Of a DNA stretch of 64,000 nucleotides, positions 1 to 64,000 are shown piece after piece. The position numbers and the translations under genes were made by a program. Positions within the stretch are counted from its first letter, which is position 1. Each line of letters begins with the position of its first letter. The stretch comes from Acidobacteriota bacterium. Lineage in GTDB: Bacteria > Acidobacteriota > Polarisedimenticolia > Gp22-AA2. The notes under the pieces are model-generated. The model did no database searches and was not told where the DNA came from. It saw nothing but the letters and a program-made list of their open reading frames with translations. The stretch covers positions 63,674 to 127,673 of the forward strand of contig QHXX01000021.1 in the NCBI GenBank assembly GCA_003223135.1, in the 5' to 3' direction.

Positions 1-2
1 CG

Positions 3-1124
3 GTCTTCACTCAGGGGATCGATCAAACGTCCGTCGTCGGCGGCGTGAAGCTGCCCTATGAGGACGAGCTGTCCGGCGGGTACTCCTTCGAAGTCACGCC
101 CAACTCCTCCTTCGAGGTCCGGGGAATCTACCGGACCCAGGGGCGCGTTCTCGAGGACGTGCAGGTCAACACCATCGAACAGACCCAGAACTTCTACAAC
201 GGCGTCGCCTACGGTTACCCGTACGACCCGTTCGGCGGTGTCAAGAACGTGAACGGAGGGAAGAGCACCACCTTCCCGGCCACCCCGTTCGGCGCTTACT
301 TCCTGGCCAACCCGGGGACCCGACAGGTCCCACCTGGTGGACTGGCGAGTTTCCCGAAGCCGGAGCGCGTCTACAAGGCGCTCGAGCTCATCTACACCCG
401 GCGGCTGGCGGACCGCTGGTCGCTGTTCGCCAACTACCGCCTCTCCAGCCTGGAGGGGAACTACGAGGGCCTGTTCCGCAACGATAATGGACAGAGCGAC
501 CCGAACATCACGTCGCTGTATGATTTTCCCAACTCGCCTTTGATGTCCGGGCAGTTCCTGAAGGGTCCCCTGCCCGCGGACGCGCGGCACGTCGTGCACG
601 TCTATCCGTCGTACCAATTCGCGAACACGCTGCGCGTCGGAGCGAATTTCAGCTATACGAGCGGCGTGCCCCGGACCTCGCTCCTGGCGCACCCGAGCTA
701 CCAGAACGCCGGCGAGATCCCGGGGATCGACCCGGTGTACGCCTATTGGGCCGATCCGGTCGGCAATGCTAATCCGAGCGATTACGTCCTGCGCACGACT
801 CCCAGCCTGCAAGCGGCCCTGTCGGACCTGGAAAACGTGACTCAATCGGTGTTCCTGAAATCGTACACGCCGGTCAGGAGGGGCAACCTCGGGAGGACGC
901 CCGGGCAAACGAACATCGATCTGCACGCCGACTACCCGGTGCAGTTCAGCAAGAGCAATTTGAGGTTCATGCTGGACGTGTTCAACGTTCTGGACCGGCA
1001 GACGGTCGTCTCCTTCGACGACGACATCGAGCTGCGCGCCGGCGTCACGGATCCGGACTTCGGACAGCCGATCGCCTACATGTCGCCGAGGGCGTGGAGG
1101 CTGGCGGCCCGCTGGGAGTTCTGA
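3..1124 (+). CDS. TonB-dependent receptor, C-terminal part (5' end outside window)
   Basis: Frame is open from nt 3 (VFTQGIDQ...). Beta-barrel-like sequence (ELIYTRRLADRWSLFANYRLSSLEGNYEG; DVFNVLD) ending in aromatic ...RLAARWEF, typical of outer-membrane TonB/Oar-like receptors. Confidence 0.8.
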   Translation, partial: VFTQGIDQTSVVGGVKLPYEDELSGGYSFEVTPNSSFEVRGIYRTQGRVLEDVQVNTIEQTQNFYNGVAYGYPYDPFGGVKNVNGGKSTTFPATPFGAYFLANPGTRQVPPGGLASFPKPERVYKALELIYTRRLADRWSLFANYRLSSLEGNYEGLFRNDNGQSDPNITSLYDFPNSPLMSGQFLKGPLPADARHVVHVYPSYQFANTLRVGANFSYTSGVPRTSLLAHPSYQNAGEIPGIDPVYAYWADPVGNANPSDYVLRTTPSLQAALSDLENVTQSVFLKSYTPVRRGNLGRTPGQTNIDLHADYPVQFSKSNLRFMLDVFNVLDRQTVVSFDDDIELRAGVTDPDFGQPIAYMSPRAWRLAARWEF

Positions 1125-1165
1125 GGCGCGGCGGGATTCGGGACGCCTGCGGAACGTGTGCGCGT

Positions 1166-3817
1166 CTAGCGCAGCGACTCGACGGTGCGCGACAACCGCT
1201 CGATCTTCTCCTGCAGCTCCTGATCGATGCGCCGCACCTTCTCGACGATCTCGGGTCTTGCCCTGCCGAGGAAGTCTGCGTTCTGCAGCTTCAGCGAGTG
1301 ACCCTGGCGTTCCCTGGCGAGCTTGTCGATCTCCCGCTCGAGCCTGCGCCTTTCGGCCGCGAGGTCAAGGATTCCCTCGAGCGGCACGGCGAGGTCGACA
1401 CCCGGTGCCACGGCGCGGGCCGCGGGTCCGGACGCCGAGAGGTCGGGGATCTCGCGCACGCTCTCTAGGCGCGCGAGCGTCGTGATCGTGGAGGCGTTGG
1501 CCGTGATGGCCCGTGCCGTTTCCGCGTCACGCGCGTGCACGAGAAGCGGCAGACGGCGGGCGGGGTCGATAGTCAGCTCGGCCCGGATGTTCCGAACCCT
1601 GGCCACGACCTCCATCACCAGCGCGATCTCGCTCTCCGCCGAATCGTCCAGGAGGTCGGCATCGTGGGCCGGGTAGGTGGCCAGCGCGATCGTCTCCCCC
1701 CGGTGCGGGATCCTCTGCCAGAGATCCTCCGTGATGAACGGCATCACGGGGTGCAGCAATCGCAGCACCGCGTCCAGGACGTGCAGCAGCACGGCCCGGG
1801 CGCGGGCCGCTTCCTCCGGGGGCGCGCCGGGCAGAAGGTGCGGCTTGGCCATTTCCAGGTACCAGTCACAGAATTCGTGCCAGAGGAATTGATACAGGAC
1901 GTTGGCCGTTTCGTCGAAGCGGTATTCGGCCAGCCGCTCCTCCACTGTCTTCGCAACGCGTGAGAGGCGGCTCAGGATCCAGCGATCCTCGACACGCATG
2001 CGTCCGCGTCGTGGCAGGGGCGGTGGCGACGCCCCTTGCCCCGCCTCCCCGAGATTCAGGAGGACGAAGCGGGCCGCGTTCCAGATCTTATTGGCGAACG
2101 CCCGGTAGCCCACCATCCGCTCTTCGGCCAGCGGCAGGTCGGAGCCCGGCGTCGCCATGGCCGCCAGGGTGAAGCGCAGCGCGTCGGCGCCGTAGCGCTC
2201 GATGAGATCGAGGGGATCGATGACATTGCCGCGGGTCTTGGACATTTTCTGCCCCTCGGCGTCGCGCACGAGCCCGGTGATGTAGACGCGGTGGAACGGC
2301 ACCTCCTGCATGAAGCGCAGCCCCATCATGATCATCCGGCACACCCAGAAGAACAGGATGTCGAATCCGGTCACCAGCACCGAGGTGGGGTAGTAGCGCC
2401 GCAGGTCGGGCGTCTCGTCCGGCCAGCCGAGAGTCGAGAAGGGCCACAAGGCGGAGGAGAACCACGTGTCGAGAACGTCCGGGTCCTGCCGGAGCCCCCG
2501 GCCTCCGCAACGCCGGCACGCGGCGGGCGCCTCGCGCGCCACGTTGACCTCACTGCAACTCTCGCAGTGCCAGGCCGGTATCTGGTGCCCCCACCAGAGC
2601 TGTCGCGAGATGCACCAGTCGTGGATCTTTCCCATCCACTCGTTGTAGCTGTTCACCCAATGGGGGGGAGTGAAACGCACGCGACCGTCGGCGACCGCCC
2701 GGATGGCCTCGTCGGCCAGGGGCTTCACGCGCACGAACCACTGTGTCGACAGGTACGGCTCGATGACAGTATGGCAGCGCTGGCAGCGTCCGACACTGTG
2801 CACATGCTCCTTCACGGACACCAGGAGGCCCTGCGCCCGGAGGTCCTCCACGATGCGGCCGCGCGCCTCGAATCGGTCCAGGCCGCGGTACCTCTCGGGC
2901 ACGTTGTCGTTCATGCGTCCCTGCTCGTCCATCACGACGATCGACGCAAGACCGTTGCGGCGCGCCGCCTCGAAGTCGTTCGGGTCGTGCGCGGGGGTGA
3001 TCTTCACGGCGCCCGTGCCGAATTCCTTCTCCACGAACGGGTCGGCGACGATCGGCAGGGTACGGCCGACGAGCGGCAGGACGACCGTCTTGCCGACGAG
3101 GGCGCGGTAGCGCTCGTCCTCGGGGTGGACGGCGACGCCGGTGTCTCCGAGCATCGTCTCCGGCCGGGTCGTGGCCACCTCCATCCCGCCATGGCCGTCG
3201 GGGAATGGATAGCGGATGGTCCACAGGCTTCCCTGCGTCTCCTGCGGGATCACTTCGAGGTCGGAGATCGCCGTGCGGCACGCCGGGCACCAGTTGACGA
3301 TGAACTTGTCACGGTAGATGAGACCGGCCTCGTGCAGGCGCACGAAGGCCTCGCGCACCGCGCGCGAGAGCTGCGGATCCATCGTGAAGCGCGCGCGCGT
3401 CCAATCGCACGAGCAGCCGAGCCTCTTGAGCTGGCCGATGATGGCGCCCCCGTACTCTTCCTTCCACTGCCAGACCCTGCGCACGAACGCCTCGCGCCCG
3501 AGTGCCTCGCGGCTGGTCCCCTCCTTCGCGAGCTGCCGTTCCACCACCATCTGCGTGGCGATACCCGCGTGATCCGTCCCCGGCAGCCACAGCACGTCGT
3601 CGCCCCGCATGCGGCGATAGCGCGCCAGGATGTCCTGCAGCGTGTTGTTGAGTGCGTGTCCCATGTGCAGGCGGCCGGTGATGTTGGGTGGAGGGATCGC
3701 CATGGAGAACGGAGGTCGGGACGAGTCGACGCGCGCCGTGAACACCCCCAGCGTCAGCCAGTGGGTGTACCAGCGCTCCTCGATCCGGGCGGGTTCGAAC
3801 GTCTTGTCAAACTCCAT
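1166..3817 (-). CDS. valS: valine--tRNA ligase
   Basis: PPPNITGRLHMGH (HIGH), KMSKT (KMSKS), DWCISRQLWWGH and C-terminal coiled coil; 883 aa. Confidence 0.98.
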   Translation of the reverse strand: MEFDKTFEPARIEERWYTHWLTLGVFTARVDSSRPPFSMAIPPPNITGRLHMGHALNNTLQDILARYRRMRGDDVLWLPGTDHAGIATQMVVERQLAKEGTSREALGREAFVRRVWQWKEEYGGAIIGQLKRLGCSCDWTRARFTMDPQLSRAVREAFVRLHEAGLIYRDKFIVNWCPACRTAISDLEVIPQETQGSLWTIRYPFPDGHGGMEVATTRPETMLGDTGVAVHPEDERYRALVGKTVVLPLVGRTLPIVADPFVEKEFGTGAVKITPAHDPNDFEAARRNGLASIVVMDEQGRMNDNVPERYRGLDRFEARGRIVEDLRAQGLLVSVKEHVHSVGRCQRCHTVIEPYLSTQWFVRVKPLADEAIRAVADGRVRFTPPHWVNSYNEWMGKIHDWCISRQLWWGHQIPAWHCESCSEVNVAREAPAACRRCGGRGLRQDPDVLDTWFSSALWPFSTLGWPDETPDLRRYYPTSVLVTGFDILFFWVCRMIMMGLRFMQEVPFHRVYITGLVRDAEGQKMSKTRGNVIDPLDLIERYGADALRFTLAAMATPGSDLPLAEERMVGYRAFANKIWNAARFVLLNLGEAGQGASPPPLPRRGRMRVEDRWILSRLSRVAKTVEERLAEYRFDETANVLYQFLWHEFCDWYLEMAKPHLLPGAPPEEAARARAVLLHVLDAVLRLLHPVMPFITEDLWQRIPHRGETIALATYPAHDADLLDDSAESEIALVMEVVARVRNIRAELTIDPARRLPLLVHARDAETARAITANASTITTLARLESVREIPDLSASGPAARAVAPGVDLAVPLEGILDLAAERRRLEREIDKLARERQGHSLKLQNADFLGRARPEIVEKVRRIDQELQEKIERLSRTVESLR

Positions 3818-3888
3818 GGCGGAGAATGTGGGGTGCGGTAACGTTCCATTGCCCCGGTCCTCCGGGGAGTGGGCCGGCGCCTGTCGAT

Positions 3889-5175
3889 CTATGAACCGCT
3901 TTCCTCGAGTTCCTTGATCCGCTTGCGCACGAGCGCCTCGGCGACTTCGGGCACGATCTCCCAGGCGACCTCGCGCACGACCCGGTCCGCCAGGCGCTGC
4001 ACCACCTTCTCGGCGATCAGGTCGATCATCTCGGGGGTGAGGGCGACGTTTCGACCGTCGGCGGCCGGCTCGGGGCGCGCGCGATCACCCGCGGGCCGCA
4101 GCGGCGGCGCCGGGTCGTCCTGTTCCATCGGTCGGGGTGCTTCCCATCCCGCGCTCTCAGCGGGCTCGTCGACCGCCTGCCAGGTCTCCGCCGGCGGGGC
4201 CTCCGGCGGCGGCGCCCAGCCCCCGGTCCCCTCATCCTCCGACTGTCCTCCGCCCGGGGCGACCGCCTCAGGGGGCGCCTCGTCGATCAGATCGAACTCC
4301 GCCTCGAACGATCCGGAGAAGGAACCCCCAGGAGCGGCTCCGCCGGATGCGACACCCATGGGTGGAGGGCCGGAACTCCCCCCCTCCCCACGCTTCGTCA
4401 CCTCATCCCGTCGCAGCTTCACCGTCGAGGGGGAAGGTGCGCCCGCGCCCTCATCGAAACGGTCCGGAACGATCGCCCCTTCCATCCCGGCCTCCATCCC
4501 GACGTCGCCGAACCCGACGAACGAACCGCCGGCCCCCGGATCCGGGGACGCCAGCGACGGATGCGGCTGCGTCTCCCGATCGGGCTCATCGTCCGTGGGT
4601 GACGCTCCCGGAAGGGGCATCACCGGCCCCGGCCCGATCCTTTCCGCGAAGTCCGCGGGGGCGGCCTGCGGCGCGGCGCTCTGCAGACCGGCGCCCGGGG
4701 GCGGCGCCGGACGCATCCCTTCCCCCGCCCGTCCCGGGTCGACCCTGTACACCTCGCCGCCGGAAATAATGTCCATCCGCCCGCCTTCCTCATCGGAGGC
4801 GACCGACGGCGTCGCGGCGATCAATTCCTCCACCTTGGCGACGAGGACCTGCGACTCGAACGGCTTCGTGAGGTGTGCGTTGGCGCCCGCCGCTTCCGCC
4901 CGCTTCCTGTCGAACGGTTCGAACGTCCCGGTCAGCAGAAGGATCGGGATGCCGGCGGTGGCCGGGTTGCGCTTGAGCTGTTCGCACACCTCGTATCCGT
5001 TCTTCTCCGGCATGATGACGTCCAGGAGAACCACGTCCGGACGCACCTCGGCCACCTTCTTCAGCGCCTGCCCGCCGCTGCTGACGCAGATCACCCGGTA
5101 GTCGGCCTCCGAAAAGGTGAGTTCCACCACCTTCTGGATGGTGATGCTGTCATCCGCCAGCACGATCGTCTTCAC
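3889..5175 (-). CDS. RomR-like response regulator (receiver, Pro/acidic linker, conserved C-terminal helix)
   Basis: Receiver (LADDS, DVIMP, KPFESQ), about 250 aa low-complexity linker, C-terminus VVREVAWEIVPEVAEALVRKRIKELEE resembling the RomR-C region. Confidence 0.85.
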   Translation of the reverse strand: MKTIVLADDSITIQKVVELTFSEADYRVICVSSGGQALKKVAEVRPDVVLLDVIMPEKNGYEVCEQLKRNPATAGIPILLLTGTFEPFDRKRAEAAGANAHLTKPFESQVLVAKVEELIAATPSVASDEEGGRMDIISGGEVYRVDPGRAGEGMRPAPPPGAGLQSAAPQAAPADFAERIGPGPVMPLPGASPTDDEPDRETQPHPSLASPDPGAGGSFVGFGDVGMEAGMEGAIVPDRFDEGAGAPSPSTVKLRRDEVTKRGEGGSSGPPPMGVASGGAAPGGSFSGSFEAEFDLIDEAPPEAVAPGGGQSEDEGTGGWAPPPEAPPAETWQAVDEPAESAGWEAPRPMEQDDPAPPLRPAGDRARPEPAADGRNVALTPEMIDLIAEKVVQRLADRVVREVAWEIVPEVAEALVRKRIKELEESGS

Positions 5176-5674
5176 CGGGTTTCCTCCTTCCGCGCGGCTC
5201 CGCCGCGGGCACGCCCAAGGACGCGAACAACCTGTCAGTGTCGAGCAGGACGATGACCTCCCCGTCCCGGTGCAGGACGCGCTTCACGTAGGCGTCGCTC
5301 ACGCCGCACGGCGCCGCAGCACCGTCCGCGCGACCGGCCTCCGTTTCCGTCTCCTCGACCAGGTCGACCCGGTCCCCCAGAAGACCGAGGGCCACTTCCC
5401 CCCAGTCGCACACGATGAGGTGACCGGACTCGGCGACCGGCCCCGCGGGTGCCGGGGGCCGCTGTCCCGACCAGAGCGGATCGAAACGCTTCAGGTCATA
5501 AACCGGAAGCGCCACGCCCCCGTGCAGGGCCACGCCGCTCACGAACGCGTGGCTCCCTGGCACGCGCACGACGCGCGGTCGCTCCGTCACCTCGCGCACG
5601 ATGCCGAGCGGAAGGGCCGCTCCGGCGCTCCCGACGCGAAAGCCGATCAGCCGGGCGCCCGCGCTGTCGCTCAC
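5150..5674 (-). CDS. CheW-like domain protein
   Basis: LIGFRVG...LPLGIVREV...VRVPGSHAFVSGVALHGGVALPVYDL...GLLGDRVD...LLDTDRLF fits the CheW pattern. Confidence 0.7.
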   Translation of the reverse strand: MSDSAGARLIGFRVGSAGAALPLGIVREVTERPRVVRVPGSHAFVSGVALHGGVALPVYDLKRFDPLWSGQRPPAPAGPVAESGHLIVCDWGEVALGLLGDRVDLVEETETEAGRADGAAAPCGVSDAYVKRVLHRDGEVIVLLDTDRLFASLGVPAAEPRGRRKPGEDDRAGG

Positions 5675-6057
5675 AGGAGCCCGTTCTCGTCCAGGAGCAG
5701 GCGCGGGTCACGGCCGTCCGAAAAGACGCCGCGAAAGGCGCGCCGGGGACGCGCGAAAATGAACGCCGGGAGCGGAGCAATGTCGCCCGCGGGGACATCG
5801 CGGATGGCTTCGGCGCCGTCGACCGGGACGATGGCGCGTCGGCGCGAGCCCTCCAGGAGAAGGTACACGGGCGAGGGCCCGCGTCGCTCTCCCACCGCGG
5901 CGTGCAGGTCCAGAACCGGGAAGCGCTCGCCGCGATACACGGCCTCCGACTCCTCAAGGTGGAAATCGACTTCGACCGCCGGGTCGACAATCTGCGCCAC
6001 CGCGTCGGCCGGCACCGCGTAGCGACCTTCACCGACGCTCACCATGAGGAGTTTCAT
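5671..6057 (-). CDS. CheW-like domain protein (short)
   Basis: GRYAVPADAVAQIV...YRGERFPVLDL...AIVPVDGAEAI...LLLDENGLL; 4-nt overlap with the next gene. Confidence 0.7.
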   Translation of the reverse strand: MKLLMVSVGEGRYAVPADAVAQIVDPAVEVDFHLEESEAVYRGERFPVLDLHAAVGERRGPSPVYLLLEGSRRRAIVPVDGAEAIRDVPAGDIAPLPAFIFARPRRAFRGVFSDGRDPRLLLDENGLL

Positions 6058-6069
6058 GCCCCTGCGCCA

Positions 6070-6098
6070 AAACTAGCCCAAAGGGTGGAGCCTGTCAA
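6070..6098 (-). promoter_or_regulatory. sigma70-type promoter for the cheW-cheW-romR-like genes
   Basis: Minus strand TTGACA (6098-6093), 17 bp, TAGTTT (6075-6070); ends 12 nt before the ATG at 6057. Confidence 0.6.
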
Positions 6099-6115
6099 GA
6101 AAAGCGTCAAGGCCT

Positions 6116-6532
6116 TCAGCGGCGGCGGGGCGGGACGTTGGTCTTCACCCACTCAACGACGTCCTGGGTGCTGGCGCCCGGGGTGAAGATCTGCCGGACG
6201 CCGGCCCGCTTCAGAGCCGGGATGTCCTCATCCGGGATGATGCCCCCGCCGAACACGACGATGTCGGGGTCGGTCTTCTCCGCGAGGAGCCTCAGGATCT
6301 TCGGGAAGATCGTGTTGTGGGCGCCGGAGAGAAGGGACAGCCCGATCCCGTCCACGTCCTCCTGCAGGGCAGTGGCGACAACCATCTCCGGCGTCTGGTG
6401 AAGACCGGTATAGATGACTTCGAACCCGGCGTCCCTGAGGGCCCGGGCGATGATCTTGGCGCCGCGATCGTGTCCGTCCAGTCCCACCTTGCCGACCAGG
6501 AGCCGGACCTTTCTCTCCCCGCTCATCGTCAC
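6116..6532 (-). CDS. cobalamin-binding small subunit of acyl-CoA mutase (IcmB/MutB-like)
   Basis: DGHDRG (DxHxxG) B12 motif and SLLSGAH; 138 aa stand-alone. Confidence 0.92.
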
Positions 6533-8220
6533 AGCTGCACCCGGCCTTCGCGGTACGCGCCGAAGACCGTCTTCAACGTGTCGCAGATCTCTCCGACCGA
6601 GGCATAGGCCCGCACGGCATCCAGGATGGCGGGCATCAGATTCTCCTTCGTCCGCGCCGTGTGCTCGAGCCTCTTCAGGACCTTGGCGTGCCGGTCCTTC
6701 TCACGGCGCTGGCGGACGGTCTCCAGGCGGGCCACCTGGCCAGGCTCGACCTCGGCGCCGATCTTGAGGGTCGGCGCCTTCATGTTGTCCCCTTCGGAGT
6801 AGCGGTTGACGCCCACGACGATTTTCTCGCCGGCGTCGACCTGTCTCTGGTACAGGTAGGCCGCCTCGGCGATCTCGCGCTGCGGAAAGCCCTGTTCGAT
6901 CGCGGGAACGATCCCGCCCATCTGGTCGATGCGGTGGATGTAATCCCATGCCATCAGCTCCAGGCGGTCGGTGAGCGCCTCGACGAAGTAAGACCCCGCC
7001 AGAGGATCGACCGTGTTCACGACACCGCTTTCCTCCGCGATGATCTGCTGGGTGCGGAGCGCGATACGGGCCGAATTCTCCGTCGGCAGAGCGAGCGTCT
7101 CGTCCAGGGCGTTGGTGTGCAGCGACTGCGTCCCTCCCAGGACGGCCGCGAGGGCCTGGAGCGTCACGCGCACGACGTTGTTGATCGGCTGCTGCGCGGT
7201 GAGCGAACAGCCGGCCGTCTGGACGTGTGTGCGCAGCATCCAGGAGCGCGGGGACTTCGCGTGGAAACGATCGCGCATGAGGGCGCACCAGACGCGCCGT
7301 GCCGCGCGGAGCTTGGCAACCTCTTCGAAGAAATCGTTGTGCGAGTTGAAGAAGAAGGAGAAGCGGGGAGCGAACACGTCGACATCGAGCCCGGCATCCA
7401 CGCAGGACTGCACGTAGCCGATCCCGTCGGCCAGGGTGAACGCCAGCTCCTGCGCGGCGGTCGAGCCGGCCTCGCGAATGTGGTAGCCGCTAATCGAGAT
7501 GGTGTTCCACTTCGGCACGCGCTCGGCGCAGAAGGCGACCATGTCGGTGATGATCCGCAGCGAGGGCACGGGAGGATAAATCCATTCCTTCTGCGCGATG
7601 TATTCCTTCAGGATGTCGTTCTGCACCGTGCCCTCGAGCTTTTCGAGCGGCACGCCCTGCTTTTCGGCGACGGCCAGGTACATTGCCAGAACGACGGCGG
7701 CCGGGGCGTTGATCGTCATGGACGTGGAAACCTTGTCGAGTGGAATGCCCTTGAACAGCACCTCCATGTCGGCCAGCGTGTCGATGGCCACCCCTTCGCG
7801 CCCGACCTCCCCCTCTGCCAGGGGGTCGTCCGAGTCGCGCCCCATGAGCGTGGGGAGGTCGAAGGCGACCGACAGGCCGGTCTGGCCGTGCTCCAGCAGA
7901 TAGTGGAACCTCTTGTTGGTGTCCTCGGCGGTCCCGAAGCCGGCAAACTGCCGCATGGTCCAGAGCCTGCCGCGATACATCGTCGGATGGACGCCGCGCG
8001 TGAACGGCGGCTCGCCGGGGAATCCGAGCTTGCCGGCGGGGTCCCAACCTTTCAGGTCCTCCACCGCGTACAGTCGCTCGATCGGCAGGTTGGAGACGGT
8101 CGTGAACTCCTTCTTCCTTTCCGGCTTCTTCCCGAGGGCATGGCCCAGCGTGTTCTCCTCCCAGTCCCGCCGGGTGCGCGTGGTCACCGTCGAGGTCCGG
8201 CCTCCATTTTTCGGTTTCAT
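6529..8220 (-). CDS. B12-dependent acyl-CoA mutase large subunit with isobutyryl-CoA mutase-type residues (IcmA-like)
   Basis: [59 protein letters not shown]; no B12 domain in this chain. Confidence 0.9.
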
Positions 8221-8221
8221 T

Positions 8222-9367
8222 TCAGTCCTCTTTCAGGATCTCCTTGGCGATCACCAACCGCTGGATCTCGGACGTGCCTTCGTAGATCTCGGTGATCTTG
8301 GCGTCCCGGAACAGCCGCTCCACCGCGTACTCGTCGATGTACCCGTAACCGCCGTGGATCTGCACTCCTTCTTTCGCCGCCCGCATGCAGGCCTCCGAGG
8401 CGAACAGCTTGGCCATGCTGGTCTCGAGCGAGCAACGCCTCTGCTGGTCACGCAGCCAGGCGGCGCGGTAGGCCAAAAGACGCGCCGCCTCGAGCTCGGT
8501 GGCCATGTCGGCGAGCTTCCACTGGGTGGCCTGGAAGTCGGCGATGCGCTGGCCGAAGGCGCGCCGCCCCTGACTGTAGGCCAGCGATTCCTCCAGTGCG
8601 GCGCGCCCGATTCCGATTGCCTGGGCCGCGATGCCGATGCGGCCGCCGTCCAAGGTGCTCATGGCGATCTTGAATCCTTCCCCTTCGGCCCCCAGCAGAT
8701 TGGCCGCCGGCACCTCGCAGTCGTCGAGCACGATCTCGACGGATCCAGAGCAGGTAATGCCCATCTTGTGCTCCGGCTTTCCGAGACGGAGACCGGGGAA
8801 GTCCCGCTCGACGATGAACGCGCAGATCCCGTGGTGGCGCAGCTTCGGGTCCAGCGTGGCGTACACCACGAACGTGTGCGCCGCCACTCCGTTCGTGACG
8901 AACACCTTGTTGCCCTTCAGAAGGTAGCGATCGGCCTTCTTCCGGGCCAGGGTACGCAGCGCCGCCGCGTCCGAGCCGCAGTCGGGCTCGGTCAGACAAT
9001 ACGCCCCGATCTTTTCTCCGCGCGCGTGCGGCGCCAGGTACTTCCGCTTCTGCGCCTCCGTCCCGTGGCGCAGGACCGGGGCGCAGAACAGAGAGTTGTT
9101 GACCGACAGGATGACGCCGCTCGAGGCGCAGGCGCGCGACACCTCTTCGATGGCGATGACGTAGGAGACACCGTCGAAGCCGGCGCCGCCGTAAGTCTCC
9201 GGGACCATCATGCCGCACAGACCGAGCTCGGCGCAGCGCCGGTAATTGTCGATCGGAAACTCCCGGCTGCGATCGAGCGCGGCGGCCCGGGGCTTCAGCA
9301 CTTCGTCCGCGAAGGCGTGCACGGTGTCCCGCAGCAGCTCCTGCTCCCGCGTCAGCTGGAAGTCCAT
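8222..9367 (-). CDS. acyl-CoA dehydrogenase (short/branched-chain family)
   Basis: Start placed at ATG 9367 (MDFQLTREQ); [37 protein letters not shown]. Confidence 0.93.
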
Positions 9368-9371
9368 CGTC

Positions 9372-9917
9372 TCAGGTCTCCGCCTCGATGAGGCCGAAGC
9401 GGCCGTCGCCGCGCCGGACCAGCAAACAAAAGCGCTGACTATCGGCGTCGCGGAACACCAGGAACGGATCGGAATTTTCCTGAAGGAGCAGGATCGCCTC
9501 GTCCACCGACATCGGCTTGACGGGGACGCGACCCATGGGAACGACGATCGGACCGTCCGCCCCCGGGGACGCGCCGAGCTCGGGAGTGACCGCCCCGCGT
9601 CTCGGCGACTCCCGCATGGCCCGGCGCTTGCGACCCTGTGCAATCTTCTCGTGATGCTTGCGCGCCTGGGCCAGCAGGCGATCGATGGCGACACCCAGCG
9701 ACTCCTCGAACTCCGCTCCGTCCGCCTTGGCCGTCAGGGTCCCGACGCGCGCATGAACCACGATTTCGGCCAGGTGACGGTGCTTTTCCCGCGTCAGGAT
9801 CACGTGCGCGTCCGGGCTTTCGTGCAGAAGACGCTCGAGTTTCGCGAGCTTCCTCTCGGCGAACGCCTTGAGGTCGGGCGTCAGGTCGGCCTTGCGTCCC
9901 GTGAACACAATCGTCAT
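9372..9917 (-). CDS. hpf: ribosome hibernation promoting factor (long HPF/RaiA)
   Basis: FTGRKADLTPDLKAFAERKLAKL N-terminal domain and KPMSVDEAILLL C-terminal domain; directly downstream of rpoN. Confidence 0.88.
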   Translation of the reverse strand: MTIVFTGRKADLTPDLKAFAERKLAKLERLLHESPDAHVILTREKHRHLAEIVVHARVGTLTAKADGAEFEESLGVAIDRLLAQARKHHEKIAQGRKRRAMRESPRRGAVTPELGASPGADGPIVVPMGRVPVKPMSVDEAILLLQENSDPFLVFRDADSQRFCLLVRRGDGRFGLIEAET

Positions 9918-9948
9918 GGACCCCCCGCTGTCGGGAAGACGGCGGGCC

Positions 9949-11409
9949 TCAGTGGAAGCCCTGGCGTCTCTCGTTGGAGGACGGGATGCGCAGCTCCTCG
10001 CGGTACTTGGCCACGGTTCGCCGAGCGATGCGCAGACCGTCGTCGCTCAGGATCTGCACGATGGCGGCGTCGGAGAGCGGCCGCCGAGGATCCTCCTCGC
10101 TCACGACTTTCTTGATGCGCTCCTTGACGGCCAGCGAGGAGACGTCCTGGCCCTGCGTGGAGCTGATGCTCGAATGGAAAAAGAACTTCATTTCGTACAG
10201 GCCGCGCGGGGTATGCATGTACTTGTGGTTGACCACGCGACTGACGGTCGACTCGTGCATGCCGATGTCGTCCGCCACGTCCTTCAGGATGAGGGGCCGG
10301 AGGTGCTCGTAGCCGAAATCCAGGAAGCCCTGCTGGTGCTTCACGATGCTCCTGGCCACCTTGTAGATGGTGCGCTGCCGCTCCTCCAGGCTCTTGATCA
10401 GCCTGAAGGCGGAGCGGAACTTCTCGCGCACGTATTCGCGCGTCTCACGGGTCACGTCGGTGTTGTTCCGATCGATCATGCGACGGTAAAAGGGGCTGAT
10501 CCGCAGGCGCGGCAGGCCCTCCTCGTTCAGCACGATGGTGTATCCCTTGTCGACCTTCAGGACGTACACATCGGGGATGACGTAGTTGTTGCTTCCGGCG
10601 TTGTATTTCTTGCCGGGCTTCGGGTCCAGGTGGCGGATGGTGTCGACGTAGTGCATGACTTCCTCCACGCCGCACCCGAGCGCCTGCGCCAGCTCCTTGA
10701 ATTTGCGACCCTGCAGGAGGTCCATGTGGTCCTTGACAATCGTCTCCGCGTGCGTCCCCTCCATGTCATGGAACGCCAGCTGGATCAGGAGGCACTCCTT
10801 GAGATCGCGCGCCGCCACACCGGGCGGATCGAACTCCTGCACGAAGTGCAGGGCGTGCTCCACGTCTTCCAGGGACCACGGCCCCATGGCGGCGATGTCC
10901 TCGAGCGACACACGCAGATAGCCGTCGTCGTCCAGGTTGCCGATGATGGCCCGGCCGATCTCCTTCTGAGTTCCCGGCACGATGCTCATGTCGAGCTGCC
11001 AGTGGAGGTAATCGCCCAGGCTCTGCGGCCGGCTCAGGATATTCTCGAGAGGCGGCGCTTCGATTTCCTCGGCCGGCGCCTGCGGGCGGTAGCTGAGATC
11101 CATGTAATCCTGGAAATACGATTCGTAATCGATTTCGTCGAAGGAATCTTTTTCGCGCTCCTCCGCAGGAGTCTCGGAATCGCCCGCGGGAACGGCGTCG
11201 GTCGCAGGCGTCTCCTCGCCCTCGGTCTTCTCGGTCTCTGAGTTCCCCTCCTGGAGCTCCTCCAGGAGCGGGTTCTCGGTCAGCTCCTGGGTGATCTCTT
11301 CCTGCAGCTCGAGCTTGGTCATCTGCAGCAGCTTGATCGCCTGCTGCAGCGACGGCGTCATGATGAGCCTCTGCGTCATCCGCAGATTGAGCTTTTGCTC
11401 GAGTGCCAT
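9949..11409 (-). CDS. rpoN: RNA polymerase sigma-54 factor
   Basis: Region I LIMTPSLQQAIKLLQM, MHESTVSRV HTH and RpoN box ARRTVAKYRE; start placed at MALEQKL. Confidence 0.97.
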   Translation of the reverse strand: MALEQKLNLRMTQRLIMTPSLQQAIKLLQMTKLELQEEITQELTENPLLEELQEGNSETEKTEGEETPATDAVPAGDSETPAEEREKDSFDEIDYESYFQDYMDLSYRPQAPAEEIEAPPLENILSRPQSLGDYLHWQLDMSIVPGTQKEIGRAIIGNLDDDGYLRVSLEDIAAMGPWSLEDVEHALHFVQEFDPPGVAARDLKECLLIQLAFHDMEGTHAETIVKDHMDLLQGRKFKELAQALGCGVEEVMHYVDTIRHLDPKPGKKYNAGSNNYVIPDVYVLKVDKGYTIVLNEEGLPRLRISPFYRRMIDRNNTDVTRETREYVREKFRSAFRLIKSLEERQRTIYKVARSIVKHQQGFLDFGYEHLRPLILKDVADDIGMHESTVSRVVNHKYMHTPRGLYEMKFFFHSSISSTQGQDVSSLAVKERIKKVVSEEDPRRPLSDAAIVQILSDDGLRIARRTVAKYREELRIPSSNERRQGFH

Positions 11410-11470
11410 CGTGTCCTCGATGTCCCGGGCCCGCTTCGCCAAGCCTCGGGGGACCGCTGCCTTCGGGGCC

Positions 11471-12244
11471 TCAGTCGGCCGGGAAGGCTTCCGGTGGCGC
11501 TCCGGCCGGCTCCCGTTCCACGAGCCGGAAGTTCGCCCCCAGGTAGACCTCCCGCACCTGAGGATCGGCCGCCAGCTGATCGGGGGTTCCCTTACGGAAA
11601 ATTCGACCCTCGGCGATGATATAGGCCCGATCGGTGATCCGCAGGGTCTCCTGGACGTTATGGTCGGTCATCAGGAGGCCGATCCCTTTCGCCTTCAATT
11701 GATAAATGATCTTCTGAATATCCGCAACCGCAATCGGGTCGATTCCGGAGAAAGGCTCGTCCAGGAGCATGAACGAGGGGGAAATGACCAGCGCCCGGGC
11801 GATCTCGGCCCTTCGTCTCTCCCCGCCCGACAGGTTGTAGGCCGGGCTCCTGGCCAGGTGAGCGATCTTGAGCTCCTCCAGAACCATCCCGGTCCGCTGC
11901 ACGATCTCCTCATGTGGCATGTCCAGAGTCTCCAGGATGGCGATCAGGTTCTCCTCGACCGTGAGCTTTCTGAAGATCGACGGCTCCTGCGGCAGGTAGC
12001 TGATGCCGCTGCGCGCGCGGAGGTACATGGGCAGTCGCGAGACGTCGTGCCCTCCCAGCAGGATCCGGCCCGCGTCGGGCTGAACGAGACCGACGATGCA
12101 GTAAAAGGTGGTCGTCTTGCCGGCGCCGTTCGGCCCCAGGAGGCCAACCACCTCGCCGCTCTGGATGTGCAGTGAGATGTCGCGGATGACGGGCCGCCCG
12201 CGGTAGCTTTTGGTCAGCCCTTCAATGCTTAGTTTTCGGCTCAA
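11471..12244 (-). CDS. lptB: LPS export ABC transporter ATP-binding protein
   Basis: [32 protein letters not shown]; upstream of rpoN. Confidence 0.95.
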
Positions 12245-14054
12245 CCGACTGAACGTCCTTGGCTTCGGGCTTGAGGGTGATCCACGTCCGGGCGCCGCGC
12301 GCGGATTCGGTCAGAATCCTATCCCCCGCCAGATCGAATGTCAACGTCTTGCCCCGGAGGGTACGGCCGGTCGCGGCATCGACGACCTCCGCCAGACCCT
12401 CCCCGTCCTTCAGCACCAGGACGTCGTCCGCGGCGTGGTACTCGGCGGTGCGCGCCGTCCCGAAGGCCTGGTCGCGTTTCACGGCAACGGAACCCGTCGC
12501 CACGACGTGGTCGAGCTCGCGCGTACCGGCCCGATCCACGAGGTAGGCGTCCATGGCGTCGGCCGTGAGGGTGGCGTCCTCGCGCGTCAGGTGCACGTTG
12601 TCGCGGTACCGCCCGACCCCCTGCGCGTCGTCGAACACCATGCTGGCTGCCGTCACGGAAGCCACGGTGGGTCGCGAGGGGATTCCGGAGCCCGTGGCGT
12701 GACGCTGGGTGAAACGGGCCATGACGTCCCCCGTTGCGCGCAGCTGCCGTGCCTGCTGATCGAGGACGATCTCCTCCGCCTGGATGCTGTTCCCCTCTTG
12801 CCAGGCCCGCGCCGAGCCGGCGTACACCGCGCGCTGCGCCGCCTGGTCGTACAGCAGGGTCCGGGCCTGGAACGAGACGGCCGACTTTTCTCCGAAACCC
12901 GGGGTCGCCGCACCCGCCTTGCCCGAGGGCATGGACACGGTGCGCACGTCGCCGCGCGCCTCGAGAATCTTCGCCCCGGCCTTGACGTCAATCTCCTGGG
13001 CGGCGATCCGGTCGCTGGCGCTCATGACCACGGGGTCGCCGCGCAGCTCGACGAGGTCAGAGGCGGCGCGGTAACGGGCCGAGCGGCTGCGGGAGGTGTA
13101 CGGACCGTAGGTGACCCGGCAGCTTCCCGAGAGCTCGGCCTCGCGGAGCTCGCCACTGGGCCCGGCGAACAGCGAGGCCAGGCTGTCGGCGCGCATCTCG
13201 CGCACGGTGCCGTCCGGACCCGGGGCGCCCGTGATGACGACGTCTCCGAAGGCATGCATCTGTCGCACCGCCTTGCGCCCCTCGTCGAACTGGACTTTGA
13301 GATAATTCGCATACAGCACATCGCCACCCCGCTCCAAGCGGACGTTGTCTGTGAACACCGCCGCGTTGGATTCCAGGACGGCCACCAGGTCACCGGACGA
13401 AATCGTCGCCGGCAGACCGGCCTCCGCGGCGGAGATGCGCAGGACGACCCGGTCGGGAATCTTGATCTGCCGCTCCGCAACCAGGTAGTTCATCCCCCGT
13501 CCCTGTCCCGAGAGGCCGCCGACGGTGAACACGATGTCGTCCGCCGTGAAGATCATGTCGCGCTCGTTGTCGTAGAAGAGCGTTCCGGTCCGCAGCGACA
13601 GACCTTCGGACTCGCTCTCCACGGTGACGTCGCCCGACAGCCGCGCCCGCCGGTCGGTCACATCGAACTGCCCCTCGATGCCGGACACCTTGACGTTGCC
13701 ACCGCGGTCGTCGTGGATCAGGAGCTCGACACCCTGGAGGAGCTTGCGATCTCCGGCAAACCCGGTGACGCTTCGGGCCCGCAGCGTGAAGGCCGGCCGA
13801 CCCTCGCGGCTGCCGTTCACCTCGAACTGGTCGGACCGATCGACCACGGGACCCTGCTGCGCGGGTGTCGGGGAGGACGGGGCCATGGTGATGTCGGTCT
13901 GGGGTCTCCCCTTGCGTCCGTAGCTCATGATGACCGCCAGGCTGAACCCGGCCAGGACCATGAGCACCAGGACGCGCAGGACCATGACGGCACGCAGGGG
14001 TCGCCAGTGGATCCGGTGACTGCCCTGTGGCTGGTCCGCCATGTCCCCCCTCAA
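12222..14054 (-). CDS. LptC/LptA-like multi-OstA-domain LPS transport bridge protein
   Basis: N-terminal TM helix followed by repeated beta-rich OstA-like segments over 610 aa; sits directly before lptB. Confidence 0.75.
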
Positions 14055-14836
14055 CGACCCTTGAAGGCCGGCTTGCGCTTCTCGACAAAGGCCCGGGTCC
14101 CCTCACGCATGTCCTCGGTGGCGCAGCACAACCCGAAGAGGGCGGCCTCCATCGACAGTCCTTCGTTCAGGGTCGTCTGCAGCCCCTCGTGCACCGCCTG
14201 GAGGGCGTAGCGGAGCGCCACCGGGCCGCGCGTCAGGATCGTGCGGGCCAGCGCCTCGGCCGCGGGAAGGAGCTCCGCCGCAGGAACCACCCGGTTCAGC
14301 AGGCCGATGCGCAGCGCTTCCCGCGCGTCGATCGGCTCGCCCGTGAGGATCATCTCCAGGGCGCGCCCTGCGCCGACGAGGCGCGCGAGGCGCTGCGTCC
14401 CACCGTATCCCGGGATGATTCCGAGCGCCACCTCCGGTTGCCCCAGCTTCGCCGACTCGGCGGCCACGCGAAGCGTGCAGGCCATCGCCAGCTCCAGACC
14501 GCCGCCCAGAGCGTAGCCATTGATCGCGGCGATGCTCGGTTTGCCGAGCCGTTCCAACCGATCCAGGACCGCCTGTCCCGCGCGGGCGTAAGCTGTCCCC
14601 TCGACCGGGGTCTGTGATGCAAGCTCTCCGATATCCGCCCCGGCCACGAACGCCTTCTCGCCTGCGCCGGTGATGATCAGGACCCCGACCGACGGGTCCT
14701 GGCCGGCCGACGCCACGACCCGGTCGATCTCCTGCACCGTCTGGCGGTCCAGGGCGTTGAGCTTCTCGGGGCGGCTGATGGTGATGCGCGCGATCCCGTT
14801 CTTCGTTCCGTACAGCACCCTCGTCGAGCCGTTCAT
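14051..14836 (-). CDS. enoyl-CoA hydratase (crotonase)
   Basis: AFVAGADI, GYALGGGLELAMAC, GQPEVALGIIPGYGGTQRL. Confidence 0.93.
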   Translation of the reverse strand: MNGSTRVLYGTKNGIARITISRPEKLNALDRQTVQEIDRVVASAGQDPSVGVLIITGAGEKAFVAGADIGELASQTPVEGTAYARAGQAVLDRLERLGKPSIAAINGYALGGGLELAMACTLRVAAESAKLGQPEVALGIIPGYGGTQRLARLVGAGRALEMILTGEPIDAREALRIGLLNRVVPAAELLPAAEALARTILTRGPVALRYALQAVHEGLQTTLNEGLSMEAALFGLCCATEDMREGTRAFVEKRKPAFKGR

Positions 14837-14845
14837 CGTCGCTCC

Positions 14846-15736
14846 TCAGCTGCGGGTGAGAAAGTCGTTCGGCTTCGGGGGCTCGGATGCGTAATCGTAA
14901 AATCCCTTGCCGGTCTTGCGACCGTGGAATCCGGCCAGCACCATCCTCTTCATCAAGGGCGGCGGCGCAAACCTCCTCTCACGGAACTCGTCGAACATGA
15001 TATTGGCAATGTAATACGTGGTGTCGATCCCGACCAGATCCAGCAGCGTAAAGGGGCCCATGGGATGGCCGCAGCCCAGCTTCATCCCCTGGTCGATATC
15101 AACAATCGTGCCGACGCCTTCCTCCAGGGCGCGGATCGCGTCCAGGATGTACGGCACGAGAAGACGGTTCACTATGAAACCGGTGCGGTCCAGGGCCCGG
15201 ATCGGTACTTTCCCGAGGCCTTTCGCGAACTTCAACACCGTCTCCTCGACCTCCGGATCGGTCTGAATGGTGCGCGTGATCTCAACCAGCTTCATCAGGG
15301 GAACCGGGTTGAAGAAATGCAGCCCCACGAAACGCTGCGGTCTCTTCGTGGCCACCGACATTTCCGTGATCGAGAGGGACGAGGTGTTGCTGGCGAGGAT
15401 CGCCTCGGGCTTGAGAGTACGTTCGAGTCGCTGGAACGCCTCCTGCTTGGCCGGCAGGTTCTCCACCACCGCCTCGATCACGAGGTCGCAATCGGCGAGG
15501 GCGGCGTAGTCGGTCGTGCCCGCCAGGCGGGACAGGGTCGCCTGCTTCTCCTCAGGACGGACCTTCCCACGGGACACTCCGTTCGAGAGGAACTGGTCGA
15601 TCCGCTTGAGGCCGGCGTCCAGAAGCTCCTTCGAGACTTCGAGCACCGTCGTCGGGTGACCGGATTGCGCCGCCACCTGGGCGATCCCCGACCCCATGAG
15701 CCCGCACCCCAGGACTCCGACCTTTCTGATCTCCAT
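14846..15736 (-). CDS. hbd: 3-hydroxybutyryl-CoA dehydrogenase
   Basis: Start MEIRKVGVLGCGLMGSGIA; SNTSSLS, GLHFFNPVP, GFIVNRL, HPMGP. Confidence 0.92.
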   Translation of the reverse strand: MEIRKVGVLGCGLMGSGIAQVAAQSGHPTTVLEVSKELLDAGLKRIDQFLSNGVSRGKVRPEEKQATLSRLAGTTDYAALADCDLVIEAVVENLPAKQEAFQRLERTLKPEAILASNTSSLSITEMSVATKRPQRFVGLHFFNPVPLMKLVEITRTIQTDPEVEETVLKFAKGLGKVPIRALDRTGFIVNRLLVPYILDAIRALEEGVGTIVDIDQGMKLGCGHPMGPFTLLDLVGIDTTYYIANIMFDEFRERRFAPPPLMKRMVLAGFHGRKTGKGFYDYASEPPKPNDFLTRS

Positions 15737-15776
15737 GTCGTTCCCTCCGGCCCCTGGCGAGGGGCGCCCCGGACGG

Positions 15777-16991
15777 TTAGCCTTTGGTTCCTGAGGCCGC
15801 CTCGACCAGGACGGCGATCCCCTGGCCGCCTCCGATGCAGGCACTGGCGATGCCGTAGCGGCCCCCGCGCCTGCGGAGTTCGAGGAGAAGCGTCAGGACC
15901 AGCCTCGTCCCGGTGGCTCCGAGCGGGTGGCCCAGGGCCACCGCCCCGCCGTTGACATTGACCCGGGCGCGATCCAGCCCGAGCTCCTTCTCGACCGCGA
16001 GATACTGCGCGGCGAACGCCTCGTTGATCTCGAACAGGTCGATCTCCTGAAGCCTGAGGCCGGCGCGCTCCAGCGCCATCCGGATGGCCGGCACCGGGCC
16101 GATGCCCATGATGCGCGGCGGTACGCCGGCCACACCATAGGTGATCACCCGGCCGAGCGGTTTCGTCTTGACGCCGGGGGCGGCCGCGGGCGACGCCACG
16201 ACCACCGCCGCCGCTCCGTCCACGATGCCCGAGGCGTTGCCGGCGGTGACGTACCCTTGCCCTTGGAAGGCCGGCGGCAGCTTGGCCAGCCCCTCCAGGG
16301 TCGTGTCCGGCCGGCGGTGATTATCCTCTGCGATGACGGTCTCCTTGCCCCGCTCGCGCACCGTCACCGGGACGATCTCCTCCTTCATTCGGCCCGCCCT
16401 GTAGGCCGCGTCGGCCGCCTGCTGGCTGCGCAGGGCGTACCGATCGGCCTCTTCCCGGGTGATGCCGCGCTCAATCGCCAGGGTCTCGGCGGTCTGCGCC
16501 ATGGAACAGCCGCAGTGCGTATCCATCAGTCCGACCAGAAGGGAGTCCTCGAGCTGCGCGTGGCCCATGCGCAGGCCGGACCGCAGCCCGCGCGCCACGT
16601 GCGGCGCCTGTGTCATGTTCTCCATGCCACCGGCCAGGACCAGGTCCGCTTCCTGCAGGTGGACGAGCGACGCGGCGGTGACGATCGCCTGGATCCCCGA
16701 CCCGCACAGGCGGTTGACCGTCAGCGCCGGAACCGCGTCCGGGAGACCGGCCTTCAGCCCGACGTGACGGGCCCCGTACATGGCATTGCCGCTGGTCTGC
16801 ATGGCATTGCCGAACACGACGTGGTCCACGCGGGCCGGATCCGCCCCGGCTCGACGCAGCGCCTCGCGCCCCGCGATGGCCCCCAGCTCCACTTCCGTGA
16901 TGTCCTTGAAGTGGGTGTTGAGTTCGGCCATCGGCGTGCGGGCGCCCGCCAGGACGACCGATTCGAAGATCGGCGAACGGCGACCGCTCAT
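15777..16991 (-). CDS. acetyl-CoA C-acyltransferase (thiolase)
   Basis: [30 protein letters not shown]. Confidence 0.95.
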
Positions 16992-17776
16992 GCGTTCTCC
17001 CTGGGGCGCTCACCGCGATCCGGCAGCCGGTGGAAGTCGGCGCGCTTGATGGTCACGCGGGCGTCCTCCGCCTGGAGCGTGATGAACTGGCACATCTCCT
17101 GAAGTCGGGAGCAGATCCGCGGCCCGATACGCTGCTTCAGGCTCGGATCACGCTTTTCCTTGGGCTCGTCCATGTAATTCGTCGTTACGATCGTGGACCG
17201 GCTCTCGTTGTAGCGGGTCGTCACGATGTGCGACAGGGTTTCCTCGACCCACGCGCTGAACTGACGGCCGCCCAGGTCGTCGAGCAGCACCACCTCGGTC
17301 TCCAGGACAGGCTGCAGGAGATCGAGCTCGCTCATCCCCGACTGGCGATCAAAGGTCGCCTGCAGCTGCCTGAGCAGATCCTGGACGTCGCAGAACAGGC
17401 AGGCAACGCCCTTCTGCAACGCCAGGCCGCGCAGGGTCGCGACACCCAGGTGCGTCTTGCCCACTCCCGGCGGTCCCATGAGCAGGAGGCCTCGATCGTT
17501 CAGAGGATACTCCTCAACGAAGCGGATGGCACGCGTCTTGGCGCCCTGCAGCGACAGCTGATGCGGTCCCGGATACACGTCGAAGTTCTCGAACTCGCAG
17601 TCATGGTACCGCCGGGGAATGCGGGCCGCCTGAAGGAATTCCGGCGCGCCCGCAGGGCGGCCGTGCGCCACCCGGCGGCAGCCGCAAGGCCGGGCACGCT
17701 TGGCTCCGCCCTCCTCGAGGATGACGAAGCCCGTCCCGCCACAGGGCCCGCAGGTGCCGGTGTCGCTCTCGCTCAT
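16988..17776 (-). CDS. DnaC/IstB-like AAA+ ATPase with N-terminal Cys cluster
   Basis: CGPCGGTG...CGC, IPRRY, Walker A GPPGVGKTH, Walker B LLDDLG, TTN and RICSRL; start placed at MSESDTG. Confidence 0.85.
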   Translation of the reverse strand: MSESDTGTCGPCGGTGFVILEEGGAKRARPCGCRRVAHGRPAGAPEFLQAARIPRRYHDCEFENFDVYPGPHQLSLQGAKTRAIRFVEEYPLNDRGLLLMGPPGVGKTHLGVATLRGLALQKGVACLFCDVQDLLRQLQATFDRQSGMSELDLLQPVLETEVVLLDDLGGRQFSAWVEETLSHIVTTRYNESRSTIVTTNYMDEPKEKRDPSLKQRIGPRICSRLQEMCQFITLQAEDARVTIKRADFHRLPDRGERPRENA

Positions 17777-17847
17777 CCTTACCTCTCCCGCTCCCGCCCC
17801 CGCGATCCGGGCGGCCCCGCAAACGCCGAGGCGACCCGGACCGGCCC

Positions 17848-18711
17848 CTAGTTGAGGTAGCCCTGAAGCTGCTGGCACTTCTGCGAGCGGTTCAGCTTAT
17901 CCAACGCCTGAGCCTCGATCTGGCGGATGCGCTCGCGTGACAGGCCCATCATCTCGCCGATCTCCTTCAACGTTTTCGGCTCTCCTTCGTCCAATCCGAA
18001 GCGCAAACGCAGCACTTTCTGCTCCTTCGGGTCGAGCTCGCCCAGGCAGGCGTACAGGTGGTCCTTGAGGGACGATCGCAAAAGCGCCATGTCGGCCGGC
18101 GGAATGACGTCCTGCTCCAGCTTGTCCGACAGGTGGAACTCGTGCTCTTCGTCGATCACGGTGGACAGAGAAACGTTTTCGTCGGCCACTTGAAGAAGAT
18201 TCGTGACCTCCTCGACCGGGATCTCCAGCTTCGCGGCGATCTCGTCCGGGGTCGGGCTGCGCTCCAGATCGAGCGTGAGCTGGGAGATCGTCTTGCCGAT
18301 GCGGTACAACAAATTAGCCTGCTTCTGGGGCAGGCGGAAGGCCCCGCTCTGGTCCGAGAGCGCGTGGATGATCGCCTGGCGCACCCACCAGACGGCGTAG
18401 GTGATGAACTTGACGTTCTTCTTCGGATTGAAGCGCTTCGCGGCCTCGATCAGCCCGATATTGCCCTCGTTGATGAGGTCGAGGAAGGACAGGCCGCAGT
18501 TGCGGTACTTCTTGGCAAAGCTGACCACGAAGCGGAGGTTGGCCTCCACCAGCTTCCGCAGGGCCTCCTTGTCTCCCCTCTGGATGCGATCCCCGAGAAC
18601 CTTTTCCTCGTCGGGGGTGATGCGCGGCAGCTTCGAGATTTCCTGAAGATATTTCTTGAGCGTCTCGGAGGAGGCGGCCGCTCGCTTGCTGGGTGTCCGT
18701 TCTTCTTCCAC
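17848..18711 (-). CDS. sigma-70 family sigma factor (RpoD/RpoS-like, no region 1.1)
   Basis: YLQEISK (1.2), LVEANLRFVVSFAKKY, FITYAVWWVRQAI, TLKEIGEMMGLSRERIRQIE; 287 aa. Confidence 0.95.
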   Translation of the reverse strand: MEEERTPSKRAAASSETLKKYLQEISKLPRITPDEEKVLGDRIQRGDKEALRKLVEANLRFVVSFAKKYRNCGLSFLDLINEGNIGLIEAAKRFNPKKNVKFITYAVWWVRQAIIHALSDQSGAFRLPQKQANLLYRIGKTISQLTLDLERSPTPDEIAAKLEIPVEEVTNLLQVADENVSLSTVIDEEHEFHLSDKLEQDVIPPADMALLRSSLKDHLYACLGELDPKEQKVLRLRFGLDEGEPKTLKEIGEMMGLSRERIRQIEAQALDKLNRSQKCQQLQGYLN

Positions 18712-18714
18712 CCC

Positions 18715-19149
18715 TCACCTCTTTTCGGCTTTGAAGGTGCGCCCGTGACCCTCGACCTTCACCAGGGCACGGGAGGACTCGATGGCCTCCTCCTGCTTCC
18801 TCTTGCCGAGCTCTTCACGCACCTGCGTGATGAAGCGCTCCATCTCCTGCTGTATCGTCTCGATCTTGTGACGCAGGTTCATGATGATTTCGACCCCGGC
18901 CAGATTCACGCCGAGATCGCGCGTCAGGCTCAGGATGAAGCCCAGCCGCTCGAGGTCTTCTTCCGAGTACAGGCGCGTGTTGCCCTGCGTGCGCGACGGC
19001 TTGACCAGGCCCTCCCTCTCGTAGAGACGCAGGGTCTGGGGGTGAACCTCGAAGCGTCTGGCCACCACGCTGATCATGAAATAGGCCCTGTCCCCGCGCG
19101 GGTCCTTGCCGGCGCGTCTCTTGCGGCGGGCCTCAGATGCGGATGCCAC
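18715..19149 (-). CDS. hspR: MerR-family heat-shock repressor HspR
   Basis: ISVVARRFEVHPQTLRLYEREGL...GVNLAGVEII signature; follows dnaJ. Confidence 0.85.
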   Translation of the reverse strand: MASASEARRKRRAGKDPRGDRAYFMISVVARRFEVHPQTLRLYEREGLVKPSRTQGNTRLYSEEDLERLGFILSLTRDLGVNLAGVEIIMNLRHKIETIQQEMERFITQVREELGKRKQEEAIESSRALVKVEGHGRTFKAEKR

Positions 19150-20257
19150 GGCGCAACTCCTCGCCCGAAGTCAACGCGCCAAGGTCTTTCAGCAACTGCC
19201 GGGATTTTTCGTCAGTCGCGCGCGGCGTGACGATGTGGACCTCCACGTACTGGTCCCCCCGTGCCGTGCCGCGCAGGAGCGGGACGCCTTTGCCCCGCAG
19301 TCGGAACTTCTGGCCGTTCTCCGTGCCCGGCGGGATTTTGATGTGAGACCGCCCGTCGATCGTCGGAACCTCGATGCGGGCTCCCAAGGCGGCCTCGGGC
19401 ACCGTGATCGGCACGGCGCAGTGAATATTATCACCGATTCTCTTGAAGAAGGGGTGCGGCGCCACCTGCGTCACGATGTAAAGATCACCCGGCGGCCCGC
19501 CATTCCGTCCCGCCCGTCCCTTGCCGGGCACGCGCACGCGCGAGCCGGTGTCGACCCCGGGAGGGATGTGAATCCTCAGGGTCTCCTCTTGTTTCAGCAC
19601 CCCTGCGCCCTGGCAGTTGCCGCACCCCTCGTACCCGAGCATCCCCTCGCCGGAGCAGCGGCGGCAGGTGGTGGCGAAGTGAAGGAGGCCCGACACGTGG
19701 CTGACCCGACCCGTTCCGGCGCAATCGGGGCACGGCCGACGTGTGCGCGACGGCACCCGGCCCGAACCGTTGCAGCGCGGGCAGGGGGCCTCGGCGTCGA
19801 TCGTCATATCAGTGGTCAGGCCGCGCAGGGCGTCGAAAAAACCGGTGCCCAGCGTGCGGGTCACATCCGAGCCGCGCCGCGGCGTCTGGTCCTCCAGACC
19901 CTCGGCGTTCCGCCGGCCGAAAATCTCCGAGAAAAAAGTAGAGAACCCCGAATCGGCGCCGCTCAGATCGCCGAAGTCGAAGCCGGGGTCTTGACCGGGC
20001 ACGCCCCAGAAGGGAGCGCCCTCCGGGCCCGCTGCGAACCCCTGACCGAACTGGAGCTCCCGATCGTGCTTCTTGCGCTTCTCCGAGTCCGACAGGACGT
20101 CGTAGGCCTCGGAGATTTGCTTGAAGCGCTCCTCCGCCCGCTTGTCGCCCGGGTTGAGGTCCGGATGGAATTTCCGGGCGAGCCTGCGGTAAGCCCTTTT
20201 GATCTCGGCCAGTCGCGCCTTGCGATCGACGCCCAGAATGTCGTAATGGTTGACCAC
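19133..20257 (-). CDS. dnaJ: chaperone DnaJ
   Basis: J-domain with HPD, four CxxCxGxG repeats and C-terminal domain. Confidence 0.95.
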   Translation of the reverse strand: MVNHYDILGVDRKARLAEIKRAYRRLARKFHPDLNPGDKRAEERFKQISEAYDVLSDSEKRKKHDRELQFGQGFAAGPEGAPFWGVPGQDPGFDFGDLSGADSGFSTFFSEIFGRRNAEGLEDQTPRRGSDVTRTLGTGFFDALRGLTTDMTIDAEAPCPRCNGSGRVPSRTRRPCPDCAGTGRVSHVSGLLHFATTCRRCSGEGMLGYEGCGNCQGAGVLKQEETLRIHIPPGVDTGSRVRVPGKGRAGRNGGPPGDLYIVTQVAPHPFFKRIGDNIHCAVPITVPEAALGARIEVPTIDGRSHIKIPPGTENGQKFRLRGKGVPLLRGTARGDQYVEVHIVTPRATDEKSRQLLKDLGALTSGEELRRGIRI

Positions 20258-20726
20258 TATTGGACCTGCACCTTGATCGATCGCGCCCGCGCGCCCGTGG
20301 ACTTCGGCAGGACGACCTCGAGGACGCCCAGGTGGAGGCGAGCGCTCACCCGGCTCTCATCGACAGGATGAGGGAGGTGGAACGTGCGCGAGAAGGAGCC
20401 GTACGGTCTCTCGATCCGTAGCGCCGAGCGTGCCCCCTTCTCGAGCGCGCGGCGGCCTTCGAGGGTCACGATGCCACCCTCGACGCGGATGTCGAGATCG
20501 TCCCGACGCACGGCGGGGACCTCGGTGGTCAGGATGAAGGCATCCCTGTCCTCGCGCAGGTCCACCGGCGGGCTCCAGCCCGCCAGCCCACCCGTCGAGA
20601 AGTCGCCCTTGCGGAGGACCGACTCCAGAAGGCGATTCATCCGTTCCTTGAGCCCGATCAGGTCTCGGATCGGGTCCCAAGGGAGCGGCGTGCCCGCGCC
20701 GCGCGGAGGGCGCGGCGCGCGCCCGC

Positions 20727-20730
<4 letters not shown>
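20257..20730 (-). CDS. small heat-shock protein (Hsp20/alpha-crystallin)
   Basis: [32 protein letters not shown]. Confidence 0.92.
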
Positions 20731-22670
<1,940 letters not shown>

Positions 22671-22713
22671 ATCTTTCCTCCTTGATGCGGTACTTTCTTT
22701 TTAGCCGGGGCAT

Positions 22714-22742
22714 AGTATAAATGTTGAGTACATCGTTGTCAA
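22714..22742 (-). promoter_or_regulatory. sigma70 promoter of the dnaK operon
   Basis: Minus strand TTGACA (22742-22737), 17 bp, TATACT (22719-22714), in the most AT-rich stretch of the window. Confidence 0.85.
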
Positions 22743-22743
22743 T
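22723..22743. promoter_or_regulatory. HAIR-like HspR operator
   Basis: gTTGAGT-acatcgt-TGTCAAt versus HAIR consensus CTTGAGT-N7-ACTCAAG; overlaps the -35 and spacer. Confidence 0.65.
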
Positions 22744-22808
22744 ATGTTCTACTGAGTGTGAGTAGTGTCTAACGGCAAGTAAAACAACAACTTAAGTGGA
22801 TGGCCTCG

Positions 22809-24035
22809 CTACCCTGCAGGCGCATTCACGAGGTCGATCGGCCTGTCATTCCCGCCGCCGGCAGAAAACGAGATCCTGTACCCACCGGGAAGAACCTCAT
22901 ATTCGAACGATCGTCCCAGAGGATCGAGTATGGCCGATGGCTTCAGGAGATGGTCGGTCACGAGCCGTGCAAGGTTCTCGGGATACCCCCTGTTCCTCAG
23001 GAAGTACACCTGGATCGCAAAGTCGATGCGCTGCATCCGGCTGCGAGCGATCGAGTCCCGGATGGAACGCACATCATCCCTTCCGATCAGAGGAGTGAGG
23101 TAAGGCGTGGCCGACCCTCCCTGTCCGAGTCCGCGCACGATGGTCTCCCCCCGGCGCATCACCAGCCCCCCTGCGGCGGCCACGAGGATGAGGTAGCCGA
23201 CCGCCAAAAGGGGCCGCGGCGTGGCGCGTCGTGCCCCCGCGGCCGGCGCCGGCGCCGCCGGCGCCGTCTTCGGCCCGGCTGTCCTGACCTCCTCGAGAAG
23301 CTGCCGACCGATGAGCTCGTAGAGGATTCGGCAAGTGTCGAACTCGCTGAGGCTGCAACGCTCGACAATCTCCTGGACCGTCCGCTTGCCGTCCACCAGC
23401 TGGTAAACCTTCCGATCCTCGTCGCTCAGCGTCACCGCGCGGGCCGCCTCGTCCGCCATCGGCCAGGTTCCCCTCCCGGGCGGGGGCGCGATCTCGACGT
23501 TGGCGTGGCGGAACACGGCCAAGAAAGACTTGATCCCCTTCTCGATCATCGGCCATTCGTCGAGGATGCGGGCGCCCTCCATAAGGATGCTCTCCGCAGA
23601 CATCGGGACGACGTGCTCCTTGTCGTAGTCGACACGCTCTTCCTGCGTGAAATCGTACTCGCCGTCCCGCCAGCGGAACAGGCGATAGACCATCTGGCTG
23701 ATTTGGATCTGCAGGGCCTCGCGCAGGGTGTTGGGATCGATGAACTTGTTTTCGACCAGGATGTTCCCCATCCGCTTCAGCGTATTCTTTTGGATGCGCA
23801 GCGCCTCCTGGAGCTGCCCCTCGCTGATGCGCCCCGACTTGACGAGCACGGTTCCAATCCGATCCTCCAGTCGACGGTGCAGGGCGTCGGCCGATACCAC
23901 GTTGCCCTCGACGAACGAAACGGTCACGACCTCTTTGTCACTCTTGAGTGTGAGGACGCCGGTCTTTTTCTGGATGCCGATGAGCTGAAAAATGTCAGCC
24001 AGGCTGAAATCCTTCAGAGTCCCCTTCAGCGCCAT
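22809..24035 (-). CDS. DUF4388 (PATAN-like) domain membrane protein with C-terminal pseudopilin-like segment
   Basis: MALKGTLKDFSLADIFQLIGIQKKTGVLTL and ILMEGARILDEW DUF4388 signatures; one TM; C-terminal IQVYFLRNRGYPENLARLV...DPLGRSFEY. Confidence 0.75.
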   Translation of the reverse strand: MALKGTLKDFSLADIFQLIGIQKKTGVLTLKSDKEVVTVSFVEGNVVSADALHRRLEDRIGTVLVKSGRISEGQLQEALRIQKNTLKRMGNILVENKFIDPNTLREALQIQISQMVYRLFRWRDGEYDFTQEERVDYDKEHVVPMSAESILMEGARILDEWPMIEKGIKSFLAVFRHANVEIAPPPGRGTWPMADEAARAVTLSDEDRKVYQLVDGKRTVQEIVERCSLSEFDTCRILYELIGRQLLEEVRTAGPKTAPAAPAPAAGARRATPRPLLAVGYLILVAAAGGLVMRRGETIVRGLGQGGSATPYLTPLIGRDDVRSIRDSIARSRMQRIDFAIQVYFLRNRGYPENLARLVTDHLLKPSAILDPLGRSFEYEVLPGGYRISFSAGGGNDRPIDLVNAPAG

Positions 24036-24041
24036 GCCGCC

Positions 24042-26057
24042 TCACTCCCTCTCGGCTTCGTGGGTCGACAGGTTCCCCGTCAGCCACACGGCGAGCGCGA
24101 CCGTCCCGAGCGCCACGATCGGCCCCAGGTCCGTCGTCGTGATCGCCTCCGACGGAACCAGGAGCTGGCCACCCAGCAGGATGCCGAGCCATGCGCCGCA
24201 CCAGCAGGTGAGGAGGAGCGCTCCAAGCCAGGTCCGACCGCCCAGCACATGCCCGCTTCCCGGAAGAAGCAGGCTCAGCAGCCTCTCGCCGATCCACACA
24301 CGCCGGCGGTACCTCACCACCTCCTCCATCTTCTTGCTCTTCACGTTAGGGGCCAGGCCGTCGCGCAGGATATAGAGATGCACGCACTGCGAGCAGTGAT
24401 CCGGATCCTTGGTCCCCATCCGGCAGCGCCGACAGAACGGCCGCCCGCACCGCCGGCAGCGCCGCGACGAGGCGACGCGCGGCGCGATCCCGAGCCCGGG
24501 CAGGAGCAGGACCATCAGGAGCCCGGCGCCACCCGCCGGCGTCGCGGGCGCGGAAAGCGAGCGCGACCAGGCGGAGCGCATACCCTCGTCCAGCCGCAGC
24601 GTCACGGCGCGCTTCCAGATCTCCGCCCGTGTATAGCCGACATCGACCGGCAGCCGCCTGCTGCGTCCCTCGCTCCCCTGCGCCAAAAGCGTCGTGACCA
24701 GCGCGTCGTCGATGCGTCGCGCCACCTTCAGCTCCTGGTCTGCGGATTCCAGATGGAATGCCTCAAGGTGTGCGAGGTGACTGTCGTAGTGGGCGATCGC
24801 CAGGCTCGGATCGAGGTCGCCCGCCTTCTTGTAGAGGTTTTGAGCTATGGCGAACTCCTGTCGCAACACGTGCAGGTTGGCGAGATTCACCATGGAGCGT
24901 GTGTGGCCCGGATCGACCACCAGGGCGCGCCGGTACATCTTCATCGCTTCGTCGAACCGACCCGCCACGCGGTGCATGGAGGCCAGCAGGAACGGGAACA
25001 TCGGTTCGTCGCGATGCGTGTCGGCCAGCGCGCGGAGTGCCTGCTCGTCCTGCAAATCGTATCCGCCGCGCAGTGAGCGGATGAGAGCGCGCGCCCCCGG
25101 ATCGACCGCGGTCCCCGCGATCCAGCTCGCGACCGAGCCGACCGGGCCGGCGCCGAGCAGCAGGGCGAGCGTCAGGAGAGCGAGCCGCTTCTCGCGCCTG
25201 CGGAAATAGGGATAGAACAACGCCGCCCAGGCGGCCAGGAGCCAGACAAGCGGCGCCGTTACCAGGATCGGCACCGCCATCAGACCCCACCCGATGAGCC
25301 GCGACGACTCGTCCGAAAGGTTGCCCTGGAAACGCTCCATGACGTCGTGGGAGAACGCCGGGGCACCATGCAGGCAGATGAGGAACAAGGCGGCCGCCAC
25401 GCCGAAGCAGAGCCCCAGGTAGACGATGATCAAGCCATTGCCGGCCTGCTGGTAGACCGATCCCGCATCGGTCATCCGGACCTTCAGGGCGGCCCACAGC
25501 TCGCCGAGCGCCCCGGACAGGTCGCGATCGCCCCGGAGCAGGGCCACGGCCAGCCCGAGGTGCGCGGCGGCCAGGGCCGGATCGAAGTGCGAGGCCAGGC
25601 GGAAGTTCTCCTGCGCGCCCCGGTAGTCCCCGTCGTCGAGATACCGCCGCGCCTCGGCCAGATAGGCGCCCGCGATCTCCGGCGCGCCCCTGAGACCCTC
25701 GCGTTTCATGAAGTCGAGCGCCGTTTCGACCTGACGCGCCGCCTCCGCGGTGTCCCCACGCCCCGCGAGCGCGCGCTGCTTGAACCACAGGTCCGCCAGG
25801 ACCTCGCGCGCATTGACCCCCTCCTGGAGCGGCGCCCCCAGGGGGACGCCTGTGTCCTCCGCCGGAGCCGGCGAGCGGCCGGCTGGCGCCGGAACGGTCC
25901 CCGGGCTCTGGATGAGCGGACGGTTCGGATCGAGGACGATGATTTCCGGCTCCTGGGCCCGCTCCGGGGGCGCCGCCAGCGCCAGAAGGAGGACGGCGAG
26001 ACCGATCGTCGGACCGCGGGCGCCGCTTCGATTCATCGAGCGGATACGCTCGGCCAT
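24042..26057 (-). CDS. multi-TM tetratricopeptide-repeat protein with Cys-rich segment
   Basis: Signal-like N-terminus, TPR-like helices, several TM segments, CRRCGRPFCRRC...CSQC, C-terminal TM hairpin. Confidence 0.7.
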   Translation of the reverse strand: MAERIRSMNRSGARGPTIGLAVLLLALAAPPERAQEPEIIVLDPNRPLIQSPGTVPAPAGRSPAPAEDTGVPLGAPLQEGVNAREVLADLWFKQRALAGRGDTAEAARQVETALDFMKREGLRGAPEIAGAYLAEARRYLDDGDYRGAQENFRLASHFDPALAAAHLGLAVALLRGDRDLSGALGELWAALKVRMTDAGSVYQQAGNGLIIVYLGLCFGVAAALFLICLHGAPAFSHDVMERFQGNLSDESSRLIGWGLMAVPILVTAPLVWLLAAWAALFYPYFRRREKRLALLTLALLLGAGPVGSVASWIAGTAVDPGARALIRSLRGGYDLQDEQALRALADTHRDEPMFPFLLASMHRVAGRFDEAMKMYRRALVVDPGHTRSMVNLANLHVLRQEFAIAQNLYKKAGDLDPSLAIAHYDSHLAHLEAFHLESADQELKVARRIDDALVTTLLAQGSEGRSRRLPVDVGYTRAEIWKRAVTLRLDEGMRSAWSRSLSAPATPAGGAGLLMVLLLPGLGIAPRVASSRRCRRCGRPFCRRCRMGTKDPDHCSQCVHLYILRDGLAPNVKSKKMEEVVRYRRRVWIGERLLSLLLPGSGHVLGGRTWLGALLLTCWCGAWLGILLGGQLLVPSEAITTTDLGPIVALGTVALAVWLTGNLSTHEAERE

Positions 26058-26079
26058 GGGCGCAGCGCGCGCGGACGGC

Positions 26080-26553
26080 TCACGACGTCTTCGAGGGCTT
26101 TTGCTTCTGGTGGTTGACGACCGCGATTTTCAGATCATAGAGGAGCGACTCGAGCAGCCGTGACTCGTCCGTCGTCAGGTTGCCGCGCGTCTTGACCTGC
26201 AGGGCCTGGAGCAGATCGATCACCTGTCGGGCGCCGTCGAGGTCTACCTCGACCTGGCCGGTGAACGGGTTGGGCATTTCCCCGAGGTTGGCGGCGGCGG
26301 TGGCCGCGAGATTCCGGACCAGGTTCACGAACTGCGCCGAGGCCGCCTGCTGTTCGCGCGACGGCGGAGCGGACGCGACGCGCGGCGTCTCACCCGCCAC
26401 GGCCCGGCCCGGGCCCGGAGACCCGGGCACCGGGTGCGCCGCAGGCGAGTCCTCGGGCGGCGCATCGGGCGTTCGACGCTGCCCATCGGGCGTGAACATG
26501 CGCCGATCGACGACCCGGATCTCCTCGCGCCTGCCGTCGTCCTTCTTGTCCAT
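26080..26553 (-). CDS. DUF1844 domain protein
   Basis: LGEMPNPFTGQVEVDLDGARQVIDLLQALQVKTRGNLT pattern. Confidence 0.8.
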   Translation of the reverse strand: MDKKDDGRREEIRVVDRRMFTPDGQRRTPDAPPEDSPAAHPVPGSPGPGRAVAGETPRVASAPPSREQQAASAQFVNLVRNLAATAAANLGEMPNPFTGQVEVDLDGARQVIDLLQALQVKTRGNLTTDESRLLESLLYDLKIAVVNHQKQKPSKTS

Positions 26554-26693
26554 CGCTGCCGCGAGCCTCCGCGCAGAAGTCGTCGCGGCGCGGAGGATAG
26601 CACCGCCGCGCCGCCCGACACAAGGCCGATTCCCGTGCGTTACGTCAGGCGTTGTCCGCGCCGGCGCCCGTGGTCTAAGATGCGCGGCGGCCC

Positions 26694-27563
26694 ATGGAGA
26701 CTCGCATGTCGGAAATGGATCGTCTCAAGCAGATCATGGATCGTCTGCGCGGGACCGACGGCTGTCCGTGGGATCGCGAGCAGACCTACGAGACGCTCGC
26801 CACGTTCCTCCTGGAGGAGACCTATGAGGTACTCGACGCGATGAGGTTGGGCGCTCCCGGCGCGCACCGCGAAGAGCTGGGCGACCTCCTGTTTCAGATC
26901 GTGTTTCAGTGCCGTATCGCGAAGGAGCGCGGCGACTTCGACATCGAGGACGTCATGCGGGAGATCGGCGACAAAATCGTCCGCCGGCACCCGCACGTGT
27001 TCGGTGAAGGACGCTTGAAGACCGCGGACCAGGTGCTCGCGCAGTGGGAGCAGATCAAGGTCGAGGAGCGGCGGGGCAAGCGGGACGGATCGATGTTCGC
27101 CGGGGTCCCACCGGCCCTGCCTGCGCTGCTCAAGGCCCTGCGCATTTCCTCGAAGGCGGCCCGGGTCGGCTTCGACTGGCCCGATCTCAAGGCCCTCCTG
27201 GAAAAGCTCGAGGAGGAATCGGAAGAGCTGCGTGGAGCGCTGCGCGCGAAAAAACGCGCCGCGATCCAGGAGGAGCTGGGCGATCTTCTGTTCACGATCG
27301 CCAATGTGGCGCGGCGCGCCGGGATCGACCCCGAGATGGCGCTGCAGGGAGCCAACCGGAAGTTCGTGGATCGTTTCCGCTACATCGAGGAGAGGCTCGG
27401 CCGGGAAGGGCTGACGATGGCGCCGGAGAACCGGGAGCGCATGGAGACGCTGTGGCAGGAGTCGAAGAGGAAGCTCAGAAAAACTTCGCCTGGCCGAAGG
27501 TCCCCATCCGCCGGAATTTCTGGTAGCGCGCCTCGACGCGCTCGACGGGCAACACGCTCCTGA
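26694..27563 (+). CDS. mazG: nucleoside triphosphate pyrophosphohydrolase
   Basis: [16 protein letters not shown] twice, [18 protein letters not shown]. Confidence 0.95.
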
Positions 27564-28437
27564 GCTCCTCCAGCGCCGCCATCAGGTGGTCGTCCAGGAT
27601 CGCCGCCTGTCGCGTGTGATCCGCCTGTGCACCGCCCGGCGGCTCCGGCACGATGGCATCGATGATCTCGAGCTCCCGCAGGTCCGGCGCCGTGATGCGC
27701 ATGGCTCGGGCCGCCTCCTTCGCCTTCCCCTGGTCCGACCACAGGATCGCCGCGCACCCTTCCGGGCTGATCACCGAATAGACGGCGTGCTCCAGCATCA
27801 GGACCCGGTCGCCGACGGCGATCGCGAGAGCGCCGCCGCTGCCCCCCTCGCCGGTCACGGTGACGACGATCGGGATGGTGAGGCGCGCCATCGTGCGCAG
27901 GCTCACCGCGATCGCCTCCGCCTGCCCGCGCTCCTCGGCGCCCTTGCCGGGGTACGCCCCGGGCGTGTCGACAAAAGTGAACAGCGGCCTCTGGAACTTT
28001 TCCGCGAGCTCCATGACGCGCACCGCCTTGCGGTACCCCTCGGGCCGCGGCATGCCGAAGTTGCGACGCACCTTCTCGCGCGTGTCGCGCCCCTTCTGGT
28101 GGCCGACCACGGCGATCGGCGTGCCCTTGTAGGTCGCCAAGCCGGCGACGATCGCCGGATCGTCGGCGTATTTCCGATCGCCGTGGATCTCCACGAAATC
28201 GGAAAACAGGAGATTCACGTAGTCGAGTGTGTAGGGGCGCTTCGGATGTCGCTCCACCAGGGCGCGCTGCCAGGGCGTGAGGTGCGCGTATACTTCCTGC
28301 CGCAGCGCCTGCAGGCGCCTGTCGAGTCGCTCGATTTCGTCGGCGCGATCGTCGCCGCCCGGCACGCCAGAGAGTTCTTCAATCCTCTTCTCCAGCTCGC
28401 GCAGCGGCCGTTCGAAATCGTCTTCCTCGGCGGCCAT
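27475..28437 (-). CDS. accA: acetyl-CoA carboxylase carboxyltransferase alpha subunit
   Basis: [42 protein letters not shown]. Confidence 0.97.
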
Positions 28438-28559
28438 GCGCCGTAGTCAAGCACACGCCCCCGAACGTGTCAAGCAACCGGACACGCCCTGACGCGGGAC
28501 ATTCACCGGCGATCCGGCCGCGACCGCAGAACACTTCTTCCGGCGGGCCGGCGAGACGA

Positions 28560-29446
<887 letters not shown>

Positions 29447-29450
<4 letters not shown>

Positions 29451-29893
29451 CGGGGTCGGCTCTCGAGGATCAGAGTGACCGGTCCATCGTTGACCAGCTC
29501 GACATCCATGAGCTCGCGGAATCGGCCCGTTTGAATGTTCAGGGGGCTGCGCGACAGCCTCTCGACGAAGGCAACGTAGAGCGGCTCCGCCTCCTCCGGG
29601 GGCGCCGCCCGCTCGAAGCCGGGGCGCCGGCCGCGATTCAGGTCGCCGGCGAGCGTGAATTGCGACACCACCAGGATCTCGGAGCGCGTTTCCAGAGCCG
29701 AGAGGTTCATCTTTCCATGACTGTCTTCGAAGACGCGCATATGAAGCACCTTGTCGGAAAGCCAGTCAAGGTCGGAGGTCGAGTCTCCTTTCTCGACCGC
29801 GATCAGGACGAGCAGCCCGCGGCCGATTCTTCCGACGATCTCGCGGCCGACCCGCACCTCGGCGCGCGACACGCGCTGCACCACCGCCCTCAC
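29447..29893 (-). CDS. dtd: D-aminoacyl-tRNA deacylase
   Basis: GTG start overlapping the murJ stop; MRAVVQRVS, SQFTL, NDGPVT. Confidence 0.95.
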
Positions 29894-31449
29894 CGCGCCG
29901 GCCCCAGAATGGATCGCAGCATGCGCATCTCGTCGTTGCCCAGGATCGCCATCAGTCCCAGGTAGATGGACGCGCCACCCGCAATCAGGCCGCCGAGCGC
30001 AAGCACCTTGGCGAGAAGGCCGTGGAGAGCGATGACGTCCACGAAACTTTCTCCGAGAAGGAGCGCCGCGCTCATCGCGCCCGCTGCGATCAGGGTGTGC
30101 CACGCGGCGCGCCCCACGGCGGCGTCCAGATATTCTCCCGCGCGGCGGCGCAGCATCCATGCCAGGAGCGCGCTGTCGGCCAGCGCCGAGATCGACGTGG
30201 AGAGGGCAATGCCGCTGTGTTTCATGGGCCCCCGCAGGGCGAAGTTCAGCCCGAGGTGCAGGAAGAAGGTCAGCGCGCCGACCTTCACGGGCGTGCGCGT
30301 GTCGCGGTGGGCGTAGAACGCCGTGGCCTGGATGTTCACCGCGGCGAACGGGAGGAGCCCGATGGCGTAATAGGCGAGAGCGCTTGCCGTCAGAAACGTA
30401 TCCTCCCGCGTGAAACGCCCGCGCTCGAACAGGACGTGGATGATCGGGACACGCAGAACGATGAGGCCCAGCGTCGCCGGCACGCTCACGAAGAACAGCA
30501 GGCGCATCGCGGTCGAGAGCAGGCCGCGGACCCGCTCGCGGTCCCCGTCCGCCGTCGCCCGCGACAGGGTCGGCAGGATCACCGTGGAGAGGCTGATGGC
30601 GAAGATTCCAAGCGTCAGTTCGGTCACGCGGTTGGCATAGTAGAGGAATGACACGCTGCCGGTCTGCAGCGACGTCGCGAACTGCGAGTCGATGACCAGG
30701 TTCACCTGGATGATGCCCACGCCGAACACGCGTGGCAGGATCAGCCGGCCGATCTCCTTCAGTCCTCCGAGATCCAGGCTCGCGGGCGGTCGCAGGCTCA
30801 TCCCGTGCCGCAGGAGCGCGGGGACCTGCACCACGAGCTGGAGGAGGCCCCCCGCCAGGACCCCGACCGCGAAGCCGTAGGAGGGATCGCTGAAGCGATC
30901 CTTGAGCGTCCAGGCGCAGGCGATGATCGCGAGGTTGAGCAGCACGGGCGTGAAGGCCGGGAGCGCGAAGACGTCGAACGCGTTCAGGATGCCCGACATG
31001 ATCGCCGAGAGCGAGATGAAAAAGATGTACGGGAACATCAGCCGGTTGAGAGAAATCGTCAGCGCCACCTTCTCCGGCGACACCGCGAACCCCCAGGCCA
31101 GCGCCTTGACCAAAAGCGGCGACAGCACGATGCCCAGCACGGTGATGACCGCGAGGAGGACGGTCATGGCGTACAGCACCGATGCCGCGAAGCGCCACAT
31201 CGCGTCGCGGTCGCCTTTTCGAATGTAGCGCGCGAACGTCGGCACGAACGCCGAGGTCAGCGCTCCCTCGGCCACGAGCCGGCGCAGCATGTTGGGGATG
31301 CGGTAGGCGATGACGAAGGCATCGGAGGAGTTTGCGGCGCCGAGGATGGTCGCCTGGAGACTGTCACGAAAATAGCCGGCGATCCGGCTGAGCATCGTCA
31401 TGACGCTCATGGAGCCGGCCGCGCGGATCAGCCCGCGCTCCTTGTCCAT
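29890..31449 (-). CDS. murJ: lipid II flippase MurJ (MviN)
   Basis: SRIAGYFRD, AYRIPNMLRRLVAEGAL; about 14 TM; 519 aa. Confidence 0.95.
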   Translation of the reverse strand: MDKERGLIRAAGSMSVMTMLSRIAGYFRDSLQATILGAANSSDAFVIAYRIPNMLRRLVAEGALTSAFVPTFARYIRKGDRDAMWRFAASVLYAMTVLLAVITVLGIVLSPLLVKALAWGFAVSPEKVALTISLNRLMFPYIFFISLSAIMSGILNAFDVFALPAFTPVLLNLAIIACAWTLKDRFSDPSYGFAVGVLAGGLLQLVVQVPALLRHGMSLRPPASLDLGGLKEIGRLILPRVFGVGIIQVNLVIDSQFATSLQTGSVSFLYYANRVTELTLGIFAISLSTVILPTLSRATADGDRERVRGLLSTAMRLLFFVSVPATLGLIVLRVPIIHVLFERGRFTREDTFLTASALAYYAIGLLPFAAVNIQATAFYAHRDTRTPVKVGALTFFLHLGLNFALRGPMKHSGIALSTSISALADSALLAWMLRRRAGEYLDAAVGRAAWHTLIAAGAMSAALLLGESFVDVIALHGLLAKVLALGGLIAGGASIYLGLMAILGNDEMRMLRSILGPAR

Positions 31450-31488
31450 CGTCCCCCCGGGCGCCCCGCGGATGCCCGGGGCGGAGCG

Positions 31489-31517
31489 ATTCTACGTGCC
31501 GCGCTCGGGCCTTGCAA
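31489..31517 (-). promoter_or_regulatory. sigma70-type promoter for murJ-dtd-xerD
   Basis: Minus strand TTGCAA, 17 bp, TAGAAT. Confidence 0.55.
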
Positions 31518-31609
31518 CACGCAAATCCCGCCGGTGACCCGGACGAACCACGGGGCCGGGCCTGTGATACGCTACCTTCGAGAGTCCGTCGGAAACGAAG
31601 GGGGCGTTC

Positions 31610-32032
31610 ATGGCAAGCGTCAACAGGGTCATCCTGATCGGCAACCTCGGGCGGGACCCGGAGGTGCGCTACACGCAGAACGGCTCGGCGGTGGCGAACT
31701 TCACCCTGGCCACCAACGAGGTCTGGACCGACAAGGGCGGCGAGCGGCAGGAACGGACAGAGTGGCACCGCATCGTCGTCTGGGGCAAGCAGGCCGAAAT
31801 TGTCCGCGAGCATCTGACCAAGGGCAAGCAGGTCTACGTCGAGGGATCGATCCAGACCCGTCAGTGGGACGACCGTGAAGGGAACAAGCGGCAGACGACC
31901 GAGATCAAGGCGCTGCGCGTCGTCATGCTGGGCCGGCCTGAGCCTGGCGAGGCCAGGATGAGCGCAGCCGCCGCACCGGAAGCGACGAGCGACGAGCCCG
32001 GCCCGCCACCCGAAGACGACATTCCCTTCTGA
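31610..32032 (+). CDS. ssb: single-stranded DNA-binding protein
   Basis: [26 protein letters not shown]-terminal DDIPF. Confidence 0.97.
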
Positions 32033-32220
32033 GCGCGTGGGATGGATCGGAGCGGCAGCGCCTGGGAATCAGCCCCGGCGCTTGCCGATGGCGCCGGGAT
32101 ACGTGACTTTTCGCTTCCCCGCTGCGCGGGTGCCGCCCTTGGGAAGCGGCCGCGTATACCGCCTGCGGTTGGCGGCCATCCGGCCGCTCTTGGCCATGTT
32201 CACGAAGCGGCGCACGGCTT

Positions 32221-32946
32221 CTACGACAGCTCCTCGACTTTTTCTTTCGCCTCGAACTGGTAGTCGGAATCGGGGAAGTCGCTCACGACCTTTCGGTAGG
32301 TCTTGAGCGCCTCGCTCTTGAGGCCGAGCGCTTCCTGGCAGCGCGCCACTCCCATGAGTCCCTCCTCCTTCGGGAAGAAACCCTGCGCGTCCTCTGCAAG
32401 CGCCTGATACTGGATGAGAGCCTCCGACGGGTTCCCCTGCGACTCCTTCAGGCGCGCCAGCTGGTAGCGCGCCAGGGGCGCCAGGAAATCACCGGGATAT
32501 TTCGCCAGCAAGTCCTGCAACGCCTGGCCAGCCTCGCCCGTGTTCTTCAGCTCGGACAGCGCCAGTCCCTTGTAGTACAGCGCCTTGGGAGCGAAGCCCG
32601 ACGAGCCATAGCGGGTCAGGATCTCGTCCGCCAGCTTCACGGTCTCCCGGTCCTTCTCCTCGCCGGTCGAGAACGTCCTCGATCCGGACGTCGACGGCTG
32701 CAGCGCGTCGAGAGACGTCGTTACGGGCGCCCGGTACGTCAGGATGATCTGCCCCAGCAGGAAGGAGGCCTTCTCTTCCCGGGCGGTCCACCACACCCGC
32801 ACCGCGAACACGCCCGCCGCCAGCACGACCAATCCCACGGCCAACATCCCGATCCGCCGCGCGTGGTGTTCGACGTAGAAGCTCCCCTTCTCGATGGCCG
32901 TGACCAGCTCGTCGCGCTTCATCTGATGCCGTTCGGTCTTCCTCAT
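32221..32946 (-). CDS. TM-anchored TPR protein (YfgM/YbgF-like)
   Basis: One N-terminal TM followed by TPR-like helices (KALYYKG, LARYQLA, GVARCQEALG). Confidence 0.7.
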   Translation of the reverse strand: MRKTERHQMKRDELVTAIEKGSFYVEHHARRIGMLAVGLVVLAAGVFAVRVWWTAREEKASFLLGQIILTYRAPVTTSLDALQPSTSGSRTFSTGEEKDRETVKLADEILTRYGSSGFAPKALYYKGLALSELKNTGEAGQALQDLLAKYPGDFLAPLARYQLARLKESQGNPSEALIQYQALAEDAQGFFPKEEGLMGVARCQEALGLKSEALKTYRKVVSDFPDSDYQFEAKEKVEELS

Positions 32947-32973
32947 GGTTCTTTCCTTCCACCCCTCGGAATC

Positions 32974-33050
32974 TGGTGGGCCTGGCGTGACTTGAACACG
33001 CGGCGCACGGATTAGGAATCCGTTGCTCTATCCACCTGAGCTACAGGCCC
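32974..33050 (-). tRNA. tRNA-Arg(CCT)
   Basis: GGGCCTGTAGCTCAGGTGGATAGAGC...ACGGA-TTCCTAA-TCCGT...GCGTG-TTCAAGT-CACGC...ACCA; 77 nt. Confidence 0.95.
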
Positions 33051-33201
33051 GATCGCGGCTGTCACTTTACCTGCCCGAACGGAACGCCGTCAAGGCGCGC
33101 ACGGCAAAGGGCACGACGCTCGCGGCAGCCGGTGTGGTGTGGCGCGCGGCCCCGCCGATGTGCGAAACTTCCCCGGCGGCGGCCCGCGGAGGGGAGGACG
33201 C

Positions 33202-34953
33202 GTGAGACGGACGTTATCGGTCCTGGCGCTCGGGGCCCTCACCTTTCTGGTGCTGCCGGCGTCCTGCCTGCGGCCCGGCCGGCCCATCGTTCCGACCTCC
33301 GTCCCGCCGGCCGCTCCGGCCCCGCATGACGGTGCGGTGGCCTCGGCGGAGCCGGTGGCGACCGAGACAGGACTCGCGATCCTGAGGAACGGCGGAGACG
33401 CGGCCGACGCTGCGGTGGCGGTGGCGCTGGCGCTGGCGGTGGTGCACCCGCAGGCGGGAAATCTCGGAGGCGGCGGCTTCGCCGTCATCAAGCGGGGCGA
33501 AATGGTGGCCGCCCTGGATTTCAGGGAGACGGCGCCGCGATCCGCGACCGAGTCAATGTACCTGGACAAGGAGGGCGAGCCGATCGAGGACGCCGCGACC
33601 GTCGGGCCGCTGGCGGCCGGCGTGCCCGGATCGCCCGACGGCCTGTTCGTCCTGCATCAGCGCTACGGTCGCCTGCCCTGGCGCGACGTCGTCTCACCCG
33701 CGCTCCGCCTGGCGCGCGAAGGGTTCACCGTCACCCCGCGGCTGCGGGAGGCTCTCGAGTCGTATCAGGAGACTCTGGCGCGCTTTCCCGAGACAGCGAA
33801 GGTCTGGTTGCCGGACGGGGCGCCGCCCCGCGCCGGCACCCTCCTGCGTCTGCCCGAGCTGGCGGCGACGCTCGAGGCGTACATGAAGCACGGTCCCGAC
33901 GCCCTGAAGGGCGGGACGGCCGCGGCCGCCATCGAGACGGCGTCGCGCGCCCACGGCGGCGTCCTGACGGCGGCGGATCTCGCGGCCTACCGCCCGGTGT
34001 GGCGGGAGCCGCTGCGCTTCAGCGGATTCGGATGGAACGTCGCGTCGATGCCGCTGCCGTCCTCTGGGGGCCTCATCGTGGCGCAGAGTCTGGCCATGCT
34101 CGAAAGGGTGCGCTTCGACGAGCGACCCGCCGGGAGCGCCGACCGCGACCACCTGCTGGTCGAGACCTGGCGGAGGGCCTTCGCCGACCGCTTCCTCCTG
34201 GGCGATCCCGCCCACACGCGGGCGGGCCCGGGCCAGCTCCTGTCGGTCGACTGGATCGCGCGACGCGCCGCCGACATCGACGAGGCGAAGGCCACACCGT
34301 CGTCACAGGTCTCTCCGTGGCCGGGGGAGCGGCTGCCGCAGGCCGCCGGCGCGATGAAGCCGGCGGCCACGACGCATCTGTCGATCGCCGACGGAACGGG
34401 GATGGTCGTGTCGATGACGACGACGCTCAATGAATGGTTCGGTTGCGGTCTGTACGTGGCGGGCGCAGGGTTCTTCCTGAACGACGAGATGGACGACTTC
34501 GTGACCGCGCCCGGCCAGCCGAACCTGTACGGCCTGGTGCAGGGAGAGGCCAACGCGGTGCGGCCCGGGGCGCGGATGTTGTCCTCGATGAGCCCCGTCG
34601 TGGCCTGGCGCGACGGCGAGACGGTCGCACTCGGATCGCGCGGCGGCTCGCGCATTCCCACCGCGACGCTGCAGGTCCTTCTCAATCTGATCGTGAACGG
34701 GGACCAGCTGCAGCAGGCGGTCGATCGGCCGCGCATTCACCACCAGTGGCTCCCCGACGAGATCGTGGCCGAGACGGACGCTCTGTCGCCCGGGATCCTG
34801 GCCGATCTGCAGCGCCGGGGGCACAGGGTGCGAACCACGGGAGGACTGGGCGAGGTGATCGCCGTGCGCGTGCGTCCGGACGGCCGTTGCGAGGCGGCGG
34901 CCGACAACAGGCGAAACCCCGGAGGAGCGGGCGTTCTCGCGGCCGGGCCCTAG
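33202..34953 (+). CDS. ggt: gamma-glutamyltransferase
   Basis: GNLGGGGF, LDFRETAP, TTHLS nucleophile, LNDEMDDF, LSSMSP; GTG start after a GGAGG SD. Confidence 0.93.
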   Translation: MRRTLSVLALGALTFLVLPASCLRPGRPIVPTSVPPAAPAPHDGAVASAEPVATETGLAILRNGGDAADAAVAVALALAVVHPQAGNLGGGGFAVIKRGEMVAALDFRETAPRSATESMYLDKEGEPIEDAATVGPLAAGVPGSPDGLFVLHQRYGRLPWRDVVSPALRLAREGFTVTPRLREALESYQETLARFPETAKVWLPDGAPPRAGTLLRLPELAATLEAYMKHGPDALKGGTAAAAIETASRAHGGVLTAADLAAYRPVWREPLRFSGFGWNVASMPLPSSGGLIVAQSLAMLERVRFDERPAGSADRDHLLVETWRRAFADRFLLGDPAHTRAGPGQLLSVDWIARRAADIDEAKATPSSQVSPWPGERLPQAAGAMKPAATTHLSIADGTGMVVSMTTTLNEWFGCGLYVAGAGFFLNDEMDDFVTAPGQPNLYGLVQGEANAVRPGARMLSSMSPVVAWRDGETVALGSRGGSRIPTATLQVLLNLIVNGDQLQQAVDRPRIHHQWLPDEIVAETDALSPGILADLQRRGHRVRTTGGLGEVIAVRVRPDGRCEAAADNRRNPGGAGVLAAGP

Positions 34954-36260
34954 GAGGGTGTCCCCAAAAGCCCCAGGACGGCCGCGAGCGACGCGCGCAC
35001 GCCGCCACGAATCGACCCCTCGCGTTGAGGCGCGTACTGTGACGAGTGCAGGGACGGGAGAGGCCGACCGCCGGGAAGGCGACTCGCCTCGAGTCGTTCG
35101 GGCGCGACAGTTCCGAGGTTGAAGATGAAAGCGGGAATTCCCGCCCGGCCGTAATAGGTGAAGTCCTCCGAGCCCATGATCGGCGGCACCTCCGTGACGC
35201 GGTCGTCGCCCAGGGTCTTCTTCAGCGCCGCGACGGTCCGTTCCACGAGCGCGGGATCGTTCACGGTGGCGGGCGTGCTCTCGCCGACCGTCACGTCGGG
35301 CGGCTTCGGCGCGCCTGCCCCTTCCGCTTCGGCCGCGATGTTCCGGCGGATTCCCTCGAGCAGCTTGTTCCGAGTCTCGTCGGTGTAGGAGCGCACGGTG
35401 AGCTGGAGGTCGACCGTGTCCGGAATGATGTTGTGCTTCGTGCCGCCGTGGATTGACCCGACCGTGATCACGGCCGGCTCGATCGGGTCGATTTCCCGCG
35501 CCACGATCGTCTGCAGCGTGAGGACGATTCGGGCGGCGATCACGATCGGGTCGACGGTCAGGTGCGGCGTCGATCCGTGCCCTCCCCTGCCGTAGACCCG
35601 GACGTCCACGCTGTCGACGTTGGCGAACGCGGGCCCGGCCCGGTAGCCGACGACCCCCACCGGCAGGTCGGCCTTGACGTGCATCCCCAGGACGAAGTCC
35701 GGGCGGGGGAATCGCGTGAACAGGCCGTCCTTGATCATCGCCTCGGCACCGAGCACCCTCTCCTCCGCCGGTTGCCCGATCAGGACCACCGTACCGGACC
35801 AGCGCGCCTGGAGCGCCTTGAGCCCCCGAGCAAGACCGATGAGCGTGGTCATGTGGATGTCGTGACCGCAGGCGTGCATGACCGGCACCTGGCGGCCCGT
35901 GTCGTCGGTGGCGGTGACCGTGCTGGCGTACGTCAGCCCCGTCTCCTCCTTCACCGGCAGTGCGTCCAGGTCGGAGCGCCACATGACCGTCGGTCCCCGC
36001 CCGTTCCGCAGCACCGCCACCACGCCGTTGCCGCCCACCCCGGTCGTCACCTCGAAGCCGGTCGCTTTCAATTCCGAAGCGATGCGTCGCGCCGTCTCCT
36101 GCTCGTGCAGGGACAGCTCGGGGCGGGCGTGCAGATCGCGGTACAGGGAATCGAGAGAGGCGTACTCCTTGCCGATGATGCGATCGAAGTCGGACGCACC
36201 GAGGTCCGCCGCGGCGAGGCCGTCCGGAACGGCGCGGGCGGCCAGGAGGATCGCCAGAAT
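34950..36260 (-). CDS. M20D amidohydrolase, 5' start missing
   Basis: LHARPELSLHEQET, MWRSDLDALPV, MHACGHDIH, QPAEE, GSEDF. The frame is open up to 36290 but has no ATG/GTG/TTG before 36071; a signal-peptide remnant ILAILLAA remains. Confidence 0.85.
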   Translation of the reverse strand: MLAILLAARAVPDGLAAADLGASDFDRIIGKEYASLDSLYRDLHARPELSLHEQETARRIASELKATGFEVTTGVGGNGVVAVLRNGRGPTVMWRSDLDALPVKEETGLTYASTVTATDDTGRQVPVMHACGHDIHMTTLIGLARGLKALQARWSGTVVLIGQPAEERVLGAEAMIKDGLFTRFPRPDFVLGMHVKADLPVGVVGYRAGPAFANVDSVDVRVYGRGGHGSTPHLTVDPIVIAARIVLTLQTIVAREIDPIEPAVITVGSIHGGTKHNIIPDTVDLQLTVRSYTDETRNKLLEGIRRNIAAEAEGAGAPKPPDVTVGESTPATVNDPALVERTVAALKKTLGDDRVTEVPPIMGSEDFTYYGRAGIPAFIFNLGTVAPERLEASRLPGGRPLPSLHSSQYAPQREGSIRGGVRASLAAVLGLLGTPS

Positions 36261-36265
36261 CGTCG

Positions 36266-36625
36266 AAGGTCGTCGACGATCAGCACCTTTTCATCGGGTC
36301 GCACGGCGTCGACGTGGATCTCGAGACGGTCCCGGCCATACTCGAGCTCGTACTCCTCCGCCACCGTCTTCCACGGGAGCTTGCCTGGCTTGCGCACCGG
36401 GACGAACCCGGCCTCGAGGCCCAGGGCAATCGCGGGAGCAAAGATGTAGCCGCGCGACTCGATGCCGACGACCTTCGTGATGCCGCGGCCCCGGAAGCGC
36501 TCGGCCAGGGTCGTGAGGGCGTAGTGCAGCGCGTCCTTGTCGTTCAGGAGAGGCGTGATGTCCTTGAAGACGATCCCCTTCTTGGGGAAGTCCGGAACAT
36601 CACGGATATAGGTCCGCAGATCCAT
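36266..36625 (-). pseudogene. apt: adenine phosphoribosyltransferase truncated within the PRPP-binding motif
   Basis: MDLRTYIRDVPDFPKKGIVFKDITPLL...GIESRG...RKPGKLP...LIVDDL, then unrelated off-frame text to a stop at 36068; LATGGT and the C-terminus are absent. Confidence 0.85.
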
Positions 36626-36645
36626 GCAGCCCTCCTGGTGTCCCG

Positions 36646-36918
36646 TCAGTGCCGGATCTCGAAGCCGTCCAGGTCCGGATCGGGCGCCGCGTCCGATGGC
36701 TCGACAGCCTCCACGCGTCCCCCGCGCGGCCCCAGGCGGAGAGCGTCCTCGAACAGGCGCAGAGCGTCCCCGGCACCTTGTGCGAGAACTTCGACCCGGC
36801 CGTCGGGGAGATTGCGCGCATAACCGCTGATCCCCAGGTCCCTGGCCGCGCGCATGCTGAAGAAGCGGTACCCCACTCCCTGGACCATACCGCTCACAAG
36901 AAATCGGGTCGCTTTCAT
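36646..36918 (-). CDS. acyP: acylphosphatase
   Basis: [25 protein letters not shown]; 90 aa. Confidence 0.92.
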
Positions 36919-36931
36919 CAGGAGATGTGTG

Positions 36932-37008
36932 TGGTCGGGGCGAGTGGATTTGAACCACCGACCCCCTGGTCCCGAACCAGGTGCGCTACCAGGCTGCGCT
37001 ACGCCCCG
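36932..37008 (-). tRNA. tRNA-Pro(CGG)
   Basis: CGGGGCGTAGCGCAGCCTGGTAGCGCA-CCTGG-TTCGGGA-CCAGG...TTCAAAT...ACCA; 77 nt. Confidence 0.96.
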
Positions 37009-37029
37009 ACGATCCTGCAAGGAGAGCGG

Positions 37030-37058
37030 ATTCTATGCGACTGGCGGAGACCGGTCAA
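37030..37058 (-). promoter_or_regulatory. sigma70 promoter of tRNA-Pro(CGG)-acyP-apt
   Basis: Minus strand TTGACC, 17 bp, TAGAAT. Confidence 0.7.
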
Positions 37059-37097
37059 GGCAGGCGCCGGACGCCCGGAAGACCGATGCACGCGACG

Positions 37098-37838
37098 TCA
37101 GCCGTTCAGAACCTGCACCCGGCTCCCCGGCACGAGCGCGTCCTCGCCGTCGTCGAACCGGACCCAGGCCTTCGTGCCGGCGTCGTAGTCGCGCGCCAGG
37201 ACGATGAGGCGAGCCTCGCGGCCGAGGGCCAGGCATCGCCGCCGCCCCTCGGGGTCGTGTCCGAGCATCGCCCGGATGAACGGGTTTCCCGTGCGTTCCG
37301 CCCCGACGGTGGTCGGACCGGCATGTCCCGGGTGGACGGGGGTATCGTCCGGGAGGCACAGGATTCGGTCGACGGCCCGGCGGGCGTCCTCGAACCCGCT
37401 GTTCCCGGGGGCGACCGTTCCTCCCAGAGAGCCGGCGAAGAGGCAGTCCCCGGTGAAGAGTCCGACCCCACCGATGAGATAACCGGCATGTCCCGAGGTA
37501 TGCCCGAGGAGGGGGACAGCGCGGACGTGCAGGCCGCCCCATAGGCGCTCCTCCTCGAATTCGAGCGTCCCGGCGCCCACGACGTGCGGCGCCTCCGGGG
37601 CGAGGGCGAAGATCGGCGCACGCATCGCGCGGGCCAGCTCCGCGTGTCCTTGCACGTGATCGATGTGTCGGTGAGTGGTCAGGATCGCGGCCAACCTCAG
37701 CTTGTGACGCGTGAGCGCCGCGACAAGCGGGGCGATCGGCGCTCCGCTGTCGATCACGACGGCGGCTCCTCCCACACGCTCACCCACGAGGTAGGCGTTC
37801 GACAGCCAGCCTGGATCCATGGATCGCTCGAGGATCAC
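37098..37838 (-). CDS. MBL-fold metallo-hydrolase (glyoxalase II-like)
   Basis: SNAYLV, THRHIDH (HxHxDH), GHTSGH, FTGDCLF, PGH; GTG start. Confidence 0.88.
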   Translation of the reverse strand: MILERSMDPGWLSNAYLVGERVGGAAVVIDSGAPIAPLVAALTRHKLRLAAILTTHRHIDHVQGHAELARAMRAPIFALAPEAPHVVGAGTLEFEEERLWGGLHVRAVPLLGHTSGHAGYLIGGVGLFTGDCLFAGSLGGTVAPGNSGFEDARRAVDRILCLPDDTPVHPGHAGPTTVGAERTGNPFIRAMLGHDPEGRRRCLALGREARLIVLARDYDAGTKAWVRFDDGEDALVPGSRVQVLNG

Positions 37839-38246
37839 GGCCGGAAGTCTACAGCAACGTGGTCTTCGGGTCGGAAAACGGCCCGATGCGGTTCGCGGCT
37901 TTGCCGGCTGAGGTATCCCCAGTTTGGGGCGCCGTCCGTCGCTCACTTCCGCACGCCCCCGCGCACGCAGGGCCGTCGCCCTCCTCCGGTGATCCTTCAC
38001 GCCTCTCAAGCCAGAACCAGGTTCGGGCGCAACAGACGGACACCGCTCGCCAGCCGTCTGGCATGCTCCCCCCAGCACATCCGCCCCAGGGGCGTGTCTT
38101 CGGGACTACCTGCCATCTCTGGCCAGCTGCGTTCGGCTTCTGCGTCCCGTCCTGGTGCGGCTATGAAGAGCGGCAGTTCCCGGTTGGCAAACGGAGGGAT
38201 CTCCAGTGGCATGTGGCAACTCGGAATGGCTCAGCTTTGCCGGCAC

Positions 38247-38275
38247 TTGACGCTCCCCGGGCTTGCGGGTAGCCT
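38247..38275 (+). promoter_or_regulatory. sigma70-type promoter for MaoC-CitE
   Basis: TTGACG, 17 bp, TAGCCT; ends 10 nt before the ATG at 38286. Confidence 0.6.
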
Positions 38276-38285
38276 CAGGCCGCTT

Positions 38286-38741
38286 ATGCCCGGCAAGTAC
38301 TTCGAGGACCTCGCGCCAGGACAGCGCCTTCGGCACGCCGTCGGCCGGACGATCACCGAGGCCGACAACACGCTGTTCTGCGCCCTGACGATGAACACGC
38401 AGCCTCTGCACCTGAACCAGGACTTCGCCGCAAAAAGCGAGTTCGGCCAGAGGATCGTCAACGGGATTTTCACGCTCGGTCTCGTCGTCGGCTTGACCGT
38501 CTCCGATCTTACCGAGGGGACCATCGTGGCAAACCTCGGCTACGAGCGGGTCGTGCATCCGCTGCCGGTCTTCCTCGGCGATACCCTCTATGTCGAGACC
38601 GAGGTCCTCGAGAGCCGGCCGTCGGTCTCGAGTCCGGACCGCGGCATCGTCCGTCTGCGTCACCGCGGGCTGAACCAACGCGGCCAGATCGTGATCGAGG
38701 TGGACCGATCGGTCCTGTTCCTGCGGCGACCTTCGTCGTGA
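38286..38741 (+). CDS. MaoC-family (R)-specific enoyl-CoA hydratase
   Basis: YFEDL, GRTITEADN, MNTQPLHLN, GTIVANLG, PVFLGDTL hot-dog motifs. Confidence 0.9.
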   Translation: MPGKYFEDLAPGQRLRHAVGRTITEADNTLFCALTMNTQPLHLNQDFAAKSEFGQRIVNGIFTLGLVVGLTVSDLTEGTIVANLGYERVVHPLPVFLGDTLYVETEVLESRPSVSSPDRGIVRLRHRGLNQRGQIVIEVDRSVLFLRRPSS

Positions 38742-39697
38742 CGCGCCCGCCGCGCCGATCCGTCGGTCGAATTCGGCCGAGCGCGGAGCCCGATCTTTCG
38801 ATCGACGTCCTGCCACCACGCCGCGCGCTCTTGTTTTGTCCCGCCACGGAGTGGAGCAGGCTCGAGAAGGCGGCGGGCCTCGGGGCCGACGTCGTCATCC
38901 TCGACTTGGAGGACGGCGTGGCTCTGTCGCGCAAGGCGGATGCGCGCGCCGCCGCGGCGCGGGCTCTGTCGGAATTGGACTTCGGGCGCAGCGAGCGCCT
39001 GGTGCGGGTGAACCCGCCCGGCTTGGGGCTTTTGGAGGACGTGCGGGCCACCGGCTCCGTCCGCCGGCCACCGGATGGTTACGTTCTTCCCAAGATCGGG
39101 TCGGCCGCGGAGGTGAAGGCGTTCGCCGGCCTGTTGCGCCGTCTCGAGCGCCGGGCCCGCCTGCGGTCCGGGACCATCCGCATCCTCGCCATCATCGAGA
39201 CGGCGCTCGGCATCGTCAACCTGAAGGAGATCGCCGGCTGCGACCCGCGCCTGGTGGCCCTCATCTTCGGAGCCGAGGACCTGTGCGGCGACATGGGCGC
39301 CGTGCGCACGCGCGAGGGGCGCGAGGTGGCCTATGCCCGCTCGGCCGTCGCCATCCACGCGGCGGCGCGCCGGCTGCAGGCGATCGACACGCCATTCGTC
39401 GACCTGCAGGATGAGAAGGGTCTGGTCGCACAGACGCGCGAGGCGCTCACGCTCGGCTACACCGGGAAACTGGCCATCCACCCCAAACAGATCGGGCCGA
39501 TTCAGGAGACCTTCACGCCGCGGCCCGAAGAGATCGAGGAGGCACGTCGCCTGATCGAAGAGCACGATCGGCAGCAGGCGCGGGGGGCGGGCGTCTTCGT
39601 CCTCGGCGGCAGGATGATCGACATGCCCATGGTGCGGGCCGCCCGGGCGGTCCTGGCCCGGGCGCGCGCCGCGGGGCTCCGGGGCAGGAACGGCTAG
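38738..39697 (+). CDS. CitE-family acyl-CoA lyase (HpcH/HpaI)
   Basis: RRALLFCP, ILDLEDGV, LVRVN, IET, FGAEDL, GKLAIHPKQ. Confidence 0.9.
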   Translation: MTRPPRRSVGRIRPSAEPDLSIDVLPPRRALLFCPATEWSRLEKAAGLGADVVILDLEDGVALSRKADARAAAARALSELDFGRSERLVRVNPPGLGLLEDVRATGSVRRPPDGYVLPKIGSAAEVKAFAGLLRRLERRARLRSGTIRILAIIETALGIVNLKEIAGCDPRLVALIFGAEDLCGDMGAVRTREGREVAYARSAVAIHAAARRLQAIDTPFVDLQDEKGLVAQTREALTLGYTGKLAIHPKQIGPIQETFTPRPEEIEEARRLIEEHDRQQARGAGVFVLGGRMIDMPMVRAARAVLARARAAGLRGRNG

Positions 39698-40215
39698 CCG
39701 GGCAAGGTCTCCCCGGACGGCTCCGGCTCCAGATCGACAAGGACCCGGCCGCGCTCGACGACGTCGCCGGGCGCGCAGGAGATTGTCCGCACCCGCCCCG
39801 GGAAGGGGGCGACCACGCGCATCTCCATTTTCATCGCTTCGAGGACGACGAGCGTCGCCCCCGCCTCGACACGATCCCCCTGTCTCGTCATGACCGCCAC
39901 CACCTGGCCATCCATGGCCGCGGTGAGTCGCCCGTCGGCGGGGCCCGCGGGCCCTGTGGCCCTGCGGGCGCCCTCCGTGCGCAGGATGGTCACGGGATCG
40001 CGGTCGCCGACCTTGATGATGCGCCGCTCGCCGTCGGACACCACGATCGCCTCAACCGGATGACCCTCGACCAGCAGATCGAGCAGGGGGCCGTCCGAAC
40101 GGCGCACGACGACATCGAACGACCGCCCCTCCAGGACGACACGGTAGCCCGGAGCCTGGGCCTCGACGCGCACCCACCTCGTCACCTGACCTGACCGGAA
40201 GTGAAGAAGCATCAC
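39694..40215 (-). CDS. biotin carboxyl carrier subunit
   Basis: EAMKM biotinylation motif preceded by a beta-rich BT-like region. Confidence 0.88.
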   Translation of the reverse strand: MMLLHFRSGQVTRWVRVEAQAPGYRVVLEGRSFDVVVRRSDGPLLDLLVEGHPVEAIVVSDGERRIIKVGDRDPVTILRTEGARRATGPAGPADGRLTAAMDGQVVAVMTRQGDRVEAGATLVVLEAMKMEMRVVAPFPGRVRTISCAPGDVVERGRVLVDLEPEPSGETLPG

Positions 40216-41741
40216 GTCGCTCCCGTCCGGAAGCCGTCGAGCCGGCCCCAGGGACTGAAGAGATCGGTCTCTTCGTCGCCCGTTCCATGGGACAGCGCCG
40301 CCTGCACCGGCGCCGGCCGGAGCGTGTCGGCCAGGGCCGCGGCGATCAAAACATCGTCGGGGAGGCCTGCGGCCTGTGGCCGCCAGGCGGAGAGATCGCG
40401 CTCGACGAACGAGGTCGTCGCCGCACCTCCGCGGAACACGGGGTGGGCGAGGATCGTCCTCAGAAAGGAGAGGTTGGTCTCGACCCCCAGGATCGCCGTC
40501 TTCCCCAGCGCCTCCTGCATCCGCTCCAGGGCGCCCTGACGGTCGCGGGCGTGGACGATGATTTTAGCGAGGAGGGAATCGTAGTACGGGCTCACGACGT
40601 CCCCCGTCGCGACACCGGCATCCACCCGGATCCCGGCGCCCGAAGGGAAGGAGGCGAGAAGGATACCGCCGGCGGACGGCGTGAAACCGCGCGCCGGGTC
40701 CTCGGCGTTCACCCGGCACTCGAGCGCGTGGCCGTCTTGACGCACATCCTCCTGCCTCACGGGGAGCGCCTCGCCGGAGGCAATCCGGATCTGCGCCCGC
40801 ACCAGGTCGACCCCCGTGACCATCTCCGTGACCGGGTGTTCCACCTGGATGCGGGTGTTCATCTCCAGGAAGAAGAACCGGCGGTCCATTCCGACGAGGA
40901 ATTCTATCGTCCCTGCATTCACGTAATCGCAGGCCCGCGCCGCCGCGACCGCCGCTTGTCCCATGTCCTCGCGCATCCTCGCGTCGAGGAGGGGCGAGGG
41001 AGACTCCTCGACGATCTTCTGAAAGCGGCGCTGGATCGAGCACTCGCGCTCGAACAGGTGAAGGCAGCCACCGCGCGCGTCGGCCAGCACCTGCACCTCG
41101 ACGTGCCGAGCTTCTTCGATGACCTTCTCAAGAAACAGCCGCGCGTCCCCGAACGCCTTGAGCGCCTCGCGCCTTGCGCTCTCGACAGCGCCGCCCAGCT
41201 CCTCCGGCGCGCGCACGACACGCATGCCGCGCCCTCCCCCGCCGCCCGCCGCCTTGACGAGAACGGGATACCCGATCCTGTCCGCCTCGCGGCGGAGCAA
41301 CACGTCGTCCTCGTCACCTGTCCCCTCGAAGCCGGGTACGACCGCGACTCCCGCGGCGGCCATCGCCCGCCGCGCGGCCATTTTGTCCCCCATCAGCCTG
41401 ATGGCGGCGGCCGGCGGGCCGACGAAGATCAGACCGGCACGCTCCACCTCTTCGGCGAACTCGGGGCTTTGCGCCAGGAAGCCGTAGCCCGGGTGGATCG
41501 CCTCGCAGCGGCGTTCGCGGGCGGCCCCGATGATTCGGTCGGTCCTGAGGTAGCTTGCGGCGGCGGGCGGCGGACCGATCGGGACGGTCTCGGCGGCGAC
41601 GCGGGTGTGCAGGGCGCCATCATCGGCTTCGCTCGCGACCGCGACCGGGACGATCCCGAGGGCGCGGCAGGCGCGCGCGATCCGGACGGCGATCTCGCCG
41701 CGGTTGGCAATCAGAAGTCTGGTGATGGGTCCGGACCGCAC
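40212..41741 (-). CDS. biotin carboxylase subunit (MccA/AccA1-like)
   Basis: LIANRGEIA, HPGYGFL, ECSIQRR, EMNTRIQVEHPVTE, YYDSLLAK. Confidence 0.93.
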   Translation of the reverse strand: MRSGPITRLLIANRGEIAVRIARACRALGIVPVAVASEADDGALHTRVAAETVPIGPPPAAASYLRTDRIIGAARERRCEAIHPGYGFLAQSPEFAEEVERAGLIFVGPPAAAIRLMGDKMAARRAMAAAGVAVVPGFEGTGDEDDVLLRREADRIGYPVLVKAAGGGGGRGMRVVRAPEELGGAVESARREALKAFGDARLFLEKVIEEARHVEVQVLADARGGCLHLFERECSIQRRFQKIVEESPSPLLDARMREDMGQAAVAAARACDYVNAGTIEFLVGMDRRFFFLEMNTRIQVEHPVTEMVTGVDLVRAQIRIASGEALPVRQEDVRQDGHALECRVNAEDPARGFTPSAGGILLASFPSGAGIRVDAGVATGDVVSPYYDSLLAKIIVHARDRQGALERMQEALGKTAILGVETNLSFLRTILAHPVFRGGAATTSFVERDLSAWRPQAAGLPDDVLIAAALADTLRPAPVQAALSHGTGDEETDLFSPWGRLDGFRTGAT

Positions 41742-41745
41742 CGGA

Positions 41746-43356
41746 TCACATCCGGAACACGCCGAAGCGCGTCGTCTCGATCGGAGCGTTCAGGCAGGCC
41801 GACAGGGCCAGACCCAGGACCCGCCGCGTCTCCGGAGGGTCGAGGATACCGTCGTCCCACAGGCGCGCGGTCGAATAGTAGGGGCTCCCCTCGCGCTCGT
41901 AGCTCTCCAGGATCGGCCGCTGGAACTCCTCGGCCTCCTTCGCCGGCATCGGCGGCGCGCCGCGGCGCGCCCGTTGCTCCTGCTGCACGGTGAGCAGGAC
42001 CCCCGCGGCCTGTTCCTTCCCCATGACGCTGATCCGCGCGTTCGGCCACATGAACAGGAAGCGCGGCCCGTAGGCCCGCCCGCACATGCCGTAGTTCCCG
42101 GCGCCAAAGGAGCCGCCGATGATCACCGTGATCTTGGGGACGGCGGCATTGGCGACCGCGTGCACCATCTTCGCCCCGTCCTTGGCGATCCCGCCCTGCT
42201 CGTACTCCCTGCCGACCATGAACCCGGTGATGTTCTGCAGGAACAAGAGCGGGACGCCGCGCATGGCGCACAGCTCGATGAAGTGCGTGCCCTTGAGGGC
42301 GCTCTCGCTGAACAGGACGCCGTTGTTGGCCAGGATGCCGACGGGGTATCCTTCGATCCGCCCGAAACCGCACACCAGGGTCGTGCCGTACAGCGCCTTG
42401 AACTCGCGGAAGCGGCTGTCGTCCACGACGCGGGCGATCACCTCGCGCACGTCGTAGATCTCCCTGAGACTGCGAGGAACGATCCCGTAAATCTCGAGCG
42501 GATCGTAGCGCGGCTTCTCCGGTGCGGCCAGGTCGAGCGTCACCCGCTTCTTCACATTGAGTCCGGCGACGATGTGACGCGCCTGCTCCAGGGCGTCCTC
42601 GTCGTCCACGGCGTAATGATCGGCGACACCCGATTTGCGCGTGTGCACGTCGGCCCCGCCCAGCTCTTCCGCCGATACGTCGACGCCCGTGGCCGCCTTC
42701 ACCAGCGGCGGCCCTCCCAGGAAAATCGTACCGGTCCCCTTGACGATGATCGTCTCGTCGCTCATGGCCGGGACATACGCCCCTCCGGCCGTGCACGAAC
42801 CCATGACGACCGCAATCTGAGGGATGCCCGAAGCGCTCATGCGCGCCTGGTTGAAGAAAATGCGTCCAAAGTGATCGCGGTCGGGGAACACCTCCGCCTG
42901 CAGCGGCAGGAAGGCGCCGCCCGAGTCGACCAGGTAGACACACGGCAGCCGGTTCTCTTCCGCGATCGCCTGGGCGCGCAGATGCTTCTTGACCGTCATC
43001 GGGTAATAGGTTCCGCCCTTGACCGTCGCATCGTTGGCCACGATCATGCATTCGCGACCGGAGACACGTCCGATGCCGGTGACGATACCGGCGGCGGGCG
43101 CCTCGCTCTCGTACATCCCGTGCGCGGCGAGCGGTGCGATCTCGAGGAGCGGCGATCCCGGATCGAGGAGCCGGTCGATCCGGTCGCGGACGAAGAGCTT
43201 GTGCTGCTGTGTGTGTCTTTCGTGGGCCTGCGCGTCGCCTCCCTGGCGTGCCCGGGCCAGGTGCCGCTTCACCTCTTCCGCGAGCGCGCGGTTGGCGGCC
43301 TCGTTCAGCCTGAATTCGGGATCGTCGGCTCGGATCTTCGATTCGATCGGGACCAT
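41746..43356 (-). CDS. 3-methylcrotonyl-CoA carboxylase beta subunit-like carboxyltransferase (MccB/AccD1)
   Basis: [61 protein letters not shown]; start MVPIES. Confidence 0.92.
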
Positions 43357-43367
43357 TCCGGCCCGGC

Positions 43368-43396
43368 ATCTTACAGGCAGGCGGGACCACACGCAA
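43368..43396 (-). promoter_or_regulatory. sigma70-type promoter for the carboxylase operon
   Basis: Minus strand TTGCGT, 17 bp, TAAGAT; ends 11 nt before the ATG at 43356. Confidence 0.5.
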
Positions 43397-43445
43397 CCAC
43401 AGGACCGCGACCCGGACGTCCTCCTGCCGGCGGCCGGACGTCGCT

Positions 43446-44576
43446 TCAGCCCAGGAGCCGGTGAGCGTCCAGACGGATGAGGCCGAGCCTCCAGGCGCGC
43501 AGGCCCGGGATCTCTCCCGGTCTCTCCAGCGCCTGCGGGCCGACCGCCGCCAGCGCCTCGAGTGTCGACTGGGGAAACAGGACGCCCGGATCGAGGCCGA
43601 GCTCGGCGGCGCGTGTCTTGCGCCACTCGCGCAGGCGCTCGAGCCGGTTCTGCATGGCGGATGTTTTCTTGCGCGGACGCCCTCTCGGCGGCGCCGGCAG
43701 GTCCGCCGTCACCAGGAGCCCCGCGCGCACGGCCTCGAGAACGTCGGATCCGATCCGGCGACGTACCAGCGGCGTCAGCCCACGGACGCCGTTGAGGTCG
43801 GAAGAACCGGCCGGCATCTTCTTCGCCAGGGCCAGGAGCGCCTCGTCGGAGATGATCCGGAAGGGCGACAGGTCAGCCTCCCGGGCGCGCCGGTCCCGCA
43901 TGGCGTAGAGCTCGCGCAGGACGGCCGCTTCTTGCGGAGGAAGATCCCGGGCCCCCTTGATGCTCCAGAACATGTCCGGGTCGAAGACGCGCGGCTCCCA
44001 GGCGCGACGGGCCACGAGCGAGAACTCCTCCTCGGCCCAGGCGAGCCGGCCGAGCGTGGTGAGTTCGTCCTTGAGAACGTCTCGCAGCCGGATCAGATGC
44101 CGGACGTCCTCGGAGGCGTAGGCCCTCTGTCGTTCGTTGAGCGGCCGGCGCGACCAGTCGTCGCGCTGAGACCCCTTGTCGAGCTTGACGCCGAAGTAGG
44201 CGAACAGGAGGCTCGCCAGTCCGATGCCGGTCTTCCCCAGGAGCTGCGAGCCGATCATCGTGTCGAACAGCGGCTCCAGGTGAAACCCGAAATCACGCCT
44301 CAGATAGAGGACGTCCTGCTCCGCGGCGTGCAACACCTTGACGATCCGTTGTGCTCCGAGAACCTCCCCCAGCGGCTCGAGGCGCCTCAGGGCGAGGGGA
44401 TCGACGAGATACACCGTCTCGCCGTCGGAAATCTGGATGAGGCAGCACTTGTGATGGTAGTGGTAGAAGGAGTCGGCCTCGGTGTCAACCGCCAGGGCGG
44501 AGGCTTTCGACAGGCGTTGCGCTGCGCGATCGAGATCCCGGTCGTCGTCGACCCAGACGTAGGCCGCGTGGACCAT
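43446..44576 (-). CDS. rnd: ribonuclease D (DEDDy exonuclease with HRDC domains)
   Basis: [35 protein letters not shown]; HRDC-like C-terminus. Confidence 0.88.
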
Positions 44577-45211
44577 CAACGCGGTCCCTCCGGCCCGGTA
44601 CGCGCCGGGACCAGGTGGCGGCGGACCCACCAGGCGGCACCGACGAGGAACAGGACCCCAATGAGGATGTCATATTTCCGGAAAGTGGACTCGAGGGTGT
44701 GCCAGTGCTCCCCCGTCTTGTACCCGAAGTACGCCAGGGCGTAGCAGAACGGGTACGAGCCGAGGAAGGTATAGAGGCTGAAGCGCATGAGCGGCATACG
44801 CGCCAGCCCGGCGGGGAGGGAAATGAACGTGCGCACGACTGGCATCAAACGACTGAAGAAGATGATCGGGCTGCCGTAGCGCGTGAACAGCCTGTCGGCC
44901 AGGTCGAGGTCGTGCCGGGAGATGAACACGTACCTCCCGTACCGCTCCACCAGGGGGCGCCCGCCCCGGGCCGCGACCGCGTAGGCCGCCCACGAGCCGG
45001 CGACGCAGCCGGCGGCGCCCCAGAAGGCCGCGCCGTGCAGGGTGAACTCCTGGCGGAACACGAGGTATCCCGAGAACGGCATGATGATCTCGGAGGGCAG
45101 GGGGATGGCGGCGCTCTCGATCGCCATCAACAGGAAGACGCCGAAGTAGCCCAGGCTGCTGATGGTCGCGGTGATGAACGCGGCCATCCACTTCAAGACG
45201 TCGGTGACCAA
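44576..45211 (-). CDS. DedA family membrane protein
   Basis: ESAAIPLPSEIIMPFSG, SRLMPVVRTFISLPAG. Confidence 0.92.
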   Translation of the reverse strand: MVTDVLKWMAAFITATISSLGYFGVFLLMAIESAAIPLPSEIIMPFSGYLVFRQEFTLHGAAFWGAAGCVAGSWAAYAVAARGGRPLVERYGRYVFISRHDLDLADRLFTRYGSPIIFFSRLMPVVRTFISLPAGLARMPLMRFSLYTFLGSYPFCYALAYFGYKTGEHWHTLESTFRKYDILIGVLFLVGAAWWVRRHLVPARTGPEGPR

Positions 45212-45225
45212 GCGGCTCGCCTCTC

Positions 45226-45984
45226 CTAGAGCTCGAGGTTCCAGCGGCGCAGCTGATCCATCACCTTGTAGTTGGTCAGGTCCAGATGCAACGGGGTGAC
45301 CGAGACGAAGCCATCGCCGAGCGCCGCGAAGTCGCTCTTCGGGTCATCCTCCCAGTCGGCCGATTGCGCGCCGATCCAGTAGTAGGTGCGCCCCTTCGGG
45401 TCGATCCGCTCGATGACACCGCCGGGATAGATCCGCCGGCCCTGGTGGGTGACGCGCACGCCACGTGGAGGGCGACGCGGTACGTTGACGTTGAACAGCG
45501 TGTCCGCCGGCATGCCTCGCTCCAGGATCTCTCGCGCCAGGACGCGCGCGAAGCGCCCCGCCGCGCCGAAGTCGACGGGAGAGTCCGCGCGGATTTCCTG
45601 CGAGATGGCGAAGGCCGGAAGCGACATCAAGGTCGCCTCGAAGGCGGCCGACACCGTACCGGAGTAGGTGATATCGTCTCCAAGGTTGTAGCCCCGGTTG
45701 ATCCCGCTCACCACCAGGCGCGGCCTCCCCTCGGCCTTCAGGATGGCGTGAATCCCGAGGTAGACACAGTCGGTCGGCGTCCCCTGCACGACGAAATGGC
45801 GCGGGCCACGCTTGTGGAAGCGCAACGGGTCGTTGAGCGTGAGGGCGTGCCCCTGCCCGCTCTGCTCGCGGTCGGGGGCGATCACCCAGACCGTGCCGAT
45901 CTCTGCCAGGCTCTCCTCAAGGGCTTTCAGCCCCTCGGCCCCGTACCCGTCGTCGTTGGTGATCAGGATGCTGACGGACTGCAT
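45226..45984 (-). CDS. surE: 5'/3'-nucleotidase SurE
   Basis: ILITNDDG, GTPTDCV, SGINRGYN, YSGTVSAA, VSVTPL. Confidence 0.96.
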   Translation of the reverse strand: MQSVSILITNDDGYGAEGLKALEESLAEIGTVWVIAPDREQSGQGHALTLNDPLRFHKRGPRHFVVQGTPTDCVYLGIHAILKAEGRPRLVVSGINRGYNLGDDITYSGTVSAAFEATLMSLPAFAISQEIRADSPVDFGAAGRFARVLAREILERGMPADTLFNVNVPRRPPRGVRVTHQGRRIYPGGVIERIDPKGRTYYWIGAQSADWEDDPKSDFAALGDGFVSVTPLHLDLTNYKVMDQLRRWNLEL

Positions 45985-46098
45985 GGGGACCCGTTTCCCC
46001 GGGCGACCGCCCCCCGGAGGGCTGCCCGCATGGGAGCGCGCCGGACCGCGGGGCACGCTCTCCGTGCCCCGCCCCGGTACCTGCGGCTTGACCTGGAT

Positions 46099-46175
46099 TG
46101 GTCGGGGCGACTGGATTTGAACCAGCGACCACCTGCACCCCAAGCAGGTGCGCTACCAGGCTGCGCTACGCCCCG
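46099..46175 (-). tRNA. tRNA-Pro(GGG)
   Basis: CGGGGCGTAGCGCAGCCTGGTAGCGCA-CCTGC-TTGGGGT-GCAGG...TTCAAAT...ACCA; 77 nt. Confidence 0.96.
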
Positions 46176-46232
46176 AGATTCCCGCTGAATCGTCCGTTCC
46201 CGTCGCCGGGAACGACGCTCGAAAGAGTCGTC

Positions 46233-46262
46233 ATTCTAGGTGCTGCGGCGCGGGCGCGTCAA
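46233..46262 (-). promoter_or_regulatory. sigma70 promoter of tRNA-Pro(GGG)-surE
   Basis: Minus strand TTGACG, 18 bp, TAGAAT. Confidence 0.6.
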
Positions 46263-46394
46263 GCGAGGCCCGGCGGCCCGTACCTTCGGTGACGCCCCGC
46301 CTTGCACCGCGCTTTCACGACCTTATATTTGAGACGGATCGCGCGTGGATGCAGTTCTGTGATCTCCACGCCGCTCGCCGTCCGGGAGCCGCCC

Positions 46395-47009
46395 ATGCTC
46401 GCACGAGTACCGGGCCGATCGCGTCCGCGCCACCGGTCGTGTCCCGGATCGCAGCGGCTCGCCAGCGCGATTCTCGTGACCCTGGCCCTGTCGACAGCGG
46501 TCTTGGCCCAGGGCGAGTCCCCACCGCTGGAATACCAGGTCAAGGCTGCTTTCCTCTATAACTTCGCCAAATTTGTCGACTGGCCGCCCGAGGTCTTCCG
46601 CGATCCGGACGCGGCGTTCGTCATCTGTGTCGTCGACGAGGAGGCCTTCGCGCAGGCCCTGGAGCAGGCCGTTCTGGGCAAGACGGTGAATGGGCGGGCC
46701 TTCCAGGTGCGGCGTCTGTCTGGCCCGGACGAGGCGGGTTCCTGCCAGATGCTCCATCTGGGCGCGGCCGCCTCGTCCCGGCTGACCGGCCCACCCAAGT
46801 CGATCCGGGGGGCGCCCATCCTCACCGTCGGCGATGACGTGGGATTTGCGCGACAAGGCGGCATCATCAACTTCATCATCCGAGACCATCGAGTGGGCTT
46901 CGAGATCAACCCGGAGGCGGCGGGGCGCGCGGGGCTTCGGATCAGCTCGAAGCTCCTGCAGCTCGCCTCCATCGTTCGGGACGAAGCCCGAACCGAAGAC
47001 GCGCGATGA
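46395..47009 (+). CDS. YfiR-like (DUF4154) periplasmic protein
   Basis: Signal peptide, EYQVKAAFLYNFAKFVDWP, FEINPEAA, LRISSKLLQLA. Confidence 0.88.
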   Translation: MLARVPGRSRPRHRSCPGSQRLASAILVTLALSTAVLAQGESPPLEYQVKAAFLYNFAKFVDWPPEVFRDPDAAFVICVVDEEAFAQALEQAVLGKTVNGRAFQVRRLSGPDEAGSCQMLHLGAAASSRLTGPPKSIRGAPILTVGDDVGFARQGGIINFIIRDHRVGFEINPEAAGRAGLRISSKLLQLASIVRDEARTEDAR

Positions 47010-47067
47010 GCACCTCCAGCGACTTTCTGCCGTGCGGGACATCGCATCGAATCCAAGGGGGACTGCC

Positions 47068-49065
47068 ATGAAGCACGTTCGCAAGGAACGCCCGACCCGA
47101 CCGTGGTCGCGCCCGCTCGTGACGCTTCTCGCCTGGAGCCTCCTGACTCAAGGCGCGGCGGCGCAGTCGCTCCCCGAGGACCTGACCCAGCTGCCGATCG
47201 AGCAGCTGATGGCCATCGATCTGGTTTACGGCGCCTCGAGACACGAACAGAAGATCACCGACGCGCCTTCATTCGTCAGTGTGGTCACGGCGGACGACAT
47301 CAAGCGTTACGGCTACCGCACGCTGGCGGATGTCCTGCGCGGCGTCCACGGTTTCTATACGACCTACGATCGCAATTACACCTACCTCGGGGTGCGCGGC
47401 TTCAGCCGCCCGTCGGATTACAACAGCCGTTTCCTCTTGCTTGTCGACGGTCACCGGATCAATGACAACTTTTACGGCAGCGCCTACATCGGGACGGAGG
47501 AGGTTATCGACGTGGATCTCATCGACCGCGTCGAGATCATCCGCGGGCCGAGCTCGTCGCTCTATGGCACGAGCGCCTTCTTCGCGGTCATCAACGTGAT
47601 CACGCTCAAGCAGGGCGATGTTCCGCGGCTGCAGCTGAGCGGGACCGGGGCCAGCTACGGCACGCCCGCGGGTCGCGTGAATTTCGGGAAGTCCTTCGCG
47701 AGCGGGGTCTCCGTCCTGGCGTCGGCTTCCGCCTATGACAGCGCCGGGCAGAAACTGTTCTACCCGTAATACAATGACCCGCTGAACAACAACGGCATCT
47801 CCGAGAACAGCGACGACGATCGAGCCTATCGGTTCTTCTCAACGGCCTCCTTCAAGAACCTCACCGTCCAGATCGCCTTCAACAGCCGGGAGAAGGGCAT
47901 CCCGACGGGCGCCTTCGATACGCCGTTCAACGACCCGGACGCGCGAACCCTCGACACGCGCAGCTACCTCGACGTGAAGTACGAGCGCGCGCTCTCGGCG
48001 AAGACCGGCCTGCTGGCCCGGGCCTATTTCGATCGCTACTACTATCGCGGCGACTATCCCTACTATTCGCCCTACCCGACGATCCTTCTGTACCGCGAGC
48101 ACTCCTGGGGCGACTGGTACGGCACCGAGGCGAAGCTCACGCTGAAGCCGGGCGAGAAGCAAACCCTCACGACCGGGCTGGAGTTCCGCGGCAACGTGAA
48201 GCAGCGTTTCCGGTGGCAAAACGTCGATCCCGGTCCGGTCGATTTCGATGACCAGATCCGATCGGAAGAGGGCGGGCTGTATGTCCAGGACGAGGTCGCC
48301 GTCGCGAAGAACCTGACTTTGAATCTGGGCGTTCGCCGCGATCAGTATGAGACATTCGGTGGGAACACGAACCCGCGGGCCGCAATCATTTACCGACCGG
48401 CGGAGCAGACGACGCTGAAGCTCCTGTACGGCAGCGCGTTCCGCGCCCCGACCGTTTACGAGCTGCACTACGGATCGCACGCCAATTCCGACCTGGATCC
48501 CGAGGCGATCTCCACCTACGAGATCGTCCTTGAGCAGTACACTCACGGCAACCTTCGTCTCGCGGGATCCGCCTTCCTGTACCGCATCGCAGATCTGGTC
48601 AGCGTCGATACGTCCACCGGCCTGTTCGAGAACCTCGACCATGTCAGGGCCCAAGGGATCGAGCTCGAGCTCGAGAAGCGCTTCAAATCGGGCTTCAGGC
48701 TGCGCTGCAGCTCGAGCCTTCAGGGTGCGCGCGACGCCGCGACGGATCAGCCGCTCACCAATTCACCGAGTCACCTCGCCAAGCTGAACGCCGACCTCCC
48801 GATCCGGGGCGAGCGGCTTTCGGCAGGCGTCGAGGTCCAGTACACCAGCAGGCGCCTGACGCTGGCCGGCGATCACGCGCCGGGCTATGCCGTGGCCAAC
48901 CTGACGCTGCTGAGCCGGGAGCTCGCCAAAGGACTCGAAGTGTCCGGCAGCGTCTACAATCTCTTCGACACCAGGTACGCCGATCCCGGCTCGGAGCATC
49001 ACATCCAGGACACGATCGAGCAGGACGGCCGGAATTTCCGTCTGAAGCTGACCTGGAGCTTTTGA
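47068..49065 (+). pseudogene. TonB-dependent receptor interrupted by an in-frame TAA at 47767-47769
   Basis: Plug motifs (LADVLR, RVEIIRGPSSSLYG) run to KLFYP*; the frame continues YNDPLNNNGI... into the 47974 ORF and ends LKLTWSF. Confidence 0.85.
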
Positions 49066-49140
49066 GACCGCCCGGCGCGCGATCCCGCCGGGGACCGGTG
49101 CAGCACCGCACGATGGCCGCCCTCGGCGGGACGACTGCGG

Positions 49141-49170
49141 TTGCCCGCGCCGCCGTGGTCCCCATATAAT
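49141..49170 (+). promoter_or_regulatory. sigma70-type promoter for tdh-kbl
   Basis: TTGCCC, 18 bp, TATAAT. Confidence 0.55.
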
Positions 49171-49241
49171 CCCGCCCTCGGACCCGTTCCATGGGTCTTT
49201 CGGGTACGCGGTTCCCCCACTCCGCGACCGACAAGGATTCG

Positions 49242-50381
49242 ATGAAGGCGATTCGCAAGGTGGCGCCCCGGCCGGGCGCGCTCGAATGGGCCGACGTCGA
49301 GGCGCCGCCCTGCGGCCCCTCCGAGGTTCTGGTGCGCGTGCGGGCCGCGTCCCTGTGCGGCACCGATGCCCACATCTACAATTGGGACGGGTCGGTGCGG
49401 GACATGATCCTCGCCACCACCGACCGGCTGCGCCGGCCCCGGATCATCGGCCACGAGTTCTGCGGCGAAGTAGTGGAGCTGGGCCGCGAGGTGCGGGGCG
49501 TCGGCGAGCGCGGCGCGGAGGCGATCCGGCTCGGTGACTTCGTGTCCGCGGAGTCGCACATCGTGTGCGGCGAGTGCTACCAGTGCCGGCGGGGGCAGTT
49601 CCACGTCTGCACGCGCGAAAAGATCATCGGCGTCCACCGCGACGGCGGTTTCGCCGAGTACATCGCCATCCCGGCGTCCTGCGCCTGGATCAACGACCCC
49701 TCCGTCGTGCCCGTCGAGGTGGCCTGCATCGAGGAGCCGTTCGGCAACGCGGTGCACGCCGCCACCGAGTACGACCCCCGTGGACAGTGCGTCGTGATCA
49801 TCGGGGCCGGCCCGATCGGGTTGTTTTCGATCATCGTGGCGGAAGCCTTCGGGGCGGAACGCATCCTCGCCATTGACACCACGGCCTTCCGCCTGGACCT
49901 CGCCGCGCGCGTGGGAGCGCACACCACCCTGCTCACGACACCCGCCCCTCCCGGTGACGCGGGAGCGCGCGCCTTCGAGCGCGAGCGCATCGTGGGCTTG
50001 ATCCGCGATGCGGCGGCACCGTACGAGCCCGACCTGGTGTTCGAGATGAGCGGGCACCCCGACGCGATCGACACGGCCCTCAGGGCCGTGCGCCGCGGCG
50101 GCAAGGTGATCCTGTTCGGACTCCCGAAGCAGTCGGCGGTCACCTTCGAGCGCTACGCCGACGATGTCATCTTCGGCGGCGTGACGCTCAAAGGCATCAT
50201 CGGCCGCAAACTCTACGACACCTGGAAGCGGACCCGCGAGCTCGTGTCGCGCCCCGAGGTGCGATCCAAGATTCGCGCCGTGATCACCCACACCTTGCCG
50301 TTCGAACGTTTCGAAGAGGCGTTCCAGAAAATGCTCGCGCGCGAGACCGGCAAGGTGGTTCTGCGCGTCAGCCGGGATTGA
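49242..50381 (+). CDS. tdh: L-threonine 3-dehydrogenase
   Basis: SLCGTDAHI, GHEFCG, ESHIVCGECYQC, EEPFGNAVH, GAGPIG; adjacent to kbl. Confidence 0.9.
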   Translation: MKAIRKVAPRPGALEWADVEAPPCGPSEVLVRVRAASLCGTDAHIYNWDGSVRDMILATTDRLRRPRIIGHEFCGEVVELGREVRGVGERGAEAIRLGDFVSAESHIVCGECYQCRRGQFHVCTREKIIGVHRDGGFAEYIAIPASCAWINDPSVVPVEVACIEEPFGNAVHAATEYDPRGQCVVIIGAGPIGLFSIIVAEAFGAERILAIDTTAFRLDLAARVGAHTTLLTTPAPPGDAGARAFERERIVGLIRDAAAPYEPDLVFEMSGHPDAIDTALRAVRRGGKVILFGLPKQSAVTFERYADDVIFGGVTLKGIIGRKLYDTWKRTRELVSRPEVRSKIRAVITHTLPFERFEEAFQKMLARETGKVVLRVSRD

Positions 50382-50389
50382 GGTCGACG

Positions 50390-51577
50390 ATGAACGCACG
50401 GCTCAAGGCGTACCTCGACACGGAGATCGGCTCCCTCAAGTCGAGGGGCATCTACAGGATGCCGCGCGTGCTGGAGAGCCCGGCCGGCCCGCGCGTGCGC
50501 ATGGACGGGCGCGACATCATTCAGCTCTCGTCCAACAACTATCTGGGGCTAACCACGCATCCCAGGGTCCTGGCCGCAGCGCGCCGCGCGATCGACGAGT
50601 TCGGCGCAGGGCCGGGTGCGGTACGCACGATCGCCGGCACGATGTCGCTGCATCTGGAACTCGAAAGGCGCCTGGCGCGGTTCAAGTCGACGGAGTCGGC
50701 CCTGGTCTTCCAGTCGGGATACACCGCCAACGTCGGCGTCGTCTCGACTCTCATGCAGGAGGGCGACCTGATCGTCTCGGACGAGCTGAACCACGCCAGC
50801 ATCATCGACGGCTGTCGGCTGTGCAAGGCGGATCGGGCGATTTACCGCCACCTCGACTACGAAAACCTGCGGGAGATTCTGAGGACCGCGCGCCGGAAGA
50901 CGACGGGGAAGATCCTGGTCGTGGCCGACGGCGTGTTCTCGATGGACGGGGATGTCTCGGATCTCAGGACCATCCGCACGCTGTGCCGTGAGTTCGACGC
51001 CATCCCGATGGTCGACGACGCGCACGCCACCGGGGTCCTGGGCACGGATGGCCGGGGCACCGTGGATCACTTCGGCCTGAAGGACGACTGGGACATCCAG
51101 ATCGGCACGATGTCCAAGGCCTTCGGCGTGATGGGCGGCTACGTCTGCGGACCGCGCCCCCTCATCGACTTCTACATCCACAAGGCGCGACCCTTCCTGT
51201 TCTCCTCGTCGCACCCGCCGGCCGTAATGGCCGCCTGCATCGCCGCCGTCGAGGTCATGGAATCGGAGCCGGAGCTTTTGGCCCGGTTGTGGGAGAACAC
51301 CCGCACCTTCAAGGAGGGGCTCAAGCGCCTGGGATTCGACACCGGCGCCTCGATCACCCCGATCACCCCGGTCATCATCGGCTCCGGGGCCAAGGCGGCG
51401 CGCTTCTCGGACGAGCTCTTCGAGAGCGGGGTGTTTGCGCAGGGCATCTTCTTCCCGATGGTCGCCGAGGAGAAGTCGCGCGTGCGCACCATCGTCATGG
51501 CCACCCACACGCACCAGGACCTCGAGGAGGCGCTCGGCGTGTTCGAGGTCGTCGGCAGGAAGCTCGGAGTGATCTAG
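50390..51577 (+). CDS. kbl: glycine C-acetyltransferase (2-amino-3-ketobutyrate CoA ligase)
   Basis: SSNNYLGL, SDELNHASIIDG, DGVFSMDG, VDDAHA, GTMSKA (PLP lysine). Confidence 0.92.
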   Translation: MNARLKAYLDTEIGSLKSRGIYRMPRVLESPAGPRVRMDGRDIIQLSSNNYLGLTTHPRVLAAARRAIDEFGAGPGAVRTIAGTMSLHLELERRLARFKSTESALVFQSGYTANVGVVSTLMQEGDLIVSDELNHASIIDGCRLCKADRAIYRHLDYENLREILRTARRKTTGKILVVADGVFSMDGDVSDLRTIRTLCREFDAIPMVDDAHATGVLGTDGRGTVDHFGLKDDWDIQIGTMSKAFGVMGGYVCGPRPLIDFYIHKARPFLFSSSHPPAVMAACIAAVEVMESEPELLARLWENTRTFKEGLKRLGFDTGASITPITPVIIGSGAKAARFSDELFESGVFAQGIFFPMVAEEKSRVRTIVMATHTHQDLEEALGVFEVVGRKLGVI

Positions 51578-51588
51578 GCGCTGGGAGC

Positions 51589-52476
51589 CTATCCCGCGGG
51601 CCTCGACCGCTCCCCCATGCCGCCGGGCAGCGGTCCGGGGCCGGTGAAGTAGGCGTCGGGCAGGGTGTCGTAGACCTCCATGATCGGATGGAGGATCTTC
51701 AGCGTCGCCCCCTTGCGGTGGGTGACTTTCTCCGGGCAGAGCAGGATGCGTCCGCGGCGTGTCCAGCCCTTCCAGTCCCAGACCGTCGGCTCGCTCCCGG
51801 GCGGGTCGTCCTGGAGAATGTACGACCAGCGGTCCATGACGTGAGTCTTCCGGTTGACGTGGGCCCAATAGCGATCGCGCGGTGTCAGCCCCACCTCTTC
51901 GAAGGTCAGCTCGACCAGGTCATACTCCTCGCCATCGCGAGTCTCTTCCCCGGCGTATTTCAGGTGAACTCCGGGGTCCTTCATCTTGTACGGCATCAGG
52001 AGCCAGTAGGTGTCGTTGATCCAGGCCTCGTACGCCTCGTTCAAGAGTGGCTTGGCCGTCGCCGCATCCATCTTCAGCGGCGTCGCGGGCGCCGCCGGGG
52101 CGGCGCCGCCCTCGGCACGTGTCTCCTTCGGCAGCCCGTAAGCGTCACCCAGCCGCGAGTTCACGTCGATGAGGACGACGAACGGGGTGCCGTCCTTGCC
52201 CCGCGATTCGTAGCGCAGGCGCCCGTCCCAGCGGTCCCACAGATGCGTGCGATAGGCGATCCGCTTGCCATCGCGCTCCACGGCGAAGGCGAAATAGAGG
52301 AAGCGCGTGTCCTCCCAGGCCTGGCGTCCCCCGAGCGCCGCCATCACCAGATCGGTGACGGCGATCGCCCGCGGGTCGGAGCGAGACGGATCGAAGACCT
52401 GCGGCGCCGAGGGGGTCGTCCCGTAGGCGAGACACGCCGCCAGAAGGGCGAGCACGGGACCCGCAGGAGCCCTCAT
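51589..52476 (-). CDS. exported hypothetical protein (possibly DUF6503-like)
   Basis: Signal-like N-terminus; [25 protein letters not shown] pattern. Confidence 0.6.
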
Positions 52477-52889
52477 CGCCGGCCCTTGAGGCGCCGGTCG
52501 GTTTCGTCCATGACCTTCAGGATCGCCTCGAGACGCCCGGTCACCGAGGACAGCACCGAGCCGAGCGGACGCAGCGGGTCGGGTAGGCGCTCCGGCTCTC
52601 CGGCCGCCACCGGCTCGAACAGGTCGTCCAGAGCCCCCTGGCCTTCCCCCATGCCCAGCTTCTTGCGGGCGCCGGCGATCGTGTACCCCTCCTGGTAGAG
52701 GAGACGCTTGATCTGGAGCACCAGGTCGACGTCTCGTTGTCGGTAAACTCGCTGTCCGGTGCGGCTCTTCTTCGGGGCCAGCTGCGGGAACTCCGATTCC
52801 CAGAAGCGCAGCACATACGGCTGCGTGTCGGTGATCTGGCAGACCTCACCGATCTTGTAGAAGGTCTTGCGTGCGCTGCCGTCTGACAT
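52473..52889 (-). CDS. MerR-family regulator (type usually next to ihfA)
   Basis: [34 protein letters not shown]. Confidence 0.88.
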
Positions 52890-53009
52890 CACCTGGACCT
52901 GGCGGGCGGGTCCCGTCACCCCGCCCTGGGAATGCACCTCCCGGATTCTCCCACGAAAACCCAGTCCTGACGCCCTCAAAGTTGCGCCCGCGGGCCGCTC
53001 TCCATGCTC

Positions 53010-53357
53010 TCAGGCACGGCCATAGCGATCCTCGAGCCTCACCACGTCCTCCAGCTCGGGCGTGCTCACCTCGAAGACCACGCAGTCGGTCAGGGCCTCC
53101 ATACGGTGACGCGTGCCCGGCGGCAGGTGCACCGCCTCGCCGGGTTCGAGGATCCTGTCACGCAGGTCCGGGGCCTCGCCGGGAAGCAGGAGCCTGAGTG
53201 ACCCCTGGTAGAGGTAGAGGCTCTCCTCCTTGCGCTCGTGGTATTGGAGACTCAGGGACTCACCCGCCCGGATGCGCAGGATCTTCCCCGCATACCTCCC
53301 CGTGCGCGCAAACAGGATTTCCTCGCCCCACGGCTTCGGCACGTGCGTGACGCTCAC
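53010..53357 (-). CDS. cupin domain protein (mannose-6-phosphate isomerase-like)
   Basis: VPKPWGEE, SLQYHERKEES, PGTRHRM, EVSTPE; GTG overlaps the ptsI stop. Confidence 0.85.
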   Translation of the reverse strand: MSVTHVPKPWGEEILFARTGRYAGKILRIRAGESLSLQYHERKEESLYLYQGSLRLLLPGEAPDLRDRILEPGEAVHLPPGTRHRMEALTDCVVFEVSTPELEDVVRLEDRYGRA

Positions 53358-55153
53358 GGCCTCACCTCCATCACCGGGCTGCGCTCCCTGGGGACGAGAG
53401 CCTCCACCTTGCGCTTCGCCAGCTCCTCGATCGACTCGGCGGAATCGAGCCTCAGAGCCTCCTCCACGAGGGCGCGCGCGTCGGCGAGGCTCAACGCCCG
53501 GATGACCTGCTTCACGGACGGGATGGCCGCGGGATTCATGCTCAGCTCCGTGATCCCGAGCCCGATCAGGACGACGGCCGTCACGGGATTCGACGCCATC
53601 TCCCCGCACACCGAGACGCGCAGACCCCGGTGCGCCGCCGCCTCGACCACACGGCGCACCAGATGCAGGATCGCCGGATGCAGCGGCTGGTACAGGTACG
53701 ACACGGATTCGTTGCCTCGATCGATGGCCAGGGCATACTGGATCAGGTCATTGGTGCCGATGGAAAAGAAGTCGACCTCGCGCGCCAGGCGGTCCGCGAT
53801 CAGCGCCGCCGCAGGCACCTCGATCATCACGCCCAGCGGCACGTCCGGGTCGCACGGTATGTGCTGCGCAAGAAGCTCCTGGCGCACATCCTCCACGATG
53901 GCCCGCGCGCGGCGCAGCTCGTCGATGCCAGTCACCATAGGGAAGAGCATGCGCACCTTGCCATGCGCCGCCGCGCGGAAGACGCCGCGGAGCTGCGTGC
54001 GGAACAGATCCTCGTGCTTCAGGCACAGTCTGATGCCGCGCAGCCCCAGGACAGGGTTGGTCTCGCGGTGCTCCAGGATGGTCGAGAAGTACTTCTCGCC
54101 ACCCAGATCGAGGGTGCGAATCACCACCTCGTCGGGCAGGGCCCTCTCGGCCAGCTCCCGGTAGGTCCGATAATGCTCCTCCTCCCCCGGCAGCCCGGGC
54201 GCCTCGCGCAGGTACAGGAATTCGGAGCGGTACAGCCCGACTCCCTCCGCGCCGAACCGGCGCGCCGCCAGCATCTCCTCCGGCAACTCGACGTTCGCCA
54301 TCAGACGCACGCGCAGACCCTCGCGCGTCGTCGCCGGCTGATCGCGCAGGATCATAAGATCGAGCTCGCGCTGCGCCTTCCGCGCCTGGAGCTCGCGCCA
54401 CGCCGCCGTCTCTTCCTCCCCGGGATTGTGCAGGACCACCCCCTCGCTTCCGTCCAGGATCAGGAGGTCGCCGCTCCGCACCCGGGTGCTGGCATCCCGG
54501 AGTCCGGCCACGGCCGGGATGCCCAGGGCGCTCGCGATGATCGCCGTGTGAGAGGTCGGACCACCGCCGTCGATCGCCAGACCGATGACGTGCTCGCGAT
54601 TCAACCCTGCCGCGTCCGAGGGCGACAGCGCCGCACCGACGACGATCACGTCGTCCATCAGCTCGGAGAGGTCGTGCCGTTTCTTGCTGCCGCTCAGGAG
54701 GGCCTGCACCCGGGCCGCCACGTCCTCGATGTCGGTGCCGCGGTCCCTGAGCGCCTGGTCGCCGAGCTGCGCGAACACCTGAGTGTAGCGTCCGACGACG
54801 GTGTGGAAGGCCCACTCGCCGTTGGCGCGCTCGCGGCGGATGAGGGCGGTGGTCTCCTGCAGGAGGGCCCGGTCTTTCAGGATCAGGATCTGGGCCTCGA
54901 AGACACGCGCGAACGGCTCGCCGGCCTCGCTGCGGACACGGTCGCGAAGGTGGCGGAGCTGCCGCCAGGCACGCCGCACCGCCCGCTGGAATCGCAGAAC
55001 CTCGCGCTCCGCCTCGTCGGACGAGAGATCGAGGCGGAAGATGGCGATGTTCGGGCCCTCCAGGACCAGCGCCCGGCCGATGGCGATGCCCGGCGACACA
55101 CCGAGGCCGCGCAACGTCGTTCCGTCGTCGTGCCCGCCCGTCGACATCGTCAC
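53354..55153 (-). CDS. ptsI: PTS enzyme I (PEP-protein phosphotransferase)
   Basis: GGPTSHTAI (phospho-His), GLYRSEFL, RTLDLGGEK, LGLRGIR, SIGTNDL, CGEMA. Confidence 0.96.
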   Translation of the reverse strand: MTMSTGGHDDGTTLRGLGVSPGIAIGRALVLEGPNIAIFRLDLSSDEAEREVLRFQRAVRRAWRQLRHLRDRVRSEAGEPFARVFEAQILILKDRALLQETTALIRRERANGEWAFHTVVGRYTQVFAQLGDQALRDRGTDIEDVAARVQALLSGSKKRHDLSELMDDVIVVGAALSPSDAAGLNREHVIGLAIDGGGPTSHTAIIASALGIPAVAGLRDASTRVRSGDLLILDGSEGVVLHNPGEEETAAWRELQARKAQRELDLMILRDQPATTREGLRVRLMANVELPEEMLAARRFGAEGVGLYRSEFLYLREAPGLPGEEEHYRTYRELAERALPDEVVIRTLDLGGEKYFSTILEHRETNPVLGLRGIRLCLKHEDLFRTQLRGVFRAAAHGKVRMLFPMVTGIDELRRARAIVEDVRQELLAQHIPCDPDVPLGVMIEVPAAALIADRLAREVDFFSIGTNDLIQYALAIDRGNESVSYLYQPLHPAILHLVRRVVEAAAHRGLRVSVCGEMASNPVTAVVLIGLGITELSMNPAAIPSVKQVIRALSLADARALVEEALRLDSAESIEELAKRKVEALVPRERSPVMEVRP

Positions 55154-55419
55154 CTTTCCTCGCCGAAGCGCGCCTGCACCAGTTCGACCAGAGAGCGCAG
55201 CGCCTGCTGTTCGTCCGTTCCGTCGGCGCTGATGGTCAGGCAGGTGCCCTGAGCACCCACCAGCGCCAGGAGTCCTAGGATCGACTTGCCGTCCGCCGTG
55301 CGCCCCCCGTGCGAAATCTTGATGCGGCTCTTGAACCGGCTGGCGACCTGCACGAAGCGGGCCGCGGCCCGGGCGTGCAGGCCGAGCGCGTTGCAGATGA
55401 CCACCTCCTGCCGGATCAC
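55150..55419 (-). CDS. ptsH: phosphocarrier protein HPr/NPr
   Basis: GLHARAA (His15) and GKSILGLL (Ser46). Confidence 0.93.
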   Translation of the reverse strand: MIRQEVVICNALGLHARAAARFVQVASRFKSRIKISHGGRTADGKSILGLLALVGAQGTCLTISADGTDEQQALRSLVELVQARFGEER

Positions 55420-55865
55420 GCCGTGTCCCGCCCGGAAGGGCCCAGGTATTCGGTGGCGATGGCGATCGATCGCTGTCCCTGCTCCTTGATGCGCGCCGCG
55501 GCCTCGTTGAGGGAGCATTTGTCGCGGATGTTGGCGTATTTGATCAGCATCGGCAGGTTCACGCCGGTCACGATCTCCACGCCCTCGCGCAGGAATGCCA
55601 GCGTCACGTTGGTGGCCGTGCCACCGAACATGTCGGTCAGGATCAGGACACCGCCGCCGGGATCGACTTCCGCGATCGCCTGTTCGACGGCCCGGCGCGC
55701 CTGCGGCAGCTCGTCGTCCCAGCCGATGGTCAGGGCCTTCAGGCCCTCGACCTTCCCCACGATGCGCTCCAGCGCCCGTACCAGCTCAAAGGCCAGCCCG
55801 CCGTGCGTGACCACGAGCACGCCGAAGCGCGCCTCGCCCGCGGCCTCGACCACGATCGACATCAT
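55416..55865 (-). CDS. PTS EIIA-Man-type component (stand-alone)
   Basis: VVTHGGLA, LTDMFGGT, GVNLPMLI. Confidence 0.92.
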   Translation of the reverse strand: MMSIVVEAAGEARFGVLVVTHGGLAFELVRALERIVGKVEGLKALTIGWDDELPQARRAVEQAIAEVDPGGGVLILTDMFGGTATNVTLAFLREGVEIVTGVNLPMLIKYANIRDKCSLNEAAARIKEQGQRSIAIATEYLGPSGRDTA

Positions 55866-56755
55866 TATTCCTTGTCCAGATCGCGGTGCGACGCCTTCAC
55901 CGCGTATCCCCGGTCGCAGAGCGCCCGGCTCACCGCCTCGGCCATCGCCACCGAGCGGTGCCGCCCGCCCGTGCACCCCACCGCCACGGTCAGGTAGCTC
56001 TTCCCCTCGCGGATGTACTGCGGAATCAGGAAGGCCACGAGATCGACGATGCGCGCGAGAAACTCACGGTACTCGGAGATCGCTTCCAGGTAGTCGCGTA
56101 CCTCCGGATCGAGCCCGCTGCGGCCGCGAAGGCCATCCACGAAGAAAGGGTTCGGCAGGAACCGGGTGTCGAACAGCAGGTCCGATTCCGCCGGCACGCC
56201 ATGCTTGTAACCGAACGACACGACGGAGATTCCGATCGGCTGACCTCCGGTTTGCGGCGCGAAATGCTCCTGGATATAGCGCCGCAGCTCGTGCACGTTG
56301 AACCGGCTGCTGTCGATGATCAGGTCGGCCCGCTCGCGCAACGGCTCGAGCATCAGGCGCTCTCGCCGGATTCCCTCCTCGAGCGAACCGCCCGACGCCA
56401 GGGGGTGGGGGCGGCGCGTTTCGGAGAAGCGGCGGATCAGAGCCTCGTCGTCGGCCTCGAAGAACAGCAGGCGGGCGCGGTGTCCCTGGGTCCGGCGCAG
56501 GGTGTCGAAGATCGCCGGGAACTCTCCGAGGAACGTTCCCTCGCGCACGTCCACGACCAGGGCGGCGCGCCTCAGGTCCGGTCGCCTGGCGCACAGGTCG
56601 GCGAACACGGGAATCAGCGCGACGGGGAGGTTGTCGACGCAGAAATATCCCATGTCCTCGAAGGCGCGGGTCGTGAGGGTCTTCCCGGAACCGGAGAGCC
56701 CCGTGATCACCACGATCTCGAACTCACGGTCCGGCGCCGGATCACCGGCGGTCAC
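55865..56755 (-). CDS. rapZ: RNase adapter / P-loop protein RapZ
   Basis: ITGLSGSGKT, CVDNLP, ETRRPHPL, SFGYKHG, GCTGGRHRSV; GTG overlaps the hprK stop. Confidence 0.94.
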   Translation of the reverse strand: MTAGDPAPDREFEIVVITGLSGSGKTLTTRAFEDMGYFCVDNLPVALIPVFADLCARRPDLRRAALVVDVREGTFLGEFPAIFDTLRRTQGHRARLLFFEADDEALIRRFSETRRPHPLASGGSLEEGIRRERLMLEPLRERADLIIDSSRFNVHELRRYIQEHFAPQTGGQPIGISVVSFGYKHGVPAESDLLFDTRFLPNPFFVDGLRGRSGLDPEVRDYLEAISEYREFLARIVDLVAFLIPQYIREGKSYLTVAVGCTGGRHRSVAMAEAVSRALCDRGYAVKASHRDLDKE

Positions 56756-57753
56756 GACTTCCTTCCCAGCGCGTCCTGGATGCGACCCGCCAGCTCCTTG
56801 GCGGCATGGTACCCTTTGCGCTTCAGGAGGTGATGGCGCGCCGCCACCTCCAGAAGGATCGACAGGTTCCGCCCCGGACCGACCGGCATCTCGATGAACG
56901 GCAGCTCCACGCCCAGGATCGTATACTTCTTCTCGTCCAGGCCCAGGCGGTCGTACACCTTGTCTTCCTGCCACGGGTCGAGCTTCACCACGAGGTCGAG
57001 GTCCTTGCGCTCGCGCACCGCCGCGACGCCATACAGATCTTTGATGTTGATGATCCCCAGTCCCCGCAGCTCCATGTGGTATCGACTGACCTCGGGGCCG
57101 GTGCCGTTCAGGAGTGTTCCGACGCGCCTGATGGTCACCGTGTCGTCGGAGACCAGGCGGTGCCCCCTGAGGATGAGCTCCAGGGCCGACTCGCTCTTGC
57201 CGACGCCGCTCTCTCCCAGGATGAGCACGCCGACACCGTAGATGTCGATGAGCGTGCCGTGCAGCGCCACGGAGGGAGCGAGACGCTCCTCCAGGTACCG
57301 GCCGAGGAGATCGATGGCCCTTTCGGTCGTGCGCGGTGTCGACAGGAGCGGAATCGCCAGGTGCTCGGCAGCATCCAGAAGGTCGGGGTGGGGGGCCGCG
57401 CCATGGGTCAGGAGCAGGCACGGGATCGACGCCGCGCCGAGGCGCTCCACCAGGAGTCGCCGCTGCTCCTCCGGGATGCGGCCGAGGTAGGCGACCTCGC
57501 TCTTCCCCAGGACCTGCACGGCCCCGGCCAGGAGGGTGTCCGCGTGACCGGCGAGCGCCAGTCCCGGTCTTTCGGGAACGGAACAGGCAATGTCGCGTTT
57601 CAGGCCGGCCCGACCGGCGACGAGGCGCAGGGTCAGCTCCGCCGGGGCCTCGGACAGGAGATCACCGACCGGCAGGGTGGGCCGGGGCGCCTCACGCTGG
57701 TTCAACCTTGGCCTCCGCGTCCCGCGGGTGTGCTCCGGGAGCGCTCCCGACAA
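56752..57753 (-). CDS. hprK: HPr kinase/phosphorylase
   Basis: RPGLALAG, LHGTLIDIYGVGVLILGESGVGKSESAL, LVSDD, MELRGLGII; start uncertain. Confidence 0.94.
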   Translation of the reverse strand: MSGALPEHTRGTRRPRLNQREAPRPTLPVGDLLSEAPAELTLRLVAGRAGLKRDIACSVPERPGLALAGHADTLLAGAVQVLGKSEVAYLGRIPEEQRRLLVERLGAASIPCLLLTHGAAPHPDLLDAAEHLAIPLLSTPRTTERAIDLLGRYLEERLAPSVALHGTLIDIYGVGVLILGESGVGKSESALELILRGHRLVSDDTVTIRRVGTLLNGTGPEVSRYHMELRGLGIINIKDLYGVAAVRERKDLDLVVKLDPWQEDKVYDRLGLDEKKYTILGVELPFIEMPVGPGRNLSILLEVAARHHLLKRKGYHAAKELAGRIQDALGRKS

Positions 57754-57770
57754 AGCCGCAAATCACGGCC

Positions 57771-57799
57771 ATTCTAGGACTTGGAACGGGGGCTGTCAA
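57771..57799 (-). promoter_or_regulatory. sigma70 promoter of the hprK operon
   Basis: Minus strand TTGACA, 17 bp, TAGAAT. Confidence 0.75.
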
Positions 57800-57835
57800 G
57801 AAAACGAGGGCCGTGGAATCGAAGGATTTCCTTCA

Positions 57836-57864
57836 TTGACCCCCGGGGCGCCGAATGGTATGTT
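57836..57864 (+). promoter_or_regulatory. sigma70 promoter of the GAPDH-like gene
   Basis: TTGACC, 17 bp, TATGTT preceded by TGG (extended -10). Confidence 0.65.
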
Positions 57865-57910
57865 TCGAGTCGGCAAAGGGCGTTCTATCCCGCTGGACTG
57901 GGAGACCGTG

Positions 57911-58984
57911 ATGGCCTCGAAAAAAGTCGTCCATATCATCGGCACGGGTACGATCGGGGAGCCTCTCATCGGACTGTTCACCGACAAAAAGGATCTGCTC
58001 GGCTTCGACGAGGTGACCTTCCACAAGCGGACCCCACTCCTGACGGATCGATCCAAGGTCGTCAACCTGCTCAAGCCCGGCGCCCGCCTCGCGTGCGACG
58101 AGTCGGCTCGGCGGGGCTTCCGGGAGATCGGTATCGAGCCCGCGTACGAGCACCACGAGGCGCTGCGGCAGGCGACCGTGGTCATCGACTGCACGCCCTC
58201 GGACGTCGGGCTGCAGAACAAGAAAGAGATCTACGAGAAGTACGCCCACAACACCCTGGGCTTCATCGCTCAGGGTTCCGAGTTCGGGTTCGGGAAGATG
58301 TATGCCCGCGGTATCAATGACCGCACACTCAAGAAGGGCGTCGACCAGTACATCCAGGTCGTGTCCTGCAACACGCACAATCTCGCGGTCATCATCGATC
58401 TGATCGGCCTTCGGGACCAGGGCCCCGACAACCTCGCCGAGGGACGCTTCATCTGCATCCGCCGCGCCAACGACATCAGCCAGGACAGCTCCTTCGTACC
58501 GTCGCCCCAGGTCAACCGGCACAAGGACGAGCGCTTCGGCACACACCATGCCCGGGACGCCTGGCACCTGTTCAACACGCTGGGCCACGACCTGAACTTG
58601 TACTCCTCGTCCCTCAAGGTCAACAGCCAGTATATGCACGCGATCCACTTCAACCTCCGGCTCAGGAAGCCCACGACTTCAGAGGGAATCCTGGACAGGA
58701 TCAAGAAGGACGATCGCATGGCCCTCACCTATAAGCAATCGGCGAACTCGGTCTTTTCCTTCGGGCGGGACTACGGGCACTACGGGCGCATCCTGAACCA
58801 GGGCGTCCTGGTGGTCCCGACGCTCGCCGTCCACGACGGCCATGAGGTCGTCGGCTTCTGCTTCACGCCCCAGGACGGCAACGCCCTGATCAGCAGCGTG
58901 GCCGCCGCGTGCTGGTTCGTCTACCCCGAGACGTACGAGCAGAAATTGAACTGCCTGAACGACTCGATCTTCGACGAAGTCTAA
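57911..58984 (+). CDS. archaeal-type (class II) glyceraldehyde-3-phosphate dehydrogenase-like protein
   Basis: GTGTIG, IDCTP, AQGSE, VVSCNT, RRAND, THH, YMHAIH parallel class II GAPDH motifs. Confidence 0.75.
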   Translation: MASKKVVHIIGTGTIGEPLIGLFTDKKDLLGFDEVTFHKRTPLLTDRSKVVNLLKPGARLACDESARRGFREIGIEPAYEHHEALRQATVVIDCTPSDVGLQNKKEIYEKYAHNTLGFIAQGSEFGFGKMYARGINDRTLKKGVDQYIQVVSCNTHNLAVIIDLIGLRDQGPDNLAEGRFICIRRANDISQDSSFVPSPQVNRHKDERFGTHHARDAWHLFNTLGHDLNLYSSSLKVNSQYMHAIHFNLRLRKPTTSEGILDRIKKDDRMALTYKQSANSVFSFGRDYGHYGRILNQGVLVVPTLAVHDGHEVVGFCFTPQDGNALISSVAAACWFVYPETYEQKLNCLNDSIFDEV

Positions 58985-59001
58985 GGCAGGACGGCTGGCG
59001 C

Positions 59002-59032
59002 GAGCACCCGCTGAACCGGCGGGGGGGTGCTC
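59002..59032. terminator. GC-rich hairpin between convergent GAPDH-like gene and fabF
   Basis: GAGCACCC...GGGTGCTC 8-bp inverted repeat; no U-tract. Confidence 0.35.
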
Positions 59033-60272
59033 AGCCCTCGTATTTCTTCAGGACAAGCGCGGCGTTCGTGCCCCCGAACCCGAACGAGTTGTTGAGGGCG
59101 TAGCGCACGGCCATCCGGCGCGCCTCGTTCGGGACGTAGTCCAGGTCGCACTCCGGGTCAGGCGTCGTGTAGTTGATGGTGGGCGGAACGACGTCCTCCC
59201 TCACCGCAAGGGCGACGATCGCCGTTTCCAGGCCGCCCGCCCCGCCCAGCAGGTGCCCGGTCATCGATTTCGTGCTGCTCACGGCCACGCGGCGCGCGCG
59301 TTCCCCGAAGAGTGTCTTGAGGGCGCGGGTCTCCACGGCGTCCCCCTGGGGCGTCGAGGTCCCATGGGCGTTCACATAGTCGATGGCGGTCGGGTCGACG
59401 CCCGCGTCCTCGATCGCCCGGCGCATGACCCGCACGGGGCCGTCGCCGTCCTCCGCGGGGGCCGAGACGTGATACGCGTCCCCCGACACGCCGTACCCCG
59501 CCACCTCGGCGTAGACTGCCGCGTGGCGGCGCACGGCGTGTCCCAAGTCCTCGAGGATGACGATCCCGGCTCCCTCACTGATGACGAACCCGTCGCGCCC
59601 GGCGTCGAAGGGGCGCGAGGCACCCGGCGGGTCGTCGTTGCGCGTGGACAGGGCGCGCATGGCGGAGAAGCCGCCCACGCAGAGCGGAGCGATGACTCCT
59701 TCGCACCCTCCGGCGATCATGACGTCGGCATCGCCGCGCTTGATGATCTCGAAGGCGTCGCCGATGGCATGCGTACCGGTGGCGCACGCCGTGCAGGCCG
59801 CCTGGTTGGGCCCCTTGGCGCCGTAGCGAATCGACACCTGCCCGGAGGCCATATTGACGATGAGTCCGATGATGAAGAAAGGAGACACCCGGCGCGGGCC
59901 CTCGCGCAACAGGATCGCGTGCTGGCGCTCGATCGAGGGGAGCCCGCCGATCCCCGAGCCGATGTACACGCCGACCCGATCGGCCTCGGACGGCTTCACC
60001 TGGAAGGCGGCGTCGCGCATGGCGATCTCCGCCGCCGCCATCGCGTAGTGGATGAACAGGTCCATCTTCTTGACGTCTTTCTTCGATACCCAGTCCTCGG
60101 GATTGAACCCCTTCACCTCTCCCGCGATGCGGCACGGGTAATCGCCGGCGTCGAAGCGCGTGATCGGACCGATACCGCTTCGTCCCTGGAGCAGACCCTG
60201 CCAGTTCTCTTGATTGCCAATCCCGAGGGGCGAAACCATGCCCACCCCGGTGATGACGACGCGCCTGTCCAT
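59031..60272 (-). CDS. fabF: 3-oxoacyl-ACP synthase II
   Basis: [31 protein letters not shown]. Confidence 0.97.
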
Positions 60273-60298
60273 GTCGCTTCGTCCCCGGTACTCCGGCC

Positions 60299-60535
60299 TC
60301 AGGCGTGAGTCTGGATGTACTTGATGGCGTCGCCGACCGTGTGGATCTTTTCGGCGTCCTCGTCACTGATCTCGATCTTGAACGCCTCCTCGAGCGCCAT
60401 GACCAACTCGACGGTGTCGAGCGAGTCCGCCCCCAGGTCGTTCACGAACGAGGCCTCCATCGTGACCTCCTCCGGATCGACACCCAGCTGCTCGACGATG
60501 ATGCCTTTGACCTTGTCCTCGATGCTCTGCGCCAT
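60299..60535 (-). CDS. acpP: acyl carrier protein
   Basis: [18 protein letters not shown]. Confidence 0.97.
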
Positions 60536-60641
60536 CTGCTTCCCTCCATGCGGGACCTGCTCGGATGCCCTTGCCTGTGTCCACCCCGCCCGGATGCCCG
60601 GCGGGTACCGGGGCGGCACGCTGATTATTGTTCGGCGACCC

Positions 60642-61391
60642 CTACATGTAAAGACCGCCGCTGATGTTCAGGACCTCGCCGGTGATGTAGGCGGCGCCGG
60701 GACTGAGGAGAAACGCAACACCCGCCGCCACGTCCGCGGGTGTTCCCAGCCGGCCCAGGGGGATGAGTCCCGACATCCTGTCGCGCGCCTCCTCTTGAAG
60801 CGCCTGGGTCATCTCGGTGTCGATGAACCCCGGGGCCACCGCGTTCACGGTGATCGAGCGCGACGCCACTTCCCGGGCCAGCGACTTGGTGAACCCGAGG
60901 AGACCGGCCTTGGCCGCGCAATAGTTGGCCTGACCCGGGTTCCCCATGAGCCCGACGACCGAGCTGATGTTGACGATACGGCCGTAGCGCGCCCGCACCA
61001 TCGCCGGGAGCACGGCGCGCGTCGTCTCGAACGCGCCCGTGAGATTGACCGTGAGAACGCGGTCCCAGTCCTCGCGCTTCATCCGGAGCAGCAGTCCGTC
61101 GATCGTGATCCCGGCGTTGTTCACCAGGTGGTCGACCCGGCCGAACGCCTTCAGGGCCTCAGAGGCCCAGGCGGCTATCGAAGACGCGTCCACGAGGTCC
61201 ATCGGGATGGCGCGGCAGCGGACACCCTGAGTCTCGCATTCCGCCGCCACCTGCTCCAGGTCGTCCCGTTTCCGGCCGCCCAGCACGAGATCCGAGCCCC
61301 GGGCCGACAGCGCGAGGGCGATGCCCCGGCCGATCCCGCGCGAGGCCCCGGTGACGAAGCTCACCCGCCCCTGCAGCTCGCCCGGATTCAC
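60642..61391 (-). CDS. fabG: 3-oxoacyl-ACP reductase
   Basis: [24 protein letters not shown]; GTG overlaps the fabD stop. Confidence 0.95.
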
Positions 61392-62362
61392 GTCGTTCCT
61401 CCCGGCCCGGCCGCAATGGCCGACCAGGCGCCCTCGAGAGTCGCCGGATCTTCCACGTTCAGGACCCTCATGCCCGGAACGATCCGCTTCGCCAGACCCG
61501 ACAGCACCCGTCCCGGGCCGACTTCCACCATGAGCTCCGATCCCATGTCCTGCATCCTGAGCACGCTTTCGACCCAGCGCACAGGCATCGTGACCTGCTC
61601 GACCAGCGCCGCCCGCAGCGCCTCGGCGCGGGTTTCCGGCCGGGCCCCTACGTTCAGGACCACCGGAACGCGCGCGTCGCGAAGCGGGAGCGCCGCCAGA
61701 TCCACGGCCAGGCGCTCCGCCGCCCTCGTCATCAGCGCGCAGTGAAAGGGCGCGCTGACCGGCAGGAGAACCGTCTTCTTCGCCCCCCGTCCCTTGGCGA
61801 GCGCCATCAGGCGGCCGACCGCCGCGGCGGTCCCGGCGACCACCGTCTGGTCCGGCGCGTTCAGGTTGGCGGGCGACAGGACCTCGCCGTCCGCCGCCTC
61901 GCGGCACAGGGCCTCGACCTGTGCCAGCGGCAGGCCCAGGACCGCGGCCATCGCCCCTTCTCCGACCGGCACCGCCTCCTGCATGTACTCACCGCGGCGT
62001 CTCACTGTCGTGGCCGCGTGCTCGAGGTCGAGCGCTCCGGCGGCGACCAGGGCCGAGTACTCTCCGAGGGAATGTCCCGCGGCGCAGCGGATTGACTCCC
62101 GGAAGCTCTCGGGAGCGCGCGCCCTGAGCGCTTCGAGACAGGCGATGCTCGTCACGAGAATGGCCGGCTGGGTCACCGCCGTGAGCCGCAGGGTCTCTTC
62201 GGGACCCTCGAAGCAGGCGCGGCTCAGGGGAAAGTCGAGCACCGCATCGGCGCGCTCGAAGACGGCGCGCGCCGCCGGCTCGGCGTCGTAGAGCGCCCGC
62301 CCCATCCCGACAGTCTGGGAGCCCTGGCCCGGAAAGACCAACGCCGTACGTCGGCCGATCAC
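61388..62362 (-). CDS. fabD: malonyl-CoA:ACP transacylase
   Basis: FPGQGSQ, GHSLGEY, VSAPFH. Confidence 0.96.
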   Translation of the reverse strand: MIGRRTALVFPGQGSQTVGMGRALYDAEPAARAVFERADAVLDFPLSRACFEGPEETLRLTAVTQPAILVTSIACLEALRARAPESFRESIRCAAGHSLGEYSALVAAGALDLEHAATTVRRRGEYMQEAVPVGEGAMAAVLGLPLAQVEALCREAADGEVLSPANLNAPDQTVVAGTAAAVGRLMALAKGRGAKKTVLLPVSAPFHCALMTRAAERLAVDLAALPLRDARVPVVLNVGARPETRAEALRAALVEQVTMPVRWVESVLRMQDMGSELMVEVGPGRVLSGLAKRIVPGMRVLNVEDPATLEGAWSAIAAGPGGTT

Positions 62363-63357
62363 CAGCCCCACGTGCAGACGGCCGCACCCCAGGTGAGCCC
62401 GGTGCCGAAGGCCGCGAACAGGAGGTTGTCGCCCTTGCGTACCAGTCCCTTGCGCATCGCCTCGTCCAGGGCCACCGGAATCGAGGCGGCCGAGGTGTTT
62501 CCGACGCGCTCGATGTTGACATAGACCTGATCCTCGCGCAGCCCCAGACGGCTGCCCACAGCGTCGATGATCCGGCGGTTCGCCTGGTGGGGAATGAACA
62601 GGTTCACGTCCTGGGGCGTGAGGCCCGCCTTTTCCAGGACCGCGCGGGAGGTCTCTTCCATCGATCGCACCGCCATCTTGAAGGTTTCGTTGCCGCGCAT
62701 GCGGATGAAGTGCCGCCTCTCGGCCACGGTCCGCTCGGAGGCCGGCTCGCGCGTTCCGCCGGCGGGGACGTATATGAAATCCGCCATGCTGCCGTCCGCG
62801 TGCATGGAAGTGGCCAACACGCCGTAAGGCGCTTCGCCCGGGGTCAGGACCACTGCGCCGGCGCCGTCACCGAACAGCACGCAGGTGGCCCGGTCGCGCC
62901 AGTCCGTGAACTTCGACAGGAGCTCCGCGCCGATCACCAGGATGGCGCGGTAATCGCCCGACGCAACGAACCGCTCCGCCACCGCCAGCCCGTAGATGAA
63001 GCCGGAGCAGCCTGCCGCCAGGTCGAAGGCGGCCGCACCGGTTGCTCCCAGCCTGTCCTGGACGATGCAGGCGGTCGCCGGGATCGGCATGTCCGGCGTG
63101 ACCGTGGCGCAGATGATCAGGTCGACCTGGGAGGCGGGAAGGCCGGCGGAGCTGAGAGCCTGTTCGGCGGCGCGCGTGGCGAACTGGGACATGTACTCGT
63201 CGTCCGCTGCGATGCGCCGCTCGCGGATGCCGGTGCGCGTGGCGATCCAGTCGTCCGAGGTGTCGACCATCTTTTCCAGGTCTGCATTCGTCAGGACGCG
63301 ATCCGGCAGGGCCGACCCGGTGCCCCTGATGACCGCCCGCCTCTCACCTCGCGTCAT
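62359..63357 (-). CDS. fabH: 3-oxoacyl-ACP synthase III
   Basis: [29 protein letters not shown]. Confidence 0.96.
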
Positions 63358-64000
63358 CGAGCCCCCCCATCCCCAGGTTCGTTCCGGCCGGAAGCGGCGC
63401 GCTCTGATCGCGGGCCGCCGTCATCCTGAGAATCTCGTCGTGGATGCGATCATTCACGCGGTTCCTCACGAACTCCTGCGTCACGCGCACGGCGTTCTTG
63501 ATGGCGCGCACCGACGACCCTCCGTGGCAGATGATGGCCGCCGCCCGGACTCCCAGGAGAGGCACGCCGCCATATTCGGCATAGTCGACCTTCTTGCGGA
63601 AATTGCGGAAGGCCGGTCGCGCCAGGATGTACCCCATCTTCGCGAGGAATGACTTCGAGATCTCCTCCTTCATGAAGTGCAGGATGGCCTCGGCGGCGCT
63701 CTCAACCGCTTTGAGCGACACGTTGCCGATGAAGCCGTCGCACACGATCACGTCCGCCTTGCCGTTGAAAATGTCGCGACCTTCCACGTTGCCGATGAAG
63801 TTCAGCGGCGCTTCCTTGAGGATGCGGAACGCCTCGCGCGTGACCTCGTTTCCCTTGGTGTCCTCTTCGCCGATGCTCAGCAGCCCGACGCGCGGCTGTC
63901 CCACACCCAGCACCTCTCGCGCGTACAGATGTCCCATGACCGCGAACTGCACGAGGTGCTCCGGTTTGCAGTCAATATTGGCGCCGACGTCCAGCCAAAC
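63344..64000 (-). CDS. plsX: phosphate acyltransferase PlsX (5' end outside window)
   Basis: [35 protein letters not shown]. Confidence 0.93.

Follow-up and report, generated by a model that had tools for sequence, protein, structure and literature searches.

A RomR orthologue between CheW-like genes and valS in an uncultured Polarisedimenticolia acidobacterium

Does an uncultured acidobacterium encode a polarity regulator of the Myxococcus xanthus RomR type and, if so, which cellular process would it serve? The question is raised by a gene located at positions 3889 to 5175 of a 64,000-nucleotide stretch of DNA (hereafter, the window), which a sequence-only reading had described as a RomR-like polarity regulator next to valS in a probable acidobacterium. 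The window belongs to a 3.7-Mb MAG of an uncultured organism, 92% complete and made of 158 contigs. In M. xanthus, RomR is MXAN_4461 (Leonardy 2007, Keilberg 2012, Szadkowski 2019, Carreira 2023), and its C-terminal region (RomR-C) is the module that binds MglC, oligomerises and targets the protein to the pole.

Architecture and orthology of the romR product

The gene and the parts of its product are as follows, with the evidence for each in brackets.

3889..5175, minus strand: romR, encoding a RomR orthologue of 428 aa (translation, Pfam, BLASTP, reciprocal best hits, AF2)
4810..5175, minus strand: receiver domain, residues 1-122 (Pfam PF00072, alignment with Myxococcota RomR)
4042..4809, minus strand: disordered linker, residues 123-378 (composition, AF2 pLDDT, alignment A1)
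4453..4530, minus strand: linear motif within the linker, residues 216-241 (alignment A1)
3892..4041, minus strand: RomR-C, residues 379-428 (AF2 helices, in-register alignment, motif)
3889-3891, minus strand: romR stop codon

romR is an intact open reading frame with a GTG start codon lying 7-8 nt 3' of a GGAGG Shine-Dalgarno sequence. Pfam identified a single domain in the protein, Response_reg at residues 4-115 (E 9e-23), and NCBIfam returned receiver matches only, all of them sub-threshold. Since Pfam sees no domain beyond Response_reg, RomR is taken to have no DNA-binding output. The receiver ends in TKPFESQ and leads into a linker of 256 residues in which P (16%), G (16%) and A (15%) together make up 47%, with 10% E, 8% D and a net charge of -28. 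An AlphaFold2 model, built from an alignment of 15 homologues, displayed a confident receiver (pLDDT 76-93) and two C-terminal helices at residues 381-407 and 409-426 (pLDDT 72-85); disorder was predicted in the linker, with a pLDDT below 50 across nearly all of residues 162-376. The C-terminus of the protein reads DRVVREVAWEIVPEVAEALVRKRIKELEESGS; RomR-C is 18% Glu and predicted to be helical, and its helix carries AWEIVPEVAE. Pfam, composition and AF2 therefore agree on the layout proposed earlier: a receiver, a long Pro/Gly/acidic linker and a C-terminal helix, with no DNA-binding output.

The linker could be aligned within the clade only and was poorly conserved in alignment A1 save for one motif, GGSFVGFGDVG...IVPDRFD at residues 216-241, in which G216, G217, G221, F222 and D224 were invariant across 15 homologues. 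This motif was found only in loci L006-L009, L011 and L012 and was absent from the remaining Acidobacteriota and Myxococcota RomR proteins examined. Its clade-specific form can be written GGSYxGFADxG...VPDRFD. The nearest named homologues of the protein are labelled Candidatus Polarisedimenticolia, an uncultured class of Acidobacteriota, which bears out the acidobacterial origin suggested for the window.

A word-index search with RomR-C alone returned close relatives only and no named Myxococcus protein. We therefore took as comparators the valS-adjacent RomR proteins of an Anaeromyxobacteraceae locus (L079) and of a Myxococcota MAG (L065), not M. xanthus RomR (MXAN_4461) itself. The RomR of an Anaeromyxobacter MAG (L081) was left out on account of a frameshift in its Pro-rich region, probably an assembly error. 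BLASTP comparisons showed that the receiver shares 58-60% identity with the two Myxococcota RomR receivers (60%, E 8e-46, for L079). RomR-C was in register with the Myxococcota RomR-C of these comparators, residues 399-426 aligning to residues 449-476 of the L079 protein (BLASTP, E 6e-5). When the Myxococcota RomR receivers were searched against the 3.7-Mb genome, romR came first (E 1e-44 to 1e-45, 151-154 bits), ahead of a next-best receiver at E 1e-13 to 1e-15 (about 63-67 bits), and the last 60 residues of Myxococcota RomR found the C-terminus of this RomR as their genome-wide best match (E 1e-4). In the reverse direction, among the 75 receiver matches in a 6.2-Mb Anaeromyxobacteraceae genome, our RomR retrieved the valS-adjacent RomR at 123 bits versus 68 for the next.

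The C-terminal motif is equally distinctive. WE[IV][IVL]P occurs a single time among the 2857 predicted proteins of the genome (a home-made gene call), and the RomR-C motif was present in nearly all complete RomR loci examined. A query made of the last 57 residues yielded 1616 cluster representatives among 1.84 billion proteins. For nearly every one of the best 150 of these 1616, the match reached the very C-terminus or stopped a few residues short of it. With a motif unique in the proteome and RomR-C matches placed at the C-terminus, the resemblance to RomR exceeds chance. Collectively, receiver identity and reciprocal best hits uphold the RomR-like identity that had been proposed, and these comparisons identify the romR product as the orthologue of RomR in an uncultured acidobacterium of the class Polarisedimenticolia.

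An alternative would be an orphan response regulator of a generic kind, ending in a low-complexity tail and resembling RomR only superficially. The receiver is indeed the only domain recognised by Pfam and NCBIfam, and the linker does not align between phyla; however, the best hits are reciprocal, the next receiver trailing by about 30 orders of magnitude, RomR-C is in register and carries a motif unique in the proteome, and the synteny is shared with M. xanthus (PMC2034494). We consider this alternative almost certainly wrong: it is refuted by the alignment, the reciprocal best hits and the conservation of RomR-C across loci.

Conservation extends to positions of functional importance in M. 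xanthus RomR. D52 corresponds to its phospho-acceptor D53, and alignment A1 shows no variation at D8, D9, D52 or K104; candidates for the beta4 Thr are T82 (Cys in 2 of 15 sequences) and T84 (invariant). V16 and E107 align, with an offset of -1, to V17 and E108, which in M. xanthus contact L75, R76 and W87 of RomX (bioRxiv 10.1101/2024.02.20.581209), and both are conserved. In RomR-C, W405, P409 and E413 are invariant, W405 and E413 being the retained equivalents of W394 and E402. Roles have been assigned to both of these residues in M. xanthus, where the W394A substitution abolishes MglC binding (PMC12719032), and the definition of the RomR family includes a Glu-rich C-terminal helix with an invariant Trp and Pro (PMC3441718).

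A CheW-romR-valS neighbourhood

The genes on either side of romR are given below.

6116..8220, minus strand: small (B12-binding) and large subunits of methylmalonyl-CoA mutase (Pfam, synteny)
5671..6057, minus strand: cheW-like gene a, 128 aa (Pfam CheW, E 7e-12)
5150..5674, minus strand: cheW-like gene b, 174 aa (Pfam CheW, E 1.6e-15)
1166..3817, minus strand: valS, bacterial-type valine-tRNA ligase (Pfam; NCBIfam valS equivalogs above cut-off)

The two cheW-like genes lie directly upstream of romR on the same strand: the stop codon of cheW-a overlaps the start codon of cheW-b in the sequence GTGA, and cheW-b overlaps the start of romR by 26 nt. valS follows romR on the same strand after a gap of 71 nt, in which a terminator scan found no terminator-like site. 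valS is a conserved neighbour of romR and not a functional part of it; likewise, the methylmalonyl-CoA mutase genes are the upstream context of romR in many Acidobacteriota, and context only. A scan for sigma-70 promoters across positions 1000-8500 found none; a TTGACA-N17-TAGTTT sequence upstream of cheW-a is a visual lead only.

The sequence-only reading had stated that M. xanthus romR lies between a CheW-domain gene and valS. This is confirmed by Leonardy 2007 (PMC2034494, Fig. 1A), where MXAN4460 is a Val-tRNA synthetase and MXAN4462 contains two CheW domains, and the myxobacterial-type neighbourhood claimed for the window is present, with two CheW open reading frames on one side and valS on the other. 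Anaeromyxobacteraceae loci display the same arrangement, a 270-aa double-CheW open reading frame followed by RomR and valS. In the Anaeromyxobacteraceae double-CheW protein, cheW-a matched residues 37-88 (E 4e-4) and cheW-b residues 165-261 (E 2e-3); the canonical CheW from the che cluster of the genome gave no alignment to this protein. Judged by these alignments, cheW-a and cheW-b are colinear with the N- and C-terminal halves of the fused two-CheW Myxococcota protein. Among 80 RomR loci, CheW neighbours were found only in the Polarisedimenticolia-like group and in Anaeromyxobacteraceae, and weakly in L014 (custom HMM). The CheW-romR-valS order is thus common to two phyla and is among the newer points of this analysis.

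valS was the next gene on the same strand in 32 of the 57 RomR loci with enough downstream sequence. Nineteen of these valS genes were of the bacterial type and 13 of an alternative type (NCBIfam NF000540), only 28% identical to it. Because both types are found beside romR, the adjacency of the two genes outlasts a change of valS type, the other newer point. The romR-adjacent aminoacyl-tRNA synthetase of Vicinamibacteria, 28% identical to ValS, was considered as a possible IleS or LeuS; this assignment was rejected, the protein being an alternative-type ValS (NF000540, 1120 bits).

Partner genes and the probable role of RomR

Of the genes against which the polarity claim had been set, mglA, mglB and those of type IV pili were all found elsewhere in the genome, together with an mglC-like gene. 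An mglB-mglA operon is located at C54:152827-153936. Its products match M. xanthus proteins in the PDB, MglA with an E value of 2e-95 and about 80% identity, and MglB with an E value of 4e-55 over an alignment that includes the C-terminal helix. A scan of the genome with Pfam Ras (PF00071) missed mglA and returned only long GTPase open reading frames, one of them a long-tailed MglA paralogue; mglA was located as the neighbour of a Roadblock match. This second MglA paralogue is encoded on the same contig as romR, is 61% identical and has a tail of about 230 residues.

Next to a TPR protein, C8:44716-45120 encodes a roadblock protein of 134 aa whose best PDB match is M. xanthus MglC (7ct3, E 2e-7) and whose match to Pfam Robl_LC7 is below the cut-off. 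Both interfaces of MglC are recognisable in this MglC-like protein: the FDI patch facing MglB is kept as LDI (L39/D40/I42), and the K104/R106/R110 patch facing RomR is kept as R117/R119/R123. The type IVa pilus set is complete, with pilMNOPQ on contig C57, pilB and pilT on C8 and a second pilT on C153, both PilT retraction ATPases scoring above the family cut-off. Histidine-kinase and sigma-54-type response-regulator genes follow pilB/pilT on C8 and are PilS/PilR-like by position only. FlhA was not found in the genome, and no flagellar export gene was seen.

The genome contains a single chemosensory cluster, CheR-MCP-CheW-CheA-CheC-CheD, with no CheY gene inside it. Its sole CheA (697 aa) is made of Hpt, P2, dimerisation, HATPase and CheW domains only and is not FrzE-like, as it has no fused C-terminal receiver. 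RomX was looked for by scanning all small open reading frames with the motifs [RK]-x10-W near the C-terminus, L/R-x10-W and relaxed versions, which gave no candidate, and by one PDB search of 12 small helical open reading frames of unknown identity, which gave no match; in a 92%-complete MAG, this weak search does not imply absence. No zinc-ribbon or RomX-like gene was seen beside mglBA or beside the gene for the long-tailed MglA.

Across the phylum, RomR and MglA tend to occur together. Of 201 acidobacterial species genomes, sampled evenly, 96 gave a RomR-type match (cut-off E 1e-25), nearly always exactly one per genome, and MglA was detected in 88 of the 96 RomR-positive versus 59 of the 105 RomR-negative genomes (Fisher p 9e-9).

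We therefore propose as the probable reading, drawn from the M. xanthus literature (PMC3441718, PMC10329633, PMC12719032, PMC9481161), that RomR serves as the polar scaffold of an MglA small-GTPase switch directing the polarity of type IVa pili. The sequence analysis itself establishes orthology, domain layout, retention of the key residues, the order of the genes and the existence of mglA, mglB, mglC-like, pil and che genes; that RomR sits at a pole, which proteins it binds, that pili are the output and that Che is connected are what we infer from that literature. RomR-C would trimerise or oligomerise, target the cell pole and bind an MglC roadblock dimer at the dimer's basic cleft, and this dimer would in turn recruit the GAP MglB and generate a self-reinforcing, GAP-rich pole. 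The receiver surface formed by V16 and E107 would dock a RomX-type adaptor capturing MglA-GTP at the other pole, where MglA would activate pili, and the disordered linker may raise affinity for the pole. The switch would then select the pole with active type IVa pili; pili are taken as the output because the genome has them and has no detectable flagellar export apparatus. Polarity might be inverted by phosphorylation of D52, possibly fed by Che via the pair of CheW-like proteins, and the translational coupling of romR to the two CheW-like genes suggests that the switch is probably fed by the single Che pathway. Several points count against a polar scaffold: the sole CheA is without the C-terminal receiver typical of FrzE, RomX was not found by the motif scans and the one PDB search, and R401/E402 in RomR-C are charge-swapped relative to E390/K391 of M. 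xanthus. A further such point is that Chloracidobacterium validum, a cultured relative carrying the module, is described as piliated but non-motile (PMC12816986).

In a different role, RomR, still a true homologue, would be mainly a CheY-like phosphorylation output of the single Che pathway, its receiver tethered to the array by the CheW-like proteins and MglA being secondary or not involved. Such an output fits a receiver complete in its phospho-acceptor residues, the translational coupling of romR to the two CheW-like genes, a lone CheA that has no fused receiver and sits in a cluster with no CheY gene, and the negative RomX searches. We nevertheless consider it quite unlikely: RomR-C is strictly conserved, including the Trp needed for MglC binding, the MglC-like protein keeps its RomR-binding basic patch, RomR and MglA strongly co-occur across the phylum and most acidobacterial romR loci have no CheW neighbour.

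It is similarly unlikely that the RomR/MglA module governs another polar process, be it adhesion, pilus-dependent uptake or cell-cycle-linked pole identity. There is a precedent in Bdellovibrio, where RomR and MglA have been repurposed for the prey-invasion pole (PMC3983030, PMC11025332), and both the description of Chloracidobacterium given above and the second, long-tailed MglA paralogue would be in line with such a function, but the two PilT proteins and the full pilMNOPQ/pilB set fit twitching motility, and MglA and the C-terminal helix of MglB are close to the M. xanthus proteins.

The two CheW-like proteins may have a role of their own. As a rather unlikely proposal, they would be dedicated adaptors docking the RomR receiver onto the chemoreceptor/CheA array, CheW-romR-valS would be an ancient block that Myxococcota and Acidobacteriota hold in common or have exchanged, and the adjacency of romR and valS would reflect co-transcription with a growth-coupled housekeeping gene. 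If this were true, the CheW adaptors would physically connect a chemosensory pathway to the resetting of the polarity switch, for which the step in M. xanthus is still described as unknown.

Earlier reports and comparison with known systems

[quoted passage not shown] No experimental work on the RomR/MglA module in Acidobacteria was found in the literature searched. The suggestion that RomR occurs here in a lineage where it has not been studied therefore holds for experiments and fails for occurrence, which had already been reported in Acidobacteria. As RomR had been catalogued for this phylum in 2012 and 2022, and RomX and RomY had been tabulated for it as well, the conceptual novelty is low: romR is a well-supported further member of the RomR family in an unstudied class, and is of a kind already known.

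The wider picture is that a Myxococcus-type polarity module is common in Acidobacteria, about half of the sampled species having one RomR and nearly all of these having MglA, and that one uncultured class has kept even the M. xanthus arrangement of the CheW-romR-valS operon. Acidobacteria thus offer a natural second system for finding the ancestral parts of the RomR/MglA/MglB/MglC circuit, and the unstudied two-CheW gene MXAN_4462 is highlighted as a possible link between chemosensing and RomR.

Compared with M. xanthus RomR, the protein described here has the same three-part architecture and a similar length (428 versus 420 aa). Its receiver retains the phospho-acceptor Asp and the positions that contact RomX, and its C-terminal helix retains the Trp, Pro and Glu on which MglC binding depends. 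Two CheW domains, romR and valS come in the same order, and both genomes encode MglA, MglB, MglC (here an MglC-like protein) and type IV pili. The two systems differ in that the M. xanthus linker is made of Pro-rich repeats, whereas the linker here is rich in Pro, Gly, Ala and acidic residues and carries a clade motif; the CheW domains are split here into two overlapping genes; the E390/K391 interface positions are charge-swapped; and there is no Frz-type fusion of CheA to a receiver.

The acidobacterial RomR proteins already listed belong to the same phylum and the same family, and the published table gives Chloracidobacterium a full MglA/MglB/RomR/RomX/RomY set. Those entries come from the cultured Chloracidobacterium and two 'Candidatus' soil species, whereas the present one comes from the uncultured Polarisedimenticolia and has Myxococcus-like CheW neighbours, unlike the other acidobacterial loci examined (weak matches only in L014). 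Finally, RomR of Bdellovibrio bacteriovorus (Bd2761) is likewise a RomR outside Myxococcus that marks a pole with MglA; unlike the genome analysed here, which has mglB and an mglC-like gene, Bdellovibrio has no MglB, and its module serves prey invasion.

Conservation within the RomR linker and beside romR

The linker of the RomR orthologue contains a short motif, GGSYxGFADxG followed by VPDRFD:

Window 4453-4530, romR gene on the minus strand: linker motif, RomR residues 216-241

Alignment of 15 RomR homologues showed five invariant positions within this motif, the rest of the linker being unalignable. A regular expression built for the motif matched six Polarisedimenticolia-like loci (L006-L009, L011 and L012), and the motif was not found in RomR of the remaining Acidobacteriota and Myxococcota loci examined. 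The motif is a candidate for a binding site specific to the lineage.

The valS gene lies directly 3' of romR in 32 of the 57 Acidobacteriota and Myxococcota loci. The adjacent gene was of the bacterial type in 19 of these 32 (L006-L014, L065, L068, L072, L074, L077, L079-L082 and L085) and of the alternative type (NCBIfam NF000540) in 13 (L035, L046-L048, L050, L052, L053, L055, L060, L061 and L069-L071), the two types sharing only about 28% identity. The romR-valS adjacency has outlived a change of valS type.

One of these loci, from an Anaeromyxobacter MAG (L081:7998-9338), carries a romR whose frame shifts within a Pro-rich repeat, with loss of RomR-C. The Anaeromyxobacteraceae romR of L079 is nearly identical and intact, and the frame change is therefore probably an assembly error rather than a true truncation of RomR.

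MglA, MglC-like and Che genes elsewhere in the genome

Three further loci of the source genome, all outside the window, were analysed:

C47:50984-52291, minus strand: second MglA paralogue, encoded on the romR contig some 11.4 kb ahead of the window
C8:44716-46208: MglC-like roadblock gene and gene for a 379-aa TPR protein
C38:30453-37000: sole CheA cluster of the genome

In its GTPase domain, the second MglA paralogue shares 61% identity with MglA (E 5e-74). It also has a tail of some 230 residues, Pro/Ala/acidic in composition, and a short conserved C-terminal segment. Its gene is flanked by der/engA and by a gene whose product is predicted to be a multi-pass membrane protein, CPBP-like on visual inspection; neither a zinc-ribbon nor a RomX-like gene is present among its neighbours. 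The MglC-like roadblock gene overlaps the 3' end of the TPR protein gene, and in this lineage the two genes may form a unit that is conserved as part of the polarity module.

The Che cluster comprises genes for CheR, a 412-aa HAMP-MCP, CheW, CheA, CheC and CheD, and none for CheY or CheB; its CheA has no receiver fused to it. FlhA was not found in the genome. This Che pathway is probably not for flagella.

Other open reading frames

Two opposite-strand ORFs of about 490 codons each overlap in the window (8222-9694, minus, versus 7913-9391, plus); the product of the minus-strand frame is Arg/Ser/Pro-rich, a composition typical for a wrong frame. Two further genes were recorded:

C25:10364-10582: protein of about 70 residues, with two paralogues on other contigs
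Window 22809-24035, minus strand: 408-aa protein, adjoining dnaK

All three paralogues, each about 70 residues long, have the pattern RF-x-L/I-x-D...LE-x-x-PTSPAALRTK-x-GEM...NPETGEYRVVLQGTLD in common. Elsewhere, PATAN proteins are found alongside MglA/pilus systems.

Follow-up and report, generated by a model that had tools for sequence, protein, structure and literature searches.

How does a bacterium complete leucine breakdown when the genes beside its 3-methylcrotonyl-CoA carboxylase (MCC) include no HMG-CoA lyase of the usual family? The question is raised by a five-gene cassette within a 64,000-nucleotide stretch of DNA from an Acidobacteriota assembly (the window), where genes for a MaoC hydratase and a CitE-like lyase on the plus strand converge on those for a biotin carboxyl carrier protein (BCCP), a biotin carboxylase (BC) and an MCC-type carboxyltransferase (39694-43356, minus strand). 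The MaoC-type single hot-dog hydratase (38286..38741, plus strand; 151 aa; PF01575, 87.6 bits) is followed by a CitE/CLYBL-like beta-hydroxyacyl-CoA lyase (38738..39697, plus strand; 319 aa; PF03328, 174 bits), the start of the second gene overlapping the stop of the first by 4 nt. The opposite-strand stop codons of the lyase gene and of the gene for the separate BCCP subunit (39694..40215, minus strand; 172–173 aa; PF00364, Biotin_lipoyl, 58 bits) share the letters CTAG, and the BCCP start overlaps the stop of the BC gene (GTGATG), which encodes the biotin carboxylase subunit of a split MCC alpha (40212..41741, minus strand; 509 aa; Biotin_carb_N, CPSase_L_D2 and Biotin_carb_C). The MCC beta, or carboxyltransferase, gene (41746..43356, minus strand; 536 aa) begins with an ATG at 43356. 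A sequence-only reading of this DNA had described a MaoC and a CitE gene facing an MCC-like carboxylase with no classical LiuC or LiuE adjacent, and all five genes lie where, and run in the direction that, it had placed them. The flanks hold an unrelated MBL-fold hydrolase (37098-38078, minus strand) and an unrelated RNase D (43446-44630, minus strand), and in the cassette and these flanks we found no crotonase, no HMGL-family gene and no CoA transferase. Scanning 37–45 kb for promoters and terminators gave nothing informative.

By sequence, the carboxylase is of the MCC type, with 3-methylcrotonyl-CoA as its predicted substrate. Its carboxyltransferase scores 790 bits against Pseudomonas aeruginosa MCC-beta (3u9r) and 769 bits against M. 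tuberculosis AccD1 (4q0g), compared with 457 bits against the beta subunit of geranyl-CoA carboxylase (GCC; 5ikl) and at most 275 bits against PCC-beta; AccA1/AccD1 is an MCC (PMC4347857). Among the best PDB matches of the BC subunit is P. aeruginosa MCC-alpha (495 bits, residues 6-507 aligned). No NCBIfam equivalog was assigned to the carboxyltransferase, all scores being under cut-off, and another carboxyltransferase, of the PCC type, is encoded elsewhere in the genome (contig C108). The earlier view of an MCC-like enzyme that is neither geranyl- nor propionyl-specific is thus upheld. A geranyl-CoA carboxylase serving an acyclic-terpene (Atu-like) route would draw on the sister relationship of the GCC and MCC families and on the GCC-beta match, but we regard it as extremely improbable, as the MCC-beta score lies far over that of GCC and Atu-type neighbors are absent.

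The division of the alpha subunit does not remove any of its parts. The BCCP gene carries the end of the BT domain and a biotinyl domain with an EAMKM biotinylation motif, and the BC, BT and BCCP domains and the biotinyl-lysine motif of MCC alpha are all there, in two overlapping genes. The same BC and BCCP gene calls are made on independent metagenome contigs that encode an identical lyase (6 of 11 shown), and therefore the split is real. A sequencing artefact was considered as its cause and rejected, because the split recurs on these independent contigs. Relatives and Chloroflexota also have a split alpha subunit.

We consider it likely that the cassette carries out the lower part of leucine and isovalerate catabolism via MCC, the MaoC hydratase, the CitE-like lyase and (R)-HMG-CoA. 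Upstream, an acyl-CoA dehydrogenase (ACAD) encoded at 8222-9367 would convert isovaleryl-CoA to 3-methylcrotonyl-CoA. The three-subunit MCC (carboxyltransferase, BC and separate BCCP) would then form 3-methylglutaconyl-CoA, the hot-dog hydratase would hydrate it to (R)-HMG-CoA, and the Mg-dependent CitE/CLYBL-like lyase would cleave this to acetoacetate and acetyl-CoA. Most likely, the MaoC and CitE pair substitutes for the crotonase LiuC and the HMGL-family LiuE; as the two lyases differ in the HMG-CoA stereoisomer that they cleave, hydratase and lyase must be exchanged as a pair. The substrates of both enzymes, the (R)-stereochemistry and a side activity on itaconyl- and citramalyl-CoA are what we infer from the genes and their context. 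The cassette extends a known route that has already been shown in the tuberculosis bacterium, and is not new chemistry.

If the pair replaces the canonical enzymes, what do genomes with and without it contain? In the window's own genome, a 92%-complete metagenome-assembled genome, the HMG-CoA lyase model, whose cut-off is 246 bits, is matched at 25 bits at best, and the single HMGL-like gene encodes a 420-aa protein. No HMG-CoA lyase was found in nine genomes of the same genus, including ones that are 99-100% complete, which answers in the negative the earlier suggestion to look for liuE elsewhere. Among 31 genomes of relatives searched, 14 have MCC-beta together with the lyase (at least 57% identity) and all 14 are without HMG-CoA lyase; some of these are 99-100% complete, and the lyase adjoins MCC-beta wherever contigs allow. 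In 6 of the 31, the genes run mccB-BC-BCCP-hmgL, and the lyase is absent or present only as a 42%-identical paralogue. The two cluster types never occur together in these relatives. A branch of the MCC-beta tree (support 90) has the CitE-linked sequences on a single side, and those from the same family that are HMGL-linked group in a clade of their own (100*). A tail-to-tail cassette of this kind, likewise with the alpha subunit split, is found in Chloroflexota, and four Chloroflexota genomes that carry it have no HMG-CoA lyase. Genomic context thus supports the non-canonical leucine route of MCC, MaoC and CitE that the sequence-only reading had proposed, since LiuE is absent and the lyase and LiuE are mutually exclusive beside MCC.

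Within the phylum, the lyase's distribution is narrow: in a phylum-wide sample of 111 genomes, a close lyase occurs in 2, both of the window's genus (the window's genome and G004). At the relatives' canonical clusters no LiuC is adjacent, the neighbors being a kinase, a protease and a PQQ-repeat protein. Six crotonase-family genes are present in the window's genome, none beside MCC and none best matched by human methylglutaconyl-CoA hydratase (AUH). For the crotonase on contig C87, which neighbors an aldehyde dehydrogenase and a Zn-ADH-like gene, the best PDB match is 2PPY and AUH comes sixth (148 bits), a match that weighs against the replacement of LiuC.

Compared with the canonical Liu cluster (liuABCDE in Pseudomonas; mccB-BC-BCCP-hmgL in sister genera), the cassette has the same MCC, shares its split alpha subunit with the relatives and has the same predicted net conversion to acetoacetate and acetyl-CoA; however, a convergent CitE and MaoC pair stands at the position of the HMGL-family lyase, and HMG-CoA is predicted to be formed as the other stereoisomer. 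The mycobacterial system resembles the cassette in placing an MCC-type carboxylase, a small MaoC hydratase and a CitE-like lyase side by side and in not needing a canonical HMG-CoA lyase. It differs in its fused AccA1, as opposed to separate BC and BCCP, and in its co-directional, as opposed to convergent, genes. In addition, ACAD and ScoAB lie outside the block here. The label 'Mycobacterium-type' given earlier therefore holds for the enzyme families and for MaoC; it does not hold for the gene architecture (convergent, alpha split, no ACAD inside the block) or for the lyase, which belongs to another subclade, with 35-38% identity to the mycobacterial enzymes and PDB scores that place it closer to CLYBL.

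The cassette MaoC is orthologous to the genes at the Rv2499c position. A 23-row clade of the MaoC tree (99*) takes in all 17 MCC-linked MaoCs, including those at the Rv2499c position in the accD1-accA1-fadE19-maoC-citE operon of Mycolicibacterium and Nocardia; 41 positions are invariant across this clade, and identity to its actinobacterial members is 47-53%. The relation to Rv2499c claimed at the outset is borne out by this common clade. The cassette gene is the sole MaoC gene of the 92%-complete genome. Its highest-scoring NCBIfam model is RipB_Ich, at 135.5 bits against a cut-off of 340, which is too low to class it as RipB/Ich; as for the lyase, no NCBIfam equivalog was obtained, all scores being under cut-off. 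The best PDB matches are the N-terminal halves of the mesaconyl-CoA hydratases 8hgn and 4e3e, and PF19315 (mesaconyl-CoA hydratase) scores 62 bits.

These last matches, together with the malyl-CoA lyase 4l9y as the second PDB match of the CitE-like protein, would fit a mesaconyl-CoA hydratase and a malyl- or beta-methylmalyl-CoA lyase working in C2/C3 assimilation of the ethylmalonyl-CoA, methylaspartate or 3-hydroxypropionate type. Mesaconyl-CoA hydratases, however, have a double hot-dog fold and a length of some 350 aa, and the 151-aa cassette protein matches one half only. With the haloarchaeal malyl-CoA lyase model, the CitE-like protein reaches 79 bits where the cut-off is 500. A separate MaoC+ACAD+CitE clade from other Chloroflexota seems better suited to such a role, and neither the MCC linkage nor the exclusivity with LiuE would be explained. 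Such an assimilatory function is very unlikely.

The lyase, which has the CitE-like HpcH/HpaI fold, is the sole CitE-family gene in the genome and, because CitF was not found in that 92%-complete genome, it is not a citrate lyase. Its PDB scores are 187 bits for CLYBL, 151 for Mcl (4l9y), 145 for RipC and 103 for Rv2498c; the relation of CLYBL, RipC, PA0883 and Mcl to it is judged by bit scores only, the lyase tree being built from other sequences. It scores 211 bits with NCBIfam RipC_Ccl (cut-off 375) and 211 with TIGR01588 (cut-off 443). The Mg2+- and substrate-binding residues of Rv2498c (R64, E112 and G135-A-E-D138; residue list from PMC6689899) are all kept, while three residues of the pocket are exchanged (M133 to I, W134 to F and V181 to P) and an insertion of about 15 aa precedes the E112 equivalent. 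Substrate-pocket residues do not separate MCC-linked from unlinked members.

In the tree, the cassette lyase belongs to a clade of Binatia and Chloroflexota sequences (98*) and the Rv2498c orthologues, 35-38% identical to it, form a separate starred clade; a topology joining the two as sisters is not rejected (p-AU 0.52). The lyase of the mycobacterial accD1-accA1-fadE19-maoC-citE operon is an Rv2498c orthologue (329 bits to 6AQ4), and the best match of the cassette lyase in M. iranicum is likewise an Rv2498c orthologue. A reciprocal best hit to Rv2498c, as foreseen earlier, is therefore obtained as regards the best match in Mycolicibacterium, but its margin is narrow (118 versus 113.5 bits). 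For 22 of the 34 members of the lyase clade, the surrounding 9 kb hold neither a MaoC gene nor a carboxylase, and thus the clade is not dedicated to MCC.

Rv2498c cleaves both (R)-HMG-CoA and (S)-citramalyl-CoA, and the lyase of the itaconate pathway, PA0883, also cleaves (R)-HMG-CoA (PMC6689899). The only activity reported for Rv2499c in the literature consulted is that of an itaconyl-CoA hydratase (PMC11789021), and the main text of Wang 2019 makes no mention of Rv2499c. Could MaoC and CitE, then, be an itaconate (or mesaconate) dissimilation pair, an itaconyl-CoA hydratase and an (S)-citramalyl-CoA lyase that are just neighbors of MCC and take no part in breaking down leucine? The assayed activity of Rv2499c speaks for this, as do RipB/Ich as top NCBIfam model of MaoC, the RipC_Ccl score of the lyase, the citramalyl-CoA lyase CLYBL as its top PDB match and the name 'itaconyl-CoA hydratase' that close homologues bear in databases. 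But both model scores are far under their cut-offs, there is no adjacent CoA transferase, and the MCC product would have no lyase in the genome; moreover, it would go unexplained why the pair is so closely linked to MCC, tail to tail, in three phyla and why it and HMG-CoA lyase strictly exclude each other in relatives. We judge a pair confined to itaconate to be unlikely. Set beside the itaconate enzymes Ich/Ccl (RipB/RipC, PA0878/PA0883) and human CLYBL, which is its lyase's top solved-structure match, the cassette has hydratase and lyase folds in common with them and differs from Ich/Ccl in falling under the NCBIfam equivalog cut-offs and in being linked to MCC instead of an itaconate CoA transferase. 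The cassette lyase is possibly also a citramalyl-CoA lyase by prediction, and a dual role in leucine and itaconate use, as in M. tuberculosis, may form part of the leucine explanation that we favor.

Where is the step that feeds the carboxylase? An ACAD gene lies 30 kb from the cassette (8222..9367, minus strand) beside a split B12-dependent acyl-CoA mutase (6116..8220, minus strand; PF01642, 757 bits; PF02310, 87 bits), which comprises a large subunit (6529-8220) and a B12-binding subunit (6116-6532), both on the minus strand. This ACAD is 79-82% identical to the one heading an ACAD-mutase-MCC operon in the relatives L023 and L106, where ACAD-mutase-mccB-BC-BCCP form a single co-directional string and orthologues of the mutase stand between ACAD and MCC-beta. 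NCBIfam has no model that discriminates isovaleryl-CoA dehydrogenase (IVD), and synteny in relatives gave the better candidate; by best match, none of the four ACADs of the genome is IVD-like, and two compared with the PDB are Bcd-like and MCAD-like. The ACAD at 8222-9367 probably performs the isovaleryl-CoA dehydrogenase step. The genome also has BCAT, several 2-oxoacid dehydrogenase E1 genes and ScoAB, and acetoacetate is probably activated by this ScoAB-type CoA transferase, encoded on another contig.

By sequence the same ACAD is Bcd/AcrC-like rather than IVD-like, which, with the operon order in relatives, lends itself to another interpretation, whereby isobutyryl- or butyryl-CoA would be turned into crotonyl-CoA by an ICM-type mutase together with an ACAD that resembles butyryl-CoA dehydrogenase, the carboxylase would convert crotonyl-CoA to glutaconyl-CoA, and MaoC and CitE would proceed via 3-hydroxyglutaryl-CoA to acetyl-CoA and malonate semialdehyde. 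Both the supply of crotonyl-CoA and its carboxylation we hold to be quite unlikely: the carboxyltransferase is very close to proven MCC-beta, sister genera have members of this MCC clade next to the canonical HMG-CoA lyase, and a standard crt-hbd-thl route for crotonyl-CoA already lies in the window at 14051-16991. To our knowledge, no pathway of crotonyl-CoA carboxylation with a 3-hydroxyglutaryl-CoA lyase has been described.

More tentatively, the leucine route could be one part of a larger history. The cassette may have been mobile between Chloroflexota and one order of Binatia, with a CLYBL-like lyase recruited separately from the Rv2498c lineage. It is conceivable, though doubtful, that it completed an ancestral Binatia operon of ACAD, ICM/PCM-type B12 mutase and MCC, which might then, by an equally speculative step of the same account, channel pivalyl- or isovaleryl-CoA, beyond leucine, through (R)-HMG-CoA to acetoacetate.

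Within a single bacterial family, the MaoC/CitE pair and the canonical HMG-CoA lyase replace each other cleanly, and the pair turns up again in Chloroflexota and Actinomycetota; this alternation and recurrence yield a practical rule for reconstructing the metabolism of uncultured bacteria from soil and sediment. They also suggest that the (R)-HMG-CoA route is widespread; the experimental proof we found in the literature is for M. tuberculosis only, and in the papers covered by our searches we met nothing relevant on leucine metabolism in Binatota or on this route in organisms other than mycobacteria. The second, CLYBL-like lyase clade becomes a candidate for HMG-CoA lyase activity. In automatic annotation, the cassette genes bear the names 'citrate lyase beta subunit', 'MaoC family dehydratase', 'acyl dehydratase' and 'itaconyl-CoA hydratase', and carrier genomes therefore seem to be without the last steps of leucine breakdown.

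The five-gene layout proposed from the sequence alone holds in every part. On the plus strand, a 151-aa MaoC hot-dog protein (38286–38741) is followed by a 319-aa HpcH/HpaI (CitE-like) lyase (38738–39697), with a 4-nt overlap between the MaoC stop and the lyase start. The minus strand carries a 536-aa carboxyltransferase (43356–41746), a 509-aa biotin carboxylase (BC; 41741–40212) and a BCCP of 172–173 aa (40215–39694) with an EAMKM biotinylation motif, the last two overlapping at GTGATG. The lyase and BCCP stop codons overlap on opposite strands within CTAG (39694–39697), which leaves the two transcription units no intervening space for a terminator; convergent overlaps of 4–10 nt recur in Binatia and Chloroflexota (loci L009, L022, L044, L033 and L021). 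An identical lyase protein is found on 11 metagenome contigs. In the six listed, the neighbors and the BC/BCCP split are the same over the length that each contig covers, ruling out an assembly error as the source of the split. Two metagenome contigs have a nucleotidyltransferase/HepT-like toxin–antitoxin pair between MaoC and CitE (L107:7465–8335; L109:7474–8347). The cassette is flanked by RNase D and an MBL-fold, glyoxalase-II-like hydrolase (37098–38078), which is divergent from MaoC and keeps its position in two same-genus genomes (L021 and L022; 72–77% identity), not in other genera; a thioesterase-type role is conceivable.

The carboxylase is of the 3-methylcrotonyl-CoA (MCC) type, as had been claimed. 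Among PDB chains, the carboxyltransferase scores 790 bits to Pseudomonas aeruginosa MCC-beta and 769 bits to Mycobacterium tuberculosis AccD1, versus 457 bits to geranyl-CoA carboxylase beta and no score above 275 bits to propionyl-CoA carboxylases; the geranyl-type match notwithstanding, carboxylation of geranyl-CoA is scarcely credible. The BC is nearest to MCC-alpha chains, with an alignment that reaches into the BT domain, and a separate propionyl-type carboxyltransferase is encoded on another contig of the same genome.

Among solved structures, the lyase scores highest to human CLYBL (187 bits), followed by a malyl-CoA lyase (151 bits) and RipC (145 bits), with PA0883-like and Rv2498c chains at about 103–105 bits. 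The window lyase conserves the Mg2+ and substrate residues identified in Rv2498c (PMC6689899), differs at three pocket residues and has an insertion of about 15 aa. The proposed best-hit relationship to Rv2498c was borne out narrowly in M. iranicum, where the orthologue of Rv2498c ranks first (118 versus 113.5 bits). MaoC matches half of the mesaconyl-CoA hydratases 8hgn and 4e3e and is also similar to the small MaoC proteins 1q6w, 4ffu and 3exz; the structures nearest to Rv2499c (4e3e, 2bi0, 4ffu and 3exz) overlap this set (PMC11789021). The mesaconyl-CoA hydratase and malyl-CoA lyase matches would suit mesaconyl/malyl-CoA chemistry for the pair, set against the adjoining MCC-type carboxylase, and we consider such chemistry very improbable. 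The RipC match could likewise indicate a pure itaconate pair; the lyase falls below the NCBIfam cut-offs for both CitE proper and RipC/Ccl, MaoC falls below that for RipB/Ich, and this assignment appears unlikely. An additional itaconyl-CoA or citramalyl-CoA activity of the two enzymes is possible.

The cassette's MaoC and lyase are the only MaoC and CitE-family genes in the genome, a 3.7-Mb MAG that is 92% complete. A search of this genome for an HMG-CoA lyase elsewhere, the check suggested at the outset, returned none (best NF004283 match 25 bits, cut-off 246 bits), and no CitF was found in it. It does encode BCAT-family genes and several 2-oxoacid dehydrogenase E1 genes. Among its six crotonase-family genes, similarity singles out none as methylglutaconyl-CoA hydratase, and among its four acyl-CoA dehydrogenases (ACADs) none as isovaleryl-CoA dehydrogenase. 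A ScoAB-type CoA transferase adjoins a butyryl-CoA-dehydrogenase-like ACAD on contig C38 (G000; L016:2649–6601). This transferase could activate acetoacetate; it shares 54–59% identity with the Sco genes that adjoin MaoC–CitE in L101, from a Mycobacterium MAG. On the window's minus strand, a thiolase, a 3-hydroxyacyl-CoA dehydrogenase and a short-chain enoyl-CoA hydratase (14051–16991) form a butyrate-type beta-oxidation block.

We searched 31 relatives' genomes with the lyase, MCC-beta and the HMG-CoA lyase model. Fourteen encode MCC-beta and a window-type lyase (at least 57% identity), adjacent wherever they share one contig, and HMG-CoA lyase was found in none of the 14, including two same-genus genomes that are 99–100% complete. 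Six others (G010, G012, G013, G017, G024 and G029) have an HMG-CoA lyase 2–3 kb from MCC-beta and no close copy of the window lyase. The two types occupy different genera of the same family, and the alternation covers no fewer than five genera with one arrangement and six with the other, kin that are not independent. In the MCC-beta tree, the CitE-linked carboxylases share one side of a branch with support 90, and the HMGL-linked sequences of the family form their own clade (support 100). The five HMGL-type clusters that we fetched (all but that of G012: L017, L018, L019, L020 and L025, from G013, G017, G010, G024 and G029, respectively) have the order mccB–BC–BCCP–hmgL and also split MCC alpha. 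The split is therefore a lineage trait, older than the lyase exchange.

The leucine catabolic reading first made from the sequence is the most economical one, although we infer its substrates and stereochemistry. MCC would produce 3-methylglutaconyl-CoA, from which MaoC would form (R)-HMG-CoA by adding water, and this product would be split by the CitE-like lyase into acetoacetate and acetyl-CoA. Rv2498c and PA0883 use (R)-HMG-CoA, while PA2011 uses (S)-HMG-CoA (PMC6689899); since the two lyase families have opposite stereospecificities, LiuE would have to be exchanged for lyase and hydratase as a pair. The enzyme set, shared with the window cassette, and the route are already known from M. 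tuberculosis (PMC6689899, PMC4347857), and we found no description of the route in lineages beyond it in the literature searched. What is new is the Binatia/Chloroflexota form of the cassette, the CLYBL-like lyase subclade and the clean alternation with LiuE within one family.

A scan of species genomes yielded 80 loci, against which tblastn identified carboxylase-linked copies in Binatia, Chloroflexota and Actinomycetota. In Binatia and Chloroflexota (Anaerolineae, Caldilineales) they are tail-to-tail, as in the window, with stop overlaps of 4–10 nt or gaps below 25 nt; in contrast, the actinobacterial operon is co-directional (accD1–accA1–fadE19–maoC–citE), and its lyase in Mycolicibacterium, scoring 329 bits to 6AQ4, is orthologous to Rv2498c. 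No HMG-CoA lyase was found in four Chloroflexota genomes with the cassette. Three of four long contigs picked solely by MaoC identity (at least 74%) have convergent biotin carboxylase genes within 4 kb. In both the lyase and MaoC trees, a contig labeled uncultured Gammaproteobacteria (L102) that has the actinobacterial operon falls within Mycobacteriaceae, which suggests mis-binning or recent transfer. A separate MaoC–ACAD–CitE trio in Limnocylindria and other taxa (L069, L072, L073, L080, L085, L092 and L095) falls into clades of its own in both of these trees and probably serves a different acyl-CoA route.

The description of the cassette as Mycobacterium-type stands for the enzyme families and for MaoC, with the lyase in a different subclade. 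All 17 carboxylase-linked MaoC sequences, with six from the same taxa, form one clade (support 99; 41 invariant positions) divided into actinobacterial and Binatia/Chloroflexota halves, making the window MaoC the counterpart of the Rv2499c-position gene. The window lyase groups with same-genus genomes in a Binatia and Chloroflexota clade of 34 sequences (support 98; eight carboxylase-linked, 22 without MaoC or carboxylase within 9 kb), separate from the Rv2498c clade (support 99). With the nearest named locus coming from a 'Candidatus Binatia bacterium', this grouping makes the source organism most probably a member of Binatia. A tree joining the window-lyase and Rv2498c clades was not rejected (AU test, P = 0.52), so the two may or may not share a single origin. 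Within the window's phylum the lyase was found solely in the window's own order, and it is nested among Chloroflexota sequences, a distribution suggesting that the cassette was transferred laterally.

In one relative (G011; L023:2063–12572) and a 560-kb metagenome contig (L106:2130–14456), the gene order around the cassette is the same: valyl-tRNA synthetase, response regulator and two CheW genes, then MaoC–CitE convergent with BCCP–BC–MCCbeta, then a B12-binding subunit, acyl-CoA mutase and ACAD, with ACAD, mutase and MCC in one co-directional operon. In the window and its genus, these flanks are contiguous (1166–9367) with no cassette inside, and the window cassette is found 30 kb from them, with the MBL-fold gene on one side and RNase D on the other, indicating that the 5.1-kb block relocated as a unit. 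The operon link raises the possibility that the split mutase (large and B12-binding subunits, 6116–8220) has isovaleryl-CoA/pivalyl-CoA mutase activity. A crotonyl-CoA/glutaconyl-CoA route tied to this mutase would draw on the same link; weighed with the carboxylase's MCC-type scores, it is quite improbable. Under the leucine reading, the ACAD at 8222–9367 is the leading candidate for the dehydrogenase step that feeds MCC.

Follow-up and report, generated by a model that had tools for sequence, protein, structure and literature searches.

A distant relative of archaeal class II glyceraldehyde-3-phosphate dehydrogenase in Polarisedimenticolia belongs to a large, mainly bacterial and probably monophyletic clade

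The window analysed here is a 64,000-nucleotide stretch of a genome of Acidobacteriota, class Polarisedimenticolia. It carries the gene of P0001, a divergent class II-like glyceraldehyde-3-phosphate dehydrogenase (GAPDH), which is preceded by the divergent hprK gene and followed by fabF. The features of the locus are as follows.

56752..57753, minus strand: hprK, which encodes HPr kinase/phosphorylase and opens the divergent operon (PF07475, 213.7 bits; PF02603, 85.4 bits)
57771..57799, minus strand: promoter-like TTGACA-17-TAGAAT of the divergent hprK-rapZ-PTS operon (11/12 matches)
57836..57864, plus strand: promoter-like TTGACC-17-(TG)TATGTT of the P0001 gene
57900..57905, plus strand: GGGAGA resembling a Shine-Dalgarno site, with a 5-nt gap to the ATG at 57911
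57911..58984, plus strand: coding sequence of P0001, 357 aa, assigned by homology and shared N-terminus
57941..57958, plus strand: GTGTIG dinucleotide-binding loop (aa 11-16)
58022..58036, plus strand: HKRTP, with the Lys39 codon at 58025-58027, aligned with the NADP-associated Lys33 of the M. fervidus enzyme
58184..58198, plus strand: IDCTP (aa 92-96)
58268..58282, plus strand: AQGSE (aa 120-124)
58358..58375, plus strand: VVSCNT (aa 150-155)
58364..58381, plus strand: SCNTHN active-site block (aa 152-157; Ser152, the nucleophile Cys153, Asn154, Thr155, His156)
58460..58474, plus strand: RRAND (aa 184-188), with the phosphate-site residues Arg184 and Arg185, the counterparts of Arg167 and Arg168 in 1CF2
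58541..58549, plus strand: THH (aa 211-213), with His212 and His213 of the inorganic-phosphate site, the counterparts of His193 and His194 in 1CF2
58634..58648, plus strand: MHAIH (aa 242-246); His243 corresponds to His219 of 1CF2, the Cys-activating base
58990..59039, no strand assigned: GC-rich hairpin between the convergent P0001 gene and fabF (46-bp spacer), overlapping the fabF stop codon
59023..59039: terminator-like site

The 3′ end of the gene, 58984, is exactly as given in the original prediction. The predicted start at 57836 had to be abandoned; the in-frame TTG at this position is the beginning of the −35 box of the promoter-like element. The likely start codon is the ATG at 57911: homologues are mostly 357 residues in length, the N-terminal pattern M(A/S/D)xK..V(H)(I/V)(I/V)GTGTIG occurs at the equivalent start in 20 related loci, and GGAG-type sites are found at the equivalent position in relatives of the locus. 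The seven motifs first noticed in the sequence (GTGTIG, IDCTP, AQGSE, VVSCNT, RRAND, THH and MHAIH) all lie in a single frame and in the order claimed; the class I signature SCTTN is absent from P0001, the sequence there being SCNTHN.

As predicted, the gene is divergent from an HprK/PTS operon, of which HprK, RapZ, EIIA-Man and EI were each confirmed by Pfam. A Pfam search at the presumed HPr coordinates in the window gave no match; we infer the presence of HPr in the operon from the ORF at 55150-55518 and from a syntenic PF00381 gene in the related locus L006. The back-to-back promoters are kept in close relatives: TTGAC[CA] and TGnTATCTT/CATAGT elements occur upstream of the gene in L003, L006, L008-L010, L012 and L013, and CTTGACAG...CCTAGAAT of the hprK-side promoter region is also retained. 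The suggested co-regulation with hprK did not hold up equally well. Because the spacer varies, no shared operator was seen and the neighbours in other phyla are different, the pairing is no evidence of co-regulation; it is lineage-specific synteny, and hprK is a neighbour of the gene, not a functional part of the finding. The P0001 gene is vertically inherited, single-copy and monocistronic, with its own predicted sigma-70-type promoter. The hairpin at 58990..59039 may be a bidirectional terminator; its folding energy of −29.6 kcal/mol (z = −1.47) is statistically indistinct from that of shuffled sequence.

P0001 had been described as an archaeal-type, class II-like enzyme, and profile searches support this description. 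Type II GAPDH models are its sole NCBIfam matches, both below their cut-offs (NF003251, 84.9 bits against 185; TIGR01546, 57.3 bits against 232.9); the model for class I GAPDH (TIGR01534) gave no match at E <= 1, those for Epd, Asd, ArgC and DapB gave none either, and no Pfam domain was found at its threshold. The outcome that would have spoken for another family, a better score as class I or as Asd/ArgC/DapB, did not occur, and membership of the Asd/ArgC/DapB group is excluded by the HMM scores. Among 68 family representatives, 65 match NF003251 and none exceeds its cut-off; a single one touches an Asd model (E = 7e-4). When the family profile was compared to the PDB, four archaeal GAPDH structures were found with E values of 2e-39 to 2e-32, whereas class I GAPDH and E4PDH reached only about 1e-7. 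The likeness to archaeal GAPDH is far above chance.

The predicted fold agrees with the profiles. The AlphaFold (AF2) model of P0001 has a pLDDT of 97.5, and its top six Foldseek hits are chains of all four archaeal entries: 1CF2 (M. fervidus), 1B7G (S. solfataricus), 2CZC (P. horikoshii) and 2YYY (M. jannaschii). Over the full length, the model superimposes on these structures with TM scores of 0.81-0.88 and rmsd of 2.5-2.8 Å; compared to class I structures, the TM score is about 0.6-0.67. P0001 is only distantly related to the archaeal class II enzymes, but by its fold it falls within class II GAPDH in the broad sense.

Every catalytic, Pi-site, Ps-site and NADP-site residue named for 1CF2 is retained in P0001. 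On the basis of the catalytic, Pi and Ps roles described for the M. fervidus enzyme (PMC12041015), Cys140 and His219 align with Cys153 and His243; the Pi site (Ser139, Asn141, Arg167, His193 and His194) is represented by Ser152, Asn154, Arg184, His212 and His213, and the Ps site (Arg167 and Arg168) by Arg184 and Arg185. Lys39 occupies the position of Lys33, whose association with NADP is attributed in PMC12041015 to Charron et al. 2000. Most of these residues are conserved in the 68 representatives: Lys39 in 60, Cys153 in 62, Arg184 in 63, Arg185 in 66, His212 in 60 and His243 in 65; at position 213, 39 have His and 25 have Gln. His156 is present in 64, while canonical class II enzymes have Thr there. 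The GAPDH reading offers no explanation for this invariant, family-specific histidine by the active site, nor for the strongly conserved C-terminal motifs.

Like the family, archaeal class II GAPDH (EC 1.2.1.59; TIGR01546/NF003251) possesses an SCNT block with the nucleophile, an MH motif whose His acts as base, the RR/HH phosphate residues and a Lys after strand β2, and both the fold and the motif order are shared. However, the identity to P0001 is only about 20-22%, and P0001 does not reach half of either curated cut-off. The family has GTGTIGEPL, AQGSExGFG, SCNTH, GTHHARDA and FTPQDGNSLLSS where archaeal class II has NGYGTIGKR, FQGGEK, SCNTT, PSHHGPDV and HQESxVxPENxDA, respectively. The conserved motifs of its own, SCNTH, AQGSExGFG, FSFGRDxGxYGRILNQ and FTPQDGNSLLSS, bear out the divergent subfamily that was suspected at the outset. 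Class I GAPDH (GapA/GapB) and Epd belong to the same superfamily and have in common the Cys thioester followed by phosphorolysis and the PGK partner; different from class II, class I uses another His as the base and other phosphate-site residues (PMC12041015).

A check of this genome for class I gap, as first proposed, revealed a pair of such genes, of which one belongs to a gap-pgk-tpiA operon. The same genes were counted in the order Candidatus Entotheonellales, to which G013, a single contig of 4.29 Mb, belongs. In these counts, for which MAGs were taken irrespective of completeness, 12 of its 14 species genomes lack class I GAPDH, PGK is present in all 14, and the family is found in 13, in one to three copies each; the sole non-carrier has class I GAPDH. 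None of the 31 carrier genomes contains a gene that scores above the canonical class II cut-off. Of the 63 positions invariant in the family, the Entotheonellales proteins keep 58-59, among them all the active-site residues found in P0001, and these sole-GAPDH orthologues are 57-59% identical to P0001. With class I missing from 12 genomes, PGK in all and the family in 13, the Entotheonellales protein is most likely a real phosphorylating GAPDH.

Judged from sequence, predicted structure and comparative genomics, P0001 is likely to be a functional phosphorylating GAPDH whose clade, distinct and mainly bacterial, is the sister of canonical archaeal class II. With the homologous M. fervidus enzyme as a guide, His243 would activate Cys153, which would attack the aldehyde of G3P, and the hydride would pass to NAD(P)+ held by the GTGTIG Rossmann domain. 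The C3 phosphate would be held by Arg184 and Arg185. Inorganic phosphate, positioned by Ser152, Asn154, Arg184, His212 and His213, would then split the thioester to give 1,3-bisphosphoglycerate, and the enzyme would partner PGK. The chemistry is expected to be ordinary. The possibility of an altered substrate, raised at first, finds no support, as the Pi and Ps residues are all kept and most Entotheonellales have no GAPDH homologue other than this family alongside PGK; nor does a change of cofactor use with respect to the archaeal enzymes, since P0001 keeps the Lys linked to NADP.

What P0001 does beside the two class I enzymes is less certain. Lys39 is kept in P0001 and both class I proteins of this genome carry the NAD-type (I/V)ND dipeptide, from which P0001 can tentatively be proposed, at slightly less than even chances, as an NADP(H)-preferring, gluconeogenic isoenzyme. 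The proposed NADP preference of P0001 is read from a single aligned lysine. Archaeal GAPDH would offer a parallel to such a role, as would the reported functions of the class II enzyme of Haloferax volcanii, which also has class I, and Bacillus GapB would be an analogue; the pair of NAD-dependent GapA and NADP-dependent GapB in Bacillus resembles the division of labour proposed here.

In the literature, we found no enzyme activity for any family member. The sole assayed bacterial type II GAPDH, CDQ83_07070 of P. thermosuccinogenes, had no G3P-oxidising activity with NAD+ or NADP+ (PMC6543838), and the same 2019 paper states that there is no functional evidence for class II GAPDH in bacteria. 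CDQ83_07070 is compared with the family here by its NCBI name only; being named type II GAPDH by NCBI, it probably belongs to the canonical group.

This genome has no need of a third GAPDH, so P0001 could serve another role here. It is conceivable, although unlikely, that at least where class I exists the protein was repurposed for another phosphorylated or acidic aldehyde, such as a C4 semialdehyde, or erythrose-4-phosphate on the way to PLP. The two class I genes, the His156 beside the catalytic Cys and the inactivity of CDQ83_07070 on G3P are consistent with this, and so is the PdxJ route to PLP in this genome (pdxJ, 284 bits; no pdxS), which needs 4-phosphoerythronate. However, pdxJ is present in only 7-9 of the 31 carriers and pdxS in 23-24, the latter including the close relatives of the same synteny, G022 and G023. 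This distribution excludes E4P dehydrogenase for PLP synthesis as the family function. Besides, the G3P- and Pi-site residues are all kept, P0001 has no Epd, Asd or ArgC match, the gene is single-copy and vertically inherited without visible subfamily divergence, and the closeness of the sole-GAPDH orthologues also argues against repurposing.

It is less probable still that P0001 is catalytically silent or a moonlighting protein, with a GAPDH fold and a non-metabolic role, as the authors of the CDQ83_07070 assay suggested for their inactive enzyme (PMC6543838). About 60-66 of the 68 representatives, divergent as they are, keep the catalytic Cys and His and the residues of the phosphate sites, proteins from different phyla remain 57-61% identical, and in 12 of the 14 Entotheonellales genomes the protein is the only GAPDH homologue beside PGK. 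A phosphorylating GAPDH therefore remains the preferred reading of P0001.

The family is large. It comprises 735 clusters at 50% identity and thousands of clusters at 90% identity, and is found in more than 596 species genomes of at least 13 phyla, whose hosts are almost all bacteria and almost all MAGs. Every named member seen carries the NCBI name "hypothetical protein", whereas KO-based JGI annotation labels the family GAPDH; in the literature on type II or archaeal-type GAPDH in bacteria and on Entotheonella GAPDH, we found no description of it. In the phylogeny with archaeal sequences, P0001 falls outside the canonical class II clade, which has 100% support and a stem of 2.71 substitutions per site from the family; the two are separate clades. 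In a free quick tree, canonical class II attached weakly (88% support) beside divergent family members. When the family was constrained to one clade, the tree was 28.4 lnL units better than the free one (p-AU 0.77), and the family is probably monophyletic. Owing to long branches, rooting with class I is unreliable.

The original prediction offered two origins, horizontal acquisition or an unrecognised bacterial clade, and the trees and the distribution favour the latter. Fourteen phylum changes are needed in the gene tree, with a minimum of 12, P0001 nests among the Acidobacteriota copies, the gene occurs in 20 of the 22 genomes sampled from the class, and the synteny of the locus is kept across the class. 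A recent gain of an archaeal class II GAPDH by horizontal transfer, to which the class II-type motifs, the position as a lone plus-strand gene between two minus-strand operons and a total GC of 0.616 (flanks, 0.68-0.72) might point, is effectively refuted by this vertical pattern together with the HMM scores far under the equivalog cut-offs, the separate canonical clade and a family monophyly that is not rejected, as well as by a GC3 of 0.891, similar to the 0.86-0.89 of the neighbours, since the GC drop is confined to codon positions 1 and 2 and reflects amino-acid composition. The gene is native to this lineage.

The sporadic canonical type II enzymes of bacteria are of a different kind. P0308 of a Candidatus Acidoferrales MAG and CDQ83_07070 of Pseudoclostridium thermosuccinogenes are, like P0001, class II-type proteins beside class I. 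Different from P0001, P0308 shares 56% identity with the enzyme of M. jannaschii, carries Pfam domains and the NCBI name type II GAPDH, and sits inside the archaeal clade. These enzymes look like transfers from Archaea; the family of P0001 does not. A recent review regards archaeal-type copies in bacteria as rare transfers (PMC12525153).

The results point to a large, probably monophyletic bacterial clade without an above-threshold Pfam or NCBIfam match. GAPDH is a classic case of an enzyme of central metabolism whose two classes were thought to follow the archaeal/bacterial divide. The chances are about even that the clade is a third major GAPDH lineage, an ancient, essentially bacterial sister of class II that is vertically inherited in many uncultured phyla and is the sole GAPDH of whole orders such as Entotheonellales; the phyla concerned may include Acidobacteriota (Polarisedimenticolia), Marinimicrobia, Binatota, Krumholzibacteriota, Desulfomonilaceae-like lineages, Bipolaricaulota and Tectimicrobiota. 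If so, the textbook split of class I in Bacteria and class II in Archaea would not be domain-exclusive, and the glycolysis/gluconeogenesis trunk of these groups would be wrongly taken as interrupted in reconstructions that go by the names of Pfam or PGAP. Recognising the clade fills an apparent trunk gap in Entotheonellales and some other MAG lineages, and gives attempts to reconstruct early gluconeogenesis a further deep branch, a bacterial one; Polarisedimenticolia become a testable case of labour division among three GAPDH isoenzymes.

When the ORFs of 80 loci were clustered, no partner gene common to several phyla was found. The gene lies alongside rapZ/hprK and fab genes in Polarisedimenticolia, alongside ccmC, ybdK-like and tilS-hpt-ftsH genes in Marinimicrobia, and alongside tldD/pmbA and a DUF192 gene in Binatia and delta-proteobacterial loci. 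The gene contexts of two very divergent members, P0226 and P0394, are uninformative. Two neighbourhoods, each of one lineage, favour the GAPDH reading. PdxS uses G3P, and in Bipolaricaulota the gene is located downstream of pdxS-pdxT, with gaps of 10 and 19 bp. In L035, the locus of a Thermoplasmatota MAG with neither class I nor canonical class II, it follows pgk on the same strand after a gap of 16 bp; this adjacency, limited to L035 among the loci examined, matches the pgk-gap arrangement of archaeal class II.

P0001, the 357-residue protein under study, is encoded by a single long plus-strand ORF (57590–58984). The original prediction placed an archaeal-type GAPDH-like gene here, and all seven motifs that it listed were found in the stated order; its start, however, needs correction. 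Position 57836 is an in-frame TTG with which a promoter-like element begins (TTGACC-17-TATGTT, TG-extended). Translation probably starts at ATG 57911, which has GGGAGA 5 nt upstream; 20 related loci open with the equivalent Met and then ...V(H)(I/V)(I/V)GTGTIGEPL, and 357 residues is the length of most P0001 homologues. The gene and its neighbours (assigned by Pfam) are arranged as follows:

57911–58984, plus strand: P0001 gene, likely start ATG 57911, 357 residues
One side of the P0001 gene, minus strand: hprK, rapZ, EIIA-Man and ptsI
Other side, convergent with the P0001 gene: fabF, acpP, fabG and fabD

The HPr gene was assigned only from the ORF 55150–55518 and synteny with the homologous locus L006, because its supposed coordinates gave no Pfam match. 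Being flanked by two minus-strand operons, the P0001 gene is monocistronic. The predicted back-to-back promoters with hprK stand, as both promoter-like sites are kept in relatives: TTGAC[CA] and TGnTATCTT or CATAGT are conserved 5' of the P0001 gene, and CTTGACAG...CCTAGAAT on the opposite strand. The co-regulation with carbon-flux signalling drawn from them is unsupported speculation; the spacing of the two −35 boxes varies from ∼13 to 36 bp, no palindrome common to both was seen, and beyond the class Polarisedimenticolia the gene has unrelated neighbours.

In the NCBIfam search, P0001 matched type II GAPDH models only, both far under the curated cut-offs (NF003251, 84.9 versus 185 bits; TIGR01546, 57.3 versus 232.9 bits), and no class I GAPDH, Asd, ArgC, DapB or Epd model matched. 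Pfam gave one sub-threshold Gp_dh_C hit (13.9 versus 24.4 bits). Searched alone against the PDB, P0001 retrieved only four archaeal GAPDH structures (E = 2e-8 to 1e-6); a profile built from 68 diverse family members retrieved these four again, with full-length matches (E = 2e-39 to 2e-32), followed by class I GAPDH and E4PDH at ∼1e-7 and weaker. AlphaFold2 models P0001 with very high confidence (pLDDT 97.5, pTM 0.94). Archaeal GAPDHs head the Foldseek list for this model, with TM of 0.81–0.88, rmsd of 2.5–2.8 Å and 20–22% identity; class I structures reach TM ∼0.6–0.67. P0001 is thus class II-like and, as also predicted, belongs to a divergent subfamily.

Residue roles in the Methanothermus fervidus class II enzyme (1CF2) were taken from PMC12041015, a 2025 review in which Charron et al. 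2000 is summarised. As outlined there, Cys140 is the nucleophile and His219 is the base, helped by Asn141; Ser139, Asn141, Arg167, His193 and His194 form one phosphate site, the substrate phosphate is bound by Arg167 and Arg168, and NADP+ use goes with a Lys after strand β2. In the HMMER alignment, the P0001 equivalents are Ser152, Cys153, Asn154, Arg184, Arg185, His212, His213, His243 and Lys39.

Conservation among 68 family representatives, 26–52% identical to P0001
Cys153: kept in 62/68
His243: kept in 65/68
Arg184: kept in 63/68
Arg185: kept in 66/68
His212: kept in 60/68
Position 213: His in 39/68, Gln in 25/68
Lys39: kept in 60/68

The family is also marked by its own signatures: GTGTIGEPL, AQGSExGFG, SCNTH, RRANDxSQ, GTHHARDA, TQYMH, FSFGRDxGxYGRILNQ and FTPQDGNSLLSS. 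His156 of SCNTH is present in 64/68 members, whereas canonical class II enzymes have Thr there.

The family is large. A word-indexed search gave 6,963 clusters at 90% identity among 8,000 candidates scored; an exhaustive HMMER search gave 735 clusters at 50% identity with E ≤ 1e-3, 147 of them with E ≤ 1e-30. With one genome taken per GTDB species, a motif scan matched at least 596 genomes. The best 80 loci among these matches are all from MAGs of at least 13 named phyla, including Acidobacteriota, Fidelibacterota (Marinimicrobia), Binatota, Krumholzibacteriota, Thermodesulfobacteriota, Myxococcota, Bipolaricaulota, Actinomycetota and Tectimicrobiota; one, of Thermoplasmatota, is archaeal. Canonical archaeal class II enzymes come with precomputed Pfam domains and are named type II GAPDH by NCBI, whereas all family members with NCBI names examined are "hypothetical protein"; JGI names them GAPDH (NAD(P)), GAPDH type II or GAPDH/E4PDH.

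In a phylogeny comprising 68 family members, 13 canonical class II enzymes and the two class I proteins of the genome that carries P0001, the canonical enzymes group together with 100% support, and the stem leading to them measures 2.71 substitutions per site. Likelihood improved on that of the free quick tree when the family was constrained as one clade (+28.4 lnL, p-AU 0.77). This makes the family a clade of its own and plausibly the sister group of canonical class II, although the class I root sits on very long branches and the rooting should not be over-read. Of the two origins originally offered, an unrecognised bacterial clade is thus supported.

The other, horizontal acquisition, is not borne out, and a recent acquisition from Archaea is unsupported. 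The total GC of the P0001 gene is 0.616 versus 0.68–0.72 in its flanks, but GC3 is 0.891 versus 0.86–0.89 in five neighbouring genes; the lower GC sits in codon positions 1 and 2 and so reflects amino-acid composition. When phylum labels are mapped onto a tree of the 79 closest loci, they need 14 changes (minimum 12; mean of shuffled labels 36.5), and P0001 is nested within Acidobacteriota/Polarisedimenticolia copies. In an even sample of the phylum, the gene is present in 61/251 species genomes, always as a single copy, and in 20/22 of those from the class. Its placement between the rapZ/hprK and fab operons is kept in relatives down to 66–82% protein identity, with an etfAB insertion in one and hprK replaced in another.

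Two outliers were noted. An 82%-identical copy from a "Patescibacteria group bacterium" (L011, DASRAN010000087.1) is nested among Polarisedimenticolia in the gene tree, so that bin is probably mislabelled or contaminated. P0308, from a Candidatus Acidoferrales MAG, shares the precomputed Pfam domains and the NCBI type II GAPDH name of the canonical archaeal enzymes; 56% identical to the M. jannaschii enzyme, this canonical type II GAPDH lies inside the archaeal clade, distinct from the P0001 family, and looks like a real archaea-to-bacteria transfer into an Acidobacteriota bacterium.

The P0001 genome has two class I gap genes, making the class II-like gene its third GAPDH-family gene. One (351 bits, slightly under the TIGR01534 cut-off of 367.2) heads an operon:

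L093 (contig C4 of the same genome), 2334–5378, minus strand: gap-pgk-tpiA operon

The other (391 bits, contig C58) is solitary and adjoins a PD40 β-propeller protein gene. Among the 30 other carrier genomes, class I is present in 24 and absent from six, all six of which have PGK; a canonical class II gene above cut-off was found in 0/31 carriers. Two of the six belong to one GTDB order (NCBI: Candidatus Entotheonellales). Across its 14 species genomes, class I is absent from 12, PGK is present in all, and the family is present in 13 (one to three copies, 520–544 bits); the lone non-carrier has class I. One genome, G013, consists of one 4.29-Mb contig, and contigs of Mb scale occur in several others; the pattern is not easily explained by missing data. 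PGK is not known to have a role without 1,3-bisphosphoglycerate, so the most parsimonious candidate for the GAPDH of Entotheonellales is this family. Its proteins there are 57–59% identical to P0001 and retain 58–59 of 63 family-invariant positions, including all active-site residues. What is of interest about this bacterial clade is how large and how old it is, how far annotation is blind to it, and that it is apparently the sole GAPDH for most genomes of at least one order.

Gene adjacency points in the same direction. In a Thermoplasmatota MAG with neither class I nor canonical class II GAPDH (L035:4857–7050), pgk (373 residues) is followed after 16 bp by a family gene (351 residues) on the same strand; its product is 59–61% identical to P0001, so this is an archaeon, or a misbinned contig, with the bacterial-clade enzyme. 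In a Bipolaricaulota MAG (L074:4451–7864), pdxS, pdxT, the family gene and a comF-like phosphoribosyltransferase gene are separated by 10, 19 and 4 bp; the PdxS/PdxT PLP synthase uses G3P. P0001 probably performs ordinary GAPDH chemistry.

There is some probability that the family enzyme is inactive or repurposed, as the only bacterial type II GAPDH with a published assay gave a negative result; that assay covered the oxidative direction only, in crude extract (PMC6543838), and the protein carries the NCBI equivalog name, so it is probably of the canonical group. The altered substrate originally suggested is unsupported, since phosphate-site and catalytic residues are kept; an Epd-like role in the PdxA/PdxJ route, attractive for the P0001 genome (pdxJ present, no pdxS), is ruled out as the function of the family as a whole by pdxJ in only 7–9/31 carriers versus pdxS in 23–24/31, close relatives sharing the P0001 gene synteny among the latter.

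A division of labour in the P0001 genome can be proposed. In the two class I paralogues, the dipeptide is (I/V)ND, as in NAD-dependent GapA; in P0001, strand β2 does not end in an acidic residue and Lys39 is present, and archaeal class II GAPDHs are described as anabolic and NADP-linked (PMC12525153). We therefore tentatively propose that P0001 could be the NADP(H)-preferring, gluconeogenic isoenzyme.

Several minor observations were made in carrier genomes and their relatives. In three Marinimicrobia genomes (G004, G027 and G030), pdxS lies ∼5 kb upstream of the family gene. An Entotheonellales subclade (G013, G036–G040), also without class I GAPDH, has only a divergent PGK (∼225–236 bits against Pfam PGK versus ∼505–520 in sister genomes) in longer frames of 459–488 residues, e.g. 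G013:C1:1845271–1846542. In G031, the sole Entotheonellales genome without the family, class I gap is spread over two overlapping frames (C2:292219–293185), a frameshift or assembly error; in G032, a TAG codon interrupts one of three family copies (C1:6000–7056). Many carriers have a tandem pair of class I gap genes (G022:C11:13800–15807, G023:C22:87605–89624, G021:C4:2747697–2749696 and others), only one of which exceeds the TIGR01534 cut-off; the copy that falls short of it (∼235–345 bits) may represent another, divergent class I isoenzyme.
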